In this document: positions 1-64,000 of the stretch, piece after piece
Layout of the letters: each line of letters opens with the position of its first letter
Position numbering within the stretch: position 1 is the first letter of the stretch
DNA from: Cyanobacteria bacterium P01_A01_bin.123
GTDB taxonomy: Bacteria > Cyanobacteriota > Cyanobacteriia > Phormidesmidales > Phormidesmidaceae
Direction: 5' to 3'
Length of the DNA stretch: 64,000 nucleotides
Assembly (NCBI GenBank): GCA_039815185.1
Contig: JBCBZT010000018.1
Location: 1 to 64,000 of the forward strand
Translations under genes and position numbers: made by a program
The notes under the pieces: generated by a model
What the model was told of the DNA's origin: nothing
Databases searched by the model: none
What the model saw: only the letters and a program-made list of their open reading frames with translations

Positions 1-924
1 CACATGTAGCCCTCGAGCGGCAATGTCCGTCGCCACTACCCAACGCACTTGCCGCTGTCGGAAACGAATCAGCAACCGCTCCCGCTGGGATTGAGTCAAA
101 TCACCGTGGTATTCATCAACGCTGTGTCCCGCAGCTTGGAGTTGACGGGTCAGATCTCCTGCCGTCCGGCGAGTCCGCACAAAAATCAAAGCGGATTCAG
201 GATCTTCCATTTCAAGAATGGGTTGTAGTGCCCGGATTTTATTCAACCCGCGAGGCACGACATAGGCTACCTGTTTAATTTTTGTAGGGGCAGCCTTGGG
301 TTGCTCAACGGTTACAGTAATCGGCGATCGCAGGAATTTAGCTGCCAATTCTCGCACTTCAGGAGCCATAGTGGCTGAGAAGAATGCAGTCTGTCGCTCA
401 CTCGGGGCTTGACTCAAAATTCTCTCTACATCTTGGATAAAGCCCATGTTAAGCATTTCATCAGCTTCATCCAACACTAGCCAATTGAGCTGCTTGAGTG
501 ACAGGTCACCCCGTCGCAGCAAATCTAAGCACCGTCCAGGGGTACCCACAACAATTTGGGTGCCCTTGCGCAACCGTTGGATTTGTCGGTCAATCGACTG
601 GCCACCATAAACCGCCATAATCCCGATGCGGCGATCGCCATTGAGGCTACGAATCGACTGGCACACTTGGGTCGCCAATTCTCGAGTCGGGGTCAAGATC
701 AGCGCTTGGGTGGCCGTATTTTTAACATCAATCTGCTCTAACAACGGCAGAGAAAAGGCTGCCGTTTTACCCGTCCCAGTTTGAGCCTGCCCCACTACAT
801 CACGTCCTGAGAGCAAATGGGGAATGGCTTGAGCCTGAATGGGCGTTGGACTTTTAAAGTCCGCCTTATCTAAATGGCGAACACGGGCCTCTGACAGCCC
901 CAGACTTGCAAACGAGAGGGTCAT
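1..924 (-). CDS. crhR: DEAD-box RNA helicase (CrhR/DeaD), 3' end outside the window
   Basis: Manual translation from ATG 924: MTLSFASLGL..PTPIQAQAIP..GQAQTGTGKTAAF (Q motif, Walker A), VLDEADEML, FSAT, YV motif near the window edge; directly downstream of rimO as in other cyanobacteria. Confidence 0.93.
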   Translation of the reverse strand, partial: MTLSFASLGLSEARVRHLDKADFKSPTPIQAQAIPHLLSGRDVVGQAQTGTGKTAAFSLPLLEQIDVKNTATQALILTPTRELATQVCQSIRSLNGDRRIGIMAVYGGQSIDRQIQRLRKGTQIVVGTPGRCLDLLRRGDLSLKQLNWLVLDEADEMLNMGFIQDVERILSQAPSERQTAFFSATMAPEVRELAAKFLRSPITVTVEQPKAAPTKIKQVAYVVPRGLNKIRALQPILEMEDPESALIFVRTRRTAGDLTRQLQAAGHSVDEYHGDLTQSQRERLLIRFRQRQVRWVVATDIAARGLHV

Positions 925-964
925 TGAATCTCCTTATCAACTAAATTCTGCAAACGACACCAAA

Positions 965-2293
965 TTACGGGCAATCCCCTGGGATCACCGAACCAAAAAG
1001 GTCATAGGTATCTGATGCTTCGATCAAAACGGGAACGAGGGAGCCCAAGGAAGCAGTTCCTTGGACGTAGACTAAACCGTCAACATCGGGGGCAAATCGG
1101 GAAGAGCGACCAATTAGCTTGCCAGTACTTGGATTTTCCTGCTCTATCAACACCTCAACGGTTCTACCGATTTGGGCTTGGTTGCGACGGAAGGTAATCT
1201 CTTGCTGGGCCAACATCAGCCTCTCTCGACGAGCAGCCATGACCTCAGGATGCACCTGATTAGGCAAACTGTAGGCTGGCGTTCCTTCCTCTGCTGAAAA
1301 GGTAAACACACCTACGTGGTCAAACTGATGCCGCCGTACAAACTCAACTAAATGGTCAAACTGAGCTTCCGTTTCACCCGGGAAACCCACAATAAAAGTT
1401 GTGCGCAAAACAGCATCTGGCAATGCTACCTTGATCCGTTCAATGATGGCATCGTTTACTTGCCCTTGCCAAGGACGATTCATCGCCCTCAGCACCTCAG
1501 GATGAGAATGCTGGAGAGGTAAATCCAGATAGGGCAGCACATTAGCCGTCTCTTGAATCGCTTGAATCACCTTGGGGGTCAATCCTGTTGGGTAAGCATA
1601 GTGCATGCGAATCCAAGGAACTTGCACTTCCCCTAAGGCGCGCAACAGCTCTGCAAGCTTGGCTTCACCGTAGAGATCGACACCATAGTTAGTGGTGATT
1701 TGCGAGATTAGCACAATCTCCTGTACCCCTTGCTCAGCAAGCTGATGAGCTTCTGCCACAATGGACTCAATTGAGCGCGATCGCTGGTTGCCCCTCAAAT
1801 GCGGAATAATGCAAAAGGCACAACGGTAGTTACAGCCTTCCGCAACCCGCAAATAAGCGACACCCTCAGTAGTCGTGCGATAGCGTGGCACGGTTTCATC
1901 AGCAATGTAAGCAGGCTCGTCAGAAACAGCCTTAACCCGCTCACCAGCTTCAGCCCGCTCAATCACTTCAACGATCCGGTGATAGTCTCCGGTACCCACT
2001 AGCGCAACGGCTTCGGGTATTTCCGCCAGCAGTTCATCTTTAAAGTGCTGTGCTAGACACCCAGTAATCACAACTTTTTTGTCAGCTTCGGCCAGCTCGA
2101 CTAGCGTACGCACAGACTCTTGGCGAGCTGCCTCGATAAAGCTACAGGTATTGACGATCACATAATCCGCTAGTGCTTCATTAGCATCAATGCCGTAGCC
2201 TGCATTTACCAACAGCCCCAGCATGTGCTCAGTATCAATCCGATTTTTCTCACAGCCCAAGTGGGAAACTGCAATGACTGGTTTTTGACCCAT
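965..2293 (-). CDS. rimO: Ribosomal protein S12 methylthiotransferase RimO
   Basis: [12 protein letters not shown]-terminus, [13 protein letters not shown] radical SAM motif, C-terminal TRAM domain; ATG 2293 preferred over TTG 2320. Confidence 0.95.
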
Positions 2294-2731
2294 TGATGAC
2301 GTAGTGTTTGCCAACAGCAATTACAACTGACTCAAATCAACTCAGAACAGAACTGAGCATTCAAGCGAACGCAGTGGGCAAGGAACCTCGTAAAGCACTG
2401 CTAAACGACCCAGAAACTCAAGCCAATCAAAGCTAAGAGAGCATCTTTAGGTGTAAGCACTACGTCCAAAACAGGACAGTCAACATCGGCTACTAACCCC
2501 CTAGAAATAGAGCATAACATAACTCAACATTTACTGTGTCAATGACGCGGACTCTCCTGAACTCAATCCGTTAGACATTACATAGAGGCCTGATTGCTAA
2601 TCAGGTTCGCGTAAAATTGCGGATTCATCTGATAGGCACCTTTTTCTCTCACCTAGTGGGGTACATTGAAACAGAGGCATTGGCCTTAAAATAAGCCGTT
2701 AGTGTTTAAACCGAGTCCGAAGTCATAGCCT

Positions 2732-3577
2732 GTGGACTGCAATCAAGTTTTTCAAACGAATACTCCCGTTATTGGCGTAGTTCACCTGCTGCCTCTGCCC
2801 ACTTCTCCCCGCTGGCAGGGAAATCTCCAAGCCATTGTTGATCGAGCCGAACAGGAAGCCACTGCCCTCGACTCGGGTGGGGTAGACGGCATTATTATCG
2901 AGAATTTCTTTGACGCGCCGTTTGTTAAAGACCAAGTTGACCCGGCTGTGGTCAGCGCGATCAGCTTAATCGTGCAGCGTTTGAAGCAGCTTGTCTCTCT
3001 GCCCATTGGCATTAATGTTCTGCGCAATGATGGTCACAGTGCTTTGGCGATCGCCACCTGTGTTCAAGCCGCTTTCATCAGAGTTAATGTCTTGACTGGC
3101 GTGATGGCCACCGATCAAGGCTTAATTGAAGGGCGGGCCCACGAACTGATGCGCTATCGTCGTGAGCTGGGGAGTGATGTCAAGATTTTAGCGGACGTAC
3201 TCGTCAAACATGCCCGTCCGTTAGGTTCGCCTAACCTAACCACCGCAGTTCAAGAGACCATTGATCGAGGATTAGCAGATGGTGTTATTCTTTCGGGTTG
3301 GGCGACGGGCAGCCCACCCAGTTTAGAAGACTTGGAACTGGCTAAGGCCGCTGCGGGCAACACCCCGGTTTTTATTGGTAGCGGTGCCACGTGGGAAAAT
3401 ATTCCCCAACTCATTCAAGCTGCTGATGGCGTCATTGTCTCTAGCTCGTTGAAGCGGAGAGGACAAATCCACCAACCGATCGATCCAACTCGCGTTAGTC
3501 AGTTTGTGGAGGCGACCCGCAACAGCGCTGCCATGAAAACAGAGGTTTCGGTAGAATCAGTTCCTGTGCATTCTTAG
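2732..3577 (+). CDS. btpA: Photosystem I biogenesis protein BtpA
   Basis: IGVVHLLPLPTSPRW, ENFFDAPF, GINVLRND, ADVLVKH motifs of the BtpA/SgcQ family. Confidence 0.93.
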   Translation: MDCNQVFQTNTPVIGVVHLLPLPTSPRWQGNLQAIVDRAEQEATALDSGGVDGIIIENFFDAPFVKDQVDPAVVSAISLIVQRLKQLVSLPIGINVLRNDGHSALAIATCVQAAFIRVNVLTGVMATDQGLIEGRAHELMRYRRELGSDVKILADVLVKHARPLGSPNLTTAVQETIDRGLADGVILSGWATGSPPSLEDLELAKAAAGNTPVFIGSGATWENIPQLIQAADGVIVSSSLKRRGQIHQPIDPTRVSQFVEATRNSAAMKTEVSVESVPVHS

Positions 3578-3784
3578 CCGCTTGGTGGTACCCGATTCTG
3601 AGACAATATTTCGCAGCAACTCTCCATCGGCTGGGCTAAAATCTGTATGGCAATGCTAGCTAATTTTGTCTGAGTTCTAGATCATTAATCAGATCTGGGG
3701 TCTATTTTTGTCAAAATTAGGTTGATGTGGTGCCAACCGTGCACAGCATTGCATGGTGTCGAGAAGTCAGATCAGGTAAATGCC

Positions 3785-4714
3785 ATGGCTCGCCGTCGTC
3801 GTCAAGAAAAACGTTGGATTCATCATTGGTCAAGGCCATTAATTGCGGCAATTGCTGCTGTTGGGGGCCTGGGTACAACTTATTTAACTGTCGTCAAATT
3901 TATGGGCGGTAGTGCTGCGTGTCCAACATCAGGATGCGATCGCGTTTTATCGAGTCCCTACGCTCAACTATTTGGCATCCCCTTAACCCTGTTTGGGGCA
4001 TTGGCTTACCTCAGTATGGTGGTTCTGGCCGTTGCGCCTCTTTTAATAGACGCCAACACTCGCAAAGAACTGCACCAGAAAATAGAAGGGCTGACCTGGC
4101 CACTCCTGTTCATCGGTGCCACAGGTATGGTGGTTTTTAGCGGCTACTTGATGTATCTGCTGGCCTTTGAGATTCAAGCTGCTTGCTTATACTGCCTGAC
4201 CTCAGCAGCATTCACCGTCCTGATGTTTGGGTTAACCTTGCTGGGAAATCGCTGGGAAGATTCGGGCCAATTGATGTTCACAGGCTTCATTGTGGCAGCA
4301 GTGGCCCTAACCGGCACAGTCGGGCTCTATGCTACCGTCATCGATGCACCAGCAGAGGCCACAGCTGCGGCTGATGGTCAAACTGGTCTTCCGAATACCA
4401 ACACGTCAGGCCCCTCTGAATTAGCCTTGGCCCAACACCTCCAAGATATTGGAGCTAAGAAATACGGTGCTTGGTGGTGTCCCCACTGTCACGATCAAAA
4501 GATGCTCTTTGGCAAAGAAGCCTTTGACCTAGTTCCCTACATCGAATGTGACCCAGAAGGCGCTAATTCTCAGACTGAGCTCTGCCAATCAATCGAGGAG
4601 ATTCGAGGGTTTCCGACTTGGGAGGTGAATGGCGAATTCTATGGGGGCACACGAACGTTGGAAGAGTTAGCAGATTTGTCTGGCTACACCGGACCACGAG
4701 AGTTCAAGAACTAA
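3785..4714 (+). CDS. Vitamin K epoxide reductase (VKOR)-thioredoxin fusion
   Basis: CPTSGCDRVLSS loop, CLYC active site, TM helices, C-terminal Trx-like WCPHC and GFPTW. Confidence 0.93.
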   Translation: MARRRRQEKRWIHHWSRPLIAAIAAVGGLGTTYLTVVKFMGGSAACPTSGCDRVLSSPYAQLFGIPLTLFGALAYLSMVVLAVAPLLIDANTRKELHQKIEGLTWPLLFIGATGMVVFSGYLMYLLAFEIQAACLYCLTSAAFTVLMFGLTLLGNRWEDSGQLMFTGFIVAAVALTGTVGLYATVIDAPAEATAAADGQTGLPNTNTSGPSELALAQHLQDIGAKKYGAWWCPHCHDQKMLFGKEAFDLVPYIECDPEGANSQTELCQSIEEIRGFPTWEVNGEFYGGTRTLEELADLSGYTGPREFKN

Positions 4715-5221
4715 AGCTTGGCTACATCGAAACTTGCAGCTTTTGCTAAGGAAATTGAAGTCTTTAAAGCTGGATGCAGTTTAGCCTGTGATCTGAATTA
4801 CAAGCCAATTCAATGGGTATCACGGTCTGCGCTTGGAACTTGTGGGATAACAATAACAGCCCCTTTACCCTCCAAGTCCTATGGCTAAAGCATTACCCTT
4901 CCGGTTATCAGCCATTTTCCATGCGATCGCGCTGACTGTTACCCTCTATTACTTAGCCAGCTACGTCAAGGTCTATCAGCCCCAAAGCATGACTGAACGG
5001 CCATTACTGTCAAACCTGACTGATTTTCGTCCTTAAATCTCAGTGACTTGAATCTAAGTGAACTCAGAGATTCTACAAACGCAACTTCCTTAAACACCCA
5101 TTTCAATCATTGCCCAGGGGCGTCAATCCAAAGCAAAAACCGGATCCTCTGCCAGGAAGCTCAAAAAACTTGAGAACCCAACCATAGAACCCGATTTTTA
5201 TATCGGCTTTCTGGGATTGTT

Positions 5222-5650
5222 TTACTTATAAACCCCGTTATTGAAGCGATCAGCCCCCTCTACCAAAGCAGGATCAGGCTCGGTCACAGCAAATTTATCC
5301 AAATTTGCCTTAACAATGGCCAGTTCGCGATCGCTGAAGGGAATGCTTAACACGTCTTCAACAGCATCGTAAGGTGCATTGGCCAAGATTTTGCGCGCGA
5401 TGGTCGGATATAGCCCCCGATAGCGGGTAAAGGCAGACACATTAGAGTTATTTAAGTCAATCTTAGAGCCATATTCGGTGGACAGCTTATCATCCACTGC
5501 ATTGCGGAAATCTTCGGCCAATACAGGGGGGGTCTGCCATGCGGTAGCCTGGCTCAAGACAGAAGCAGAGACAGGTTGGGCGAAGCCTAGCCATCCCCAG
5601 CAACTTACCAGCAAACTCAGTACCGTCAGCAAGCTAAACAGTCGTTTCAT
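5222..5650 (-). CDS. psbU: Photosystem II 12 kDa extrinsic protein PsbU
   Basis: Signal peptide, [23 protein letters not shown]-terminus. Confidence 0.96.
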
Positions 5651-5836
5651 CTACCCAATTCCTCTCGTCAAATTCACTTGAGTTAACCTAGATCCAGTGC
5701 AATCTGTAGAGCTTCAAGCTCGTTCCGAACAATGACCTACTTCATTACCGGATTCAGACAAAAATCAAGTGCACAGCATTATTAGAGACTACCACTTTGC
5801 CGTCCCTAAAGAGATCTCTGCTCAGCACGATGCTGA

Positions 5837-6832
5837 CTAAACTTCATGGAGTTTGAGAAATCGATTTAGATCAGAGAACGTCCCCGCATGGGCTTCAATT
5901 GGCATGTCATAGCCCTTCATCGTGACCGTATAACGCTTAAAAATCTGCTCATTGGCCCCTAAGGCTTGCAAATATTGATAGGTCGTTTCGCCAATCGCAA
6001 TGTCCAGGCCCAGTTGCTTAGTGGAAGACTCAAACCGAAACGCAGCGTTTACCGTATCCCCGAGCGCCGTATAGTCCGGGCGATCGCTAGACCCCGTGTT
6101 GCCCACAATGGCATAGCCCGTATTCAGACCAGCACCGATACGAACTGGGAACGGCAGTGGATAGCGTTTGTGCAATTCGCTCGTCATTTGGTGGAGTGCA
6201 CTCATCGCTTGGGCAATCTTGAGCATTTCCGTCTCATCCACCCCTTGGGTGCCGTGAATCCAGACAGCCATAACGGCATCACCGATGTACTTATCAACCC
6301 AGCTACCGTACTTACCAATAATTTCACCTGCCCGCCGAAACCAAGTGCCAATGGCTTCTGAGAGCACTTTCTCATCGAGTTGACGAGTCATCACAGTAAA
6401 GTCACGGATGTCTACCACCATGACTGAGATCAGCCGTCGCACATGAAGCGTAGCCGTCGCCGTAAAGTCTTGGGAATCAGAAGCACCATCCACAGGCTGG
6501 TCAACAGCCTGATTATCGGTAGATGGACAGTAAAATTTCAGCTCAGTTTGACCGAACGTCAAGGCATCACCGTTATGCAAGGTAACAGGCACACTAACCC
6601 GACGACCATTGACAAATGATCCGTTGCGGCTGCCCAAATCAATCAAGTAAAACTCTCCCGTCTCCATACATTGCAACATGGCATGGTTGCGGGAAATCCA
6701 TCGATCTGGCAAAACAAAATTGTTGTCGTCACTCCGGCCAATCGTCCAGCAGTTACTACCAATCAGAGAAAGGTGCCGACTTCCCGATTCGGTCTGAAGT
6801 ATCAAATAAGGGCCTGGTTGGGTCGCTACCAC
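5837..6832 (-). CDS. FHA-domain class III adenylate cyclase
   Basis: FHA (IGRS, SRNHA, GSRNGSFVNG) plus cyclase motifs DIRDFT, KYIGDAVM, GDTVNAAFR. Confidence 0.9.
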   Translation of the reverse strand: MVATQPGPYLILQTESGSRHLSLIGSNCWTIGRSDDNNFVLPDRWISRNHAMLQCMETGEFYLIDLGSRNGSFVNGRRVSVPVTLHNGDALTFGQTELKFYCPSTDNQAVDQPVDGASDSQDFTATATLHVRRLISVMVVDIRDFTVMTRQLDEKVLSEAIGTWFRRAGEIIGKYGSWVDKYIGDAVMAVWIHGTQGVDETEMLKIAQAMSALHQMTSELHKRYPLPFPVRIGAGLNTGYAIVGNTGSSDRPDYTALGDTVNAAFRFESSTKQLGLDIAIGETTYQYLQALGANEQIFKRYTVTMKGYDMPIEAHAGTFSDLNRFLKLHEV

Positions 6833-7212
6833 AGCATCGAGTGCGCTAAAAAATTTAATAAAGACGCATGAAATCCGGCTTAGCCAAATTTAGATTAAAC
6901 CTTAGTTGTTTTTTCTAGGCAAATCCGATTTTTCTGGATGGGACAAGAATTAAATTAAGCCAAGGACAAACTGGCTCGACGCTTTAGGCTGAGCAACTAG
7001 CTCATTGGAACAAATCAGGGATTGACTTGCACCCATTATGCCAAAGAAGACGGTTTCAGCAGTTAGACAACACATTGCTTAAGTCTAAGCAAACTTGGCC
7101 CAGCTACTCGAAACAGCCAACTTGCTTTATTAAGCCTTCGCATTGACTCAGCTCAGTCAGGATAACCCACAATCAAAGACACAAGATACACCCTGATGCC
7201 TCCTTAATCGAC

Positions 7213-7929
7213 CTAGGCCAACAGCGCCGCCAAACCAAACAAACTGTCGACTAAGATCGTGCTCAGAACCGCACCACTGAATGCAGACCAGTGCGGTCGA
7301 TGGAACTCTAAAGGTAAGGCCCCTAACATTAACAGAACAACTAATAAAATGCCCGCTTGAGCAACACCCTGTAAGGTTTGAACTTGGGCTAATGCTTGAT
7401 GCAGCACATCTGCCGCCTGCTGAGGAGGACTCATCATCAGCGATCGCCAATAGGGGATCAAACCTGCCCAATAAAAATATAGGTCAGTAATCGCTGTGCC
7501 CAATAAAGAACCCAAATAAAAATAACTGCCGACCACCGCCCGACGGTTCGCAATGCACCAGAGTACAATCGGCAAACCAATGGCCTCAATGGGTAAATGG
7601 ATAGTCGGCTCCCAGCGAAACCACCCCCAATAAATGGATCCCGCTAGCCAAGTCCAAGTGAATCCAATCAGAATATCGCCCCAGAGTTTGGTTCGGGTAT
7701 GCCCTGAGAGTACTAGCCCCACAAAAAACCAAACCCCGGTAATCAGTAGACTCAAGCCGGGAAACCAGCGTACCAGCGGAGCCTGGAAAAACACTGGCAC
7801 CACGACCAAAAATACTGAAGTTGCAAAAATACGCCAGAGCGGATTGATACTTAACCAAAACTCACGGGCGATCGCCCCCAGGGCAGACCCCGACGAAGCT
7901 TGATCAATGAGGGAAGGGCGGTAGAACAA
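7213..7929 (-). CDS. DUF3120 family membrane protein
   Basis: FLVVVPVFFQAPLVR, WLAGSIYWGWFRWEP motifs; neighbour of uppP. Confidence 0.85.
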   Translation of the reverse strand: MFYRPSLIDQASSGSALGAIAREFWLSINPLWRIFATSVFLVVVPVFFQAPLVRWFPGLSLLITGVWFFVGLVLSGHTRTKLWGDILIGFTWTWLAGSIYWGWFRWEPTIHLPIEAIGLPIVLWCIANRRAVVGSYFYLGSLLGTAITDLYFYWAGLIPYWRSLMMSPPQQAADVLHQALAQVQTLQGVAQAGILLVVLLMLGALPLEFHRPHWSAFSGAVLSTILVDSLFGLAALLA

Positions 7930-8212
7930 AATACTTAGAATCTAGCTTAAACGTTTTTAACATAACATAGCTAAATACCCCGGGGGGGGATATTTATCAT
8001 TTCGCCACGTGATTTAAACTTTGCCCCCCATCCAGACCCATCGTTTGCCTCTCGATCAACATTGATGACGGGTGGTGATTACGATCTTCTCTATGAAGTT
8101 TTCATGGGTAAACCCAAGCACTGAAAAGGACTCAGGACATGTAGATTTTTTTTCTGGGATAATTAAGCACAGATTGAATGTCTTAATGAACTGTCCTATA
8201 CCCAAAGTCTTT

Positions 8213-9121
8213 ATGGCGACTCTTTATGCGTACCTGTCCCCAGCGCCAGATATCCTGGCTCAAACGGGCGACCCCCCCGTTAGCTTTAATGTTTTTCAAG
8301 CAATTGTGATTGGTATTGTGCAAGGGCTGACTGAGTTTTTGCCCATCAGCAGTACAGCCCACGTCAAAATCGTGCCTGTAGTATTGGGCTGGGGCGATCC
8401 GGGGATCGCCTTTACAGCTGTCGTCCAGCTGGGTAGCATCGGTTCAATTCTCTGGTACTTTCGCGCCGACGTGGCTCAAGTTCTGAGAGGATTTCGACGG
8501 GCGATCACCTCTGGTGACTACGACTCAGGAGATTTTCGCCTAGGGTTAGGCATTATCGTCGGTACGCTACCGATTTTGATCTTAGGACTGCTGGTTAAAT
8601 TTGGCTTTCGAGAAGTCTATGATACCTTTGCCCGGAGTCCCCTTGTGATTGCCATCACCTCTATTGGCCTGGCTATCCTGTTGGGATTAGCCGAGGTGAT
8701 TGGCAAGCGCAAGCGCCAATTTAGCGATTTGGGCGTTGGCGATGGCATTGGGGTGGGATTAGCCCAAGCCCTGGCTTTGGTTCCCGGCGTATCGCGATCC
8801 GGTTCAACAATTACAGCAGCCTTATTTATGGGCCTCAATCGCACTACCGCTGCTCGATTCTCGCTACTGTTGGGGATTCCTGCAATTTTAATTTCGGGCC
8901 TGGCCGAAATGGGAGATATTTTTGACCCCAGCACGGTTCAACTCGGTTGGGCACCACTCATAGCTGGCGTCTTGGCGTCCGTCATTTCGTCCTATGTTGC
9001 AATTTATTGGCTCATCCAGTTTTTGAAAGATCACACTACCTGGGTATTTGTAGCCTATCGGATCGGATTTGGCGTAGCGATTGTATGGGCGATCGCGACT
9101 CAAAGACTGGATAATATTTAG
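8213..9121 (+). CDS. uppP: Undecaprenyl-diphosphate phosphatase
   Basis: VQGLTEFLPISSTAH and PGVSRSGSTI motifs; start uncertain (ORF open from 8072). Confidence 0.94.
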   Translation: MATLYAYLSPAPDILAQTGDPPVSFNVFQAIVIGIVQGLTEFLPISSTAHVKIVPVVLGWGDPGIAFTAVVQLGSIGSILWYFRADVAQVLRGFRRAITSGDYDSGDFRLGLGIIVGTLPILILGLLVKFGFREVYDTFARSPLVIAITSIGLAILLGLAEVIGKRKRQFSDLGVGDGIGVGLAQALALVPGVSRSGSTITAALFMGLNRTTAARFSLLLGIPAILISGLAEMGDIFDPSTVQLGWAPLIAGVLASVISSYVAIYWLIQFLKDHTTWVFVAYRIGFGVAIVWAIATQRLDNI

Positions 9122-9194
9122 GACCTCAAGACTGCCTAATATTCAGAAGAATGCGTCATTATGGAGTGTGGTGTTTTTTGAGGATTCAGGTTCC

Positions 9195-10577
9195 GTGGGC
9201 CATGCTGCGATTCAACCCGCTCTGGTAACGCGGGTATTGCCCAACTCGATTGCTGAAGATTTAGGGTTTGAACCTGGTGATCGCTTGGTGACCATTAATG
9301 GTCAGCAACCGCGCGATTTGATCGACTATCGCTTTCTTTGTGCTGAAGAAGACTTAATCTTGGAAGTACTCGACAGCACAGGACAAGCTCACACTGTAGA
9401 ACTCGAAAAAGACTTGGATGCAGACCTAGGTCTTGAGTTTGAGTCAGCATTATTTGATGGCTTGATTCAGTGCAACAATCGCTGTCCCTTCTGCTTTATC
9501 GATCAGCAACCCCCTGACAAGCGGCAAACTCTCTATCTGAAAGATGATGACTATCGTCTTAGCTTCCTCTATGGCAGCTACCTGACCCTCACCAACCTCA
9601 CTCCGGCAGCTTGGGATCGCATTGCTCAGCTGCGGTTATCTCCGCTGTATGTATCGGTACACGCCACGGCGCCCGATCTACGCATCCATCTACTAAAAAA
9701 CTCTCGGGCAGGAGAAATCCTGGATCAACTGGCTTGGTTTCAACAACATCGTTTGCAAATCCACGCCCAAGTCGTCGTTTGCCCTAGTATTAATGACGGC
9801 GACCATCTAACTCGCACCCTGCGAGATTTGGCCCAGTTTCATCAAGGAGATTTGCCAGCAGTGGCTTCGGTGGCTGTGGTTCCGGTGGGGCTGACCCGCT
9901 TTCGTCCCGATCAAGATGAGTTAATCGCTGTCAGTCCGGAAATGGCCAAAACCGTGATTGACCAGGTACAAACCCTACAAAGTGAGTTTCAACAAACCTT
10001 GGGCACGGTATTTGCCTGGTTAGCCGATGAGTGGTTTCTAATCGGGCAGCGCCCCTTACCCCCCGAAACTCACTACGAAGACTACCCTCAAATCGGTAAT
10101 GGGGTCGGTTCTATTCGCCAGTTTATTCGCCAGTTTGGCATTGAGGCAGAATGCTTGCCTACCCAGATCAATCCCCCCCGCTGCTTCACTTGGGTGGTCG
10201 GCAATGCCGTTGAGCAAGCCTTTGCCCCCCTAGTGGCACGGTTGAACCAGGTTAGCGGGTTAACCGTAAAATTGGCTCCGCTGAGAAGTGATTATTGGGG
10301 GCAAGCGATTACCGTAACGGGCCTATTGACCGGCCAGGATATTGCCCAAGCCCTGGCCGGACTCCCCTTGGGAGACGGCATTCTTTTACCCACGTTAATG
10401 CTCAAACAAGGGGACACGGGTACCTCAGAAACCGACTATTTTTTGGATGACATGAGTGTGGCTAGACTCAGTCAAGAGCTAAGATGTCCGGTCTGGCGGA
10501 TCCACGATATTGCTGAACTCCTAGAGACTTGCGTTCAAACGCTTCAGCCCCAGATTGCAGGATTAGGTACTGGATGA
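9195..10577 (+). CDS. TIGR03279/DUF512 family PDZ-containing radical SAM-like protein
   Basis: N-terminal PDZ-like segment, CNNRCPFCFIDQ, YLKDDDYRLSFLYGSY; GTG start at 9195 inferred. Confidence 0.88.
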   Translation: MGHAAIQPALVTRVLPNSIAEDLGFEPGDRLVTINGQQPRDLIDYRFLCAEEDLILEVLDSTGQAHTVELEKDLDADLGLEFESALFDGLIQCNNRCPFCFIDQQPPDKRQTLYLKDDDYRLSFLYGSYLTLTNLTPAAWDRIAQLRLSPLYVSVHATAPDLRIHLLKNSRAGEILDQLAWFQQHRLQIHAQVVVCPSINDGDHLTRTLRDLAQFHQGDLPAVASVAVVPVGLTRFRPDQDELIAVSPEMAKTVIDQVQTLQSEFQQTLGTVFAWLADEWFLIGQRPLPPETHYEDYPQIGNGVGSIRQFIRQFGIEAECLPTQINPPRCFTWVVGNAVEQAFAPLVARLNQVSGLTVKLAPLRSDYWGQAITVTGLLTGQDIAQALAGLPLGDGILLPTLMLKQGDTGTSETDYFLDDMSVARLSQELRCPVWRIHDIAELLETCVQTLQPQIAGLGTG

Positions 10578-10682
10578 AACCCTATAAAGGAACAGCCGTC
10601 CAGTATTCTAGAGTTGCTCTACTCCTTGTATAAAGTTGCTTTCATCCATCATGCAGTTTCGTTGCAGACCTTCTAAGTTCTG

Positions 10683-12272
10683 ATGCCCATGACTTCTTTG
10701 AATGCTCATATTGTATTTGCCCTTGGTGTTGGCACTGCGATCGCCTTATGTTCTCCCCCAGCTCTCGCCCAAGTAAACGCAGAAGAACAGAATGAAGCAT
10801 CGGGGGTTGCCCCACGTCCCACCCCAATCGCCCAGGTTGAAACTATCGACCTACCCGACTTGGAGCAATACGACGACCCCAATTTTTCTGAAAACGAACT
10901 GCCAACCCAGCCCGACTACCGCACTGGCTCTCCAGAACCTGGCAACGCCCCCGACTTCCTCAACTCTGACCCTAATCCGCTGCGCTTGCCTACCGCAGCG
11001 GAAGAAGTCGAAATCGTCGGTACCCAGCCGATTACGCTGCAGCAGGCCATCGAATTAGCCTACGAAAACAGTCAAACCTTCCAGATTTCACTGCTGCAGC
11101 TAGAACGAGGCCGCTCTGTATTGCGAGAAGCCCAGGCTGACCTTTACCCTACCCTAGACGCTACCGCCAGTCTGACAGGGCAAGACAGCACCAATATCTT
11201 AGGGGCAAGTAGCTTTGACACGACTGCCTCTGGTAGCCTCCAGGTTAGCTATGATCTCTTCACCTCAGGTCTAAGAGATGCCAACATTCGCGCCGCTGAA
11301 CGCCAGTTACGGTTGCTTGAATTGTCAGTTGAAGAAACCCGCGAAGACCTGCGCTTGAACACCACGAACGACTATTACGATTTGCAAGAAGCCAGTGAAC
11401 AGGTGCGGATTAATCAGGCCTTTTTGACCCAAGCCGAACGCAACCTAGAAGATACTCAAATCCGTGAAGAGGTTGGCGTTGGCACCCGTTTCGATGTGTT
11501 GCGGGCTGAGGTAGAGGTCGCCAATGCTCGCCAGACGTTGATTCAATCTCAAAGCACGCGGCGAATTGCTCAGCGTCAACTCGCCACTCGGCTGAACCTG
11601 CCCCCCTCGGTGGACATTTCAGCAGTCCCCCCAGGCCTAGCGGATCCTTGGCCCCTCTCCCTAGAAGAGAGCATTGTGTTGGCCTATCAAAATCGCTCTG
11701 AACTAGAGCAGCAACTCGTACAGCGAGAAATTGAAGACCAGCAGCGACGAGCGGCGTTAGCGACAGTAAGACCCCAGGTCAGCCTTGTAGGCTCTTATTC
11801 ACTGCAAGACACGCTGAATCAAGGTGGTGATATTACCGATACCACCTCTGTCAGTGCCCAGGTGTCTTGGCGTCTGTTTGATGGTGGGGCGGCGGCGGCT
11901 CAGGCAGCCCAAAACGATCGTGACCGTGAAATTGCCGAAGAGACCTTTTCCCAAACGCGGAGCACGATTCGCTTTGATGTGGAGCAAGCTTATAGTAATC
12001 TGCAGGCAAACCGGGCAAATGTGAGAACAGCCCAGCTTGCCGTGGAGCAAGCGCGAGAGGCATTAGAGTTGGCAAATCTGAGATTCAATGCCGGGGTTGG
12101 TACCCAACTCGATGTGTTGACGGCCCAGTCGGACTTGGCCGATGCGGAGGGCAACTTAGTGACAGCAGTGGTGGGGTATAACCGGGCATTAGCCTCGATG
12201 GAGCGAGCCATTAGTAATCTCCCCGACGGGTTGACGGCTGAGCAACCCCTATCCGGTGACGACGCCCTCTGA
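10683..12272 (+). CDS. tolC: TolC family outer membrane efflux protein
   Basis: Signal peptide, two OEP repeats (GVGTRFDVLRAEV, GVGTQLDVLTAQ). Confidence 0.9.
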   Translation: MPMTSLNAHIVFALGVGTAIALCSPPALAQVNAEEQNEASGVAPRPTPIAQVETIDLPDLEQYDDPNFSENELPTQPDYRTGSPEPGNAPDFLNSDPNPLRLPTAAEEVEIVGTQPITLQQAIELAYENSQTFQISLLQLERGRSVLREAQADLYPTLDATASLTGQDSTNILGASSFDTTASGSLQVSYDLFTSGLRDANIRAAERQLRLLELSVEETREDLRLNTTNDYYDLQEASEQVRINQAFLTQAERNLEDTQIREEVGVGTRFDVLRAEVEVANARQTLIQSQSTRRIAQRQLATRLNLPPSVDISAVPPGLADPWPLSLEESIVLAYQNRSELEQQLVQREIEDQQRRAALATVRPQVSLVGSYSLQDTLNQGGDITDTTSVSAQVSWRLFDGGAAAAQAAQNDRDREIAEETFSQTRSTIRFDVEQAYSNLQANRANVRTAQLAVEQAREALELANLRFNAGVGTQLDVLTAQSDLADAEGNLVTAVVGYNRALASMERAISNLPDGLTAEQPLSGDDAL

Positions 12273-12545
12273 TTGACACAGCCTTTCAACAACTTGCTCA
12301 GCGGTGATCAGCCGCTTGAGTACCACTTGGCCAATGGGTTGGGTAGGAATGCCGCAAGGTTTTACTTCCACCATTAATACCGCCTCTTCTACTTGATAAA
12401 GCCAGAGGAGTTCGCCATTTTCCTGAATGCGCAGGGATATTTGCTCAATTTTTGGGGTACGGTTCCAAGCAACTTCATCCCAAAGGCCACCAAACTCCCA
12501 GACTCTGCCTACTTTCCAACCGTCAGATAGAAAAAAATATTTCAC
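12249..12545 (-). CDS. Conserved cyanobacterial hypothetical protein
   Basis: MKYFFLSDGWKVGRVW..LYQVEEAVLMVEVKP..IGQVVLKRLI resembles a small cyanobacterial family; overlaps tolC 3' end by 24 bp. Confidence 0.75.
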   Translation of the reverse strand: MKYFFLSDGWKVGRVWEFGGLWDEVAWNRTPKIEQISLRIQENGELLWLYQVEEAVLMVEVKPCGIPTQPIGQVVLKRLITAEQVVERLCQSEGVVTG

Positions 12546-12790
12546 AGCCCCTCACATCAACCTGTCATTCAATCACTATGGATTATCTCTTCTCTTGTAC
12601 CCGGTCTTTTGGGGGTTCTCCAAGTTTGGTTGGGTTTTACTGCCAAAGGCACCCATGCAAGCGGGGAAATTATCCCTAGAGCAGGATAAAAAAGAAGTCA
12701 GCCTTTGTATAGCCACTGACTCTTGTATTCTGAGTTAGTTAAGTAGTCTATTTTGGTTTAAGTCGACACCCTTATTAGTTTCTTTAAAGA

Positions 12791-14077
12791 TTAAAGGTTT
12801 ATCCCTGCAGGAGGCTCAGGGATGGTGTGCCCCCGAGCAAGCAGTGCTGTGCCATAGGCCGCTTCTGGATACTGAGCTACGGTCACTGGCACCCCCAAAA
12901 TTCGCTGACGGATAGTTTGCCAGGGAACGCTGTGGCTACCGCCTCCGGCAGTGCAAACCCGTTGGAGCACTGTTGCACCACGTTCAATGAGGCGATGATA
13001 ACCCAGGGCTTCAATCCGGCTGATGCCTTCCAGCAATCCGTGGAGAAATTGCACTGCATCGTCTGGGCGCGGACTGAGTCGAGGCGGCAAAAGGGGATCA
13101 TTGATGGGAAATCTTTCGCCAGGTTTCAAGAGTGGATAGTAGTCCAATGCGCTGGGTTGATCACAGGAAATCTGCGCACTCAATTCGGCCAATTCATAGT
13201 CACTAAAGAAATGATGCAGCACTGCACCACCACTATTAGACGCGCCTCCCACTAGCCAAAGATCTCCCAAGCGGTGGCTATAAATGCCGTAGCGGCTGTC
13301 ATCAACTCGGGTTTCGCTAAGCAATTTGATCACCAATGTTGACCCTAAAGAGGTCACACCGTCCCCTGGGGTTTGGGCACCACTCGCTAAAAATGCGGCA
13401 ATGCTGTCAGTGGTGCCTGCACACACCTGGCAATTCGATGGAAACTGGAATTGCTGAGAAATTGTGGGCATTATGGGCGCGATCACATCACCCGGTGCCA
13501 CGACTTGAGGCAATAAACCAGCAATGCTTAGATCTGCCAACCAGGCAGGATAGCGCAGGGCACCCACGTCATATCCCAATTTAAGGGCATTGTGATAATC
13601 ACTAATACCCAACTGGCCGTGGAGTAGCCAACCCAACCAATCAGCTTGGTGCATGAAGTAAACCCCATCTGCCGGGCGGGCATCCCAATCGCCATCACAC
13701 CACCACAGCAGCTTGGCCAAAGCAGAGGTGACGCTGAGCGCAGGATTACCCTCAGGCGCAATTCGTCGGATTTTTTCAATAAAGACTTTACCGCAGCTGT
13801 CGTCGTAAAGCAGCGCCTCGCGGACAGGTGACCCCTGGGAATCACACAACAACACGGTAGCAGAAGTACCGTTAACGGCGATCGCTTTAGTTTCAGCTCT
13901 CACAGGCAGCGGTAGCGATGCCAACAACGCCATTAGCGTTTCTCGCCAGGTACCTGGATGAGTCAAAGGTTGTTTACCATAACCTTGACGTGCTTCGCTA
14001 ATGGGTTGATTTTGGGCATCAATTGCGATCGCCCGCGCACCAGACGTCCCAAAATCGATGCCTAGGCTATACCCCAT
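12791..14077 (-). CDS. FGGY-family carbohydrate kinase (D-ribulose kinase-like)
   Basis: LGIDFGTSGAR, GTTDSIAAF, SLGSTL, GERFP motifs. Confidence 0.9.
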   Translation of the reverse strand: MGYSLGIDFGTSGARAIAIDAQNQPISEARQGYGKQPLTHPGTWRETLMALLASLPLPVRAETKAIAVNGTSATVLLCDSQGSPVREALLYDDSCGKVFIEKIRRIAPEGNPALSVTSALAKLLWWCDGDWDARPADGVYFMHQADWLGWLLHGQLGISDYHNALKLGYDVGALRYPAWLADLSIAGLLPQVVAPGDVIAPIMPTISQQFQFPSNCQVCAGTTDSIAAFLASGAQTPGDGVTSLGSTLVIKLLSETRVDDSRYGIYSHRLGDLWLVGGASNSGGAVLHHFFSDYELAELSAQISCDQPSALDYYPLLKPGERFPINDPLLPPRLSPRPDDAVQFLHGLLEGISRIEALGYHRLIERGATVLQRVCTAGGGSHSVPWQTIRQRILGVPVTVAQYPEAAYGTALLARGHTIPEPPAGINL

Positions 14078-14126
14078 GCTACAGATATCGACTTGACGCC
14101 TACAGATAATTCAAATCAGATGGCAT

Positions 14127-14636
14127 CTAAATGCTGACTTCACTTAACTCCCGCGTGATGTAGTCAAAAGGCTGATCTAAAAATGAGGTGTCCTCAATGC
14201 CGGCGGCGGTTGCCCGATCTTTGACGATGTCTTTCATAATCTGTACACCGACGACCGTAGGGCCAATGGGCACATCCAACGAATTGTAAGTTTCCCGCAA
14301 GCCTTGCAGGACTCGCTCATCTAACACGTCTACATTGCCAGCTACCAAGGCATAGCTACTGTAGCGTAAGTAATAATCCATATCGCGCAGGCAAGCTGCA
14401 TAGCGCCGAGTTGTGTAGGCGTTCCCACCAGGACGAAGGAGTTCTGGCACCTGTTCAAATAATTTGGCTCCGGCTTCTTTCACAATACCTGCAGCATTGG
14501 CGCTAATCATACCTGCTGCTTTGACGCGTTCCATACCAGTGTTGAAGTAGGTCTTCAGGGAATCGAGCCCAGTACTATCTAGGTAACGCCCGGTAGTGTC
14601 ATAGGTACCAATTAAGCTTGTCACTGCATCCCGCAT
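14127..14636 (-). CDS. apcF: Allophycocyanin beta-18 subunit
   Basis: 169 aa, MRDAVTSLI, PGGNAYTTRRYAACLRDMDYYLRY; divergent from glnA. Confidence 0.95.
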   Translation of the reverse strand: MRDAVTSLIGTYDTTGRYLDSTGLDSLKTYFNTGMERVKAAGMISANAAGIVKEAGAKLFEQVPELLRPGGNAYTTRRYAACLRDMDYYLRYSSYALVAGNVDVLDERVLQGLRETYNSLDVPIGPTVVGVQIMKDIVKDRATAAGIEDTSFLDQPFDYITRELSEVSI

Positions 14637-14939
14637 TGATTTCTTCTCCCAACAGGTTTGTGCCCAGATTGACCCATCTAGTCCAGGGCAAGTCTATCAC
14701 GGGCTGCTCAAGCGAAATGACGCTTCCTTAGAAAGGGCCAAATATTTGACACATAGGCTTTACTTTTCTTTATTTTTTTTAAAATTAAAGTCTGCCATTC
14801 AGTCTGTCAAAACAATTAAAGCCTTAGACAAAAGCCACAAGTGACTTGACTTCCCAGTGATTTAAAGAGATGAACAATCCGCGATCGCGGCTAAGGTCAA
14901 AGCATCTCCGGCTTAAGCAAGTCTTTAAAATTCTTTTTT

Positions 14940-14982
14940 GTATTTTTAGCTACAAAACGTCATGCCCCCTAATTCTTAGGAT
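14940..14982 (+). promoter_or_regulatory. NtcA-activated promoter of glnA
   Basis: GTA-TTTTTAGC-TAC (GTA-N8-TAC) at 14940-14953, then 23 nt, then TAGGAT (TAN3T -10) at 14977-14982. Confidence 0.88.
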
Positions 14983-15240
14983 TATTCGGATAAATTACTA
15001 AAGCCTGATGCCCCGACGTATCGGGCTTTAGTTGCTTTACGGGTCAATATCGGGCAGGTTCTACCGCAGTTTTCGGGTTCAGAAGTGTAACCCAGCGCAG
15101 TAGTCCCAGGTCTTTTGAGCAAGTTTTGTTCATTTGGATGCTTTGAGCGGGTTAGGGTAAGCCAACCTCTCATTTTGTCCATAGGCTGATAGTTTGGCCT
15201 CCCGGCAGGTTCTGGAATGATTAGCGGCAAGGAGTAATTC

Positions 15241-16659
15241 ATGGCTACTGCAGAAGAAATCTTGAAACAGATTCAAGATGAAGATATTCAGATGATCGAT
15301 CTGAAATTTATTGATTTGCCCGGTACGTGGCAACATCTGACCGTTCATCGCAGTCAAATCGATGCCAGCAGCTTTACTGATGGTGTGGCATTTGACGGCT
15401 CCAGTATTCGAGGCTGGAAGGCGATCAATGAGTCTGACATGATGATGGTGCCCGATCCCGAGAGTGCTTGGATCGACCCTTTTATGAAGGAACCGACCCT
15501 GAGCCTGATTTGCACGATTAAAGAGCCTCGTACTGGCGAATTGTATGCGCGTTGCCCTCGCGCGATCGCGACCAAAGCGATTGACTATCTCAAATCTACC
15601 GGACTAGGCGATACCGCTTATTTTGGCCCAGAGGCAGAATTCTTCGTCTTTGACGATGTTCGCTTCGATCAAAATGAGCACTCCGCTTATTACTACGTCG
15701 ATAGCGTTGAAGGCCGATGGAACACAGGCCGCGAAGAAGAAGGCGGCAACCTGGGTTATAAGCCCCGCTATAAAGAAGGCTACTTCCCCGTTTCACCTAC
15801 CGATACGCTACAAGACATGCGTTCTGAGATGCTGCTGAGCATGGCATCTTTGGGCGTTCCGATTGAAAAGCATCACCATGAAGTGGCCACTGGCGGTCAG
15901 TGCGAGTTAGGGTTCCGGTTCGGCGAACTGATTCAAGCTGCGGATTGGCTGATGATCTACAAGTACTGCATCAAGAATGTAGCGAAGAAGTACGGTAAGT
16001 CAGTCACCTTCATGCCCAAACCTTTGTTCAACGACAATGGCTCCGGTATGCATACCCACCAGTCTATCTGGAACAACGGGGAACCCACCTTTGCGGGCGA
16101 TCAGTACGCTGGCTTGAGCCAAAATGCCCTGTGGTACATCGGGGGTATTTTGAAGCACGCTCCGGCTTTGCTGGCTTTCACCAACCCCACCACTAACTCT
16201 TACAAGCGTTTAGTCCCTGGATTTGAAGCCCCAGTGAACCTGGCCTATTCCCAAGGGAACCGATCCGCGTCCGTGCGGATTCCGCTCTCTGGAGAAAGCC
16301 CTAAGGCCAAGCGACTAGAATTCCGCTGCCCCGATGCCACCTCCAATCCTTACCTGGCCTTTGCGGCTATGCTGTGTGCGGGGATTGACGGCATCAAGAA
16401 CCACATCGACCCCGGCGATCCGCTAGATGTGGATATCTATGACCTCAGCCCTGAAGAGCTGTCTAAGATCCCGTCTACGCCAGGTTCCTTGCTGGATGCG
16501 TTGAAGGCATTAGAGAGCGACAATGAGTTCTTGACCGTGGGCGGTGTATTCACCGAAGACTTTATCAACAATTGGATCGAGTACAAGCTCGATAATGAAG
16601 TGAACCCCATGCGCTTGCGTCCCCATCCCTATGAGTTGGCACTGTATTACGACTGCTAG
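15241..16659 (+). CDS. glnA: Glutamine synthetase type I
   Basis: [43 protein letters not shown] end. Confidence 0.98.
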
Positions 16660-16703
16660 GACAGCTCGTTTGACGATCCAAATTCATTGGGTGGTTTGTT
16701 TTT

Positions 16704-16736
16704 AGAGGTGTGGCAAGTTTGTCACACCTCTTTATT
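16704..16736 (+). terminator. Intrinsic terminator after glnA
   Basis: AGAGGTGTGGCA-AGTT-TGTCACACCTCT stem followed by a T-rich tail. Confidence 0.8.
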
Positions 16737-16845
16737 AATTACAGATTGCTTTAACAGACATCACAACTCCACAACAGCCAGATTTTATGGATCGCGTTAC
16801 CATTTAACAAGCCTTTACATTTCGCTATAATTCAAAAACTTTGTT

Positions 16846-17745
16846 ATGACTGTTGCCTATCCTCGTAAGTTTCAAGGTGCCCTGACCGCCCGCGACATTT
16901 TGGAGCAGATTGTTAGCAATCGCGAGATCCACATGGTTACGCTTAATCGCTACCGTTTCAATGAACAGCGGAGCTGCGTAGACTTGACCGACGTGATTGA
17001 AAAGCTTGATGGTGAGCCCAAGGATCTAATCAAGGACTTATCTCACCATGTTGCCGATGAAGCCCGCCATGCCGTCTGGCTAACCGATTTGCTGGTGGAT
17101 TTAGATGCAGAGGTGGGTACACCACCAGGGGCATCTTATATTGATGAATTTGAACGCTTGCTCAATGACGATCAATCTACCCAAGCAGGTCAGCGTGAAG
17201 ATGCGATTATCAATATGCTGGCTGCGGTCAACGTCACTGAAAAAAGAGGTTGCGAACATTTTTCTGCCCATGTGCATGTGCTGAAGCAAGCCCCGCAAAC
17301 GGTGGAGAATATCAAAATTCGAGAAACCATTGAGCGGATTCTGCCTGAAGAAGTCCAACATGTGCGCTGGGGGAGTCGTCGTTTAGCAGAAATCGCCAAA
17401 AAGAGTCCGGTTCATCGTCAAAAGGTCGAGCAAGCTAAGCTTAAATACACGGCCATTGAGCAAGCCGCTTATGAGGCAGGCGACATTACCTTTGGGGCTG
17501 AAGTCCGCCGGATTGAGAAGCTGGTAGACATTGCCAATATGCTGCCCGTGTGGGAGCGGCCTCAATATTTGATGGAGCGCTTGCCCATGACCTTAGTCGC
17601 ACCTGAAGTGCAAAAGACTCGATTTAGCGCTGCGCAACGGGCTTGGGAAAAAGATCCGAAAATGTTTGTGGAAAAGTTCATCCCGATGTTTTTTAAGGGA
17701 ATTGAACAGTTTAAACCTGAAAAGCGCGAGAAGGTTACATCCTAA
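16846..17745 (+). CDS. Ferritin-like diiron domain protein
   Basis: Two E-x-x-H motifs (DEARH, EEVQH) with upstream glutamates; TATAAT at 16826-16831. Confidence 0.8.
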   Translation: MTVAYPRKFQGALTARDILEQIVSNREIHMVTLNRYRFNEQRSCVDLTDVIEKLDGEPKDLIKDLSHHVADEARHAVWLTDLLVDLDAEVGTPPGASYIDEFERLLNDDQSTQAGQREDAIINMLAAVNVTEKRGCEHFSAHVHVLKQAPQTVENIKIRETIERILPEEVQHVRWGSRRLAEIAKKSPVHRQKVEQAKLKYTAIEQAAYEAGDITFGAEVRRIEKLVDIANMLPVWERPQYLMERLPMTLVAPEVQKTRFSAAQRAWEKDPKMFVEKFIPMFFKGIEQFKPEKREKVTS

Positions 17746-17750
17746 ACTGG

Positions 17751-18887
17751 TTAACAATGTTTGGCCACCTCAATACAGGTGGCCATTTTTGCGTCAGTTT
17801 TAATGGCTTCAAAATCGAGATGGGTGAGGGTGGCACGGTAGCCGCGATCGCGCAGTGCCTGAATCAAGCGATCGCGTTGGGGAATATCCAACTTGCCGTA
17901 GCGACCAATATCGCCCAGCTTAAAAAAATAGGGCGGCATCGTGGCTTCCGCCTGCATAATTTTGAGCAGCTTTAACCGTTTCGTCCACCCCCAGGTTTGA
18001 GCTTGGCTTGCCATCACTGCCAACATCGTTTCATCGTGGAGGTCTCCCAACCACAAGGGGCCACTAATACTCATGGGGGCAAGCGAGGCAGAATCGCGAC
18101 TGACTTTGCTGCAAGCGTTGCAGGTAATCTGCCCAAGCTGCCGCCAGCCAACGGTTTGAAATTCTCCGCAGGTGTGGCAATAGCCTAAAAAGCCATAATT
18201 ATCGGTTGACCAGGATTGATTCATCACTAGCCGCACCATGACCCGATGAACCCGCCCATTAAACAGCGAAAAAACAGGCTCAATGCCCATGCCTTTGGTC
18301 GCCGCTTGCTGCACCACACTGCCGATGACAAGTCGTAACCCCTGTTCATGTACTGCTGGGTGAGCGCGAGCATAGGCCCCATAAGCTTGCAGGCTGCGAT
18401 CGGCATTATGCCCCCCTGTGGTGCGAGTATCGGTATTCGTCAGATACAGCAAGCCCCCGATTTTAGTGGCCCATAGCCCAGTGCTCAAAAACGGAGCAGG
18501 GCTACCAAAGCTATCAATATCGACGAGATCGTAAAAATCACGCTGCTGATAACAGCTAAAAAACAACTGGTTAGCATCTTGATGGGTAATACGATAGGAT
18601 CGGGGCCGCATTCCCAATGAAAGGTTTTTAGTCAGGGTTTTGTGGATGTCAGGATTGGCTTCATTGGCCCAAACCCAATCTGCACTAGCTTCTAACTGAT
18701 AGCGCAAAGGTCGGACACCGCATCCGGTCATCGCATCAAGCACTCGCAGCTCTCCGTGTTGGGCCTTGTAAACGGCTGCCGCTAACACTGCCAAATCACG
18801 CCCCACCTGACTGTGGGGGCGGTAAAATGCATCTTCGATTTGGAAGTGGGCTTTACCTTCTCGATACCAGCCTGATTCTAAACTCAT
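17751..18887 (-). CDS. Trm1-like tRNA guanine N2,N2-dimethyltransferase
   Basis: FYRP..RDL, VLDAMTGCGVR SAM motif, DLVDIDSFGSP, CxxC..CxxC, GPLWLG, IKTDA. Confidence 0.85.
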   Translation of the reverse strand: MSLESGWYREGKAHFQIEDAFYRPHSQVGRDLAVLAAAVYKAQHGELRVLDAMTGCGVRPLRYQLEASADWVWANEANPDIHKTLTKNLSLGMRPRSYRITHQDANQLFFSCYQQRDFYDLVDIDSFGSPAPFLSTGLWATKIGGLLYLTNTDTRTTGGHNADRSLQAYGAYARAHPAVHEQGLRLVIGSVVQQAATKGMGIEPVFSLFNGRVHRVMVRLVMNQSWSTDNYGFLGYCHTCGEFQTVGWRQLGQITCNACSKVSRDSASLAPMSISGPLWLGDLHDETMLAVMASQAQTWGWTKRLKLLKIMQAEATMPPYFFKLGDIGRYGKLDIPQRDRLIQALRDRGYRATLTHLDFEAIKTDAKMATCIEVAKHC

Positions 18888-18984
18888 AGGCGGCTGGGCT
18901 AGCCTAGCGTGAACGATTAACGGAATTAAACCATGGGGCTACTCAAAGAGTATGGCAGGTCAAAGGATCGATGAGCTGTCTATC

Positions 18985-19018
18985 AAAAAACCCCAAACTC
19001 ATCTAAAGTTTAGGGCTC
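18985..19018 (-). terminator. Intrinsic terminator after clpS
   Basis: Minus strand GCCCTAAACT-loop-AGTTTGGGGT followed by a T tract. Confidence 0.7.
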
Positions 19019-19094
19019 ACAGGGCTATTAACTTGGGGATGATTACCGACAACCCCACACACAGGAGCATTGCCATGATTCCAATATCTAATAT

Positions 19095-19421
19095 CTAAGC
19101 TTTTTCTAGGGGAGCCATCGTTAACCCTGCTCGGCTCAGTTGACTATGGTAAAGTTCGGCCTGTTCCTGGGGACCAACCCAAACGATGGCTTGACCTTCG
19201 TTGTGAATTTGGTGCGTCAGTTCCCAGGCGCGATCGCTAACCATGTTTGGCACATATTTCATCAAACACCCTGCCACATGCTGAAACGTGTTGAAATCAT
19301 CGTTCAGCACAATGATTTTATAGTTTGGATAAGGTTCGCGGGTAACTTGACGGGAGCGCTCAGGGGCGATCGCAGGGGAAGTAGAGGCTGCGAGAGGAAC
19401 GACCGAAGAAACCAAAACCAT
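19095..19421 (-). CDS. clpS: ATP-dependent Clp protease adaptor ClpS
   Basis: YKIIVLNDDFNTFQHV, QEQAELYH. Confidence 0.93.
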   Translation of the reverse strand: MVLVSSVVPLAASTSPAIAPERSRQVTREPYPNYKIIVLNDDFNTFQHVAGCLMKYVPNMVSDRAWELTHQIHNEGQAIVWVGPQEQAELYHSQLSRAGLTMAPLEKA

Positions 19422-19555
19422 AGTGCAGTAGCAGTGGCGCTTAACGACAATGACGAGATGCTTTCCATAGTGTACATAATCATCTATTCGCAGCGCTGAC
19501 CCTATCGAGCCAACACTGCAAATGTTCGTCCTGCACTCAGCGTTGTCGCGTTACG

Positions 19556-20992
19556 CTAAACCGCCGCTGTCGCCAGCTTGGCAGATCCCTGGGCTGAACT
19601 GCTAGCCGCGAGTTCGCTCAAAATCGCGTTGACGTTGGCCTTGGCATCCCCAAACAACATTTGGGTATTCTCTTTATAAAACAGTGGATTGGCTACGCCA
19701 GCGTAGCCTGCGCCCAAACTACGCTTCAGCACGATCACATCGGTTGAGTGCCACACTTCCATTACAGGCATTCCGGCAATTGGGCTCTCTGGATCTTCGA
19801 CGGCGCTAGGGTTAACCGTATCGTTAGCCCCAATCACCAGCACCACATCCGTATCGCCAAAGTCATCGTTGATTTCTTCCATCTCTAACACGATGTCATA
19901 GGGCACATTGGCTTCTGCCAACAGCACGTTCATGTGACCCGGTAGCCGCCCTGCAACCGGGTGGATGCCAAAGCGAACCTGCTTGCCGCGACTCCGCAAA
20001 ATCTGCGTAATTTCGGCAACCGCGTGCTGAGCCTGAGCCACAGCCATGCCATATCCCGGCACGATAATCACCTGGGTGGCGGCATTGAGTAATTCCGTGG
20101 TTTCTGCCACAGAGGTAGGGGTCGCCGTTCCCTCGATTGCTTTGCCGCCGCTTTTGCTGTTAGTGGTTTCAAACCCGCCCAGCAAGACATTAGCAAAGGA
20201 GCGGTTCATGGCTTTGCACATGATGTAGCTCAAAATAATGCCGCTGCTGCCCACCAGGGCCCCGGTGATAATCAGCAGATCGTTCGACAGCATAAAGCCA
20301 GCGGCAGCCGCCCCCCAGCCAGAATAGCTATTGAGAATCGAAATCACCACGGGCATATCGGCCCCGCCAATAGCAATCACAGAGGTGACGCCCAGCACAG
20401 CCGCGATCGCTGTCATAATCCCCAGTGGCAGCACCCCAGCGATGTCTCCGGCCATCATATATGGATAGCCCAGACCAACCACAGCCACCAGCATGCCGAT
20501 GTTCAAGACATGGCGAGCGGGCAATAAAACCGACTTACTAGAGACAATCCCCTGGAGTTTACCGCAAGCCACCAATGACCCAATGAAGGTCACCGAACCG
20601 ATGAAAATGCCCACGAAAACTTCTATCTTGTGAATCGTTACTTCGACGCCAACCAAGGCGGGATCAGGGTGTAAGTAGCTGGCATAGCCCACCAATACAG
20701 CAGCAAGACCCCCAAACCCATTTAACAAACCGACCAGTTGGGGCATAGACGTCATCGCAGCACGCGCGGCAATCAGCGCGCCTAGTAAAATTGCCGGCAG
20801 GAGCGACGCCAGCAAAACGCCATAGCCACTCACTTGAGCACTCAAGGCAGTAGCCACGATGGCAATCAGCATCCCAGCGATGCCGTAAAGGTTACCCCGC
20901 TTAGCCGTCTCTTGGTCTGAAAGCCCGCCTAAGCTCATGATGAAGAGAATACTGGCTGCAAGATACGCAGCCGTCAAAAGGTTACTAGACAT
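19556..20992 (-). CDS. pntB: NAD(P) transhydrogenase subunit beta
   Basis: [40 protein letters not shown]. Confidence 0.97.
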
Positions 20993-21036
20993 AAGACATC
21001 CTTAGTGGTTGGTCAGGTGCAGTACAGTCCGCAGGC

Positions 21037-22668
21037 TTATTTATGGAACATGTTCAGCATTCGCTGCGTAACAGAGAAGCCACCCGCAATATTGAGCGTG
21101 CCAACAAAAATCGCGATCGCGCCCAAAACCGTTGTCGCACCCGTGAGCTCACCAGAGATTTGCAACATGCCGCCGATGATAATGATGCCGCTAATCGCAT
21201 TCGTCACACTCATCAACGGCGTATGCAGCGCCGGTTTCACATTCCAAATCACCTGCCAGCCAATAAAGCAGGCCAACACAAACACCGTAAAGTGAGACAA
21301 GAAGGAGGACGGTGCCCCAACGCCAATGCCCACCAAAGCTAAACCACCGAGTCCGGTGACCAAGAGTGGCTTGAGATTCAGACCAGACGAACTCTTTTGC
21401 TTTTCTGCACCCGCACCCTCGGCCTTGACTTCCGGTGTCGCTGGGGATGGCGATGGCTTAGGCTGAGCCACTTGCGGCGGGGGCCAGGTTACTGCCCCAG
21501 CGTGGCTCACCAGCGCACCGCGTACCACCACATCTTCCATGTCTACGTGATAGTTTTCAGAACCGCCCAAATCGCTAAGTAGGTGGTAAAGGTTGGTGCC
21601 ATAAAGCTGGCTTGACTGGCTAGCCATGCGGCTGTTGAGGTCGGTCAACCCAATAATTGTGACGCCCTCATATTGATAAACCTCACCCGGTCGCGTCACT
21701 TCACAGTTGCCCCCCTGTTCTGCAGCCATATCAACCACAACCGAACCGGGCTTCATAGATTCCACCATCTCGCGCTTCACGAGTAGCGGTGCTCTCTTAC
21801 CTGGGATCAACGCGGTCGTGATGATGATGTCCACGTCTTTGGCTTGTTCTGCAAACAATGCCATCTCTGCGGCAATAAAGGCGGGGCTCATAACCTTGGC
21901 ATAACCGCCTTGGCCTGTGCCATCTTCCTCAAAGTTGAGTTCAAGGAACTCTGCGCCCATACTTTGCACTTGCTCTTTCACTACAGGGCGAGTATCAAAA
22001 GCGCGAACAATGGCCCCTAGGCTGCGGGCAGCGCCAATGGCAGCTAACCCTGCGACCCCAGCCCCAATCACTAAAACCTTACAGGGCGGCACCTTCCCCG
22101 CAGCAGTGATTTGTCCGGTAAAGAACCGACCAAAATTATTAGCCGCTTCAATCACAGCCCGATATCCGGCAATGTTGGCCATCGAACTGAGGGCGTCCAT
22201 TTTTTGGGCGCGGGTGACACGAGGTACCGCGTCCATGGCTAGCACTGTGGCTTCACGAGCTGCCAAATGACTAAGCAAATCAGGGTTTTGGGCAGGCCAA
22301 ATAAAGCTAATTAGGGTGCCGCCCTGGCGCATTAGATCGGCTTCATGGCAATTCAGCTCAGGATGATGACCTGGGGCCCTCACCTTGAGCACGATGTCGG
22401 CTTGTTGCCACAGATCCGCACAGCTAGCAATCATTTGGCAACCGCTTTGCTCATAGGCGGCATCAGAAAAACTGGCCTTTTCGCCAGCACCTTGTTCGAC
22501 TAGGACTTCAAATCCCAGCTTTTGGAGTTTTTTGACGGTGTCTGGGGTAGCTGCCACCCGCGCTTCTAAATCAGCAATCTCTTTAGGAATACCAATTTTT
22601 TTAGCCGGACTCGATTCTTGTTCTGGGGACACCGCTTGATTTGGCGTCGGCTCCACGGCAATAGTCAT
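21037..22668 (-). CDS. pntA: NAD(P) transhydrogenase subunit alpha
   Basis: [43 protein letters not shown]. Confidence 0.97.
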
Positions 22669-23047
22669 GAATACTCCTTAGATTGAAATTGTAGTGGTTG
22701 ATTCACAAACCTTTATCAGAAGGGGGCTCAATGACAACACTCGTCCTTGCATCCTAGAGCCATTAATTGGAGGCTAAGGGAGTTCTTTAGCCTTGTTTTA
22801 GATCTAATTTTTGATCCCCGCGATCGCGCTTGAGCAGCCACAATCAGCTTCATCCATAAATTTCTCTCTAAATGCACAAAAACCAGCAAACCCTTAAGAC
22901 TATGGGCGAAATCGAAGGGTTTCTAACGTCAGCCGGAACTCAACATTTGGCAATAAATCGCAACCATTTCGTATCAAATCGCAATCGAAACTGTAGCCTT
23001 TATTACGGCTTGAAACGCTGTTTGAAATACGACTCCAGAGTCTGCCT

Positions 23048-23656
23048 TTAAGCAGGATAGAGCCATTGAGCGAACAGTTTGGTTAAGCGTGGCATGACGA
23101 GATACGTCAGCAGCAGAACCACTAAGTAAGTCACCATCAGACTGCTGATTAATCTCGGTAACCCTAGATCTATCAACAGTGGCAGTAACCAGGGATTAAG
23201 CAGATTCACGGCTCCAAAGACGGCGAAAGTGGTCAAAATCGCCATTTTATAGCGAGGGGGCGGGGCCTGTTTGGGGCGATTCGGTAGGGTAAACCAAGTT
23301 TCAAACCCGGTTAAAATTTTTACCTCGGAGGCTTTGACCAACAAGGGTTTTGCCTTTTCGAGACAGCGTTGGCGTTCGTCTGAGTCGAGCCAGCGCTTCA
23401 GATTGGTGTAGCAGTCAAACTTGAGAATCGTGACATACTCCACACAGATGCCCGCTTCAGGCCGGATGGTTGTGACGCCAAGATGTCCTGGAAACTGACG
23501 GGCAACCTCAGAAATTTTGTGGGTCCAGCGTTCGTAGTCTGCTTCGCAGTGACGCTTCACGCGTTGGGAAATGACAGCAGTGACGGGCTGAATGTCTTGG
23601 CTGCGATCGCGGATGACTTGAATAGAAGGGGGATTTCCGGAAGCGACCATCTGCAA
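23048..23656 (-). CDS. Antibiotic biosynthesis monooxygenase (ABM) domain membrane protein
   Basis: ABM-like FPGHLG..WLDSDER, TGFETWF, PPRYKMA then two TM helices. Confidence 0.8.
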   Translation of the reverse strand: MQMVASGNPPSIQVIRDRSQDIQPVTAVISQRVKRHCEADYERWTHKISEVARQFPGHLGVTTIRPEAGICVEYVTILKFDCYTNLKRWLDSDERQRCLEKAKPLLVKASEVKILTGFETWFTLPNRPKQAPPPRYKMAILTTFAVFGAVNLLNPWLLPLLIDLGLPRLISSLMVTYLVVLLLTYLVMPRLTKLFAQWLYPA

Positions 23657-24071
23657 CTTACCTCATAGAACAGTAGACTTTGTCGGAAATAGGAGAAAAA
23701 TCTTATCCAGTCACTATTCTCCTCCTAATGCTTTGAGATCTAAGCCGCTTGGCGCAGAGTTGCCCCTCTCTTAGACCGATGAGTCAGGCGGAAATTTGTA
23801 GTCCACGGGCCATTTCCATCTCAGAGAGCGATGGCGCGGTTTCTTCTACGGTAGTTGTTGAATTCTCATTCCGTCCGGTTCAAAGCCTTGAAAGCCGCTA
23901 TCCTGCCACAGCGTACTGCCGTTTGGAAACCCCAAGATTTCCGCATCAGCAATCTGCGTATCATGAAAAGGCGTGTGTTTTTTCGATTAAGTATAGATTT
24001 CGATAGTATTACCCTTGTTCTGAGCGGGCATTCAAAGCACAGTGGATCTTAACAATAGGTGAGCTAATTCA

Positions 24072-24395
24072 ATGACTGTGACTGCCATAAACTTCGTGCC
24101 TGAACTCGCCAGTGACCGAGAAGTTAGCGTCTTCGCCGTAAAACAAGGAGGACGAGCACACCAAGGCGCTCACTTCAATCAAAAACGCTACGGCCTAGTC
24201 GGAGTTTGGACGCTGCAAAAGCGCTCAGACGTTTATCAAACTGCCCTTCAATTGGGGCAGCAAGGGTTAAAACCTTTAATTACGGCTAGTCTGACCAGCT
24301 ATCGACTCTGGGTTTCGATCGATCAGACGACGCTAGGCGATCCGTCTAGCCAGCCCCAATGGGATGGGGAAGTTAACCCACATCAAGCCGCCTGA
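24072..24395 (+). CDS. Hypothetical protein
   Basis: 107-aa ATG ORF with GGTGAG RBS-like sequence upstream. Confidence 0.55.
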   Translation: MTVTAINFVPELASDREVSVFAVKQGGRAHQGAHFNQKRYGLVGVWTLQKRSDVYQTALQLGQQGLKPLITASLTSYRLWVSIDQTTLGDPSSQPQWDGEVNPHQAA

Positions 24396-24483
24396 GTGAG
24401 CACGTTGCTCGCTAAAAGTTGTTATTTCTGATACGCCACGGGCACAACTAGAGTTAGGCAAACTCTTCTCCACCCAACCAGTT

Positions 24484-25914
24484 GTGCATCTATCTCAATT
24501 TTCCCCTAAGTCTCGCTGGCCCCAATGGGGACTACTCTTTGCACTGGGATTACTCTTGTGTCTCGGTATCGCAAGTTGGCAAGCCCAATCATCAGTACGT
24601 CCGCTGGCACCCCCCTTGCCCCAAGACCCCAACATCCAGGTTTTTTTCAATCAGTCTCAGGCTAGCGTCTATCAAGAACCGTATCGCAAACTCACTCGGC
24701 ATGGCGATAATCTTGAGCAGGTCATTATTGACGCGATCGCGGCAGCTCAATTCACAATTGATGTTGCCATTCAAGAGCTAAATTTACCGTTGGTAGCCGA
24801 GGCATTAAGCGATCGGGCTCGAGCGGGTGTCCGAGTTCGGATCATTCTAGAAAACAGCTATGCTAAGCCCTGGAGCGAACGCAACCCTGCAAAGCTAACT
24901 GAACGCGATCGCGCTAAGTACGAAGAATTTATGGCCCTTGCCGATCGCAACCGCAACGGCAGATTGAGTCCGGCAGAAATTGAGGCAGGGGATGCCCTCA
25001 AGATTTTGCAGATGGCCCAGATTCCCGTCCTTGACGACACCGCTGACGGCTCCAAGGGTAGCGGATTGATGCATCATAAATTTGTCGTCATCGATCAAAA
25101 TCAAGTCGTCACAGGATCAGCCAACTTTACAACTAGCGGAATCCACGGAGATGCTCTGGAGCATGACAGCCGAGGTAATGCCAATGTCTTGCTGAAAATA
25201 CTCAACTCGACCTTAGCTAAACATTACAGCGAAGAATTTGAGTTGATGTGGGGAGACGGGCCGAGGCAATCAGAAGATAGCCTATTTGGCTTACAAAAAC
25301 CCTTCCGAGCAGCAAGATCAGTCATCATGGCTGGAGCCTCAGTCAAAGTTCAGTTTTCACCAACGTCTAAAAGGCAATCGTGGGCTAAAAGTGTCAACGG
25401 GTTGATTAGCGATACATTGGCCCAAAGCCAGCGCAGTATTGATCTAGCACTGTTTGTCTTTTCAGATCAGGCTATCGGGAATCGACTCTACAATCAGCAT
25501 CAGGCAGGCGTGCAAGTGCGATCGCTAATTGACCCAGGCTTCATTTATCGCAGCTATAGCGAAGGGTTAGATATGTTAGGACTTTCACTACCCGATCACC
25601 GCTGTCAATATGAAAATCAAAACCAACCCTGGCAGCAGCCGATTTTGGCCGTTGGTACACCACAGTTAGCGACAGGAGACAAGCTGCACCACAAATTTGC
25701 ATTAATCGATGACGACACAGTTATTGTCGGTTCGCAAAACTGGAGCAAAGCCGGCAACCAGGAAAACGATGAAAATCTGCTGGTGATTACCAATGACTTA
25801 GTGGCAGCCCACTTTCGACGTGAGTTTGAGCGACTCTACAGCAAAGCAGCCTTGGGCATCACCCCTAAGCTAGAAACCCAAATCGCGAAACAACGCAAAG
25901 CCTGCCAAACATAG
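24484..25914 (+). CDS. Phospholipase D-family nuclease (ComA/ComE-like), no HhH tail
   Basis: N-terminal TM, two HKD motifs (HHKFVVID, HHKFALID), GSANF/GSQNW. Confidence 0.85.
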   Translation: MHLSQFSPKSRWPQWGLLFALGLLLCLGIASWQAQSSVRPLAPPLPQDPNIQVFFNQSQASVYQEPYRKLTRHGDNLEQVIIDAIAAAQFTIDVAIQELNLPLVAEALSDRARAGVRVRIILENSYAKPWSERNPAKLTERDRAKYEEFMALADRNRNGRLSPAEIEAGDALKILQMAQIPVLDDTADGSKGSGLMHHKFVVIDQNQVVTGSANFTTSGIHGDALEHDSRGNANVLLKILNSTLAKHYSEEFELMWGDGPRQSEDSLFGLQKPFRAARSVIMAGASVKVQFSPTSKRQSWAKSVNGLISDTLAQSQRSIDLALFVFSDQAIGNRLYNQHQAGVQVRSLIDPGFIYRSYSEGLDMLGLSLPDHRCQYENQNQPWQQPILAVGTPQLATGDKLHHKFALIDDDTVIVGSQNWSKAGNQENDENLLVITNDLVAAHFRREFERLYSKAALGITPKLETQIAKQRKACQT

Positions 25915-26415
25915 AAGCGAGGCACGAAAATCGTGCCTCCACTGGTATACAAAGACCTAATTGACTCAAGGCACCAGTAGGGAATCGCAACGTCTAATGA
26001 CAATTTAGTGTCAATCTATCAAGCCAGGTAAACTTGAGTAAACACTCTTTTTCTACCCTGTGGAACGTGATAGTTTAGTGATTAGGAAATAACAACTGAA
26101 TAGATTAATCGTTTTGAGTCAATACAACAAAAGCGATTAGTTCTGAGCCAACTAAAGTAAACAAATTACGCTTTTAATAGCCTATTGTTTGAAGCTTTCT
26201 AATTTTCTAGGAGCGTTCAGCGTTTAGCCGATTAGGCTTTGCTATAAAAGCCAGTGTCAACCCTTGAAAGTATGTTCACTGTTTGTATTTTTGCGTAAAC
26301 TGTCAATTGAAGAACGACTGTCTTTTAATTTTTCCCAACCTAAATCAAAGGGTTCAGCCGCCTCGGTTGAGCCCTTTGGCTTTAAACGCTTCTTTTAGAT
26401 CCATCCTGAATTCAT

Positions 26416-27537
26416 ATGGCTAAAGTTGTCGCTGTTCAAGGATGTCGTCACGGCATTGGGAGTTCCAACTTAACAGCTAATTTGGCAGCAACCTTGACCC
26501 AACAGCAGCGACGGGTCGGCTTAATTGATACGGATCTACAGGTTCCGGCCCTTCATCTTTTGTTTGGGCTGAGTGAAGCAACCGTTGCAGATGAGAGCAA
26601 CGCTTGTTTTGGGGGGACGATTTTAGATCCAGAAGTTAACGCTTTGTCCCCTTCAATTCATGCTTTATCTCTGGAGGTTTTACCGCAGCAAGATCTTGGC
26701 ATTTATTTTCTATCACGGTCGCGATCGCTGACTGCAGTTGCCAAACACTTAGGGGAAATCTATAACATCAATACAGCCCCTCGAGGATTGCACAGTGTTG
26801 CCTCTGAATTGGCGTTGGATTACCTGTTGATTGACGCCCAGCCCAACCTAGATGAAGAGGCTTTAAATTGCTTTACGATAACCGATGTTTTGCTAGTGCT
26901 GGTAGGACTTGAAGCCTATGATTTGCAACGGGCCGCAGTGATGATCGAGGTTGCTCGTTCTTTGGGAGTCCCACAAATTTTTTTGGTTCCCAGTTGCGTA
27001 TTATCAGACATGTCCTCTCAAAGCGTGTATGACGAACTCCAGACTGCTTTTGATGCCGAAGTTGCCGGCATTCTCCCCTTTTCAGAAGAAATAGTTGGAT
27101 TGGCCAGTAACGGCGTCTTTGTTCTGCACTATCCTGATCATCGATTAACGCAGGCGGTTCAGACAATTGCTAACCATATCCAAATCCCGCCCCCCCTCAT
27201 CCTTGCAACGGCAAAGGATGATACCTTAAGTGCATTACTAGCGGCAGGATCTGACCTATCTCGCCCTCGGCGTAGCTTGTTCCATGTTTTAGACTTACCC
27301 ACAAGACAACGGCAAGTCGTAGCCCATGTTTTACGCCATGGTGCTGCAACCGCCTCGGAGTTGAAGCAAGCTCTGGGGCTATCCTTAACAGTCGTCAATG
27401 CCACTTTAGTTGACCTAGTTGAAATCGGTTGGCTGCAACCCAAAAGACAAGCCGGAAATACTCAGTATCAGCTTCAAACCCAGTCAAATCAGAGTTCACG
27501 AGTCGAAGAGGGGGATAAATCCAACGATCGTGAATAG
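26416..27537 (+). CDS. MinD/ParA-like protein with degenerate P-loop and C-terminal winged HTH
   Basis: Colinear with the downstream paralog (IDTDLQVP, DYLLIDAQP, ILPFSEE, YPDH) but Walker A reads GCRHGIGSS; tail ATASELKQALGLSLTVVNATLVDLVEIGWL is wHTH-like. Confidence 0.75.
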   Translation: MAKVVAVQGCRHGIGSSNLTANLAATLTQQQRRVGLIDTDLQVPALHLLFGLSEATVADESNACFGGTILDPEVNALSPSIHALSLEVLPQQDLGIYFLSRSRSLTAVAKHLGEIYNINTAPRGLHSVASELALDYLLIDAQPNLDEEALNCFTITDVLLVLVGLEAYDLQRAAVMIEVARSLGVPQIFLVPSCVLSDMSSQSVYDELQTAFDAEVAGILPFSEEIVGLASNGVFVLHYPDHRLTQAVQTIANHIQIPPPLILATAKDDTLSALLAAGSDLSRPRRSLFHVLDLPTRQRQVVAHVLRHGAATASELKQALGLSLTVVNATLVDLVEIGWLQPKRQAGNTQYQLQTQSNQSSRVEEGDKSNDRE

Positions 27538-27653
27538 GGCGCAAATCCACCAAACGAATGTAGATAGCATGTGACTAAGCTAACAGGTTAGTCCGTAGGA
27601 AAGTTGAAGGAAAAAATGGCTCAGGGATAGGCGCAATTGGTTCAGGTAAAAGC

Positions 27654-28412
27654 ATGGCAAAGATAGTCTCGATTCACTCCTTTCGAGGAGGCACCGGCAA
27701 GTCAAACTCCACAGCTAACCTAGCGGCTGTTATCGCAAGTCACGGCTATCGCGTTGGCATCGTCGATACCGACATTCAATCGCCCGGCATTCACGTCCTC
27801 TTTGGGTTTGACGAAGACCACATCCAACGGGCACTCAACGATTATTTATGGGGACGATGCGCAGTCGAAGACGCAGCCTATGACGTGACCTCAGCCCTAC
27901 CCCATAACGAAAAACAGGGCGCAATTTATTTAGTGCCATCAAGTTTGCGCGCCGGAGAAATTGCCCGTGTCTTGCGAGAAGGATACGATGTTGGCCTACT
28001 CAATGATGGCTTTCAAGCGCTGATTAACACCCTTAACCTAGACTATTTATTCATCGATACCCATCCGGGTCTTAATGAAGAAACCCTACTATCCATCACT
28101 ATCTCAGATATTCTGGTTTTGATTCTGCGTCCCGATCGCCAAGATTTTCAGGGTACTGCGGTCACCGTAGACATTGCCCGTAAGCTAGAAGTCCCTAAAA
28201 TGCTTTTAATGGTCAATAAAGCCCTCACCTCTTTTGATTTCAATGCCCTCAAGGAACAGGTTGAAGCCACCTATGGGGTTACTGTTGCTGGGATTTTGCC
28301 ATTATCAGAAGAAATGATTCAACTGGGCAGCAGTGACTTGATCTGTTTCCGGTATCCTAACCATCCCTTTAGCGAGGTGATGCGCTCAGTCGCAACTCTA
28401 ATACTGACATAA
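27654..28412 (+). CDS. MinD/ParA family ATPase
   Basis: HSFRGGTGKSN Walker A, VDTDIQSPG, DYLFIDTHPG. Confidence 0.88.
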   Translation: MAKIVSIHSFRGGTGKSNSTANLAAVIASHGYRVGIVDTDIQSPGIHVLFGFDEDHIQRALNDYLWGRCAVEDAAYDVTSALPHNEKQGAIYLVPSSLRAGEIARVLREGYDVGLLNDGFQALINTLNLDYLFIDTHPGLNEETLLSITISDILVLILRPDRQDFQGTAVTVDIARKLEVPKMLLMVNKALTSFDFNALKEQVEATYGVTVAGILPLSEEMIQLGSSDLICFRYPNHPFSEVMRSVATLILT

Positions 28413-28417
28413 GGCCA

Positions 28418-29518
28418 TCACGCTTTGGGACGAAAGAAACGTCTACTGATAGCTCGCCATGTCGCAATCAGCAACATCAAGATCGTAAAAGGAATGACAA
28501 ACCGCAGCAGAATGTCATTAAACATATCGATATTTTCATGCCTAGCGGCATCTAAGATCAAGTAAGTCGTATAGGCAAAGTAATACCCCAGAAATAGTCC
28601 CCCTTCCCACCGTGAGACAATGTTACCGGTGGCGAAAATGGGTAAGCAGGCCACTGCGACCGCAATCATAACCGGAATGTCAAATTTTAATGCCGATAGA
28701 GAGACCTCAATACCTGTGGGAGTGACTAATCCAGCAATGCCTAGCACCAACAAAATATTAAAAATGTTGCTTCCGACTACATTCCCAACTGCAATATCGC
28801 GCTCACCACGTAGGCTTGCAACTGCAGAAGTCGCCAGTTCTGGCAGTGATGTCCCGGTCGCCACAATAGTTAAGCCAATTACTAGCTGACTGACGTGCAT
28901 TGCTTCGGCAATGGTGACAGCACCCATGACAAGCAGACGCGAGCCCCCCGCTAGCATTACTAATCCCAATCCAATCGAGCCCAAGTTGACGACCCAGGTT
29001 TTCAACGAAACCGATACTTCGTGACCATATTCTTTTTCGTATTCTGCTTGGACTGCCTCGTCTTCTTCTCGTCGACTTTGGTAAACCAAGAACAGAGTGT
29101 ATACAATCCCCCCTAGCAGCAATAGGATACCGTCAGTGCGACTAATAAACTGATCCAGGCCTAAAATCAACGGCAATAATGACACCCCCACCATAATTGG
29201 CACATCTAACCGTACCAATTGTTGGGCAACAACTAAGGGGGCAATTAGGGCCGACAACCCTAGAATTAACAGTACATTCAGGATATTGCTGCCCACGATA
29301 TTACCAAGAGCAATATCGGCTTGTGCATTCAAGCCAGACTGAATACTAACGGCGAGTTCTGGTGCACTGGTACCATAGGCAACGACGGTCAGGCCAATTA
29401 ATAAAGGTGAGATGCCCATTAGGGTAGCTAACCGAGATGCCCCACGCACAAGGGACTCTGCGCCAACCACAAGCAGCACCAAGCCCACCAAAACGGAAGC
29501 GATCGAGACAGGTGTCAT
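28418..29518 (-). CDS. Calcium/sodium antiporter (YrbG/CaCA family)
   Basis: Two alpha repeats GTSAPE..GNIVGSN and GTSLPE..GNVVGSN. Confidence 0.93.
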   Translation of the reverse strand: MTPVSIASVLVGLVLLVVGAESLVRGASRLATLMGISPLLIGLTVVAYGTSAPELAVSIQSGLNAQADIALGNIVGSNILNVLLILGLSALIAPLVVAQQLVRLDVPIMVGVSLLPLILGLDQFISRTDGILLLLGGIVYTLFLVYQSRREEDEAVQAEYEKEYGHEVSVSLKTWVVNLGSIGLGLVMLAGGSRLLVMGAVTIAEAMHVSQLVIGLTIVATGTSLPELATSAVASLRGERDIAVGNVVGSNIFNILLVLGIAGLVTPTGIEVSLSALKFDIPVMIAVAVACLPIFATGNIVSRWEGGLFLGYYFAYTTYLILDAARHENIDMFNDILLRFVIPFTILMLLIATWRAISRRFFRPKA

Positions 29519-29798
29519 ATCGCTTGCAAACCTGTAAACGGAAAACGAACAGTATTGGGGTCTTGCATAGCTGGCTTAGCGGAAACAGTGCGGACTATTC
29601 TGGAATTGTAAGGAGAATTGCGACTTCGAGAAAACTTTTCTCTGTCAATTAGGTCATAGGTCACCATGACAAGACTTATTCGGCGATCGCAGTTTTACCT
29701 CAAGTCCTTTGGTAACCCACAACGTTGCTTCCAATAAAGCCTGCCAATCTAGGCTCAAAAAAACTCTTGATCACAGATTTCAAGCCCATAACGTGCCC

Positions 29799-30380
29799 AT
29801 GTCTCTTGCAACTTGGCGATCGCCCTTGGCTCGCGCACTACATCGTAACCGCAGCGAACCCCATAGTCGCTATTTTCAGTTGGCAACTTTGCGACCTGAC
29901 GGCCTACCAGCTAACCGTACCATTGTATTTCGCGGATTCCTAAACGACACGAATCAACTGATAGTTATCACCGATGGTCGTAGTGACAAAATCGCGCATG
30001 TTACCTACCAGCCCTGGGCAGAAGCATGTTGGTATTTCACCAAAACCCGAGAACAGTTCCGGTTGTTCGGCCGCCTTCAACTCATTGATGACAGCCACAG
30101 GGACACCCTCTATATCGCCACACGTCAACAAATCTGGCAAAAACTTTCCGACAAAGCCCGAGCCCAGTTTTACTGGCCAACACCAGGTGCATTCCGGACA
30201 GACAATCAGCCCTTTGAGACATCTGCAGTTGATGGTATTCAGCCGCCCTCTTGCTTTTGTCTGCTACTGATTGATCCTACTCAGGTGGATCACCTAGAAC
30301 TGAAAGGTAACCCCCAGAACCGCTATCGTCACCACATTCAGAAAGATAATCTGTGGTGCAAGGTGAATATTAACCCTTAA
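29799..30380 (+). CDS. FMN-dependent pyridoxamine 5'-phosphate oxidase-like flavoprotein (Npun_F5749 type)
   Basis: QLATLRPDGLPANRTIVFRGF, TDGRSDK, WYFTKTREQFR, VDHLELKGNPQNR. Confidence 0.85.
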   Translation: MSLATWRSPLARALHRNRSEPHSRYFQLATLRPDGLPANRTIVFRGFLNDTNQLIVITDGRSDKIAHVTYQPWAEACWYFTKTREQFRLFGRLQLIDDSHRDTLYIATRQQIWQKLSDKARAQFYWPTPGAFRTDNQPFETSAVDGIQPPSCFCLLLIDPTQVDHLELKGNPQNRYRHHIQKDNLWCKVNINP

Positions 30381-30409
30381 TAGCTTTGGCTCAGGAAAAG
30401 TTGACTGGG

Positions 30410-31174
30410 CTAAATACCAGAGCCACCTAGGAATTCTTCGATGACGCGATCGCGAATTCTGCAGCTTCCTGCAACTTCATCTCCATGGCTGTCCTCATGA
30501 CGCTGTTCAACCGCGATCGCGATGGGTATCGACGGCTGTGGAGATTTTGGTATTGTAGCCAGTTGATGTTCTAACGCTTCAATGCGATCTACCAATGCAC
30601 GGATAACTTGAGCTTCCGAATCTGGCAATCGACCATGTTCCAACGGCTCAACCCGCTCACCTGAGCGATAGACAATGCGACCAGGCACACCCACAACAGT
30701 ACAGTCCGAGGGAACCTCTCTTAATACGACTGACCCGGCACCTATGCGAACGTTATGGCCGATTGTAATGTTGCCAAGAACTTTAGCCCCAGCCCCAACC
30801 ACCACGTTATTGCCTAAAGTAGGGTGCCGCTTACCGCATTCTTTTCCAGTACCGCCGAGAGTCACGCCCTGATATATCAAGCAATAGTCACCCAAAATAG
30901 CAGTTTCTCCAATGACAACACCCATGCCATGGTCAATAAAAACGCCATGACCGATGGTAGCGCCAGGGTGGATCTCAATCCCCGTTAGAAACCGGGCGAG
31001 ATGGGAAATTAAGCGTGGAATCAGAGGTATGCCTATCAGATAGAGGGCATGGGCTAACCTATGAAACACCAACGCTTGCAGGCCAGGATAGCAAAATAGA
31101 ACCTCTAGCCAGTTACGTGCTGCCGGGTCACGATCGAAGATGATACGAACATCTGCCATCAAGGTTTTGAACAC
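30410..31174 (-). CDS. cysE: Serine O-acetyltransferase
   Basis: [34 protein letters not shown]. Confidence 0.96.
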
Positions 31175-31350
31175 GGCAATTGCCCCATTAAGTCAAGAAA
31201 CCAGTTCTTATCTTAACGTCTCTTGGATGAATCCTAAATAGGCGGGTTCCCGACTGTCTGATGGGTCTCATCCATTGAGCCTAGGCAATAGTGGTGAGAC
31301 CATTCGGATCAGAACCTGAACCTTCACAGGCCATTCTTGACGAGCACTCT

Positions 31351-33654
31351 CTAGAAAGTCTCCCTTAATGCTGTTGCCACCCGATCAAACACCCCAGCCC
31401 AATCACCGGGCTGGGCTTGCCAAAACAGCCGCATTGTCGGATACCAAGGGGAATCGTCGCGATCGCTTAACCACCGCCAATCTGCACTATAGGACAATAC
31501 CGTCCAGCAGGGTTTGCCTAGGGCACCGACCAGATGGGTGACAGAAGTATCCACGCTGATCACCAGATCCAACTGGGCGACGATAGCGGCTGTATCCCCA
31601 TAGTCTTGAATCACCGGATCCAAGTTGCGAACCGGGAGATCGAGAGGGAGTTGGGCCAGTTCTTGAACGCGATCGCCCTTTTGCAGACTGTAAAACTCAA
31701 GATCTGGCACTTGCAGCACCGATAGCCAATCTTGCAGTTGGGTTGAGCGATTACGGTCATTGCCATGGGTGGGACTACCACCCCAAACAATGCCGATCCG
31801 AGGGTGACCTGAGGCAGGAGGCAGGGGGCAGCGGCTGGCATCAGCCTGTAGATAGGGAACAGTGTTGGGGATGGTCTCCAGTGTGGTTTGGGCCAGATAG
31901 GGCAGACTCATCAACGACAGATAAGCATCAAAGGATTGTAGTGAAATATCCCCCGGTGTTCGGAGTTCATCGATACCTGACATGTTTTCAAAGAGCGGCA
32001 AAAGCTGTGGAGTGCAAATCAAAATCAATTTGCCGCACCGCGCTGCTACCCAAGGAAGATAGCGAATAAACTGAATCACATCCCCAGCTCCTTGTTCGGT
32101 ATGCAATAGCAGGGTCTGATCAGGCATCGGTCGCCCATCCCACTGGGGTTGGGGGCAGTTGAACGGGGTAAACTCTGGCGTTTGCCAGCGCCATTCGCAT
32201 TCAGCCCAGCCCCGATGAAAATCACCGCTTCTTAGACAGGCCATCCCCAAGTTGTAATGGGCCTTGGCATCGTTGGGGTGAATGTGCACCGCCTGTTCAC
32301 AATGGAATAGGGCTTGGGTGAACTGATTTTGTTCACCATAGAGATAGGCTAAGGTTTTGTGGGCATCCCCATGTCGGGCTTCTGCCTGCAGCACTTGCGT
32401 CAGCTGGGCGATGGCTGCTGTATATTGCCCCAAATCACCCAGGGCCACCCCGAGATTGTAGCGCGCGGGCAAAAAGTCTGGTCGCAATGCTAAACAGGCG
32501 CGGTAAGCCTCAATGGCCGCTGCCAGTTGTCCCTGATGAGCATGGGCATTACCCTGTTCAAAATGCACTGGGGCAGCGGTTTGCTGGGGGCTGGGGTGAA
32601 CCACCTCCGCGAGGGCGTCATCGGGCAAAACATAGGAACTGCCCAGCAAGGTTTCATCATTATCAATCAGCTCCGGAAACCGGACACCATCCAACACCGC
32701 CACGGAGAAAATTTCTTGCACCGCGTCTTGGAACTGCAAAAAGGCCACAGTTTCGCCAGCAACAATGTTGACTACCCATACCCCACAGATGCGCGCTTGC
32801 TGAGTTTGGGTTAAGGGAAGACCGCTAAAGGCAGCAGTCTCGCGTACCTGGGACAAGCCAACAAAGGCAAAATCGCCCCAAAAATCCAGTCCTCGGGTAA
32901 AGCCAGGCAGTTCAACCACGGGGATCAGTTGCCCGGTGGCCAAATCCACTTGGGCCAAACTGCCTCGGCCAGATTCTAGAACCCAGAGGCGATCGCGATA
33001 CCAACGGGGAGAATGGGGCATCGACAGGCCCCGAGCCAACACCCTATTAGTGGTGACATCCATGAGGATGCCCCCATGAGCCTTATGGGCTCGCCAACCT
33101 CCGGCGCTATCGGTTTCCCCTAGGGCCGTGACATAGCGGGGTTGTCCATCTCGCACCCCCAGGCCGTTTAAATGGCAGCGATCGCTTAAATCATAAGCAC
33201 TCACGAAAGGGGGCCGCCAGCGGGGCACAAAGCTGTAGCGCGAATCTAAGGTGCACAGACAAGAAAAGCGGGTATTCACAAACCACAAATCTTGGCCAAT
33301 CCAGGCCATTTCGTGAATGTCAATATCACCTGTGAAGTAGGTCTGGCGGGGCAAATAGCAACCATCATAGCGGCCCACGGGTTCTATTTTTGCCGCCACC
33401 GCAGGCACATTGCGAAAGTCCCAAACCTGGTGAGCAGTTCCCACCGCTAGTTTTTCGCGATCCGCCGCCAACCCCATGGGCCTATTGAAAATCCGAAAGT
33501 GGGTATTGACTGCATTGCCATCGGCCCGCATGATGATGAGCTTCCCAGCCTGATAGGTTGACACGACCAGCGACAACCCCAGTTGTGCCAGGACAGCAGT
33601 GAAGCTGTCGGTATGAACACTACGCATGGGATTTGATGGAGCAGTGGAGGACAT
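31351..33654 (-). CDS. TIGR03032 (DUF4915) - TPR - glycosyltransferase family 9-like fusion
   Basis: STYQAGKL, GDIDIHE, DRCHLNG, MPHSPRW, LPGFTRGL; TPR repeats; EQGAGDVIQFIRY, LDLVISVDTSVTHLVGALGKP, SPWYPTMRLF. Confidence 0.88.
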   Translation of the reverse strand: MSSTAPSNPMRSVHTDSFTAVLAQLGLSLVVSTYQAGKLIIMRADGNAVNTHFRIFNRPMGLAADREKLAVGTAHQVWDFRNVPAVAAKIEPVGRYDGCYLPRQTYFTGDIDIHEMAWIGQDLWFVNTRFSCLCTLDSRYSFVPRWRPPFVSAYDLSDRCHLNGLGVRDGQPRYVTALGETDSAGGWRAHKAHGGILMDVTTNRVLARGLSMPHSPRWYRDRLWVLESGRGSLAQVDLATGQLIPVVELPGFTRGLDFWGDFAFVGLSQVRETAAFSGLPLTQTQQARICGVWVVNIVAGETVAFLQFQDAVQEIFSVAVLDGVRFPELIDNDETLLGSSYVLPDDALAEVVHPSPQQTAAPVHFEQGNAHAHQGQLAAAIEAYRACLALRPDFLPARYNLGVALGDLGQYTAAIAQLTQVLQAEARHGDAHKTLAYLYGEQNQFTQALFHCEQAVHIHPNDAKAHYNLGMACLRSGDFHRGWAECEWRWQTPEFTPFNCPQPQWDGRPMPDQTLLLHTEQGAGDVIQFIRYLPWVAARCGKLILICTPQLLPLFENMSGIDELRTPGDISLQSFDAYLSLMSLPYLAQTTLETIPNTVPYLQADASRCPLPPASGHPRIGIVWGGSPTHGNDRNRSTQLQDWLSVLQVPDLEFYSLQKGDRVQELAQLPLDLPVRNLDPVIQDYGDTAAIVAQLDLVISVDTSVTHLVGALGKPCWTVLSYSADWRWLSDRDDSPWYPTMRLFWQAQPGDWAGVFDRVATALRETF

Positions 33655-33739
33655 GGCGGGTCACAAATAGGGCCAATGCAATTATTGCCCAGGGTTCTCA
33701 ATTTGATAGTTTGAACCCAGTGTTATAGAAGCGCTCATT

Positions 33740-34309
33740 ATGCCAGACCTACGCTTGAATCTAGGCTCAGGACAACAGCCTATTGAAGGCTATGTCAATG
33801 TGGATAAATTTGGCGAGCCGGATCTGTGTTTTGACCTGGAGACGTTTCCCTGGCCCTGGGCAGACAACAGTGTGTCAGAAATTAAGCTCCTCCATGTGCT
33901 CGAACATTTGGGACAGCAAACCAATATCTATTTCCAAATCGTCCAGGAAATGTATCGCATCTGTCTCCCAAACGCCACGATCCATATCGTTGTGCCCCAC
34001 CATCGCCACGATAATTTTGTCCATGACCCTACCCATGTGAGGGCAATCACCGCTGCTGGGTTACAGATGTTTTCACGGCGGATAAATCGAGACTGGCAGG
34101 TTCAAGGCTGCGCCAATACGCCCTTAGGCCTATATCTGGATGTGGATTTTGAACTCGTACAAACTAACCTGAGCGCCAGCCCATTGTGGTTTGAGCGATA
34201 TCGCGATCGCGCCAATGATGTCCAGCTTTTACTGCAAGAAAGCGCTCTCTACAACAACCTGATTGAAGAAATAGAAATGCAGCTCCAGGTAATCAAACCC
34301 CTCAGATAA
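33740..34309 (+). CDS. Class I SAM-dependent methyltransferase-like protein
   Basis: LNLGSG, NVD, HVLEHL, DPTHVR motifs typical of glycan-locus methyltransferases. Confidence 0.78.
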   Translation: MPDLRLNLGSGQQPIEGYVNVDKFGEPDLCFDLETFPWPWADNSVSEIKLLHVLEHLGQQTNIYFQIVQEMYRICLPNATIHIVVPHHRHDNFVHDPTHVRAITAAGLQMFSRRINRDWQVQGCANTPLGLYLDVDFELVQTNLSASPLWFERYRDRANDVQLLLQESALYNNLIEEIEMQLQVIKPLR

Positions 34310-34381
34310 AGCTACCCATAGTGTAAGCGTCTTGCCTCGGATGTAAGACAAGATACCCACTCAGCAAAAGCATTGGGTCTC

Positions 34382-35524
34382 CTAAACTTCCACTCCTGAT
34401 AATGCCCTCATTTGCAGACAGTCCTGCAACAACCGAATCACCCTCTCAGGAGGCAACTCAACCATGCACTGCTGCTGCTCCTGCAAACAGGTTTGATTCT
34501 TAAACCGCTGCTCCTGACACAACGTACACTTTGCGTCCGATAGCGCTAGTTTCACCCAAGGCTGTCGCGGTGCCCACAATCGCACTGGACTCACACCATC
34601 GCCATCACGATCGTTGCCAAAGATCGCCACAGTGGGGCAACTGACTGCTGCAGCAATGTGCAGCGGCCCCGTATCGACCGTGATAAACGCCTTTGTCTGC
34701 GCCAAGGCCCCCGCTAGCTCTGGCAATGTAGCCTGACCGCGCAGATCAATCAACGTGGTATTGAGCAGCAGTTGATCTTCCACATCGTCTGCATGGTAGA
34801 GCTGCTTTTGCACATCTGAGCGGCTGCCCACCAACCCCACTGTCACCCCCTGCTGTTGGCACCAAGCAATCACCCGTTGCCAGTATTCCGGTAGCCATAG
34901 CTTAGCCGCCCGACTCGCTGTCACATGTACTAACACATCAGGCACCGCAAACTTAGGCGGCTGGATGGGCAACTCCAGTTGAGTAAAGTCGGTCTCTACA
35001 TAGGCCAAGCGACACAATAGCTCGGCAATATAGTTGCTTCGGGTTACATCCCTGTATTTTTGAACAAAGGTTGGCCCATTCCAGTTGGCATCTTGCAGCA
35101 TGCACTGCACGGGATGTTTACCAAAGTCCAAGGTTTCGTCGAAGGCAGATGAAGTAGACCCCCCTACGACATAGGTGGGTTGGATTACTGACATGGCCCG
35201 GTGAGTCAGGTCGCTATATTCATCGCAATTAATCGCTAAATCATAGGCTCCATAGCAGTGCTGTCGCCTTTGGATCGCCGCCTTTAAGGGAGGAAGCCCA
35301 TCAGGTGAATGGGAATGCAGTGAAAAGTGCCAGTCAATGGTGGCGAGATTTTCCTCAAACTCACGGGTAAGGTCGCTGCCAAAAAAATCCAGCGTGCAAT
35401 TAGGATATTTGGCTTTTAAGCCTCGCAGCAGTGGGGTAGTCACCACAAAATTGCCCAGCTTGTTTGAACCCAAAACGGCAATGTGGGGACGATTCCGTAA
35501 CGGTTGGTTTGAAAAAAGTTCCAT
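34382..35524 (-). CDS. Glycosyltransferase family 9 (heptosyltransferase-like)
   Basis: KLGNFVVTTPLLRGLK, AKLW, DLRGQATLPELA, ITVDTGPLHIAAA, C-terminal Cys cluster. Confidence 0.88.
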   Translation of the reverse strand: MELFSNQPLRNRPHIAVLGSNKLGNFVVTTPLLRGLKAKYPNCTLDFFGSDLTREFEENLATIDWHFSLHSHSPDGLPPLKAAIQRRQHCYGAYDLAINCDEYSDLTHRAMSVIQPTYVVGGSTSSAFDETLDFGKHPVQCMLQDANWNGPTFVQKYRDVTRSNYIAELLCRLAYVETDFTQLELPIQPPKFAVPDVLVHVTASRAAKLWLPEYWQRVIAWCQQQGVTVGLVGSRSDVQKQLYHADDVEDQLLLNTTLIDLRGQATLPELAGALAQTKAFITVDTGPLHIAAAVSCPTVAIFGNDRDGDGVSPVRLWAPRQPWVKLALSDAKCTLCQEQRFKNQTCLQEQQQCMVELPPERVIRLLQDCLQMRALSGVEV

Positions 35525-35635
35525 GGCCTCAGCCCTTACTAAACCACATCCGATTTGAAACCTGGCGTTTTAGTCTTGGCTAGGGGTGGTGATGGTGTTG
35601 AGGTTCGGTTGCACAAAATTCTGTAAAGTCTCCAT

Positions 35636-38600
35636 CTACGGGATAACCGTAGGGCAACTCCCTTCATTATTCGGCTCGCCCTCTGCATCGCTGCCAGTGG
35701 CGCACAGAGCATCATCGCTGCCATCGGAGTCATTAGCTTGATCTTGAGTGGCAGGGGGTGGAGTCGCATCGTGGATATCTCCATCAGTACCTGTTGATCT
35801 GAGGGTACCGTCATCATTCAATCGCTCCAGAATGCCGAGATCCTCCGCAAACGCTTGGTCAATGGTAAGGACGGGATCATTGGGGCCTTCGGCTATCCTA
35901 AGGGCATCAGGGCGGTTGAATAGGATATCGGGATCGAGGATATTGACATCAACTATTCCCTCAAACGCTCCAATATCTCGGATGCCAATGGCTGCAACTC
36001 CCCGCTGGTCAGCGGCAGTGGCTCCAGTGCCGCTGGCATTGATAGCTGGGCTACCGATCAACAGACCATGGGTTTGGGTGGGGCCATTGTTATCCGCGAG
36101 CGGGGCCAGCAGGGGATCTTGACCAACAATATTGCCATCCACCCGATCAATGGGTGCCCCAGCAGTGATGCCTGTAGTGTCTTGAATCAGGCTATTCGTT
36201 ATCGTGCTACTGCTGAGGTTAGCGCTGATATCGGGTGCGCTACCACTTACATCAACGTTGTTGGCGATGATGCTGTTGCTAATGGTGTTGTTCCTTGTCG
36301 TGTTCACAAAGATGCCACCACCGAGGCTATTAGAGGTGTTGAAGGCAATCGTGGCGTTGTTCAGGATGAGGTTGCCACCACCATTGTTGCGGGTAAAAAT
36401 CCCACCCCCTCGATTACTCGTTGAATTCCCCGACACCGTAGAATTGATCACGGTGACATCTCCGCCACCACGGGCATACATGCCACCCCCTCTATTGGAT
36501 GAATTACCCGATATCGTCGAATTGGTGATGGTGGCATGATTACGGTGATAAGACCCACCGCCTTTATTAGCTGCCGAATTACCCGATATCGTAGAGTTCG
36601 TTATGGTGAGCGAACCTGTGGCATAAAGGCCACCCCCCAAATCGCCCGCTGAATTGCCCGACACGGTTGAATTCGTCACGGTGACATCACGGGAGTAAAC
36701 TCCGGCAGCAGAAAGCCTTGCCGAATTTCCCGATACCGTGGAATCAGTTAGGGTGATCGAACGATTACGGCTCCAAATGCCTCCAGTATGGCGGTTTGAC
36801 GAATTCCCCGACACTGTAGAATTCGTTACGGTGATTGCACCACTACGGCTATAAAGGCCCCCGCCGTTGCGACGCGATGAGTTGCCTGACACCGTAGAAT
36901 TTGTCACGGTGATCACACTACGGGTATAAATGCCGCCACCATATCGATTTGATGAATTACCCGACACCGTGGAATTCGTCATAGTAATCAAACCATTGCG
37001 GCCATAAATCCCGCCACCGTTATCGGTTGCCGAGTTACCCGAAACCGTGGAATTGCTAAGCGTCACAGCATCACGGGTATAAATCCCGCCACCTCTATCG
37101 CCTGCCGAATTACCCGAAACCGTGGAATTGCTAAGCGTCACAGCCCCATTGCTAGAGAAACCACCGCCGTTACCTGTCGTACTGCCATTTTGAACCGTCA
37201 GATTCTCCAGGGTGAGGGCGTCCGTGCTGGAATTATTCAACACTTGGTGAGTGCCGCTCCCATCTAAGACAGTACTTGTCTCGCCTGCTCCGCTGATGGT
37301 TACCGCTCGGCTGATGGCAATCGTCTGCCCCTCAGTAAATGTTCCTGGCGCCACGTTCACCGTGCCGCTAGCAGCAGCCACGTCCACACCATTCTGCACA
37401 CTACCACTGCCCCCAACATTCACCGTATTCACCCCGGTACCTGCCAGGGTGCTCCCTGCCCTAAGGGTAATGCGCTGATTCAAATTAGCCGTCGGTGCCT
37501 GGAGCGTCAAATTGCCTGCATTAGCATTGCCGCTAGCATCAATTGCCGCATCCACCGTAATCGAGTTTGTTGCCTGGAGGGTGACATTGGTACCATCAAG
37601 TGATGTGACCACATTGCTAGCGGCAATCGTACTGTCGCCAGCAGGCAGATTAGTTCCTGTGGCTGCACTCGCAGTCCCCGTTGCCCCTACTGTCAAATCC
37701 GCCGGATCTAGCAACCAAGTACCCCAAACCCCATTCATCGCTCGGGTCGCCACCTCAGCCGTATTGGCCACCGTCAGCCGCTGTGCCCCGGAGGTCTCCA
37801 CAAAACCACCATCCCCTGCAACGGCCCCCCCCTGAGCAGAAATCTGGCCTGCAAACAAAGTGTCCTGATCCGCCCAGACAATCACCTGACCACCATCTCC
37901 TGTTTGGATAGCATCCGCTGAAATGGTCGTGGCGGCATCCACTTGGGTGAACTGAGCCGTAGGCAAGTCTCCCTGCCCCAAGTAGTCACCGCCAATCCCC
38001 ACATTGCCACCACCCTCAGTACCACTGGCGTTAATCGTGGCTCCATTCAAGGCAATGGTTTCTCCTAATACCTGCACTTGCCCACCCTGGTTACCCGAGA
38101 CATCTACTGTGCCTGTGCCGGTGACTGCTCTAGGTGTTGTGTTCACTGCATCCCCACTGGAAAGTACAACAGTGCCATCGTCTAAAGTGCTCACCGTAGT
38201 GGCATTACCGCCCCATTCGCCAGCGAGTAAACTGGGCAAATCTAACGGCGTAATTCCTGAATCCACCAAATCTTGGAGCTGGTTGCTAGGAACTGCCAAA
38301 CTCATTACCAAGCCATCCTGGGAAATGCTCAGAATGCCTTCTTCTGGTACGGCCACAATGGAGACACTGCCTCCCGAAGCTTCCAGGCTACCCGTATTAA
38401 TCACGGTGCTCCCAGCGAGGGTCAAGCTTTCTCCGGGGTTAACCGCTAGGTCTGCTTCATTTAGCAATACCCCTTCATTGCCCAAAAAGACATAGCCCGT
38501 GGGATTGCCTGTTAGGGCACTGTAGTCATTGCTGCCCGTGGCGTTGAAGACACTGTCGCTAAAGGCTAGGCCACTGGCAGTGCTAATTGAAAACGACCCA

Positions 38601-39013
38601 GCTAGGTTCAAATGGGCATTGCGGCCCAACAATACCCCGGCAGGGTTGAGGATGAAGAGATTGGCGTTGTTGCCACCGCTGACTTGCAAGAGGCCGTTGA
38701 TGACTGAGGTTTGTCCCCCACTCACCCGAGCCAGAATATTGCTGACATCGGGATTAGCAAGGAAGTTGGCGATCTCGTTGGTACTCAAGCCAAACTGTTG
38801 AAAGCTATGGAATAGATTGGCATCGACTTGGGTGCCGCCGTTGATGGTGTAGGTTTGGCTGGCGGCATCGAAGGTAACTGCAGTGCCGGTGCCGTCGGGG
38901 GCGGCGGTTACTGAGGGGTTGGCTAATGCTGGCAGTGTCAGTAGGGCAGGGCCAGTGGACAACAGCAGAACTAATCCTGCGCGTAACCCTGCAATCAATG
39001 CCATATTTCCCAT
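35636..39013 (-). CDS. Filamentous haemagglutinin (TPS) domain adhesin with Pmp-like GGxx repeats and choice-of-anchor-Q-like tail
   Basis: Signal peptide, NLFHSFQQF, LNPAGVLLG (TPS domain), GGFVETSG, WLLDP, about 10 NSTVSGNS..GGG repeats, DPLLAPLADNNGPTQTH..GSPAIN..DQRG..DIGAFE. Confidence 0.85.
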   Translation of the reverse strand: MGNMALIAGLRAGLVLLLSTGPALLTLPALANPSVTAAPDGTGTAVTFDAASQTYTINGGTQVDANLFHSFQQFGLSTNEIANFLANPDVSNILARVSGGQTSVINGLLQVSGGNNANLFILNPAGVLLGRNAHLNLAGSFSISTASGLAFSDSVFNATGSNDYSALTGNPTGYVFLGNEGVLLNEADLAVNPGESLTLAGSTVINTGSLEASGGSVSIVAVPEEGILSISQDGLVMSLAVPSNQLQDLVDSGITPLDLPSLLAGEWGGNATTVSTLDDGTVVLSSGDAVNTTPRAVTGTGTVDVSGNQGGQVQVLGETIALNGATINASGTEGGGNVGIGGDYLGQGDLPTAQFTQVDAATTISADAIQTGDGGQVIVWADQDTLFAGQISAQGGAVAGDGGFVETSGAQRLTVANTAEVATRAMNGVWGTWLLDPADLTVGATGTASAATGTNLPAGDSTIAASNVVTSLDGTNVTLQATNSITVDAAIDASGNANAGNLTLQAPTANLNQRITLRAGSTLAGTGVNTVNVGGSGSVQNGVDVAAASGTVNVAPGTFTEGQTIAISRAVTISGAGETSTVLDGSGTHQVLNNSSTDALTLENLTVQNGSTTGNGGGFSSNGAVTLSNSTVSGNSAGDRGGGIYTRDAVTLSNSTVSGNSATDNGGGIYGRNGLITMTNSTVSGNSSNRYGGGIYTRSVITVTNSTVSGNSSRRNGGGLYSRSGAITVTNSTVSGNSSNRHTGGIWSRNRSITLTDSTVSGNSARLSAAGVYSRDVTVTNSTVSGNSAGDLGGGLYATGSLTITNSTISGNSAANKGGGSYHRNHATITNSTISGNSSNRGGGMYARGGGDVTVINSTVSGNSTSNRGGGIFTRNNGGGNLILNNATIAFNTSNSLGGGIFVNTTRNNTISNSIIANNVDVSGSAPDISANLSSSTITNSLIQDTTGITAGAPIDRVDGNIVGQDPLLAPLADNNGPTQTHGLLIGSPAINASGTGATAADQRGVAAIGIRDIGAFEGIVDVNILDPDILFNRPDALRIAEGPNDPVLTIDQAFAEDLGILERLNDDGTLRSTGTDGDIHDATPPPATQDQANDSDGSDDALCATGSDAEGEPNNEGSCPTVIP
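36400..37200 (-). repeat. Tandem ~75-81 bp coding repeats inside the adhesin
   Basis: Recurrent GAATT(A/C)CCCGA..GT.GAATT units; two near-identical copies of CCCGAAACCGTGGAATTGCTAAGCGTCACAGC at ~37038 and ~37113. Confidence 0.85.
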
Positions 39014-39246
39014 TGCGATAGAAACCCCAAATCTGCAAACAGATCAACACACTTTCCGGTGATATGGGTATTGCCTAGTTCGGTCAATACCCAGAATTCT
39101 GTGGAATTCTAGTGAACCTTAGTGTTGGTCAATTGCTAGGAGAAACTACTGCGAAATTTCACCTAACTTTGCGAAATTCTGCAAGATGATGGTTGCCCTA
39201 GTACAAGATAGTGGCGGTTTCCTCAATATAGTAGTGAGCGTCTCGC

Positions 39247-39546
39247 TCACGTCTTAGGCAAGATGAGCAGATTCTGAATGGGTCGCTTATTTCTGCGTCC
39301 GGTCTTGAGCGCACTATGACTCAAATTACGAGACAGGCCATAAACGACCGGGCAGAATTTGAAGCGTTTCGTCACATCGGCAGCTTTCAGCCGAACATTG
39401 CACTGGGCTATCTTCCCGGTCAGATCCATGCTTAAAATCTGCCTGAAAAAGCGCCTTGACTGTACGGCATTAGCCAACAGCGTAAAGCATATGCAAACGG
39501 TGACGACTGCTAAAAACAAGATGGGTAGAAGGTCAAAGCCTTCCAC
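39247..39546 (-). CDS. Possible small membrane-anchored hypothetical protein
   Basis: 99-aa ORF with hydrophobic N-terminus just downstream of the tRNA; no recognised family. Confidence 0.3.
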   Translation of the reverse strand: MEGFDLLPILFLAVVTVCICFTLLANAVQSRRFFRQILSMDLTGKIAQCNVRLKAADVTKRFKFCPVVYGLSRNLSHSALKTGRRNKRPIQNLLILPKT

Positions 39547-39574
39547 CCATTGATGCCTCGAAAGACAAAAAGCA

Positions 39575-39647
39575 TACCCCCAAGGGAATTCGAATCCCTG
39601 TCGCCTCCGTGAAAGGGAGGTGTCCTAGGCCTCTAGACGATGGGGGC
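39575..39647 (-). tRNA. trnE: tRNA-Glu (TTC)
   Basis: Reverse complement GCCCCCATCGTCTAGAGGCCTAGGACACCTCCCTTTCACGGAGGCGACAGGGATTCGAATTCCCTTGGGGGTA, 73 nt cloverleaf, CCA not encoded. Confidence 0.97.
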
Positions 39648-39666
39648 CTGTTGTTAAACGATCCCT

Positions 39667-39695
39667 AATATAGCCAATCGGGGTATCTGTGTCAA
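39667..39695 (-). promoter_or_regulatory. Sigma70-type promoter of tRNA-Glu
   Basis: Minus strand TTGACA (39695-39690), 17-nt spacer, TATATT (39672-39667). Confidence 0.8.
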
Positions 39696-39798
39696 TTTGC
39701 AAAGAGATCATCGCACATCATTTATTTGGAGCAGCAAACTCAGCCCAGAGAATGGATTGAGGCTACTGTGCAACTTTGGTCACTAACTGAGAAAATTC

Positions 39799-40062
39799 CT
39801 AACTAGCGTTCCGCAGCCGAATGAGTTGGCGGCGTAGATTTGGAGATGCATCTAGCTCAGCCACTTCATGAACCACAACGTCAGTGTCAAGTGACTCCAT
39901 ATATTCGTCGCTGCCGTAGGCAAACGCGTCAACCAGCATCTGCAGAAGCTGCTCAGGGTCTCTCATGGCCAGTTTTTCCTCAATGAGACGGAATTTAAGG
40001 CGGATTTCACACTCGTATACCCCGACAGAGTCGTCTATTGTCTGATTCGCAGGATTGTTCAT
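39799..40062 (-). CDS. Npun_R1517 family small protein
   Basis: VGVYECEIRLKFRLIEEK..ASPNLRRQLIRLRN matches the family as I recall it. Confidence 0.75.
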   Translation of the reverse strand: MNNPANQTIDDSVGVYECEIRLKFRLIEEKLAMRDPEQLLQMLVDAFAYGSDEYMESLDTDVVVHEVAELDASPNLRRQLIRLRNAS

Positions 40063-41161
40063 CACCTTATATGTTCCATCCACTAGCGCATAGATTCCTG
40101 AGTGAAGAAGAGCTGATCGGTTTCTTGAAGATTCCTAAGCCTTTATTCCTGAGCCCTTACTATAGGGCTGCAAAACATTTCTCCAACCTGAACAAAGGCT
40201 AACATTTGCTCAAGGATAGAGTATCCGTTAAATAGCGGAATTAACTAAAACAAAAAAAACACATCGCAGTCATCCAATATAAGAGATTCCTTTGTATTTT
40301 CAGGCAAGCCACGCATAATTTAAAGTTGTTATAAAACCTTCTCCATCATCTAAAACCCTGTTAATGAGAGGATTCTATGAGTCTATATTAGAATTCAATC
40401 AAGATAATGAGAGACACAAAAGCCAAGTATGAATATCAAATGAAAGCTTCTCTTTTAGGCTTCATCAAAGCTTTATAAATGAGTCTTTCTTACCTTAAAA
40501 ATCAGTGTTCTATAGAAATATACAGAGCTAAAACATTGCATCTGACACACGCAAGAGTTGGGTATGTTTTGGCGAAGACACAGTGGCTTTTCTCAAGCTT
40601 TATGTAGCGTTTATCTCTCATTTGACCGTATATTTTCTAGGGCGGTTCCTCTCAGCACACTTCGGTATAGAGCTGTCGATTGGCTATCTTTGGGCGCAAA
40701 TCTAACCTCAGGTGTTTATCTGGAGCTTGCTTAAAGGCGTTGAATATGTGACAAATTTTCCTGAATCTAGGGAAAATCCCGTGTAGCTCCGAAGATAGAG
40801 GGTGTTAAGCCAATGCTCACAGGGGTGACTCAAAACACATCACGGCTATTTATTTCAGCACTCATATGCCAATCGGCTTCTGCCCTGATATCGATAGGGC
40901 AGCTGAATGTAGACTCCTATCAGTCTTAAAGAATTGCTTTAGTGGATATGCGCTCCCCTTCCCTTAGGGCAGATTAGAGTATAGAGATAACAGTACATTG
41001 GCTCAATATCCGCCTTGAGAGTAAGTATGCTAAGACTGAGGCAGGTTTTAGTCGTATCCTGACCCTTGCCTACGTTGGTCTCTGAGACCACTGGGCTAAG
41101 TTCAGGGCACCGAATTTGAAGTTTATTGATTTCAAGACATTGACGTTGAAGGACAGAAGTC

Positions 41162-41935
41162 ATGGGGTTATTTGATCGCGTTAGCCGCGTTGTCCGGTCT
41201 AATCTCAATGCAGCTGTCAGTGCTGCAGAAGATCCAGAAAAGATCTTGGATCAGGCAATTATTGATATGCAGGAAGACCTGGTGCAAATGCGTCAAGCGG
41301 TTGCAGGCGCGATTGCCAGTCAAAAACGAGTGCAGCAGCAGTATGGGAAGGCTCAGACTGAAGCCGAACGTTGGAAATCTAGGGCCCAATTAGCCGTTCA
41401 AAAAGGTGATGAAAGCCTTGCCCGTGAAGCGCTGGTTCGCAAGAAAAGTCAGGCCGATACTGCTGCCGCCCTTAAAACACAATTAGATCAGCAAGCTGGA
41501 TCTGTAGATACTCTGAAGCGTAACTTGATTGCTCTGGAGAGCAAAATCGCTGAAGCGAAGACGAAAAAAGACATGCTTAAGGCACGTTCTAGTGCTGCCA
41601 AAGCAAATGAAAAGCTCCAGCAAACCATGGGCAATTTAGGCACAAGCAGTGCCATGGGCGCATTTGAACGGATGGAAGATAAGATTTTGCAGATTGAAGC
41701 AAAATCTCAAGCAGCCCAAGAATTGGCCGGAGCCGATTTAGAAAGCCAATTTGCAGTCTTAGAGTCAGGCAGCGATGTGGACGACGAATTGGCTGCCTTG
41801 AAAGTGCAGATGTTAGGTGGGAGCACCACTGACCAAGCTCAGCTACCGGCTTCTGAAGCGCCCCAATCTGCGCCTCAAGATGCGGCTGTCGATGAAGAGT
41901 TAGAGGCGCTGAAGACTCAACTGGATGAACTGTAA
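41162..41935 (+). CDS. vipp1: Vesicle-inducing protein in plastids 1 (PspA/IM30 family)
   Basis: MGLFDRVSRVVRSNLN, AEDPEKIL, AFERMEDK, extra C-terminal helix VDEELEALKTQL. Confidence 0.92.
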   Translation: MGLFDRVSRVVRSNLNAAVSAAEDPEKILDQAIIDMQEDLVQMRQAVAGAIASQKRVQQQYGKAQTEAERWKSRAQLAVQKGDESLAREALVRKKSQADTAAALKTQLDQQAGSVDTLKRNLIALESKIAEAKTKKDMLKARSSAAKANEKLQQTMGNLGTSSAMGAFERMEDKILQIEAKSQAAQELAGADLESQFAVLESGSDVDDELAALKVQMLGGSTTDQAQLPASEAPQSAPQDAAVDEELEALKTQLDEL

Positions 41936-41990
41936 CGGATAACTCTAGTACTCAAATCTGTTTGAGTGCTCAGATTGAGGTGAATTTGTT

Positions 41991-42020
41991 AAAGCTCGGC
42001 GATCGCCGAGCTTTTTTGTT
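41991..42020 (+). terminator. Intrinsic terminator after vipp1
   Basis: Perfect palindrome AAAGCTCGGCGATCGCCGAGCTTT followed by TTTGTT. Confidence 0.85.
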
Positions 42021-42186
42021 GATACCCCACTCTCACGTTTCCTTCGTTGAAGGTCTGCAAAGGCATTCCCAGAAAACACGCAAATCGGTAAGCCTTTCCT
42101 CTACTCTTGATTAAGGAGGAAGGGTTAAGATTTGATTGCTCTACCTCCGACTGATTTGATTAATGTGAAGGGCTCAGGGATTTGTT

Positions 42187-42525
42187 ATGAGTGATGCAGT
42201 CACCCCGATTACGGATACTGATTTCGCCGCTGAAGTGTTGGCCGCTGATAAGCCTGTATTGGTCTACTTTTGGGCGACCTGGTGTGGTCCATGCCGTTTA
42301 ATGTCTCCTATTATGAGTGATTTGGCTGTGGCCAACGGCGATCGCTTAAAGATCGTCAAAATGGAGGTTAACCCCGATTCAACGGCAGTCGCAGACTATA
42401 ACGTTGAGGGCGTACCCGCCTTAAGGTTATTCGTTGGGGGAAAGTTAGTTGAAACCAGGGAAGGGGTGATGAGTAAACCCCAAGTGGAACAACTGCTTAC
42501 AAACCACTTGTCCTCCATGGCTTAA
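42187..42525 (+). CDS. Thioredoxin
   Basis: VYFWATWCGPCR, VEGVP. Confidence 0.93.
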   Translation: MSDAVTPITDTDFAAEVLAADKPVLVYFWATWCGPCRLMSPIMSDLAVANGDRLKIVKMEVNPDSTAVADYNVEGVPALRLFVGGKLVETREGVMSKPQVEQLLTNHLSSMA

Positions 42526-42556
42526 GACTGCTTAGCAACCTTTCAGATTTAAAGTT

Positions 42557-43729
42557 ATGCAAATTGCTCGACGGTTAGCCCCCCTCCAGCGGAATGTTTT
42601 TGCGGATATGGATCGGGCCAAAGCTAAAGCTCGATTGGCTGGACGAGAGATTATTGATCTATCTCTGGGTTCCTCTGATATCCCTGTGGCTAAACCGATT
42701 TTAGATGCGATCGCGGCCTCTCTCTATGACCCGACGACTCACGGCTATTCTCTATTTCAGAGTACCCAACCCTTTCGTCAGGCCGTTGCCGATTGGTATA
42801 CCCGAAAGTATGGGTTGCCAGTTGATCCGGAAACGGAAGTATTGACTTTAATTGGATCCCAAGAGGGCACAGCCCATTTGCCCCTGGCAATTTTGAACCC
42901 AAAGGATTTTGCCCTGCTCATGGATCCGGGGTATCCCTCCCATGCTGGAGGCGTACATTTGGCCGATGGACAAATCTATACAATGCCGTTGCGCGCCGAG
43001 AATGAATTTCTTCCGGTCTTTTCAGAGATTCCATCTGAGGTGATAGACCAGTCTCGGATGATGGTTTTGAGCTATCCGAATAATCCCACAACTGCCCAAG
43101 CGCCCCTAGATTTTTGGCAATCGGCAGTGGCCTTTTGTCAGACCCACAACATTGTGTTGGTTCACGATTTTCCCTATACCGATGTTGTATTTGACGGTGA
43201 TCATGCCCCTTCGGTATTCCAGGCTGATCCAGAAAAATCAGTGTCGATTGAATTCTACAGCTTCTCCAAGTCTTACAATATGGGTGGCTTTCGGGTCGGC
43301 TATGCCATTGGTAATGCTGAGCTGATCAAAGCACTACGTCAGGTCAAAGCCAATGTTGATTTTAATCAGTACCGTGGCATTCTCAACGGTGCGATCGCGG
43401 CTTTATCAGGGCCCCAGTGTTATGTTCAGCAAACCGTTGATACCTTTCGTCAACGTCGGGATGCATTTGTCCAGGCGATGCACAACATTGGCTGGGCGGT
43501 ACCAACCCCAACCGCCACGATGTACATCTGGGCTCAATTGCCCCAACCCTGGGCTGAACGCTCTATGGAGTTTGCTGTGAAGCTAGTTGAGACAACTGGT
43601 GTTGCAGTCTCACCAGGTTTTGGATTTGGTAAATCTGGCGAAGGTTACGTGCGTTTTGCACTCGTCCATGAACCAGAGACGCTAATCACAGCAGTTGAAC
43701 GCATGGCTCAGTTTCTCAAATCAAAATAA
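42557..43729 (+). CDS. Class I/II PLP aminotransferase (LL-diaminopimelate aminotransferase-like)
   Basis: GSQEG, YPNNPT, HDFPY, SFSKSYNMGGFRVG, GEGYVRFAL. Confidence 0.88.
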   Translation: MQIARRLAPLQRNVFADMDRAKAKARLAGREIIDLSLGSSDIPVAKPILDAIAASLYDPTTHGYSLFQSTQPFRQAVADWYTRKYGLPVDPETEVLTLIGSQEGTAHLPLAILNPKDFALLMDPGYPSHAGGVHLADGQIYTMPLRAENEFLPVFSEIPSEVIDQSRMMVLSYPNNPTTAQAPLDFWQSAVAFCQTHNIVLVHDFPYTDVVFDGDHAPSVFQADPEKSVSIEFYSFSKSYNMGGFRVGYAIGNAELIKALRQVKANVDFNQYRGILNGAIAALSGPQCYVQQTVDTFRQRRDAFVQAMHNIGWAVPTPTATMYIWAQLPQPWAERSMEFAVKLVETTGVAVSPGFGFGKSGEGYVRFALVHEPETLITAVERMAQFLKSK

Positions 43730-43760
43730 ATGCCTAATCGTAATGGCCTTGGTTGCGGCC

Positions 43761-44165
43761 ATGGCCGAAGCTCCGATGCCTCCCTCTGAGTCTAAAGGAC
43801 GAATCCTAGTTATCGAAGACGACGCAGCTAATCTCAAGCTACTGGTAGATTACCTTGAGCACCTTAATTACGCAGTGCTCGGGTTAGAAGAAGGTCGCCG
43901 TCTACTCCAGCATTTGACGTCTTTTCGACCCCATGTGATCTTGCTCGACATTAAGCTGCCGGGACCTTCCGGGTATCATTTGATCCAACAGGTTAGACAA
44001 CATCCCCTCTGGCAAAGGCTACCAATTGTGGTACTTTCCGGCTATGCGTTTGCCACCGATCGACAAAAAGCCCTTGATTTGGGGGCCAACGACTATCTGG
44101 TTAAACCCGTAAAGCTCCAACAGCTGAGACAGCGAATTGAGCAAGCCTGCGATTTAAGTCCCTAA
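43761..44165 (+). CDS. Single-domain response regulator
   Basis: ILVIEDD, LLDIKLP, GANDYLVKP; start uncertain. Confidence 0.88.
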   Translation: MAEAPMPPSESKGRILVIEDDAANLKLLVDYLEHLNYAVLGLEEGRRLLQHLTSFRPHVILLDIKLPGPSGYHLIQQVRQHPLWQRLPIVVLSGYAFATDRQKALDLGANDYLVKPVKLQQLRQRIEQACDLSP

Positions 44166-44345
44166 ATCCTCAGTATCTTCCGTATTCAGGTAGTCTTCGA
44201 CGGTTTGGCTCAGGGAATGAAGGGCATCTCCAATGCCATTGACCCGAGTCTCCAATTGGGAGACAACTAAAACTAAGGTTTGTAGTTGGTTGAGTACATC
44301 GCTGATCTCTTCGCGATATTGCTGTTCAAAGGTTTGCTTATCCAT
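44154..44345 (-). CDS. Small coiled-coil hypothetical protein
   Basis: 63-aa ATG ORF with heptad pattern. Confidence 0.6.
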   Translation of the reverse strand: MDKQTFEQQYREEISDVLNQLQTLVLVVSQLETRVNGIGDALHSLSQTVEDYLNTEDTEDLGT

Positions 44346-44779
44346 TGGGATTAATCGATTTCAGGAAGGAACACACCGACACCCCTGGATCGATCCTTGA
44401 TCAAGCTCAATCCGAGGTATCTTCCCATTAATTCACAATCTGAAGAGCAAAATACCAAGAAAGTTTTGTAAATTATCAAAAAAATACGTATCCTTTAATG
44501 CTATTAAGGGGACTTTACATTCGTAGATTTTGCATCGATCGGCCAATTCAGTTAAATGCTGTGCTGCTTTCAGGCTAAAGCAAAGATCAGATTGTCCTCT
44601 TTTTCTCGTGGCAGTGGTGGCAAGAGTATGTGTAGTATAAATTACCTCTATGGCTAAGTATTTATTCTGTGGGAGAATTCTAGGGCTAAGATCTCGTTAG
44701 TCTCCTTAGTTATTCGCCATGAGCACCATCACCGAGCGTAAAAGCCAAGTGCAGCGCATCCAAAAGTTGGGCTTTGGAG

Positions 44780-44887
44780 ATGGCTCCCCTAGTCAGTCTG
44801 ACTGATTTGGCAGTGCTTGGCTCTCAAGAGAATCCGCTCAGCGATCGCGCCTGTCCACCACAATCCGAGACAATCTGCTCGTTCTGA
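44780..44887 (+). pseudogene. LRR gene relic (last repeat plus C-cap only)
   Basis: Manual translation MAPLVSLTDLAVLGSQENPLSDRACPPQSETICSF* matches the C-terminus of the neighbouring LRR genes. Confidence 0.8.
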
Positions 44888-45087
44888 GCCCTGCATGCAA
44901 TTTCATGGCTTTTGGGGGAATGATGCGATCAAGGCAGCAGGGAAAAACTGTATAGGTTCTCTAGCCTGTGAGATAAGAAAACTTGTGAAGGCCAATAGGG
45001 TTTTGCTAGTTAAAGCGGTCATGCCGTAAGCGGGGTTCTCCCGAGCATGAACCCTTTGGAGGCCGCCGAAACTCAGGAGGAGTGGCC

Positions 45088-45244
45088 ATGAAGCGCGCGA
45101 TCGCGATCGGTTTGCTGCCGATTTAATAGTGTCGATGTCACTCCCCTCAACCGCTTGACAAATTTAGAGGTGCTTTCTTTGGCGGGCAATGACATCAGCG
45201 ATCGCACTTGCCCCGTGCAACCCGAAACCGTTTGTCGGTTTTGA
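45088..45244 (+). pseudogene. Internally deleted LRR gene relic
   Basis: GGAGG RBS, MKRAIAIGLLPI* then VDVTPLNRLTNLEVLSLAGNDI-SDRTCPVQPETVCRF*. Confidence 0.85.
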
Positions 45245-45302
45245 CCCTGCCCCTGCCCGTGGCGGCATGGCTGCACAGAACACAAAACTAGGAGGTATGA
45301 CC

Positions 45303-46016
45303 ATGAAACCGATTCACATTGTTGGGCTATCGGTGCTTGTGGCGAATGTCGGTTGTACCAGCACTACAGACTTAAACAACAAAACTGCCTCAGAACCACC
45401 TGAATCACCAAAACCTGAAATCACGGCCCCAAATGAGACTGTATCAGCAACGGCTGAAGGGTTTGCCACCTTTGCCGACTGGTGTCTAAACCGAGAGAGT
45501 TTATCTCCAGAGGCGCTGCATACCGTTGAGCTGCTCTTAGAGAAAGCCGGAACTCAGGACTGTAGCTCAGCGCAAGAAAGTCTGGGCAATCTGAGTGACC
45601 TTATGCTCAGTAACAGCCAAGCTATAGAACTGGCACCGTTGGCCAGCCTGACCCACCTAAGCAGGCTTGACCTCAGCCGCAATCAAATTGTGGATGTGGC
45701 TCCCTTAGCCAACCTGACTAACTTGACTGGGCTTTATCTCAGCGATAACGAAATTGTAGATGTGGCCCCGTTAAATCGTTTGAACCGTCTGAGCGAACTT
45801 TCTCTGGCGGGCAATGACATCGCCGATGTGGCCCCACTCGCGAATCTGACTAACTTGGCCACACTTGATCTCTACAACAACGCCATTACAGATGTGACTC
45901 CCTTAGCGGCACTGAGCGAGTTGACCCTGCTTTACCTGGGCGAAAATCCACTCAGCGATCGCACCTGCCCTCTGCAACCCGAGACCATTTGCATCTTCTC
46001 TAACATCGTTCCTTAA
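45303..46016 (+). CDS. Internalin-like LRR lipoprotein (6 repeats)
   Basis: GGAGG RBS, lipobox NVGC, N-cap FATFADWCLN, 22-aa LRRs, C-cap NPLSDRTCP..ETIC. Confidence 0.88.
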   Translation: MKPIHIVGLSVLVANVGCTSTTDLNNKTASEPPESPKPEITAPNETVSATAEGFATFADWCLNRESLSPEALHTVELLLEKAGTQDCSSAQESLGNLSDLMLSNSQAIELAPLASLTHLSRLDLSRNQIVDVAPLANLTNLTGLYLSDNEIVDVAPLNRLNRLSELSLAGNDIADVAPLANLTNLATLDLYNNAITDVTPLAALSELTLLYLGENPLSDRTCPLQPETICIFSNIVP

Positions 46017-46198
46017 CAGCCTGAAACTATCTGTCAGTTATGACTCCCAAATGCGATCGCTTCAGGAAAAAATGGGATTAGGCAACAGAGAAAAACAGCA
46101 TAAGTTATTCGACTTGCGAAATAAGGAATCTGTGAGGGCCAATGGTGGCCTTCCTCAAGGGGCAACCTGGAATCCATAAAGCATCATGAAGAGTCACC

Positions 46199-47308
46199 AT
46201 GAAGGACGCGATCGCCATCGGCTTATTATTTTTTTTATGCGCGAATTGTGGAAATGTCATCGCTCAAAATGAGACTGCTTCAGACTCGTTTGAAACCTTT
46301 GCCGATTGGTGTCTGAATCAAGACCGTCTATCCCCAGAAGCTCAGCTTACCGTCGAGGCGTTATTAACTAGGGCTGGAACGCAGGATTGCAACCAGGCTG
46401 AAGCAGTGCTCACCAATCTGACCCAACTTACCTTTTATGGGGGTACCAGTGATGGCATCGTCGATCTTGCGCCCTTTGCCAGCTTGACCCATCTGACTGA
46501 GCTGACCCTCAATGGCCAAGGCATCGTTGATGTCACGCCTTTAGCCCGTTTGACCCAGCTGACCACGCTTGAACTCAATCAAAATAACATCGTAGACGTG
46601 ACCCCCTTAGCCGGTTTGACGAACCTGGCCAAGCTTGAACTGGGAGATAATCACATCGCGGATGTGACTCCCCTAGCAAGTTTGACTCAGCTAACCAAAC
46701 TTGACCTTAGCGGCAATGAAATTGTAGATGTCGCACCGCTCTCTAGCCTCACCAACCTAACCTGGCTGATGCTTGTAGGCAATCAAATCGTGGAGGTATC
46801 TCCCTTAGCCAGTCTGACCGATCTGGGATGGCTTTTTCTAGATAGCAATCAAATTACGGACGTCGCTCCCTTCGGGAGTCTGACCCAGCTAAAAGCGCTG
46901 TCTATTGGTAACAACCTAATTATTGATGTGACTCCGCTGGCCAACCTGACCGATTTAGATGCACTCTGGCTCCAAGGTAATCAGATTGCGGACGTTTCGC
47001 CGCTAACAAATATGACCGGTTTGTCGCTACTCTACATTGCGGATAATCAAATCACGGATATCGCCTCATTAGCGAATCTGACGAATCTAAACGAGCTTTG
47101 GCTCAATCACAATCAAATTGCAGACGTCGCTCCGTTAGCCAGTCTAACCAGACTTACGGAGCTTGACCTCAGCCACAATCAAATCGTGGATGTGAGCCCA
47201 TTAGCCAGCCTAATACATCTGACCGACCTTAATCTGCGTGAAAATCCGCTCCGCGATCGCACTTGCCCCGTGATATCCGACACCCCCTACACAATCTGCT
47301 GGTTTTGA
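46199..47308 (+). CDS. Internalin-like secreted LRR protein (13 repeats)
   Basis: Signal MKDAIAIGL, FETFADWCLN cap, 22-aa LRRs, NPLRDRTCP. Confidence 0.9.
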   Translation: MKDAIAIGLLFFLCANCGNVIAQNETASDSFETFADWCLNQDRLSPEAQLTVEALLTRAGTQDCNQAEAVLTNLTQLTFYGGTSDGIVDLAPFASLTHLTELTLNGQGIVDVTPLARLTQLTTLELNQNNIVDVTPLAGLTNLAKLELGDNHIADVTPLASLTQLTKLDLSGNEIVDVAPLSSLTNLTWLMLVGNQIVEVSPLASLTDLGWLFLDSNQITDVAPFGSLTQLKALSIGNNLIIDVTPLANLTDLDALWLQGNQIADVSPLTNMTGLSLLYIADNQITDIASLANLTNLNELWLNHNQIADVAPLASLTRLTELDLSHNQIVDVSPLASLIHLTDLNLRENPLRDRTCPVISDTPYTICWF

Positions 47309-47371
47309 CCCCCTTTACTTGAGCGCTGCTGTATTCGCGACAAGGGCTCCCCATCTCCCTGCAAAAACAGC

Positions 47372-47890
47372 TCACGCCTCACCATGCACATATAAATCGA
47401 AGTACTCATCAGTGTCGATGTTGTAGTGAATCTGAAAGTAACAGTCTCCCCCATCCAGAGGAGGCCCTCCCCCATCCATTAAATCCTCGACTGAGGCATT
47501 GCAGAAAAAGCTGGTATAGATAATTGCTTCACCATCAGTAGTGAAGTAGCCAAAATACTGACGGCCATAGTCTGGCAGCGCTTCCTCCAAAGGCCGCACT
47601 GGGTTAAAGCCAACGCCATCGCTCAATCGCTCGTCTGTGAGCAGGGCAGGCAGAATCTGCGCTTCCAAGTGGGCAATGTCTGCGGCAGAAGGTGACCAAA
47701 ATTCGACAGTGTCGGCAGTCATAGGTATATCAAGGCGTTGCCGCTCTGCCTCAGCGGCACTAAAGATCACACCAAGGTAGTCTGGCTCTTGAATCAAAGT
47801 TGTCGGAGGTGCAGGTGTCTCCACCGCGCATCCGGCCAGACTAATCGCAATGGGCATAACGATGGTAAAGAACAGTCTTGAAAGTGGCAT
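47372..47890 (-). CDS. Hypothetical lipoprotein
   Basis: Lipobox LAGC; YGRQYFG, DGGDCYF motifs. Confidence 0.75.
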   Translation of the reverse strand: MPLSRLFFTIVMPIAISLAGCAVETPAPPTTLIQEPDYLGVIFSAAEAERQRLDIPMTADTVEFWSPSAADIAHLEAQILPALLTDERLSDGVGFNPVRPLEEALPDYGRQYFGYFTTDGEAIIYTSFFCNASVEDLMDGGGPPLDGGDCYFQIHYNIDTDEYFDLYVHGEA

Positions 47891-48173
47891 CTTGATTTCT
47901 CTCCCATTTGCTCGAAGCTATGTCTGAGGCGATTCAGGTGTGTTGCTCGTTCTGAGTGGGATTGGAGCCGATGCGATCGCCCTCAACAGCATTACTGTTG
48001 AGTTAACTTCACCGCCACCGCAGCCAGTTCTGGATCTCTCTAGTATTTGTTTGGACGGTGATCAAGTTAACTGCATAAGTTATTCGACTTGCGAAATAAG
48101 AAACCTTTGAGGGCCAATGGCGGCCTTCCTCAACGGACAACCTGGAAGCCACAAAGCATCAAGAGGAGTCACC

Positions 48174-49265
48174 ATGAAGGGTGCGATCGCGATCGGTTTA
48201 TTATGCGCGAGTTGTGGAAATGCCATCGCTCAAAACGAGACTGCTTCAAACTCGTTTGAAACCTTTGCCGATTGGTGTCTGAATCAAGACCGTCTATCCC
48301 CAGAAGCCCAGCTTACCGTCGAGGCGTTATTAACCAGGGCTAGAACGCAGGATTGCAACCAGGCTGAAGCGGTGCTCACTAATCTGACCCAGCTTACCTT
48401 TTATGTGAGTACCAGTGAGGGCATCGTCGATCTTGCTCCCTTCGCCAGCTTGCCCCATCTGACTGAGCTGACCCTCGATGGGCAAGACATCGTCGATGTG
48501 ACCCCGCTCGCCAGTTTGACCCAGCTGACTCAGCTAACTCTCGCAGGCAATAATCTCACAGATGTGTCTCCCCTAGCCAGTTTGACGAATCTCGCGAAGC
48601 TTGACCTGCGAGATAATTGCATCGCCGATGTGGCTCCCTTAGCGAATCTAACCGAGCTGCTCCAGCTTGACCTCAGCAACAATGCGATTGTAGATATTGC
48701 TCCGCTTGCTAGCCTTACCCACCTGACCGCGCTGATACTTTCGGGCAATCAAATTGTGGAGGGGGCTCCCTTAGCCAGTCTGACCTATCTCAGAACGCTG
48801 ACCCTCGATGACAACCAAATTGTAGAGGTGGCTCCCTTAACCAATCTGACCCATCTCAGAACGCTGACCCTCGGTAACAATCAAATTGCCGATGTCACCC
48901 CATTGGGTAGTCTGACAAGTTTGGATGCGCTTTGGCTTTACGACAATCAAATCGCTGATGTCACCCCGCTAGCGAACTTGAGCGATCTGTCGTTGCTTTA
49001 CCTGGCAGACAACCAAATCACGGATGTCAGCCCGTTAGCGAGCCTGACACAGCTCAATGAGCTTTGGCTTTATGACAATCAAATTGCAGACGTGGCGCCG
49101 CTAGCGAGTCTGACCAATCTTATCAAGCTTGACCTCAGCCAAAATCAAATTGCCGATGTGAGTCCGTTAGCGAGTCTGACATATCTCAGCAAACTGGATC
49201 TGGGTGAGAATCCGCTGCGCGATCGCACTTGCCCCGTGCAACCCGAAACTATCTGTCAGTTCTGA
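48174..49265 (+). CDS. Internalin-like secreted LRR protein (13 repeats)
   Basis: GAGGAG RBS, MKGAIAIGL, near-identical 5' part to the 46199 gene, C-cap NPLRDRTCPVQPETICQF. Confidence 0.9.
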   Translation: MKGAIAIGLLCASCGNAIAQNETASNSFETFADWCLNQDRLSPEAQLTVEALLTRARTQDCNQAEAVLTNLTQLTFYVSTSEGIVDLAPFASLPHLTELTLDGQDIVDVTPLASLTQLTQLTLAGNNLTDVSPLASLTNLAKLDLRDNCIADVAPLANLTELLQLDLSNNAIVDIAPLASLTHLTALILSGNQIVEGAPLASLTYLRTLTLDDNQIVEVAPLTNLTHLRTLTLGNNQIADVTPLGSLTSLDALWLYDNQIADVTPLANLSDLSLLYLADNQITDVSPLASLTQLNELWLYDNQIADVAPLASLTNLIKLDLSQNQIADVSPLASLTYLSKLDLGENPLRDRTCPVQPETICQF

Positions 49266-49429
49266 TGCCCGAACGCGATCGCCTCTGAGACCAGGAAGCA
49301 AGGCCATACTGCATAAGTTCTCCGGTCTATGACATGGGAAACCTGTGAAGGCCAATGGTGGCTCTCTGCTTGGGGCATGACTTCTGCAATTCAAAATCGC
49401 AAATCCATAATTGATCACACCCTTGAGTT

Positions 49430-49487
49430 CTATCTATAATATTTGTTTTGCAAATATTATAGATAGTTATTTATATAAATTACTTAT
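49430..49487. promoter_or_regulatory. Perfect inverted repeat and LysR-type box upstream of flv4
   Basis: CTATCTATAATATTTG-TTTTG-CAAATATTATAGATAG (16-bp arms) and ATAA-N5-TTAT at 49475-49487. Confidence 0.55.
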
Positions 49488-49581
49488 CAAAAGCTTTTAA
49501 GATTGACATTTTACAGTTGGTGGGGCGAGCGCAATTATAAAGGTAAGCCTATCGACCACTCAGAAAGGATAGACAAACTTC

Positions 49582-51318
49582 ATGATTGCCCTGACTGATT
49601 CGCGCCAAACTGCTCAAGCATCTAATCGACTAACGCTTCAAACTGCAACCATCGCCCAGAACTCCACAGCTATTCGCTGCCTCGACTGGGACCGTGATCG
49701 CTTCGATATTGAGTTTGAGTTGCAAAATGGCACAACCTACAATTCGTTTCTGATTCGGGGCGATAAAACTGCCCTGGTCGATACGTCCCATCGCAAGTTC
49801 GAGTCTCTCTACTTCGATAGCCTGATGGGCTTGGTTAACCCGGCTGAAATTGACTACCTAATCGTCAACCACACCGAACCAGACCACAGCGGCCTGATTC
49901 AAGCGCTGCTGAAGCTAGCCCCCCAGATTACCGTTGTGGGATCTAAGGTGGCTATTCAGTTTTTAGAAAATCAGGTCCACTGCACCTTCAAAGCCCATCG
50001 AGTCAAAAGTGGCGACCGTCTAGATTTGGGCCAGGGCCACCAGCTCGAATTTATCTCAGCACCTAACCTGCACTGGCCCGATACCATCTTCACCTATGAC
50101 CATGGCACCCAGGTGCTCTATACCTGTGATGTCTTTGGCATGCACTACTGTGATGACGCCCTCTATGACGAGGCACCGCAGCTTCTAGATGCTGATTTTC
50201 AGTATTACTACGATTGCTTAATGGGCCCCAACGCCCGGTCGGTGCTGGGAGCGCTGAAGCGGATGGCTCCTTTTTCTATCGATCTGGTGGCCACGGGCCA
50301 CGGGCCTTTGCTGCGGCACCATAAGGAAGATTGGATTAGCCATTATCGTACCTGGAGCGAAACCCAATCAAAAGCTGCCCCCTTTGTGGCCGTGTTTTAC
50401 ACCGATGGCTATGGCTACAGCGATCGCATTGCCCACACCATTGCGCAAGGCATCAGTAAAACGGGTACGGATGTGGAGCTGATGGATGTGCAGGAAGCCG
50501 ACGCCCATGACGTGCGAGAACTGGTTAGCGAAGCGGCTGGCCTAGTGATTGGCATGCCGCCCCAGGCAGAAGCCGACACCAGTTTGCATCCCATCCTCAG
50601 CACAATTTTGGCAGCCGCCCATGATAAGCAAGCCATCGGCCTGTTTGAAACCGGGGGTGGCCATGACGAACCGATTTATCCCTTGCGGAATCGGTTTCAA
50701 GAATTGGGACTGACAGCAGCCTTTGCGCCCATTGTGATTAAGGCAACGCCATCAGCAGCCACAGACAAACTTTGCGAAGAAGCAGGAACTGACCTGAGTC
50801 AATGGCTGAATCGAGACCGTACTCAGCGGCAAGTTAAATCGCTGAATGCCCATTTAGACCAGGCTTTAGGACGCCTTAGCAGTGGATTGTATCTTCTGAC
50901 TGTGCGCAAGGGGAATGTCACCGGGGCTATGTTGGCTTCCTGGGTGATTCAAGCTAGCTTTCAACCCCTGGGAGTCGCGATCACCGTTGCCAAAGACCGC
51001 GCCATTGAATCGCTTTTGCAAGTGGGCGACAGCTTTGTCCTCAATGTTTTGGAAGAAGGCGACTACCAGCCCTTGATGAAGCATTTTCTGAAGCGATTTC
51101 CCCCTGGTGCCGACCGCTTTGCAGGCATTGCGACCTACGACGCCACCAATGGCTCTCCCATTTTGGCAGACGCACTGGCCTATCTAGAATGCACCGTTAC
51201 CCGTCGGTTGGAAGCTAGCGATCACTGGATTGTCTATTGCACCGCCAAAGCCGGACGGGTTGCCAACTCAGATGGATTAACCGCTGTTCATCATCGCAAA
51301 GTCGGCAGTCATTACTAA
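49582..51318 (+). CDS. flv4: Flavodiiron protein Flv4
   Basis: Canonical HTEPDH, HWPD, CDVFG, TGHG ligands; flavodoxin and flavin reductase domains; first gene of flv-PsiE-flv operon. Confidence 0.85.
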   Translation: MIALTDSRQTAQASNRLTLQTATIAQNSTAIRCLDWDRDRFDIEFELQNGTTYNSFLIRGDKTALVDTSHRKFESLYFDSLMGLVNPAEIDYLIVNHTEPDHSGLIQALLKLAPQITVVGSKVAIQFLENQVHCTFKAHRVKSGDRLDLGQGHQLEFISAPNLHWPDTIFTYDHGTQVLYTCDVFGMHYCDDALYDEAPQLLDADFQYYYDCLMGPNARSVLGALKRMAPFSIDLVATGHGPLLRHHKEDWISHYRTWSETQSKAAPFVAVFYTDGYGYSDRIAHTIAQGISKTGTDVELMDVQEADAHDVRELVSEAAGLVIGMPPQAEADTSLHPILSTILAAAHDKQAIGLFETGGGHDEPIYPLRNRFQELGLTAAFAPIVIKATPSAATDKLCEEAGTDLSQWLNRDRTQRQVKSLNAHLDQALGRLSSGLYLLTVRKGNVTGAMLASWVIQASFQPLGVAITVAKDRAIESLLQVGDSFVLNVLEEGDYQPLMKHFLKRFPPGADRFAGIATYDATNGSPILADALAYLECTVTRRLEASDHWIVYCTAKAGRVANSDGLTAVHHRKVGSHY

Positions 51319-51457
51319 AAACACTGCTCTTTTTGCGCTTGCAGGCCTGTCTGACCCTTCGCATTGCGACAGCCACCCATGATGAGCTTGAGCGCCAGGT
51401 AGGGCATGACTGCTGCAATCCAAAATCGCAAATTCAAAATCCAAAATCAGTATCATC

Positions 51458-51982
51458 ATGCAATCCTCATCTTCATCTCCCTCCCCCCGTTGGGCCACCT
51501 GGCTCAGCAACATTCATATCGTTCGCGTCCTAGAACTGGTTCAAGACTTGATTGTGATTTCTCTTTGCATTGGGCTGTTCAGCTTTATGGTGATGCAGCT
51601 ACGAGAGATGTTCGTGTCGCTGCTGCCGCCTCTGAACTTTCCCCATGTCACTGCGGATATTCTGTTCCTGCTGATTATGGTGGAACTGTTTCGGTTGCTG
51701 ATTATTTACCTGAAAGAGCATCGGGTCTCCATTGGCGTGGCAGTAGAAGTGTCGATCGTTTCGGTGCTACGGGAAATTATTGTGAACGGCGTGCTTGAAA
51801 TCCCTTGGACTCAAGTGTTGGCGACCTGCTCTTTTCTGCTCGTCTTAGGAGCCTTATTGGTCATCCGGGTCTGGATTCCGCCCACCTTTGATGGCGTTGA
51901 CCCAGAGCAGCAAGTTTCTCGCCGTCACCGGATTCGGTTTGCCCACGATTTAGCGGAAATGAGCGGCAAACAAGACCATTGA
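51458..51982 (+). CDS. Sll0218-like PsiE family membrane protein
   Basis: 4 TM, ADILFLLIMVELFRLL, VSVLREII; lies between two flv genes. Confidence 0.85.
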   Translation: MQSSSSSPSPRWATWLSNIHIVRVLELVQDLIVISLCIGLFSFMVMQLREMFVSLLPPLNFPHVTADILFLLIMVELFRLLIIYLKEHRVSIGVAVEVSIVSVLREIIVNGVLEIPWTQVLATCSFLLVLGALLVIRVWIPPTFDGVDPEQQVSRRHRIRFAHDLAEMSGKQDH

Positions 51983-52133
51983 TGGCTTCAGTCCCCATTA
52001 GACAGGGTTCCTACTCCCATAATCAATCCCCCTTAATCCCATGGTTTACTCCACAAATTCTCAACCTATCTCCATGCAAGCAACGCCCCGCCCCAGAGAT
52101 GTCTAGGTCGCCGAGATTGCGCAACAAACTCAA

Positions 52134-53795
52134 GTGTTGCGATCGCGCACCTGGGATCGCCTCAAGTTTGAAGTCGAATATGGACGCCGCTGCGGCACCA
52201 CAGCAAACTCCTATCTGATTCGGGGTGATAAAACAGCCGTCATTGATCCGCCGGGTGAGTCCTTCACCTGGATTTACATAGAAGCCTTACAGCAACAGGT
52301 CGAATTTAGCGATATCGACTACATCATCACCAGCCATGTCAATTCCAACCGCATGGCAACCCTAGAACAGCTCCGAGAATTGGCTCCCCAAGCGATTATT
52401 GTTTGCTCTCGTCCAGCGGCTAATGCCCTCAAGAACGCCTTGCTTGCCTGGGAAGATTCCCTGTATGCTGTCCGCTCGGGTGAAAGTCTGGATCTGGGTC
52501 AGGGTCACCACTTAGAGTTTACGACTGTCCCTACCCCCCGCTGGCCCGATGGGCTTTGCACCTATGATCTGGCGACCCAGATTCTCTATAGCGACAAGCT
52601 GTTTGGGGCACACATTTGTAGCGAAACCCTGTGGGATGAGAACTACCGGAAACTAGAAGCTGATCGACGTTACTATTTTGACTGCCTTCAAGCGCTCCAG
52701 GCTCGCCAGGTAGAAACCGCCCTCGACCAGTTTGAAACGCTGCCGTTACAGTGCCTTGCCCCTGGCCATGGCCCCCTGGTACGCCACAGCCTCAGCCGAT
52801 TGCGCCAGGATTATCGGCAATGGTGCCAACAAGAAACCCAACGGAGTTTGCGAGTAGCTTTGCTCTATACCTCGGCCTATGGCAACACTGCTAAAGTCGC
52901 AGATGCGATCGCCAACGGGCTAACGACTGCCAACGTGGCGGTCGAGTCGATCAACTGTGAGTCAACCCCACCGGAGGACATTGCCCAAATGATCAAAGCC
53001 TGCGATGGATTCATCATTGGATCACCCACCTTGGGAGGGCATGCGCCGGTTCAAATTCAAACGGCGCTAGGCAGTATTTTGGCGAACGTTCCTAAAACTA
53101 AACTGGCTGGGGTCTTTGGTTCCTATGGTTGGAGTGGCGAGGCAATTGGCCTACTCGATCAAAAGCTGCGGGATGCAGGCTACTGCTTTGGCTTTGACCC
53201 CATCCGGGTTCGATTTAGCCCCGACAAAGCCATCCTGTCCCTTTGCAAAACTGCCGGAAATCAATTTGCGCAGCAACTCCGAAAGCGGTCAAAACAGCAG
53301 GTTCCCCGACAGGTTGTAACAGGTGCCCAAGCCAATCGCACTGCCCAGGCTATAGGTCGGGTAATCGGGTCTCTCTGCGTGGTCACCAGTCGCCAGCATG
53401 ATATCCATAGCGGCATTTTGACCACCTGGGTTACCCAAGCCACGTTTACCCCACCGGGGCTAATGCTTGCCTTACCAGCCCATGACCCCGTGTTTAGTGA
53501 CTTGCAGCCAGGCCAGCCTTTTGTACTCAACATTCTCAAAGAAGGTCGCACCATTCGGCGTCACTTTTCTGCCCAGCAGTCCACTCAGACTGCCTTTTCC
53601 CATCTGAATACTCGCCCCGCTGAAAACGGCAGTCTAATTATCACCGATGCCTTGGCTTATCTGGAATGCACGGTTCAAGCAGGTATACCTGCTGGCGATC
53701 ATCAGCTGATCTATGCCCAAGTTTTGACTGGCAGCCTGCTGGGATCGGATGGGGTGACCGCCGTTCAGCATCGTAAGTCTGGCAGTCAGCACTGA
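52134..53795 (+). CDS. flv2: Flavodiiron protein Flv2 (N-terminus interrupted by TAG at 52104; possible pseudogene)
   Basis: RSRTWDRLKFEVEY, non-canonical HVNSNR, PRWPD, SDKLFG; conserved start lies upstream at ATG 52074 or 52041. Confidence 0.8.
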   Translation: MLRSRTWDRLKFEVEYGRRCGTTANSYLIRGDKTAVIDPPGESFTWIYIEALQQQVEFSDIDYIITSHVNSNRMATLEQLRELAPQAIIVCSRPAANALKNALLAWEDSLYAVRSGESLDLGQGHHLEFTTVPTPRWPDGLCTYDLATQILYSDKLFGAHICSETLWDENYRKLEADRRYYFDCLQALQARQVETALDQFETLPLQCLAPGHGPLVRHSLSRLRQDYRQWCQQETQRSLRVALLYTSAYGNTAKVADAIANGLTTANVAVESINCESTPPEDIAQMIKACDGFIIGSPTLGGHAPVQIQTALGSILANVPKTKLAGVFGSYGWSGEAIGLLDQKLRDAGYCFGFDPIRVRFSPDKAILSLCKTAGNQFAQQLRKRSKQQVPRQVVTGAQANRTAQAIGRVIGSLCVVTSRQHDIHSGILTTWVTQATFTPPGLMLALPAHDPVFSDLQPGQPFVLNILKEGRTIRRHFSAQQSTQTAFSHLNTRPAENGSLIITDALAYLECTVQAGIPAGDHQLIYAQVLTGSLLGSDGVTAVQHRKSGSQH

Positions 53796-53870
53796 GTGAG
53801 TGATGTATGCCATAGTTCAAGAAACTGAATCGCTTCTGGAGTTGGTCAAGGGGTGATGCGTAAGTGATCT

Positions 53871-54737
53871 ATGGTTTACATTCAACTAACGCTAACGGCC
53901 ATTATTTGGGGCGGTACCTTTATTGCTGGGCGTGTGGTTGTGGCTGAAATGGGGGCATTTTCGGCTGCTTTTCTGCGTTTTGCAGTCGCTTCGCTCTGTC
54001 TGTTGCTGATGGCGCATCAATTTCAAGATGGGTTGGTCAAACTCAAGCTACGCCAACTGCCATATTTGATTTTGCTGGGTTTGAGCGGCGTATTTGCTTA
54101 CAACATTTTCTTTTTTCTGGGTCTCCAAACCATTACGGCTGGGCGAGCGTCCTTAATTGTGGCGCTCAATCCGATCGCGATCGCCTTGTTTTCAGCGTTG
54201 ATTTTAAGAGAGCGACTCACACTATTGAAATTCGTAGGCATTGCGACGTCTCTGTTAGGGGCAGCCATTGTGATTGGTCAAGGTAATCCGTTGGGTTTAC
54301 TATCGGGTGGCTTACAGCAGGGAGATTTATTTGTGTTGGGGTGTGTTGCCAGTTGGGTGGTTTACACGCTGGTAGGTAAGCAAGTGATGGCATCGCTGTC
54401 ACCCTTTGTGGCAACAACCTATGCTTGTCTAATTGGGGCTGCAGCACTTTTACCCTTAGCCCTCTATAACGGCTTGATTCAAGACTTACGGCAACTGTCA
54501 CCCGTGGCTGGTTTTGGGATTCTGTATCTAGGGTTGTTGGGTTCTGCAGTAGGCTTTAGCTGGTATTACACCGGGGTAAAAGCCATTGGTGCGGCTAAAG
54601 CCGCTATTTTTATCAACTTAGTGCCACTCTCTGCGATTCTGTTAGCGGCTGTGTTATTAAAGGAACCGATTACATCAGCTTTGGCAATCGGGGGTGGATT
54701 GGTGATTGTTGGTGTTTTTTGTACTAACCGGGGTTAG
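53871..54737 (+). CDS. DMT/EamA family transporter
   Basis: IWGGTF, LRFAVA, two EamA repeats, about 10 TM. Confidence 0.92.
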   Translation: MVYIQLTLTAIIWGGTFIAGRVVVAEMGAFSAAFLRFAVASLCLLLMAHQFQDGLVKLKLRQLPYLILLGLSGVFAYNIFFFLGLQTITAGRASLIVALNPIAIALFSALILRERLTLLKFVGIATSLLGAAIVIGQGNPLGLLSGGLQQGDLFVLGCVASWVVYTLVGKQVMASLSPFVATTYACLIGAAALLPLALYNGLIQDLRQLSPVAGFGILYLGLLGSAVGFSWYYTGVKAIGAAKAAIFINLVPLSAILLAAVLLKEPITSALAIGGGLVIVGVFCTNRG

Positions 54738-54810
54738 CTGCCTCTGAGATAATCAGTGAAAGCTAGGTTTGTGTGCAGCTTGTCTATTGTCATCTTGTTT
54801 AGGTGCTGTC

Positions 54811-56235
54811 ATGCTTCATGATCCCGATCAGGCTGATCTGTTTCCTAAGTTGTCTGAAGCAGATCTGCAAAAAATTGCCAACCAGGGCAAAGAGCGCCAG
54901 TTTTCCGATGGCGCAATTCTATTTTCTCAGGGCGATTTGACCTATCCGTTTTATATCGTGTTGACCGGTGAAGTCCGCATTAGTAAACAAGTCGGCGGAG
55001 AAACCCAGCTGCTAACAATTCACGGGCCAGGTGAATTCACCGGAGACATTAGCATGATGGCGGGCAACCCAGCGATGGTTACCGCACAGGCCGTTGGTTC
55101 CATTCGTGTGTTGGAGTTCTCGCCGGAAGGCTTTCGTCGCGTGATTGCCGAGTGTTCACGTTCTGCAGCGGTGATTTTGACGGCGATGGCAGGGCGTTCG
55201 GAAGACGTGGGCGTTCAGCTCCAGCAACAGGAAAAACTGGCTGCATTAGGTAAACTCTCAGCCGGGTTGGCCCATGAGCTGAACAATCCAGCAGCAGCAG
55301 CGGTGCGGGCCTCAAAACAGTTGCGTGAGTCGCTGCACCAGTTGCAGCAGCAAACCCTCGCGCTGTCGCAGCAAACCTTGTCAACCCAACAGCAGCAGGA
55401 ACTCCAACAGGTGCAAGATTTTGCCCTGGCCTGCCGCAGCAATGTCACGTCGCTGACGCCGTTAGAGCAGGGGGAACGCGAAGATGCCTTGGCAGACTGG
55501 CTGGATGATCGCGACATTGCCGACAGTTGGAAACTGGCCCCAGAGTTGGTGACAGGTGGCGTCGACGAAGCCTATCTGAGTCAGCTTGAGGATGCCGTGG
55601 GGCGTAAGCATTTGAGCAGTGCGCTGCATTGGCTGGAAGGTAATCTCACGGTGGCATCGCTGGTGTATCAGGTTGAGCACAGTACACAGCGGATCTCAGA
55701 ACTGGTTAAAGCGCTCAAATCCTACACCTATATGGATCAAGCGCCCCTGCAAGAAATCGATATCCATCAAGGCCTGGAAGATACGCTGACGATTTTGCAT
55801 CACAAGTTGAAGTACGGCATTGCCGTAGAACGAGACTATGATCTAGCGTTGCCCAAGATTTGTGCCTACGGCAGTGAGCTGAACCAAGTCTGGACTAACC
55901 TGCTAGACAATGCCATCGATGCCCTAGGCAGTGGTCAGAATTTAGCCCAAAAGCCTGACGGCCCTCGAATTACCATTCACACCTGCCAGAAAGCGGATTA
56001 CGTCCAGGTGGACATCATTGATAACGGGTCTGGGATTTCTGAAGACGTGCGATCGCAGATTTTTGAGCCATTTTTCACGACGAAGGGCGTCGGTGCTGGC
56101 ACAGGGCTGGGGCTAGACATTGCCCACCGGATTGTGGTCAAGCGACATGGCGGTTCTATTCGGGTGACTTCCCAACCCGGCGACACCTGCTTTCAAGTTT
56201 GCTTGCCCTTCCGTCCTCCTACACAAACCCCCTAG
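54811..56235 (+). CDS. cNMP-binding domain sensor histidine kinase
   Basis: cNMP domain (LFSQGD, GPGEFTG), LAHELNNP, ELNQVWTNLLDNAIDA, DNGSG, FFTTK, GTGLGL. Confidence 0.92.
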   Translation: MLHDPDQADLFPKLSEADLQKIANQGKERQFSDGAILFSQGDLTYPFYIVLTGEVRISKQVGGETQLLTIHGPGEFTGDISMMAGNPAMVTAQAVGSIRVLEFSPEGFRRVIAECSRSAAVILTAMAGRSEDVGVQLQQQEKLAALGKLSAGLAHELNNPAAAAVRASKQLRESLHQLQQQTLALSQQTLSTQQQQELQQVQDFALACRSNVTSLTPLEQGEREDALADWLDDRDIADSWKLAPELVTGGVDEAYLSQLEDAVGRKHLSSALHWLEGNLTVASLVYQVEHSTQRISELVKALKSYTYMDQAPLQEIDIHQGLEDTLTILHHKLKYGIAVERDYDLALPKICAYGSELNQVWTNLLDNAIDALGSGQNLAQKPDGPRITIHTCQKADYVQVDIIDNGSGISEDVRSQIFEPFFTTKGVGAGTGLGLDIAHRIVVKRHGGSIRVTSQPGDTCFQVCLPFRPPTQTP

Positions 56236-56272
56236 TCGGAGGTCACAATTAACCTAGGCGTACGAAGGCGAT

Positions 56273-57087
56273 ATGACGATGGTTAAGTCTCAGTTCATGC
56301 CGATAGTCGGATTTGTGATCACGGGGTTAGCACTGGTGAGTTGTGCCTCCCCAAATTCGGCTCAGTCAGAATCACCCCCCAACCCGACTCCCTCGGCTGC
56401 CGATGCCGCTAGTGCTGATGCATCAGCCCCCACTATCGATTTCTCGTCTGGGATGCTCGGGGTCACGGACAATCGCAACCTATGGGTTCCAGCTTTTCGC
56501 TCGATACCTGTGCCCAAGATATGCTGGCTATTCTCGACGATATGAAAGTTTCGCAGGCAGTGTTTTGTGGTCAATCACTCGGCGGCTATATCGCTCAACA
56601 AATCTATTTTTCTGCCCCTGAGCGTATGCAGGCGATAATCATTATCGGCGCTACCCCCATCGCCAAAGCGTACAGCAAATTTGAAATCTGGGTGCTCAAA
56701 GCCAGCTTGCCTCTCTTCCGATTCTGGCCCTATGGCCATTTCACTCAAGCGGTGGCTAGGAATACGGCTCAGACCCAACTAGTACAGGACTATGCGCTCC
56801 AGGCAATTCGGCAGGTTAACCGAGAGGATTTTCTTTCAATTTGGCGGGCTGTCACCCTAGCTGTTGATGATCAAGGCCAACCCGAACTGACAATTGATGT
56901 GCCGTTGTTATTAGTCCATGGGGATCAGGACGGGGTAGGCAGCATCAAGCGAGACATGCCCATTTGGGCAACCCAGGAGAAGAAGGCAACCTATCACGTT
57001 ATCCCTAACGCTGGGCATAATGCCAACCAAGACAATCCGACGTTTACGAACCAGGTTATTGTCGAGTTTCTAGCACGCGATCGCTGA
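56273..57087 (+). pseudogene. Out-of-frame chimera: lipoprotein leader plus N-truncated alpha/beta hydrolase
   Basis: Frame A MTMVKS..LVSC..AADAASADAS; frame B from ~56425 PHYRFLVWDARGHGQS..GQSLGG..HGDQD..AGHNANQD; no HG oxyanion segment. Confidence 0.7.
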
Positions 57088-57342
57088 TGATTTGAGAGCA
57101 CTGCAAGCACGCGACCTAGCTCGCTGTAGCGCACCAAGCTTGATAGCGACGGCCATCCCAGCGCAGCAAAGACAAAACAGTATAAGTTCTCCTATGTGCG
57201 ACATAGGAACCTTCTGAGGGCTACTGAAGATTGCGCCGGGTAAAACGATAAAGCAGAGCGTGTGCAGCTAGAACTTTGACTTGGCGTATTGAGCAATCTG
57301 ACTAACGCCGTAATACTGTGCTTGAAATCGGGAGAAGGGGCT

Positions 57343-58092
57343 ATGACTAAAGCGATCGCGATCGGTTTACTATCAAGTCTGGTTGCAGTTACGTGCGCGA
57401 CAACCGTTGTCGCGCAAACCGAAAGTTCTACAGAATCATTTGAAACCTTTGGTGACTGGTGTCGTAACCGGATCCGTTTGACCCCAGCAGCCGAGCATAC
57501 CGTCAACGTGCTAATAGAAGAGGCTGGAACCACGGATTGCCAGCAGGCAGAAGAGACACTCACCAATTCGATTGAGCTTGATCTCAGTGGCCGTCAAATA
57601 GCAGATGTATCCCCTTTAGGCAGTTTGACCCATCTGACTCGTTTAGGCTTGCGTGACAACCAAGTTGGGGATGTAACCCCGTTAGCTAGGCTCACCAACT
57701 TGAGAGGGCTGGGGCTGAGTAACAATGTCATTAGAGATGTAGCCCCGCTCACGAATTTGACGAATCTGACATTGCTCAACCTCGCACACAATCAAGTCGA
57801 GGATGTCACACCATTGGCCGAACTCACCAACCTCAATAACCTTTTTCTCGATGACAATGCCATCGCAGATGTAGCCCCATTAGCCGGGCTGACCAACTTG
57901 AGAACGCTTTGGCTTTGGAATAACGACATTGTGGATGCAACCCCATTAGCCAGTTTGACGGGTCTGCAAAGACTGTATTTGGGTGCTAACCCACTTAATG
58001 ATTGCACCTGTCCCATCCAACCCGAAATCAGCTGTCAGAGCGATGACCGTTCAGCTCGGTGTCAGTTCGGTGACCCCATGTACGGTCGCTGA
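57343..58092 (+). CDS. Internalin-like secreted LRR protein (7 repeats)
   Basis: MTKAIAIGL, FETFGDWC cap, 22-aa LRRs, NPLNDCTCPIQPEISC. Confidence 0.88.
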   Translation: MTKAIAIGLLSSLVAVTCATTVVAQTESSTESFETFGDWCRNRIRLTPAAEHTVNVLIEEAGTTDCQQAEETLTNSIELDLSGRQIADVSPLGSLTHLTRLGLRDNQVGDVTPLARLTNLRGLGLSNNVIRDVAPLTNLTNLTLLNLAHNQVEDVTPLAELTNLNNLFLDDNAIADVAPLAGLTNLRTLWLWNNDIVDATPLASLTGLQRLYLGANPLNDCTCPIQPEISCQSDDRSARCQFGDPMYGR

Positions 58093-58146
58093 TTGATTGT
58101 TTGAAGACAAGCACAACACTGCGCTCAAAAATTGGGAGGCGTGGCT

Positions 58147-58641
58147 ATGGCGAAAGCAATTGTTATCGGCTTGCTATCAATATTCGCGATTGGCGCAACT
58201 TGTACACACGTTGCGTTTCAAAGCGAAGCCCCTCTTGCCAGCTTGAGTCGTCTCAACGCCCTTGATCTAAGTCGCACTAGAATCACCGATATGTTGCCGC
58301 TAGCCAATCTGAACAATCTGACTCGCCTGAACTTTTATCAAAATCAAATTGCAAATGTTGCACCATTGTAGAACCTGACGGCGCTGACTAACCTTGACCT
58401 GGGGCGCAAGCAAATCACAGATGTGACTCCTCTAGCGAGCCTGACCAATTTGGCTTGGCTTGACCTCAATAACAATCAAATTACGGATGTATCTGCACTA
58501 GCTGATTTGCCCAATCTGACAACCCTCGTCCTAGTCGATAATCCACTTAATGATCAAACTTGCCCACGGCAACCTGAAACGATCTGTGAGTTTGAGTTTT
58601 ACAACCCCCGTGACGCGCTGCCACCACAGTCATATCCCTAA
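58147..58641 (+). pseudogene. LRR pseudogene (N-cap deleted, in-frame TAG at 58369)
   Basis: MAKAIVIGL signal joined directly to APLASL; ..VAPL*NLTALTNLDL continues in frame to NPLNDQTCPRQPETICEF. Confidence 0.82.
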
Positions 58642-58784
58642 TCGCAACTGACCTGGACAAACACCTACACAAACCACCTGACCGGAGGTCACAATTGACC
58701 TAAATAGGCTTTGGTGACAATTGAGCGCGTGGGTATGACCCATCGCTCAGCCTTAACTCAAACACGGTCAGCTAAGAAGGAGAG

Positions 58785-60044
58785 ATGACGATGGTCAAGT
58801 ATCGTGGCCTGTCAACGGTTGGGGCAGTCGTCGGGGTCATCCTGATCGGATGTACGTCTACTAATCCAGTGCCGCCAGCATCACAGGCCAACCCAAGCTC
58901 AGATGCCCCTGCCGCCGATGCCTCTGCTGCCAGTGATGCGGTAGCGTCTAACGATGAGAATTCATCTGGCGCAGCGATCGCGCAGGTACAAACTGCCCAA
59001 CAAATTACCCTAGTTGAGGGTCTAGAACACCCCTGGGGAATGGCGTGGCTACCGGATGGCAACCTACTTGTAACCGAACGTCCCGGTAGAGTGCGGATTA
59101 TTCGGGATGGCGAGCTTGCCCCGACCCCAGTGCCCGGTGTCCCGGCAGTATTGGGTGCAGGACAAGGGGGTTTGCTCGATATCTCCGTTCACCCCCAGTT
59201 TGCTGACAACCAATGGGTTTATTTCACCTATGCCCACGGCGCCAGTAACGCCAACCAAACCCGCGTGGCTCGTGCTCGGTTTGACGGCAGTACCCTCTCG
59301 GATTGGACGCCGATTTTTGAAGTTAACCGTTCTAAAGAGGGGACTCAGCATTTTGGGTCTCGCATCACCTGGCTACCTGACAACACGATGTTGATCTCCA
59401 TTGGGGATGGTGGCAATCCACCGTTAAGACTTGAGGGAGAATTGATTCGCAATCAGGCTCAAAATCTAGGTAGCCATCTGGGCAAAGTGGTGCGGTTGAG
59501 CGATGATGGCTCAATCCCCGCTGATAATCCCTTTGTCAACACGCCAAATGCTGACCCGGCCCTATGGAGCTATGGCCATCGCAACATCCAGGGAATGGCG
59601 TTCGACCCAGTGACCAATCAGATTTGGGTGACAGAACATGGGTCACGGGGCGGTGATGAGTTGAATCGGGTCGATCCAGGAGAGAATTACGGTTGGCCAC
59701 TCGTCACCCACAGCCAGGAATATTCTGGCGGCGAGATTTCATCGGAGCGATCGCGCCCCGGCATGGTCGATCCCAGTATTGTTTGGACACCCGCGATCGC
59801 GCCCTCTGGCTTAATGATGTATCGGGGCGATCGCTTCCCGCAGTGGCAGGGCAATCTGTTCGCTGGAGGACTGGTATCACAAGATATCAAACGAATTGAG
59901 CTGGATGAGACTGGCACGGTCATTAGCGAGACCCCCATAGCTATTGGGCAGCGGGTGCGCGATGTGCATCAGGGGCCAGATGGGTTAATTTACATCCTGA
60001 CCGATGAACCGAATGGCCGCTTGATTCGGCTGGAACCGGGTTAA
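58785..60044 (+). CDS. PQQ-dependent sugar dehydrogenase (GSDH/YliI family) lipoprotein
   Basis: Lipobox LIGC, GLEHPWGMAWLPDG, GQGGLLD, HFGSRI, SYGHRNIQG, EHGSRGGDELN, RVRDV. Confidence 0.92.
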   Translation: MTMVKYRGLSTVGAVVGVILIGCTSTNPVPPASQANPSSDAPAADASAASDAVASNDENSSGAAIAQVQTAQQITLVEGLEHPWGMAWLPDGNLLVTERPGRVRIIRDGELAPTPVPGVPAVLGAGQGGLLDISVHPQFADNQWVYFTYAHGASNANQTRVARARFDGSTLSDWTPIFEVNRSKEGTQHFGSRITWLPDNTMLISIGDGGNPPLRLEGELIRNQAQNLGSHLGKVVRLSDDGSIPADNPFVNTPNADPALWSYGHRNIQGMAFDPVTNQIWVTEHGSRGGDELNRVDPGENYGWPLVTHSQEYSGGEISSERSRPGMVDPSIVWTPAIAPSGLMMYRGDRFPQWQGNLFAGGLVSQDIKRIELDETGTVISETPIAIGQRVRDVHQGPDGLIYILTDEPNGRLIRLEPG

Positions 60045-60132
60045 GGAAGCAACCCAACCCCTTACACTCGAACGCCTAACGCTTTACGATGCTGAATGAA
60101 CCGGATCTTATCCATAGGCTTGTCGAGATTCC

Positions 60133-60522
60133 ATGACAGATACAATCCAGGCAACCGCTCGTAAGGCGTTTGATTTGTTTGCTCAAGGTTGGATTAATGG
60201 CGATTTCAACCCTTATATTGATTTACTCGCGGATGAAATGACCTTTTGGTTTCCTATGGGGAAACATCGGGGCAAATTTAGTGGCGTTGAGGGACGGCAA
60301 CAAATGATTGCTAAATGCCGTGATCATGAAGCTGCGGGCGACCGCCTCACATTCCATCCCCCTAATTATGTATTGACTGATGGAACCTCGGTGATCTTTG
60401 AATTTGAGTCAGAAGGGCTTTACGGTGGTGAACCTTACAAAGGGCATAACGCGATCGCGTTTGAGATCCAAGACGGCAAAGTGATTGGCTTCCGCGAATA
60501 TTTTGGGGACCTCGGAGCGTAA
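60133..60522 (+). CDS. SnoaL/NTF2-like protein
   Basis: LLADEMTFWFP, FEIQDGKVIGFREYFG. Confidence 0.82.
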   Translation: MTDTIQATARKAFDLFAQGWINGDFNPYIDLLADEMTFWFPMGKHRGKFSGVEGRQQMIAKCRDHEAAGDRLTFHPPNYVLTDGTSVIFEFESEGLYGGEPYKGHNAIAFEIQDGKVIGFREYFGDLGA

Positions 60523-60570
60523 CATAGTTTCAGCATGGATTAGCGTCTGACATCAGGAGCCTGTACACCG

Positions 60571-61155
60571 ATGGAGAAGGGCAGATTGGAGGCGTTTAGT
60601 GATGGTGTCCTTGCGATTGTGATCACCATCATGGTTTTAGAGCTGAAGGTTCCAGAGACTGCTGGCCTAGCCTCTCTACAACCGCTGTTGCCAACCTTTT
60701 TCAGCTATGTGCTGAGCTATTTTTATCTCGGCATCTACTGGAACAATCACCATCATCTCTTGCAGGCAACCCGCCGGATCAATGGTCGCGTTCTTTGGGC
60801 AAACCTCCACCTGCTGTTTTGGTTGTCACTCATTCCGTTTGTGACGGGATGGATGGGCGAAAATCACTTTGCAGCTGTATCAGTGGCCCTGTATGGTGTG
60901 GTTCTCTTTGCCGCTGCGATCGCCTACTTTATCCTCAGCCGGTTTCTGATGGCCCATCCAGACAATAACCCTGTCCTTTTGAAAGCCCTGGGCAAAGACT
61001 TAAAAGGGAAGCTATCAATGGGCGTCTATGTTGTTGCGATTCCGCTATCCTTTGTGTCATCTTGGATTGCCTGCACCTTATATGTGCTAATAGCAGCCCT
61101 ATGGCTGATTCCAGATCGTCGCATTGAGAACACACTCTCTCACCTGCGAGAATAA
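60571..61155 (+). CDS. TMEM175 family potassium channel
   Basis: RLEAFSDGVLAIVITIMVLE, YWNNHH, SLIPF. Confidence 0.92.
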   Translation: MEKGRLEAFSDGVLAIVITIMVLELKVPETAGLASLQPLLPTFFSYVLSYFYLGIYWNNHHHLLQATRRINGRVLWANLHLLFWLSLIPFVTGWMGENHFAAVSVALYGVVLFAAAIAYFILSRFLMAHPDNNPVLLKALGKDLKGKLSMGVYVVAIPLSFVSSWIACTLYVLIAALWLIPDRRIENTLSHLRE

Positions 61156-61175
61156 GTCTTTGAGAAAATGAAGGC

Positions 61176-61577
61176 TTATGAATTGGGTTTCTCTGATATC
61201 TGTGATTGGTCATATGCGACTCTTGCTGTTTCAACAGCATTAAAATTCCTTATTGACCAATTGCACAGAGACCTGAGCACGACATTTAAGGCTTCACCTA
61301 GGTCTGTGAGAGAATATTCCACCCTTGGTGGTACTACTGGATAAACTTTCCGGCTCACCAACCCATTACGTTCTAAGTTTCTAAGCGTACGGGTTAGCAT
61401 CCGTTGAGAAATCCCGCCAATTTCCCGTTGCAGTTCACCGTAGCGCTTTGTACTGCGGGACAGAACATACATCACCGCGATCACCCACTTATCATCAATC
61501 AGATCAAGCGTTTGATGCAAGTAGGGATGGTGCTCCAACACTGTGGCCGGAGTCATGGGTTCTGGAGATTGCGTCAT
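61176..61577 (-). CDS. HxlR family transcriptional regulator
   Basis: DKW, RYGEL, ISQRMLTRTLRNLERNGLV, VPPRVEYSLT. Confidence 0.92.
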   Translation of the reverse strand: MTQSPEPMTPATVLEHHPYLHQTLDLIDDKWVIAVMYVLSRSTKRYGELQREIGGISQRMLTRTLRNLERNGLVSRKVYPVVPPRVEYSLTDLGEALNVVLRSLCNWSIRNFNAVETARVAYDQSQISEKPNS

Positions 61578-61866
61578 GGTAGAAGCTGTGTACCTACACT
61601 CGTGTACGTATAGCAGTTTTTTGTACGTACTTGTCATGATCAAGTCTTGAACAAGATAATCAAATCACGAAAGCACAAAACAAAGTCAAATCAGCTTCAA
61701 ATTAGAGGGCTCTAGGTTCTGTGATTTCTCGACTGCTTCACTTAAATATGGTCTACCTGTGCCTAACTGAAGCCGCATACATGTGCCCGTTTTTAGTTGA
61801 GCTCGGAGAACATAAGAGTAGTTTATATCTGTCATTTTTTTTTGCATACTAATCAAGGCATTAATC

Positions 61867-62571
61867 ATGAGTGGCAATCCATTCTCTGAAGAACTAACGG
61901 CTGACAATTGCATTTTCATGATGATAGATCATCAAGTCGGGCTGCTACAATTTTTGCCCTCTATTGATCCGATGATTCTCAAAAATAATATCCTGGGCCA
62001 TGCAAAAACTGCCAAAGCATTCGGCATTCCAACAGTACTTGGCACGAGTTGGCCACAAGGGCCAAATGGACCAACATTGCCTGAATTAGTCGATCTCTTT
62101 GGCAAAGAACAAATCATTGATCGACCCACTGTAAATTTCTGGAATGACCAGACTTCACGCGCAAAGGTCAAATCATATGGGCGTAGAAAGTTGGTGATTT
62201 CAGGTTTGGCAACAGAGGTTTGTGTTGCATTTCCGTCCCTAGCGGCAGTGCAGGAAGATTACGACATTTATGCCGTCATAGACGCTTCATCTGACTTTAA
62301 TCCGCTGATTACGCAGGTAACAATGCAGCGGCTTGCGAGTGCTGGTGTTGTGGTCACAACATGGGTTGCAGTGCTTGCTGAATTAGCTAGTAATACGCAA
62401 ATCAATGGCAAGTTTATTGGCAATCTTTTGAAGGAACACTGTGGTCAATATGCGGCTAGTTGGGATAACTTCATAGGAACCGCAAAAAGTGCAGATACGG
62501 TCACCAAACAGTTGGGTCTGTATGCAGCGAAAGAACCTGTTAATTACGCCACCATGAACACGCCCACCTAA
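61867..62571 (+). CDS. Isochorismatase family cysteine hydrolase (YcaC-like)
   Basis: IDHQVGL, GPNGP, GLATEVCVAFP, IDAS. Confidence 0.9.
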   Translation: MSGNPFSEELTADNCIFMMIDHQVGLLQFLPSIDPMILKNNILGHAKTAKAFGIPTVLGTSWPQGPNGPTLPELVDLFGKEQIIDRPTVNFWNDQTSRAKVKSYGRRKLVISGLATEVCVAFPSLAAVQEDYDIYAVIDASSDFNPLITQVTMQRLASAGVVVTTWVAVLAELASNTQINGKFIGNLLKEHCGQYAASWDNFIGTAKSADTVTKQLGLYAAKEPVNYATMNTPT

Positions 62572-62656
62572 GGACAATCTTGAAAATTATCTCAATCATG
62601 TAGGACAACATTTCTATAGTCTCAATTATGCTTCAGCACACCTATGGCGTGAATCA

Positions 62657-64000
62657 TTAAGGCAGGGTTGGTGATTGTCTATCCCACTGGTCGAAGTTCT
62701 GTCGTGTGCCATTTCGCCAAATAATAGGCAAAGAATTCTCTTGCTGCTGCAACCTCACGCGTTTGCCATGGCTACCTTGGTATTCCCAAGCGGGGGCGAT
62801 GGAGTTGAGTTGAGATTGAGCCAATACGGCTGATTTAAAGACATCAAAATCCCCATGGGTTTGGGGCTCTCCCACTTCTAAGGCAAAGCCATTCGTAAAA
62901 CGGGTAATGGCAAGCCAGGTTGATTCGCCCGTTACAAAGGTAATGTCGCCAAGGGTTTGGATGGTTACTGTTGTCGGATAGTCAATGGTGGGAATCGTTG
63001 CTCCCTGCCAAAGCAAAAGGTTATCGAATTGGGCGATCGCGTGGTGTCCGCCCCCCTCTACAGTTAATATTTCAGTGCCTGTGCTCCCAAGCCAGCGCAA
63101 ACTAAAGCCGCTCCAGTCTCCCCCTGTGCCTTTGGCTAAACTACCGAGTTGAAAGGTATGCCCAAAGTAGACCGTTTCGTAAAACGCAGGCCCGTACAGA
63201 CCGGGCTTCCAGTTTTCGTAGTGGGGATGAGTGCGGCGAATTTCAACAGGTTTGACAAATCGACGATGGGCGATTGCGATGGCATCAGGTGGTGGGCTAT
63301 AACGGCTGGTCAAGGCATGAATCCAGTCAAGATCGAGATCTGTCGGTAGGGGGCCATCGCCGAAATAGAACCAAAAGAACCGCTGGGCGTCATCGCCATA
63401 GATTCTTTTGGCAGGGCCATTCCACTCTCCCCGCCAATATTTCAAGGCTGCTGCTCGAAACAGGCAGTCTAGGCCATCTTGAGCCAGTTGCCGCACTTCT
63501 GGGTCTTGGGCAAAGTCGTAAAGATTCAGGTAAGCGGCTGTCGTGTGACCGTGGTACACCGGGCTATCCCACTCTCCCATGCCAATATCCAATAGGGTCG
63601 AGACATAGCGTTGCAGACGGGCTTTGTAAATTAACCGGGTTGATTCGTTGCCCGTTTCTTCAGCCATCAGATAGACCGAAGTTTCTCGCATGGCCCTGAG
63701 ATTATCAGTATTGCGACAATCAACAGGCGTCTCGCAGTCGTCTTCCGAACGCTCCCAAAATTTTCGGGGCGGATCCGCCGTCCGATCCAGGGGATCGCTC
63801 AACGTGAACTGATGCATCGCCTGCCACATTCGTTGGCGATAGTCTGGATCGAGGCGATCGCCAAAATAAAAATACTTCCTTATTTGTCCTTTAAGGGTGA
63901 ACCCAGAGTGGAGATCGACCCCCAACGTTTCTACGGCTTGGGGATCAAGCTTTTGTAAAAAAGCGAGGGCAGGCGCGGCTTCTACCTCATTGGTGCTGGC
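62657..64000 (-). CDS. Hypothetical protein, 5' end outside the window
   Basis: Frame stays open from 63925 to the window edge (ASTNEVEAAPALAFLQK..). Confidence 0.75.
   Translation of the reverse strand, partial: ASTNEVEAAPALAFLQKLDPQAVETLGVDLHSGFTLKGQIRKYFYFGDRLDPDYRQRMWQAMHQFTLSDPLDRTADPPRKFWERSEDDCETPVDCRNTDNLRAMRETSVYLMAEETGNESTRLIYKARLQRYVSTLLDIGMGEWDSPVYHGHTTAAYLNLYDFAQDPEVRQLAQDGLDCLFRAAALKYWRGEWNGPAKRIYGDDAQRFFWFYFGDGPLPTDLDLDWIHALTSRYSPPPDAIAIAHRRFVKPVEIRRTHPHYENWKPGLYGPAFYETVYFGHTFQLGSLAKGTGGDWSGFSLRWLGSTGTEILTVEGGGHHAIAQFDNLLLWQGATIPTIDYPTTVTIQTLGDITFVTGESTWLAITRFTNGFALEVGEPQTHGDFDVFKSAVLAQSQLNSIAPAWEYQGSHGKRVRLQQQENSLPIIWRNGTRQNFDQWDRQSPTLP

What the first reader, a model, noticed from the sequence alone, without database searches (positions are those of the whole stretch)
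44780..58641. Modular array of secreted LRR binding proteins with constant caps, variable repeats and relics
Seen: at least seven members of one gene family. Four are intact (45303 with 6 LRRs, 46199 with 13, 48174 with 13, 57343 with 7) and three are broken (44780, 45088, 58147). All use the same parts: signal (mostly MKxAIAIGL), cap FxTFxDWC..AGTQDC, 22-aa repeats, and cap NPLxDRTCPxQPETIC. The breaks remove whole modules. Known: internalin/VLR-type LRR solenoids bind ligands through the exposed xxLxLxx strand positions. Inference: a birth-and-death repertoire of surface or periplasmic recognition proteins diversified by repeat shuffling, perhaps for phage, predator or neighbour recognition, in a free-living cyanobacterium. 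This is my best candidate for an undescribed system here.
Basis: partly seen in the sequence, partly recalled or inferred. Interest (0 to 1): 0.8.

Follow-up and report, generated by a model that had tools for sequence, protein, structure and literature searches.

The report
Cyanobacterial secreted variable LRR binder repertoire
This marine cyanobacterium carries clustered copies of a gene family for predicted exported leucine-rich-repeat binding proteins that change by ordinary gene gain, loss and recombination and share a DNA motif that likely puts them under a protease-linked sigma factor, so they may be an inducible set of catchers for foreign proteins.

Summary
In detail: four intact genes (6, 13, 13 and 7 repeats) and three relics, plus a fourth mini-relic and an orphan promoter-like site. 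They belong to an unnamed cyanobacterial family of signal-peptide-bearing, cysteine-capped, internalin-type LRR solenoids (cap in 74 of 401 phylum genomes; 11 intact genes here).

Birth and death is supported: relics, a block missing in a related strain, and a homogenised 5' end in B and C. Recent repeat shuffling in this array is not: orthologues in strains are colinear, and no cross-gene repeat pair exceeds 86% identity. In other cyanobacteria, young repeats differ mainly at concave-face codons (pN/pS about 2.4, no adenine bias). No programmed diversifier was found.

New here: five sites in the array carry a two-box motif also found before TPR-CHAT and caspase genes and before the sigma-like gene of the EACC2-caspase/DUF1822 system (first box before 21 of 27 sigma orthologues). 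The same capped LRR is fused to TPR-CHAT elsewhere. The link is lineage-specific, and the ligand is unknown.

The scan has noted the variable-face pattern and this sigma motif on other DNA, separately.

The parts
44780..44887 (+). Relic 1: last repeat plus C-cap only
44950..44977 (+). Two-box promoter-like motif M1, before relic 2 and gene A
45088..45244 (+). Relic 2: truncated signal, frame change, last repeat plus C-cap
   Evidence: strain X5 has 611 more bases between 44606 and 45131
45303..46016 (+). Gene A: lipoprotein-like signal, linker, N-cap, 6 LRR, C-cap
   Evidence: orthologues 4-5 residues different
46017..46043 (+). Mini-relic of a C-cap end (QPETICQL*); 46017-46063 is 83% like the end of C
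46098..46125 (+). Motif M1 before gene B
46199..47308 (+). Gene B: signal, N-cap, 13 LRR, C-cap
   Evidence: AlphaFold2 pLDDT 91.5
47372..47890 (-). Rare predicted lipoprotein, no Pfam family; beside LRR-family genes in two other genomes
48073..48100 (+). Motif M1 before gene C
48174..49265 (+). Gene C: signal, N-cap, 13 LRR, C-cap; 5' part 85-98% identical to B, later repeats 65-82%
49311..49338 (+). Orphan motif M1 with no LRR gene behind it (likely a deleted gene)
56273..56430 (+). Second 5' end of the sugar dehydrogenase gene at 58785; left edge of the block 56430-58962 that strain X5 lacks
57180..57207 (+). Motif M1 before gene D
57343..58092 (+). Gene D: signal, N-cap, 7 LRR, C-cap
58147..58641 (+). 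Relic E: signal, no N-cap, 5 repeats with an internal TAG, C-cap; closest to the second gene on contig C95

Best explanation
The window holds two clusters of a cyanobacterial gene family whose products are predicted to be exported, disulphide-capped leucine-rich-repeat solenoids that likely bind, and would thereby block or mark, variable foreign proteins at the cell envelope, with the clustered genes likely switched on by a caspase-linked sigma factor. Shown: the anatomy, the relics, presence/absence among strains, a 5' part that is far more alike between neighbours than the repeats are, adjacent repeat duplications in paralogues, excess amino-acid change on the concave face in several relatives, and the shared upstream motif. 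Predicted: Sec or lipoprotein export, two cap disulphides, the horseshoe fold. Inferred: the motif is the promoter of the sigma-like protein of the EACC2-caspase/DUF1822 operon on contig C78; a signal at its CHASE2-CHAT membrane protease frees the sigma factor, which turns on secreted TPR-CHAT and caspase proteases together with these LRR genes; the concave strands catch attacker proteins (enzymes, toxins or phage parts), as plant PGIPs do. Diversity comes from ordinary duplication, deletion, recombination between repeats and selection over evolutionary time, not from a programmed rearrangement.
For: Fold: AlphaFold2 pLDDT 91.5, pTM 0.87; best Foldseek matches are the C. tepidum Roco LRR and internalin A. 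Four cysteines are invariant in 20 of 20 full-length members. Hydrophobic N-termini, no catalytic or anchor domain. Turnover: strain X5 lacks 56430-58962 and has 611 extra bases at the relic site; one neighbourhood holds 1, 2 or 3 genes in three genomes. Selection: in 109 young repeat pairs from 12 genomes, concave pN 0.20 against pS 0.082 (ratio 2.45; 1.9 using only those codons' own silent sites), buried pN 0.002-0.003, convex 0.045; 10 of 13 genomes with 3 or more pairs exceed 1. G706, whose array holds the same lipoprotein gene, gives 1.74 on 13 pairs. Regulation: a matrix trained only on five LRR-linked sites finds a TPR-CHAT gene (29.7) and the sigma operon (24.7) above the best score of five shuffles (19.6-22.3); it scores p<=0.05 before 18 of 27 sigma orthologues in relatives. 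A matrix trained only on relatives' sigma sites gives 20 hits of 20 or more here against 2-3 in each of four shuffles; they include 6 CHAT/caspase genes, 2 TPR genes, the sigma gene and 2 LRR genes (C95 gene rank 3, gene C rank 19). The capped LRR is fused to TPR-CHAT with His-Cys motifs in other cyanobacteria. Kaur 2021 (PMC8195603) predicts this sigma system to be conflict-related.
Against: No ligand, expression or localisation data. In this lineage selection is not shown: B against C gives 0.64-0.66, family relatives 0.62 (6 pairs) and 0.90 (21 pairs). Some members are fixed: A is nearly invariant among strains, and a 10-repeat gene on C43 is colinear in two other genomes, with concave pN/pS 0.23-0.49. 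With the relatives-trained matrix four of the five window sites score only 15.4, 12.5, 10.9 and 9.0, within shuffle background. The motif scores 13 or more before only 1 of 75 family genes in other genomes and at 2 places in 20 further loci. The sigma query finds nothing in three genomes with 6-15 cap matches or in G449 and G473. Five other family genes in this genome carry a different motif. The sigma-like protein has no Pfam hit of its own. The pN/pS test uses spanning-tree pairs of recombining repeats from related genomes, so its p-values are overstated.
Confidence: 0.5

Rival explanations
1. They are adhesins or colonisation factors that bind surface proteins of eukaryotic hosts or matrix components, as Listeria internalins do.
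For: Closest solved folds are internalins. Related strains occur in marine and coral metagenomes. A Nostoc preprint reports 'internalin' genes in lanthipeptide clusters tied to plant contact and speculates on this role (10.64898/2026.08.14.744816). Host variation could also drive concave-face selection.
Against: No anchor or stalk domain; only A looks lipid-anchored. The family is large in many lineages regardless of a known host. The shared motif points to a protease-linked circuit.
Confidence: 0.22
2. They are parts of the cell's own CHAT/caspase circuit: inhibitors, adaptors or ligands for co-regulated secreted proteases or for the CHASE2 receptor, possibly used for kin recognition between filaments.
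For: Shared motif with TPR-CHAT and caspase genes. LRR-TPR-CHAT fusions of near-constant length (about 1000 and 1134 residues) in many genomes. The constant caps could dock on a self partner.
Against: The biggest, fastest-changing arrays are in genomes where the sigma was not found. Hypervariable concave faces fit a non-self ligand better than a fixed self partner.
Confidence: 0.17
3. A weakly constrained expansion: repeats slip and genes duplicate and die because of their structure, with little function in most copies.
For: Four relics and an orphan promoter in 14 kb. No pN/pS above 1 in this array.
Against: Buried positions are under strong purifying selection (B against C 0.10). A is kept almost unchanged across strains. 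Concave excess in other lineages. Promoter-like sites are kept.
Confidence: 0.08
4. A programmed, VLR-like or retroelement-driven system that assembles or mutates repeats within a population, using the relics as cassettes.
For: Constant caps with variable repeats. In young pairs elsewhere both codons recur in third repeats at 102 of 163 differing concave codons, which shows exchange between repeats.
Against: Colinear orthologues with equal repeat number in runs from four studies. No cross-gene pair above 86% among 10,011 repeat pairs of this genome. Relics hold one to five ordinary repeats and are not near-identical donors. No adenine bias: A takes part in 134 of 240 changes, about what composition gives. 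The recurrence is as frequent at convex codons (57 of 84).
Confidence: 0.03

Closest known systems
Listeria internalins (InlA, InlB, InlF), SDS22-like LRR class
   Same: 22-residue SDS22-like repeats (class definition in PMC2946307), helical N-cap, horseshoe fold (TM 0.78 to InlA), signal peptide, multigene family.
   Different: Cap has an invariant cysteine pair and no Internalin_N hit; no Ig-like domain or wall anchor after the repeats, only a 16-residue cysteine C-cap; scores far below NCBIfam cut-offs (226 against 1600).
Plant polygalacturonase-inhibiting proteins (PGIP)
   Same: Stand-alone extracellular LRR proteins in small birth-and-death gene families that counter attackers' enzymes (PMC4115169, listing and abstract start). 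Cysteine caps and selection on the concave face are recalled.
   Different: Plant-type 24-residue repeats (recalled), eukaryotic, known ligand. Here the ligand is unknown. A functional analogue only.
Secreted LRR proteins of Leptospira
   Same: Expanded family of small capped LRR solenoids; structural hits at E about 1e-17.
   Different: About 25% identity; pathogen context; 23-residue repeats and cadherin binding are recalled, not read here.
EACC2-caspase systems with ECF sigma and DUF1822 (Kaur et al. 2021, PMC8195603)
   Same: The C78 operon (sigma-like, DUF1822, CHAT-CHASE2) has this gene order; the passages read propose protease-triggered transcription of many genes.
   Different: The passages read give no promoter motif and name no LRR targets; the LRR genes lie on other contigs.
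Myxococcus DdvA-DdvS (PMC11506125)
   Same: A TPR-CHAT-linked ECF sigma controls an anti-phage defence island (abstract).
   Different: There the CHAT is periplasmic on the anti-sigma and the targets are CBASS and CRISPR; here the predicted targets are exported proteases and binders.
Lamprey variable lymphocyte receptors
   Same: Constant cysteine caps around variable repeats with a variable concave face (recalled).
   Different: No incomplete germline gene, no cassette library, no evidence of assembly within a population.

Membership tests
SDS22-like LRR class | 21-23-residue repeat with LxxLxLxxNxIxxLxxLxxL pattern | tested here: met
   definition read
Listeria internalins | Internalin_N helical cap | tested here: inconclusive
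   No Pfam hit for the cap in 21 members; three-helix model; TM 0.61 to an Internalin_N part, under the Atlas's bar
Listeria internalins | Ig-like inter-repeat domain after the LRRs, and in most members a wall anchor | tested here: not met
   Proteins end 10-27 residues after the last repeat; no such Pfam hit
Listeria internalins | NCBIfam internalin model cut-off | tested here: not met
   B scores 226/1600 (InlA) and 191/1050 (InlH); A scores 99 and 109
VLR-type programmed assembly | Donor cassettes near-identical to repeats in expressed genes; variants within a population (recalled) | tested here: not met
   Best cross-gene pair 86% and colinear; colinear contigs in four runs. Contigs drop rare variants, so a clonal test is still open
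Diversity-generating retroelement target | Adenine-specific changes against a template repeat (recalled) | tested here: not met
   A in 134 of 240 concave changes with 28% A content; no template copy among direct repeats in 44000-59000
Diversity-generating retroelement target | Reverse transcriptase gene in the genome | not tested
   No genome-wide search was run
Imm-LRR / poly-immunity loci (Zhang 2012) | Next to polymorphic toxin or other immunity genes | tested here: inconclusive
   Neighbours look like flavodiiron proteins, a transporter, a kinase, a hydrolase and a dehydrogenase (by eye; four neighbours scanned); the paper's table row for LRR immunity does not list cyanobacteria; orphan immunity cannot be excluded
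Regulon of the EACC2-caspase/DUF1822 sigma | Shared two-box upstream motif, also before the sigma gene | tested here: met
   strong for gene C and the C95 gene, weaker for the other four window sites with the independent matrix
Regulon of the EACC2-caspase/DUF1822 sigma | Sigma-dependent transcription from that motif | not testable with these tools
   needs start-site mapping or in vitro transcription
PGIP-like secreted inhibitor (works like) | Binds and inhibits a foreign enzyme through the concave face | not testable with these tools
   only the selection pattern is available

The most novel reading that the evidence does not exclude
Filamentous cyanobacteria keep an inducible, antibody-like innate repertoire: up to 17 exported LRR binders per genome with a constant scaffold and a positively selected, recombining binding face. 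A caspase-gated sigma factor releases them together with secreted caspase-like proteases, to which the same module can be fused as a targeting head.
Probability: 0.2. Interest if true: 0.85.

Novelty: new variant of a known kind. Interest (0 to 1): 0.5.

Why it matters
Cyanobacterial 'internalins' appear in annotations and in passing remarks, but nine literature searches (open-access library only) returned no study of this family, its cap, its selection pattern or its regulation. If the reading holds, a free-living bacterium has a variable extracellular recognition repertoire like plant PGIPs, and the untested EACC2-caspase sigma system gains concrete target genes and a promoter that can be assayed. 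The near-identical scaffolds with variable concave codons are also a natural library of binders.

Tried and rejected
Rfam scan of 43000-60000: no match at E<=1, so the upstream element is not a known RNA; a hairpin reading was dropped because fixed spacing of two boxes, not pairing, is conserved. HIP1 sites sit in the signal and C-cap codons, but 19 in 15 kb is about the genome rate of 1.12 per kb, so they were rejected as special recombination sites. A word search with the N-cap region of B found nothing; the full-length search was swamped by long generic LRR proteins. The cap has no sequence match in the PDB (best E 0.58) and no clear fold match (best Z 4.1); this does not show a new fold. 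No relative of C among viral contigs: 14 candidate stretches, none confirmed. No RNA holder was listed, which says nothing on expression. A complex prediction of B with the neighbouring lipoprotein gave no answer (score 0.00); it is no evidence either way. A 228-base contig in run X9 joins 46815 to 46979 with 97 letters between (one repeat shorter), but its shorter side is 24 bases and it may come from a paralogue; not counted. Many joints at 80% likeness were set aside as paralogue cross-matches. The second motif (TTCGGAAT-N15-TGAAG) could not be tied to a regulator. The N-cap tree is mostly unresolved (4 of 21 branches starred), so no gene order of descent is claimed. The Leptospira paper PMC11674859 was seen as a search listing only. 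Supplements were not read; the figure showing 'internalins' in Nostoc clusters is in a bioRxiv supplement that could not be seen and may show members of this family.
Full report
OBSERVATION. The window is G000:C26:1-64000 of an 8.1-Mb cyanobacterial assembly. They form two clusters 8 kb apart. I add a mini-relic at 46017-46043, five copies of an upstream motif and a lipoprotein gene between B and C. The breaks remove the N-cap and whole repeats, but one cuts inside the signal with a frame change and another includes a nonsense codon.

THE FAMILY. The genome has 11 intact members on five contigs. A profile of the N-cap matches 74 of 401 phylum genomes, with up to 15 matches where only 17 candidates per genome were scored, 52 of 121 genomes of the same family, 17 places in G706 and 717 protein clusters at 50% identity. 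Atlas clusters with this cap are mostly cyanobacterial. The cap has no Pfam or PDB sequence match. Sources name members 'leucine-rich repeat domain-containing protein' or 'internalin A'. Tandem arrays of 2-10 genes are common and no neighbour is conserved family-wide. AlphaFold2 on a 20-row alignment gives a three-helix cap and a regular solenoid (pLDDT 91.5), closest to the C. tepidum Roco LRR and internalin A. Four cysteines are invariant in 20 of 20 sequences; two cap disulphides and export are inferred from this and from hydrophobic N-termini. It is not an internalin by membership: no Ig-like domain, no anchor, scores far below the cut-offs. Some relatives fuse the module to TPR-CHAT or pentapeptide repeats.

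HOW THIS ARRAY EVOLVES. B and C align repeat for repeat. Their first 330 coding bases are 85-98% identical per 66-base block and the rest 65-82%. In run X5 the contigs for B and C begin at equivalent places (46480 and 48446), as expected if the 5' parts are identical there. N-caps are also more alike than C-ends in three other tandem pairs (0.91/0.67, 0.87/0.66, 0.79/0.65). I read this as conversion of the constant 5' part. Among 10,011 repeat pairs of this genome the best are two adjacent pairs inside single genes (91%); the best cross-gene pair is 86% and colinear. Three full-length orthologues of A differ at 4-5 residues, none at the four core concave positions. B 46560-47260 is colinear in runs X3, X5, X8 and X9 (5, 59, 15 and 22 differences; X8 and X9 cover part), with only a cancelling pair of one-base gaps. 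Of 71 differences, 40 were listed and 39 classed, in 32 codons: buried 10 silent and 1 changing, convex 6 and 8, concave core 1 and 4, edge 0 and 2. Whole genes come and go: X5 skips 56430-58962 (D, relic E and a hydrolase fragment, flanked by two 5' ends of a dehydrogenase gene) and has 1135 bases where the window has 524 at the relic site (those letters were not shown).

SELECTION. I paired near-identical repeats within each genome by a spanning tree (88% or more). After dropping four genomes that repeat the locus of a close relative, 109 pairs from 12 genomes remained. Concave positions x3, x5, x7 and x8 have pN 0.20 against overall pS 0.082 (ratio 2.45; 1.9 against their own silent sites); buried pN is 0.002-0.003 and convex 0.045. 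Ten of 13 genomes with at least three pairs exceed 1, counted before the four were dropped. Near-identical repeats across genes occur there (for example 12 of 160 and 141 of 279 pairs). Changes show no adenine bias. Codons recur in third repeats at both concave and convex sites, which indicates ordinary recombination. G706 gives 1.74 on 13 pairs at 82%. In this genome and family the ratio stays below 1 (0.64-0.66 for B/C; 0.62 and 0.90). Kin are not independent and this is not a codon-model test.

REGULATION, THE NEW PART. Five window sites share G(C/T)ATA(A/G)GTT-N11-GA(A/C/G)AT(A/G)(A/G)G. The exact pattern has 8 matches in G000, 0 for the reversed control, and one match each in 3 of 60 relatives. 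A matrix from five LRR-linked sites ranks a TPR-CHAT gene and a sigma-like/DUF1822/CHAT-CHASE2 operon as the best other hits, above five shuffles. The sigma-like protein groups with Sigma70_r4-bearing clusters in the Atlas (12-87% of members), and Kaur et al. 2021 describe this neighbourhood as an EACC2-caspase system with an ECF sigma (passages). The LRR-trained matrix scores p<=0.05 before 18 of 27 sigma orthologues; 21 of 27 have the first box, with consensus TGAATA-N16-(C/A)AATA, which has the spacing of an ECF promoter (spacing rule recalled). Trained only on those 21 sites, the matrix gives 20 hits of 20 or more in G000 against 2-3 per shuffle; 12 of the 20 precede CHAT, caspase, TPR, WD40, sigma or LRR genes. 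In G014 and G454 the motif precedes most genes of the sigma loci, including proteases and small peptide genes. Against generality: four window sites are weak with this matrix, only 1 of 75 family genes elsewhere has a site of 13 or more, two more sites appear in 20 further loci, and the sigma was not found in five genomes with many family copies. The link is therefore a local recruitment. Five other members in this genome share a different motif (8 hits against 0-2 in shuffles).

MECHANISM. The most likely reading (0.5) is a set of exported stand-alone binders that catch variable foreign proteins at the envelope and are induced with secreted caspase-like proteases. The steps from motif to induction and from concave variation to ligand class are inferred. 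Rivals are host or matrix adhesion (0.22), a role inside the cell's own CHAT circuit (0.17), a weakly constrained expansion (0.08) and programmed diversification (0.03).

WHAT WAS READ. Passages: 10.64898/2026.08.14.744816, PMC3858816, PMC3482391, PMC2946307, PMC8195603. Abstract and outline: PMC11506125. Search listing with abstract start: PMC4115169, PMC11674859. Facts on VLRs, retroelements, PGIP caps, Leptospira ligands and ECF promoter spacing are recalled. Earlier scan notes on a cyanobacterial LRR pair with a variable face and on this sigma motif in other genomes were seen after my own; they agree but are not independent support. A sequence look-up and a genome look-up in those notes showed nothing.

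VERDICT. Real, and a new variant of a known kind. The array itself is a moderately old, ordinary birth-and-death cluster. The interest lies in the unnamed family, its selected binding face and the testable tie to a caspase-linked sigma factor. Interest 0.5.

Noticed in passing
window 47372-47890 (-); L213, L214, L215, L216: Rare predicted lipoprotein with no Pfam family, in 3 of 301 class genomes and 3 of 131 family genomes. It lies beside LRR-family genes in the window, G706 and G449, but not at its paralogue on C113; 81% identity across two families suggests transfer.
   Followed up: partly
G000 C39:29798, C43:117336/119122/121804, C99:53975; L024: A second promoter-like motif, TTCGGAAT-N15-TGAAG, before five other family genes and a G001 orthologue; regulator unknown.
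   Followed up: partly
G000 C33:3228-16267 (L138): Five motif sites in 13 kb before TPR-CHAT, TPR and caspase genes; likely the main target island of the sigma factor.
   Followed up: partly
L133:17109-20000 (G454): The same motif precedes small genes that look like double-glycine peptide precursors, followed by exporter-like genes (by eye; no Pfam hit at 1e-8).
   Followed up: no
window 53871-54737: A transporter-like gene that strain X5 lacks (contig joins 53782 to 54810), so the region takes up and loses genes beyond the LRRs.
   Followed up: partly
window 56273-57087: A cut-off 5' copy of the sugar dehydrogenase gene fused to a hydrolase gene lacking its start; looks like the junction of an inserted block.
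   Followed up: partly
window 46770-46864 in run X5: Differences cluster in repeats 6-7 of B in X5 but not in X8 or X9, like a conversion patch; no donor repeat could be assigned.
   Followed up: partly
L025, L026, L027, L033, L194: LRR-TPR-CHAT fusions with this cap, in several genomes directly behind an LRR-pentapeptide gene.
   Followed up: partly
window 49582-53795: Two flavodiiron-like genes (named by eye) with a small membrane protein between them separate the LRR clusters; a 39-base repeat sits at 49373 and 51402.
   Followed up: no
window 35636-39013 (-) and 31351-33654 (+): A haemagglutinin-like exported protein and a TPR/glycosyltransferase-like gene lie upstream of the array (named by eye).
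   Followed up: no
window 62657-64000 (-): An ORF of at least 422 residues with no family above cut-off, cut by the window's end.
   Followed up: no
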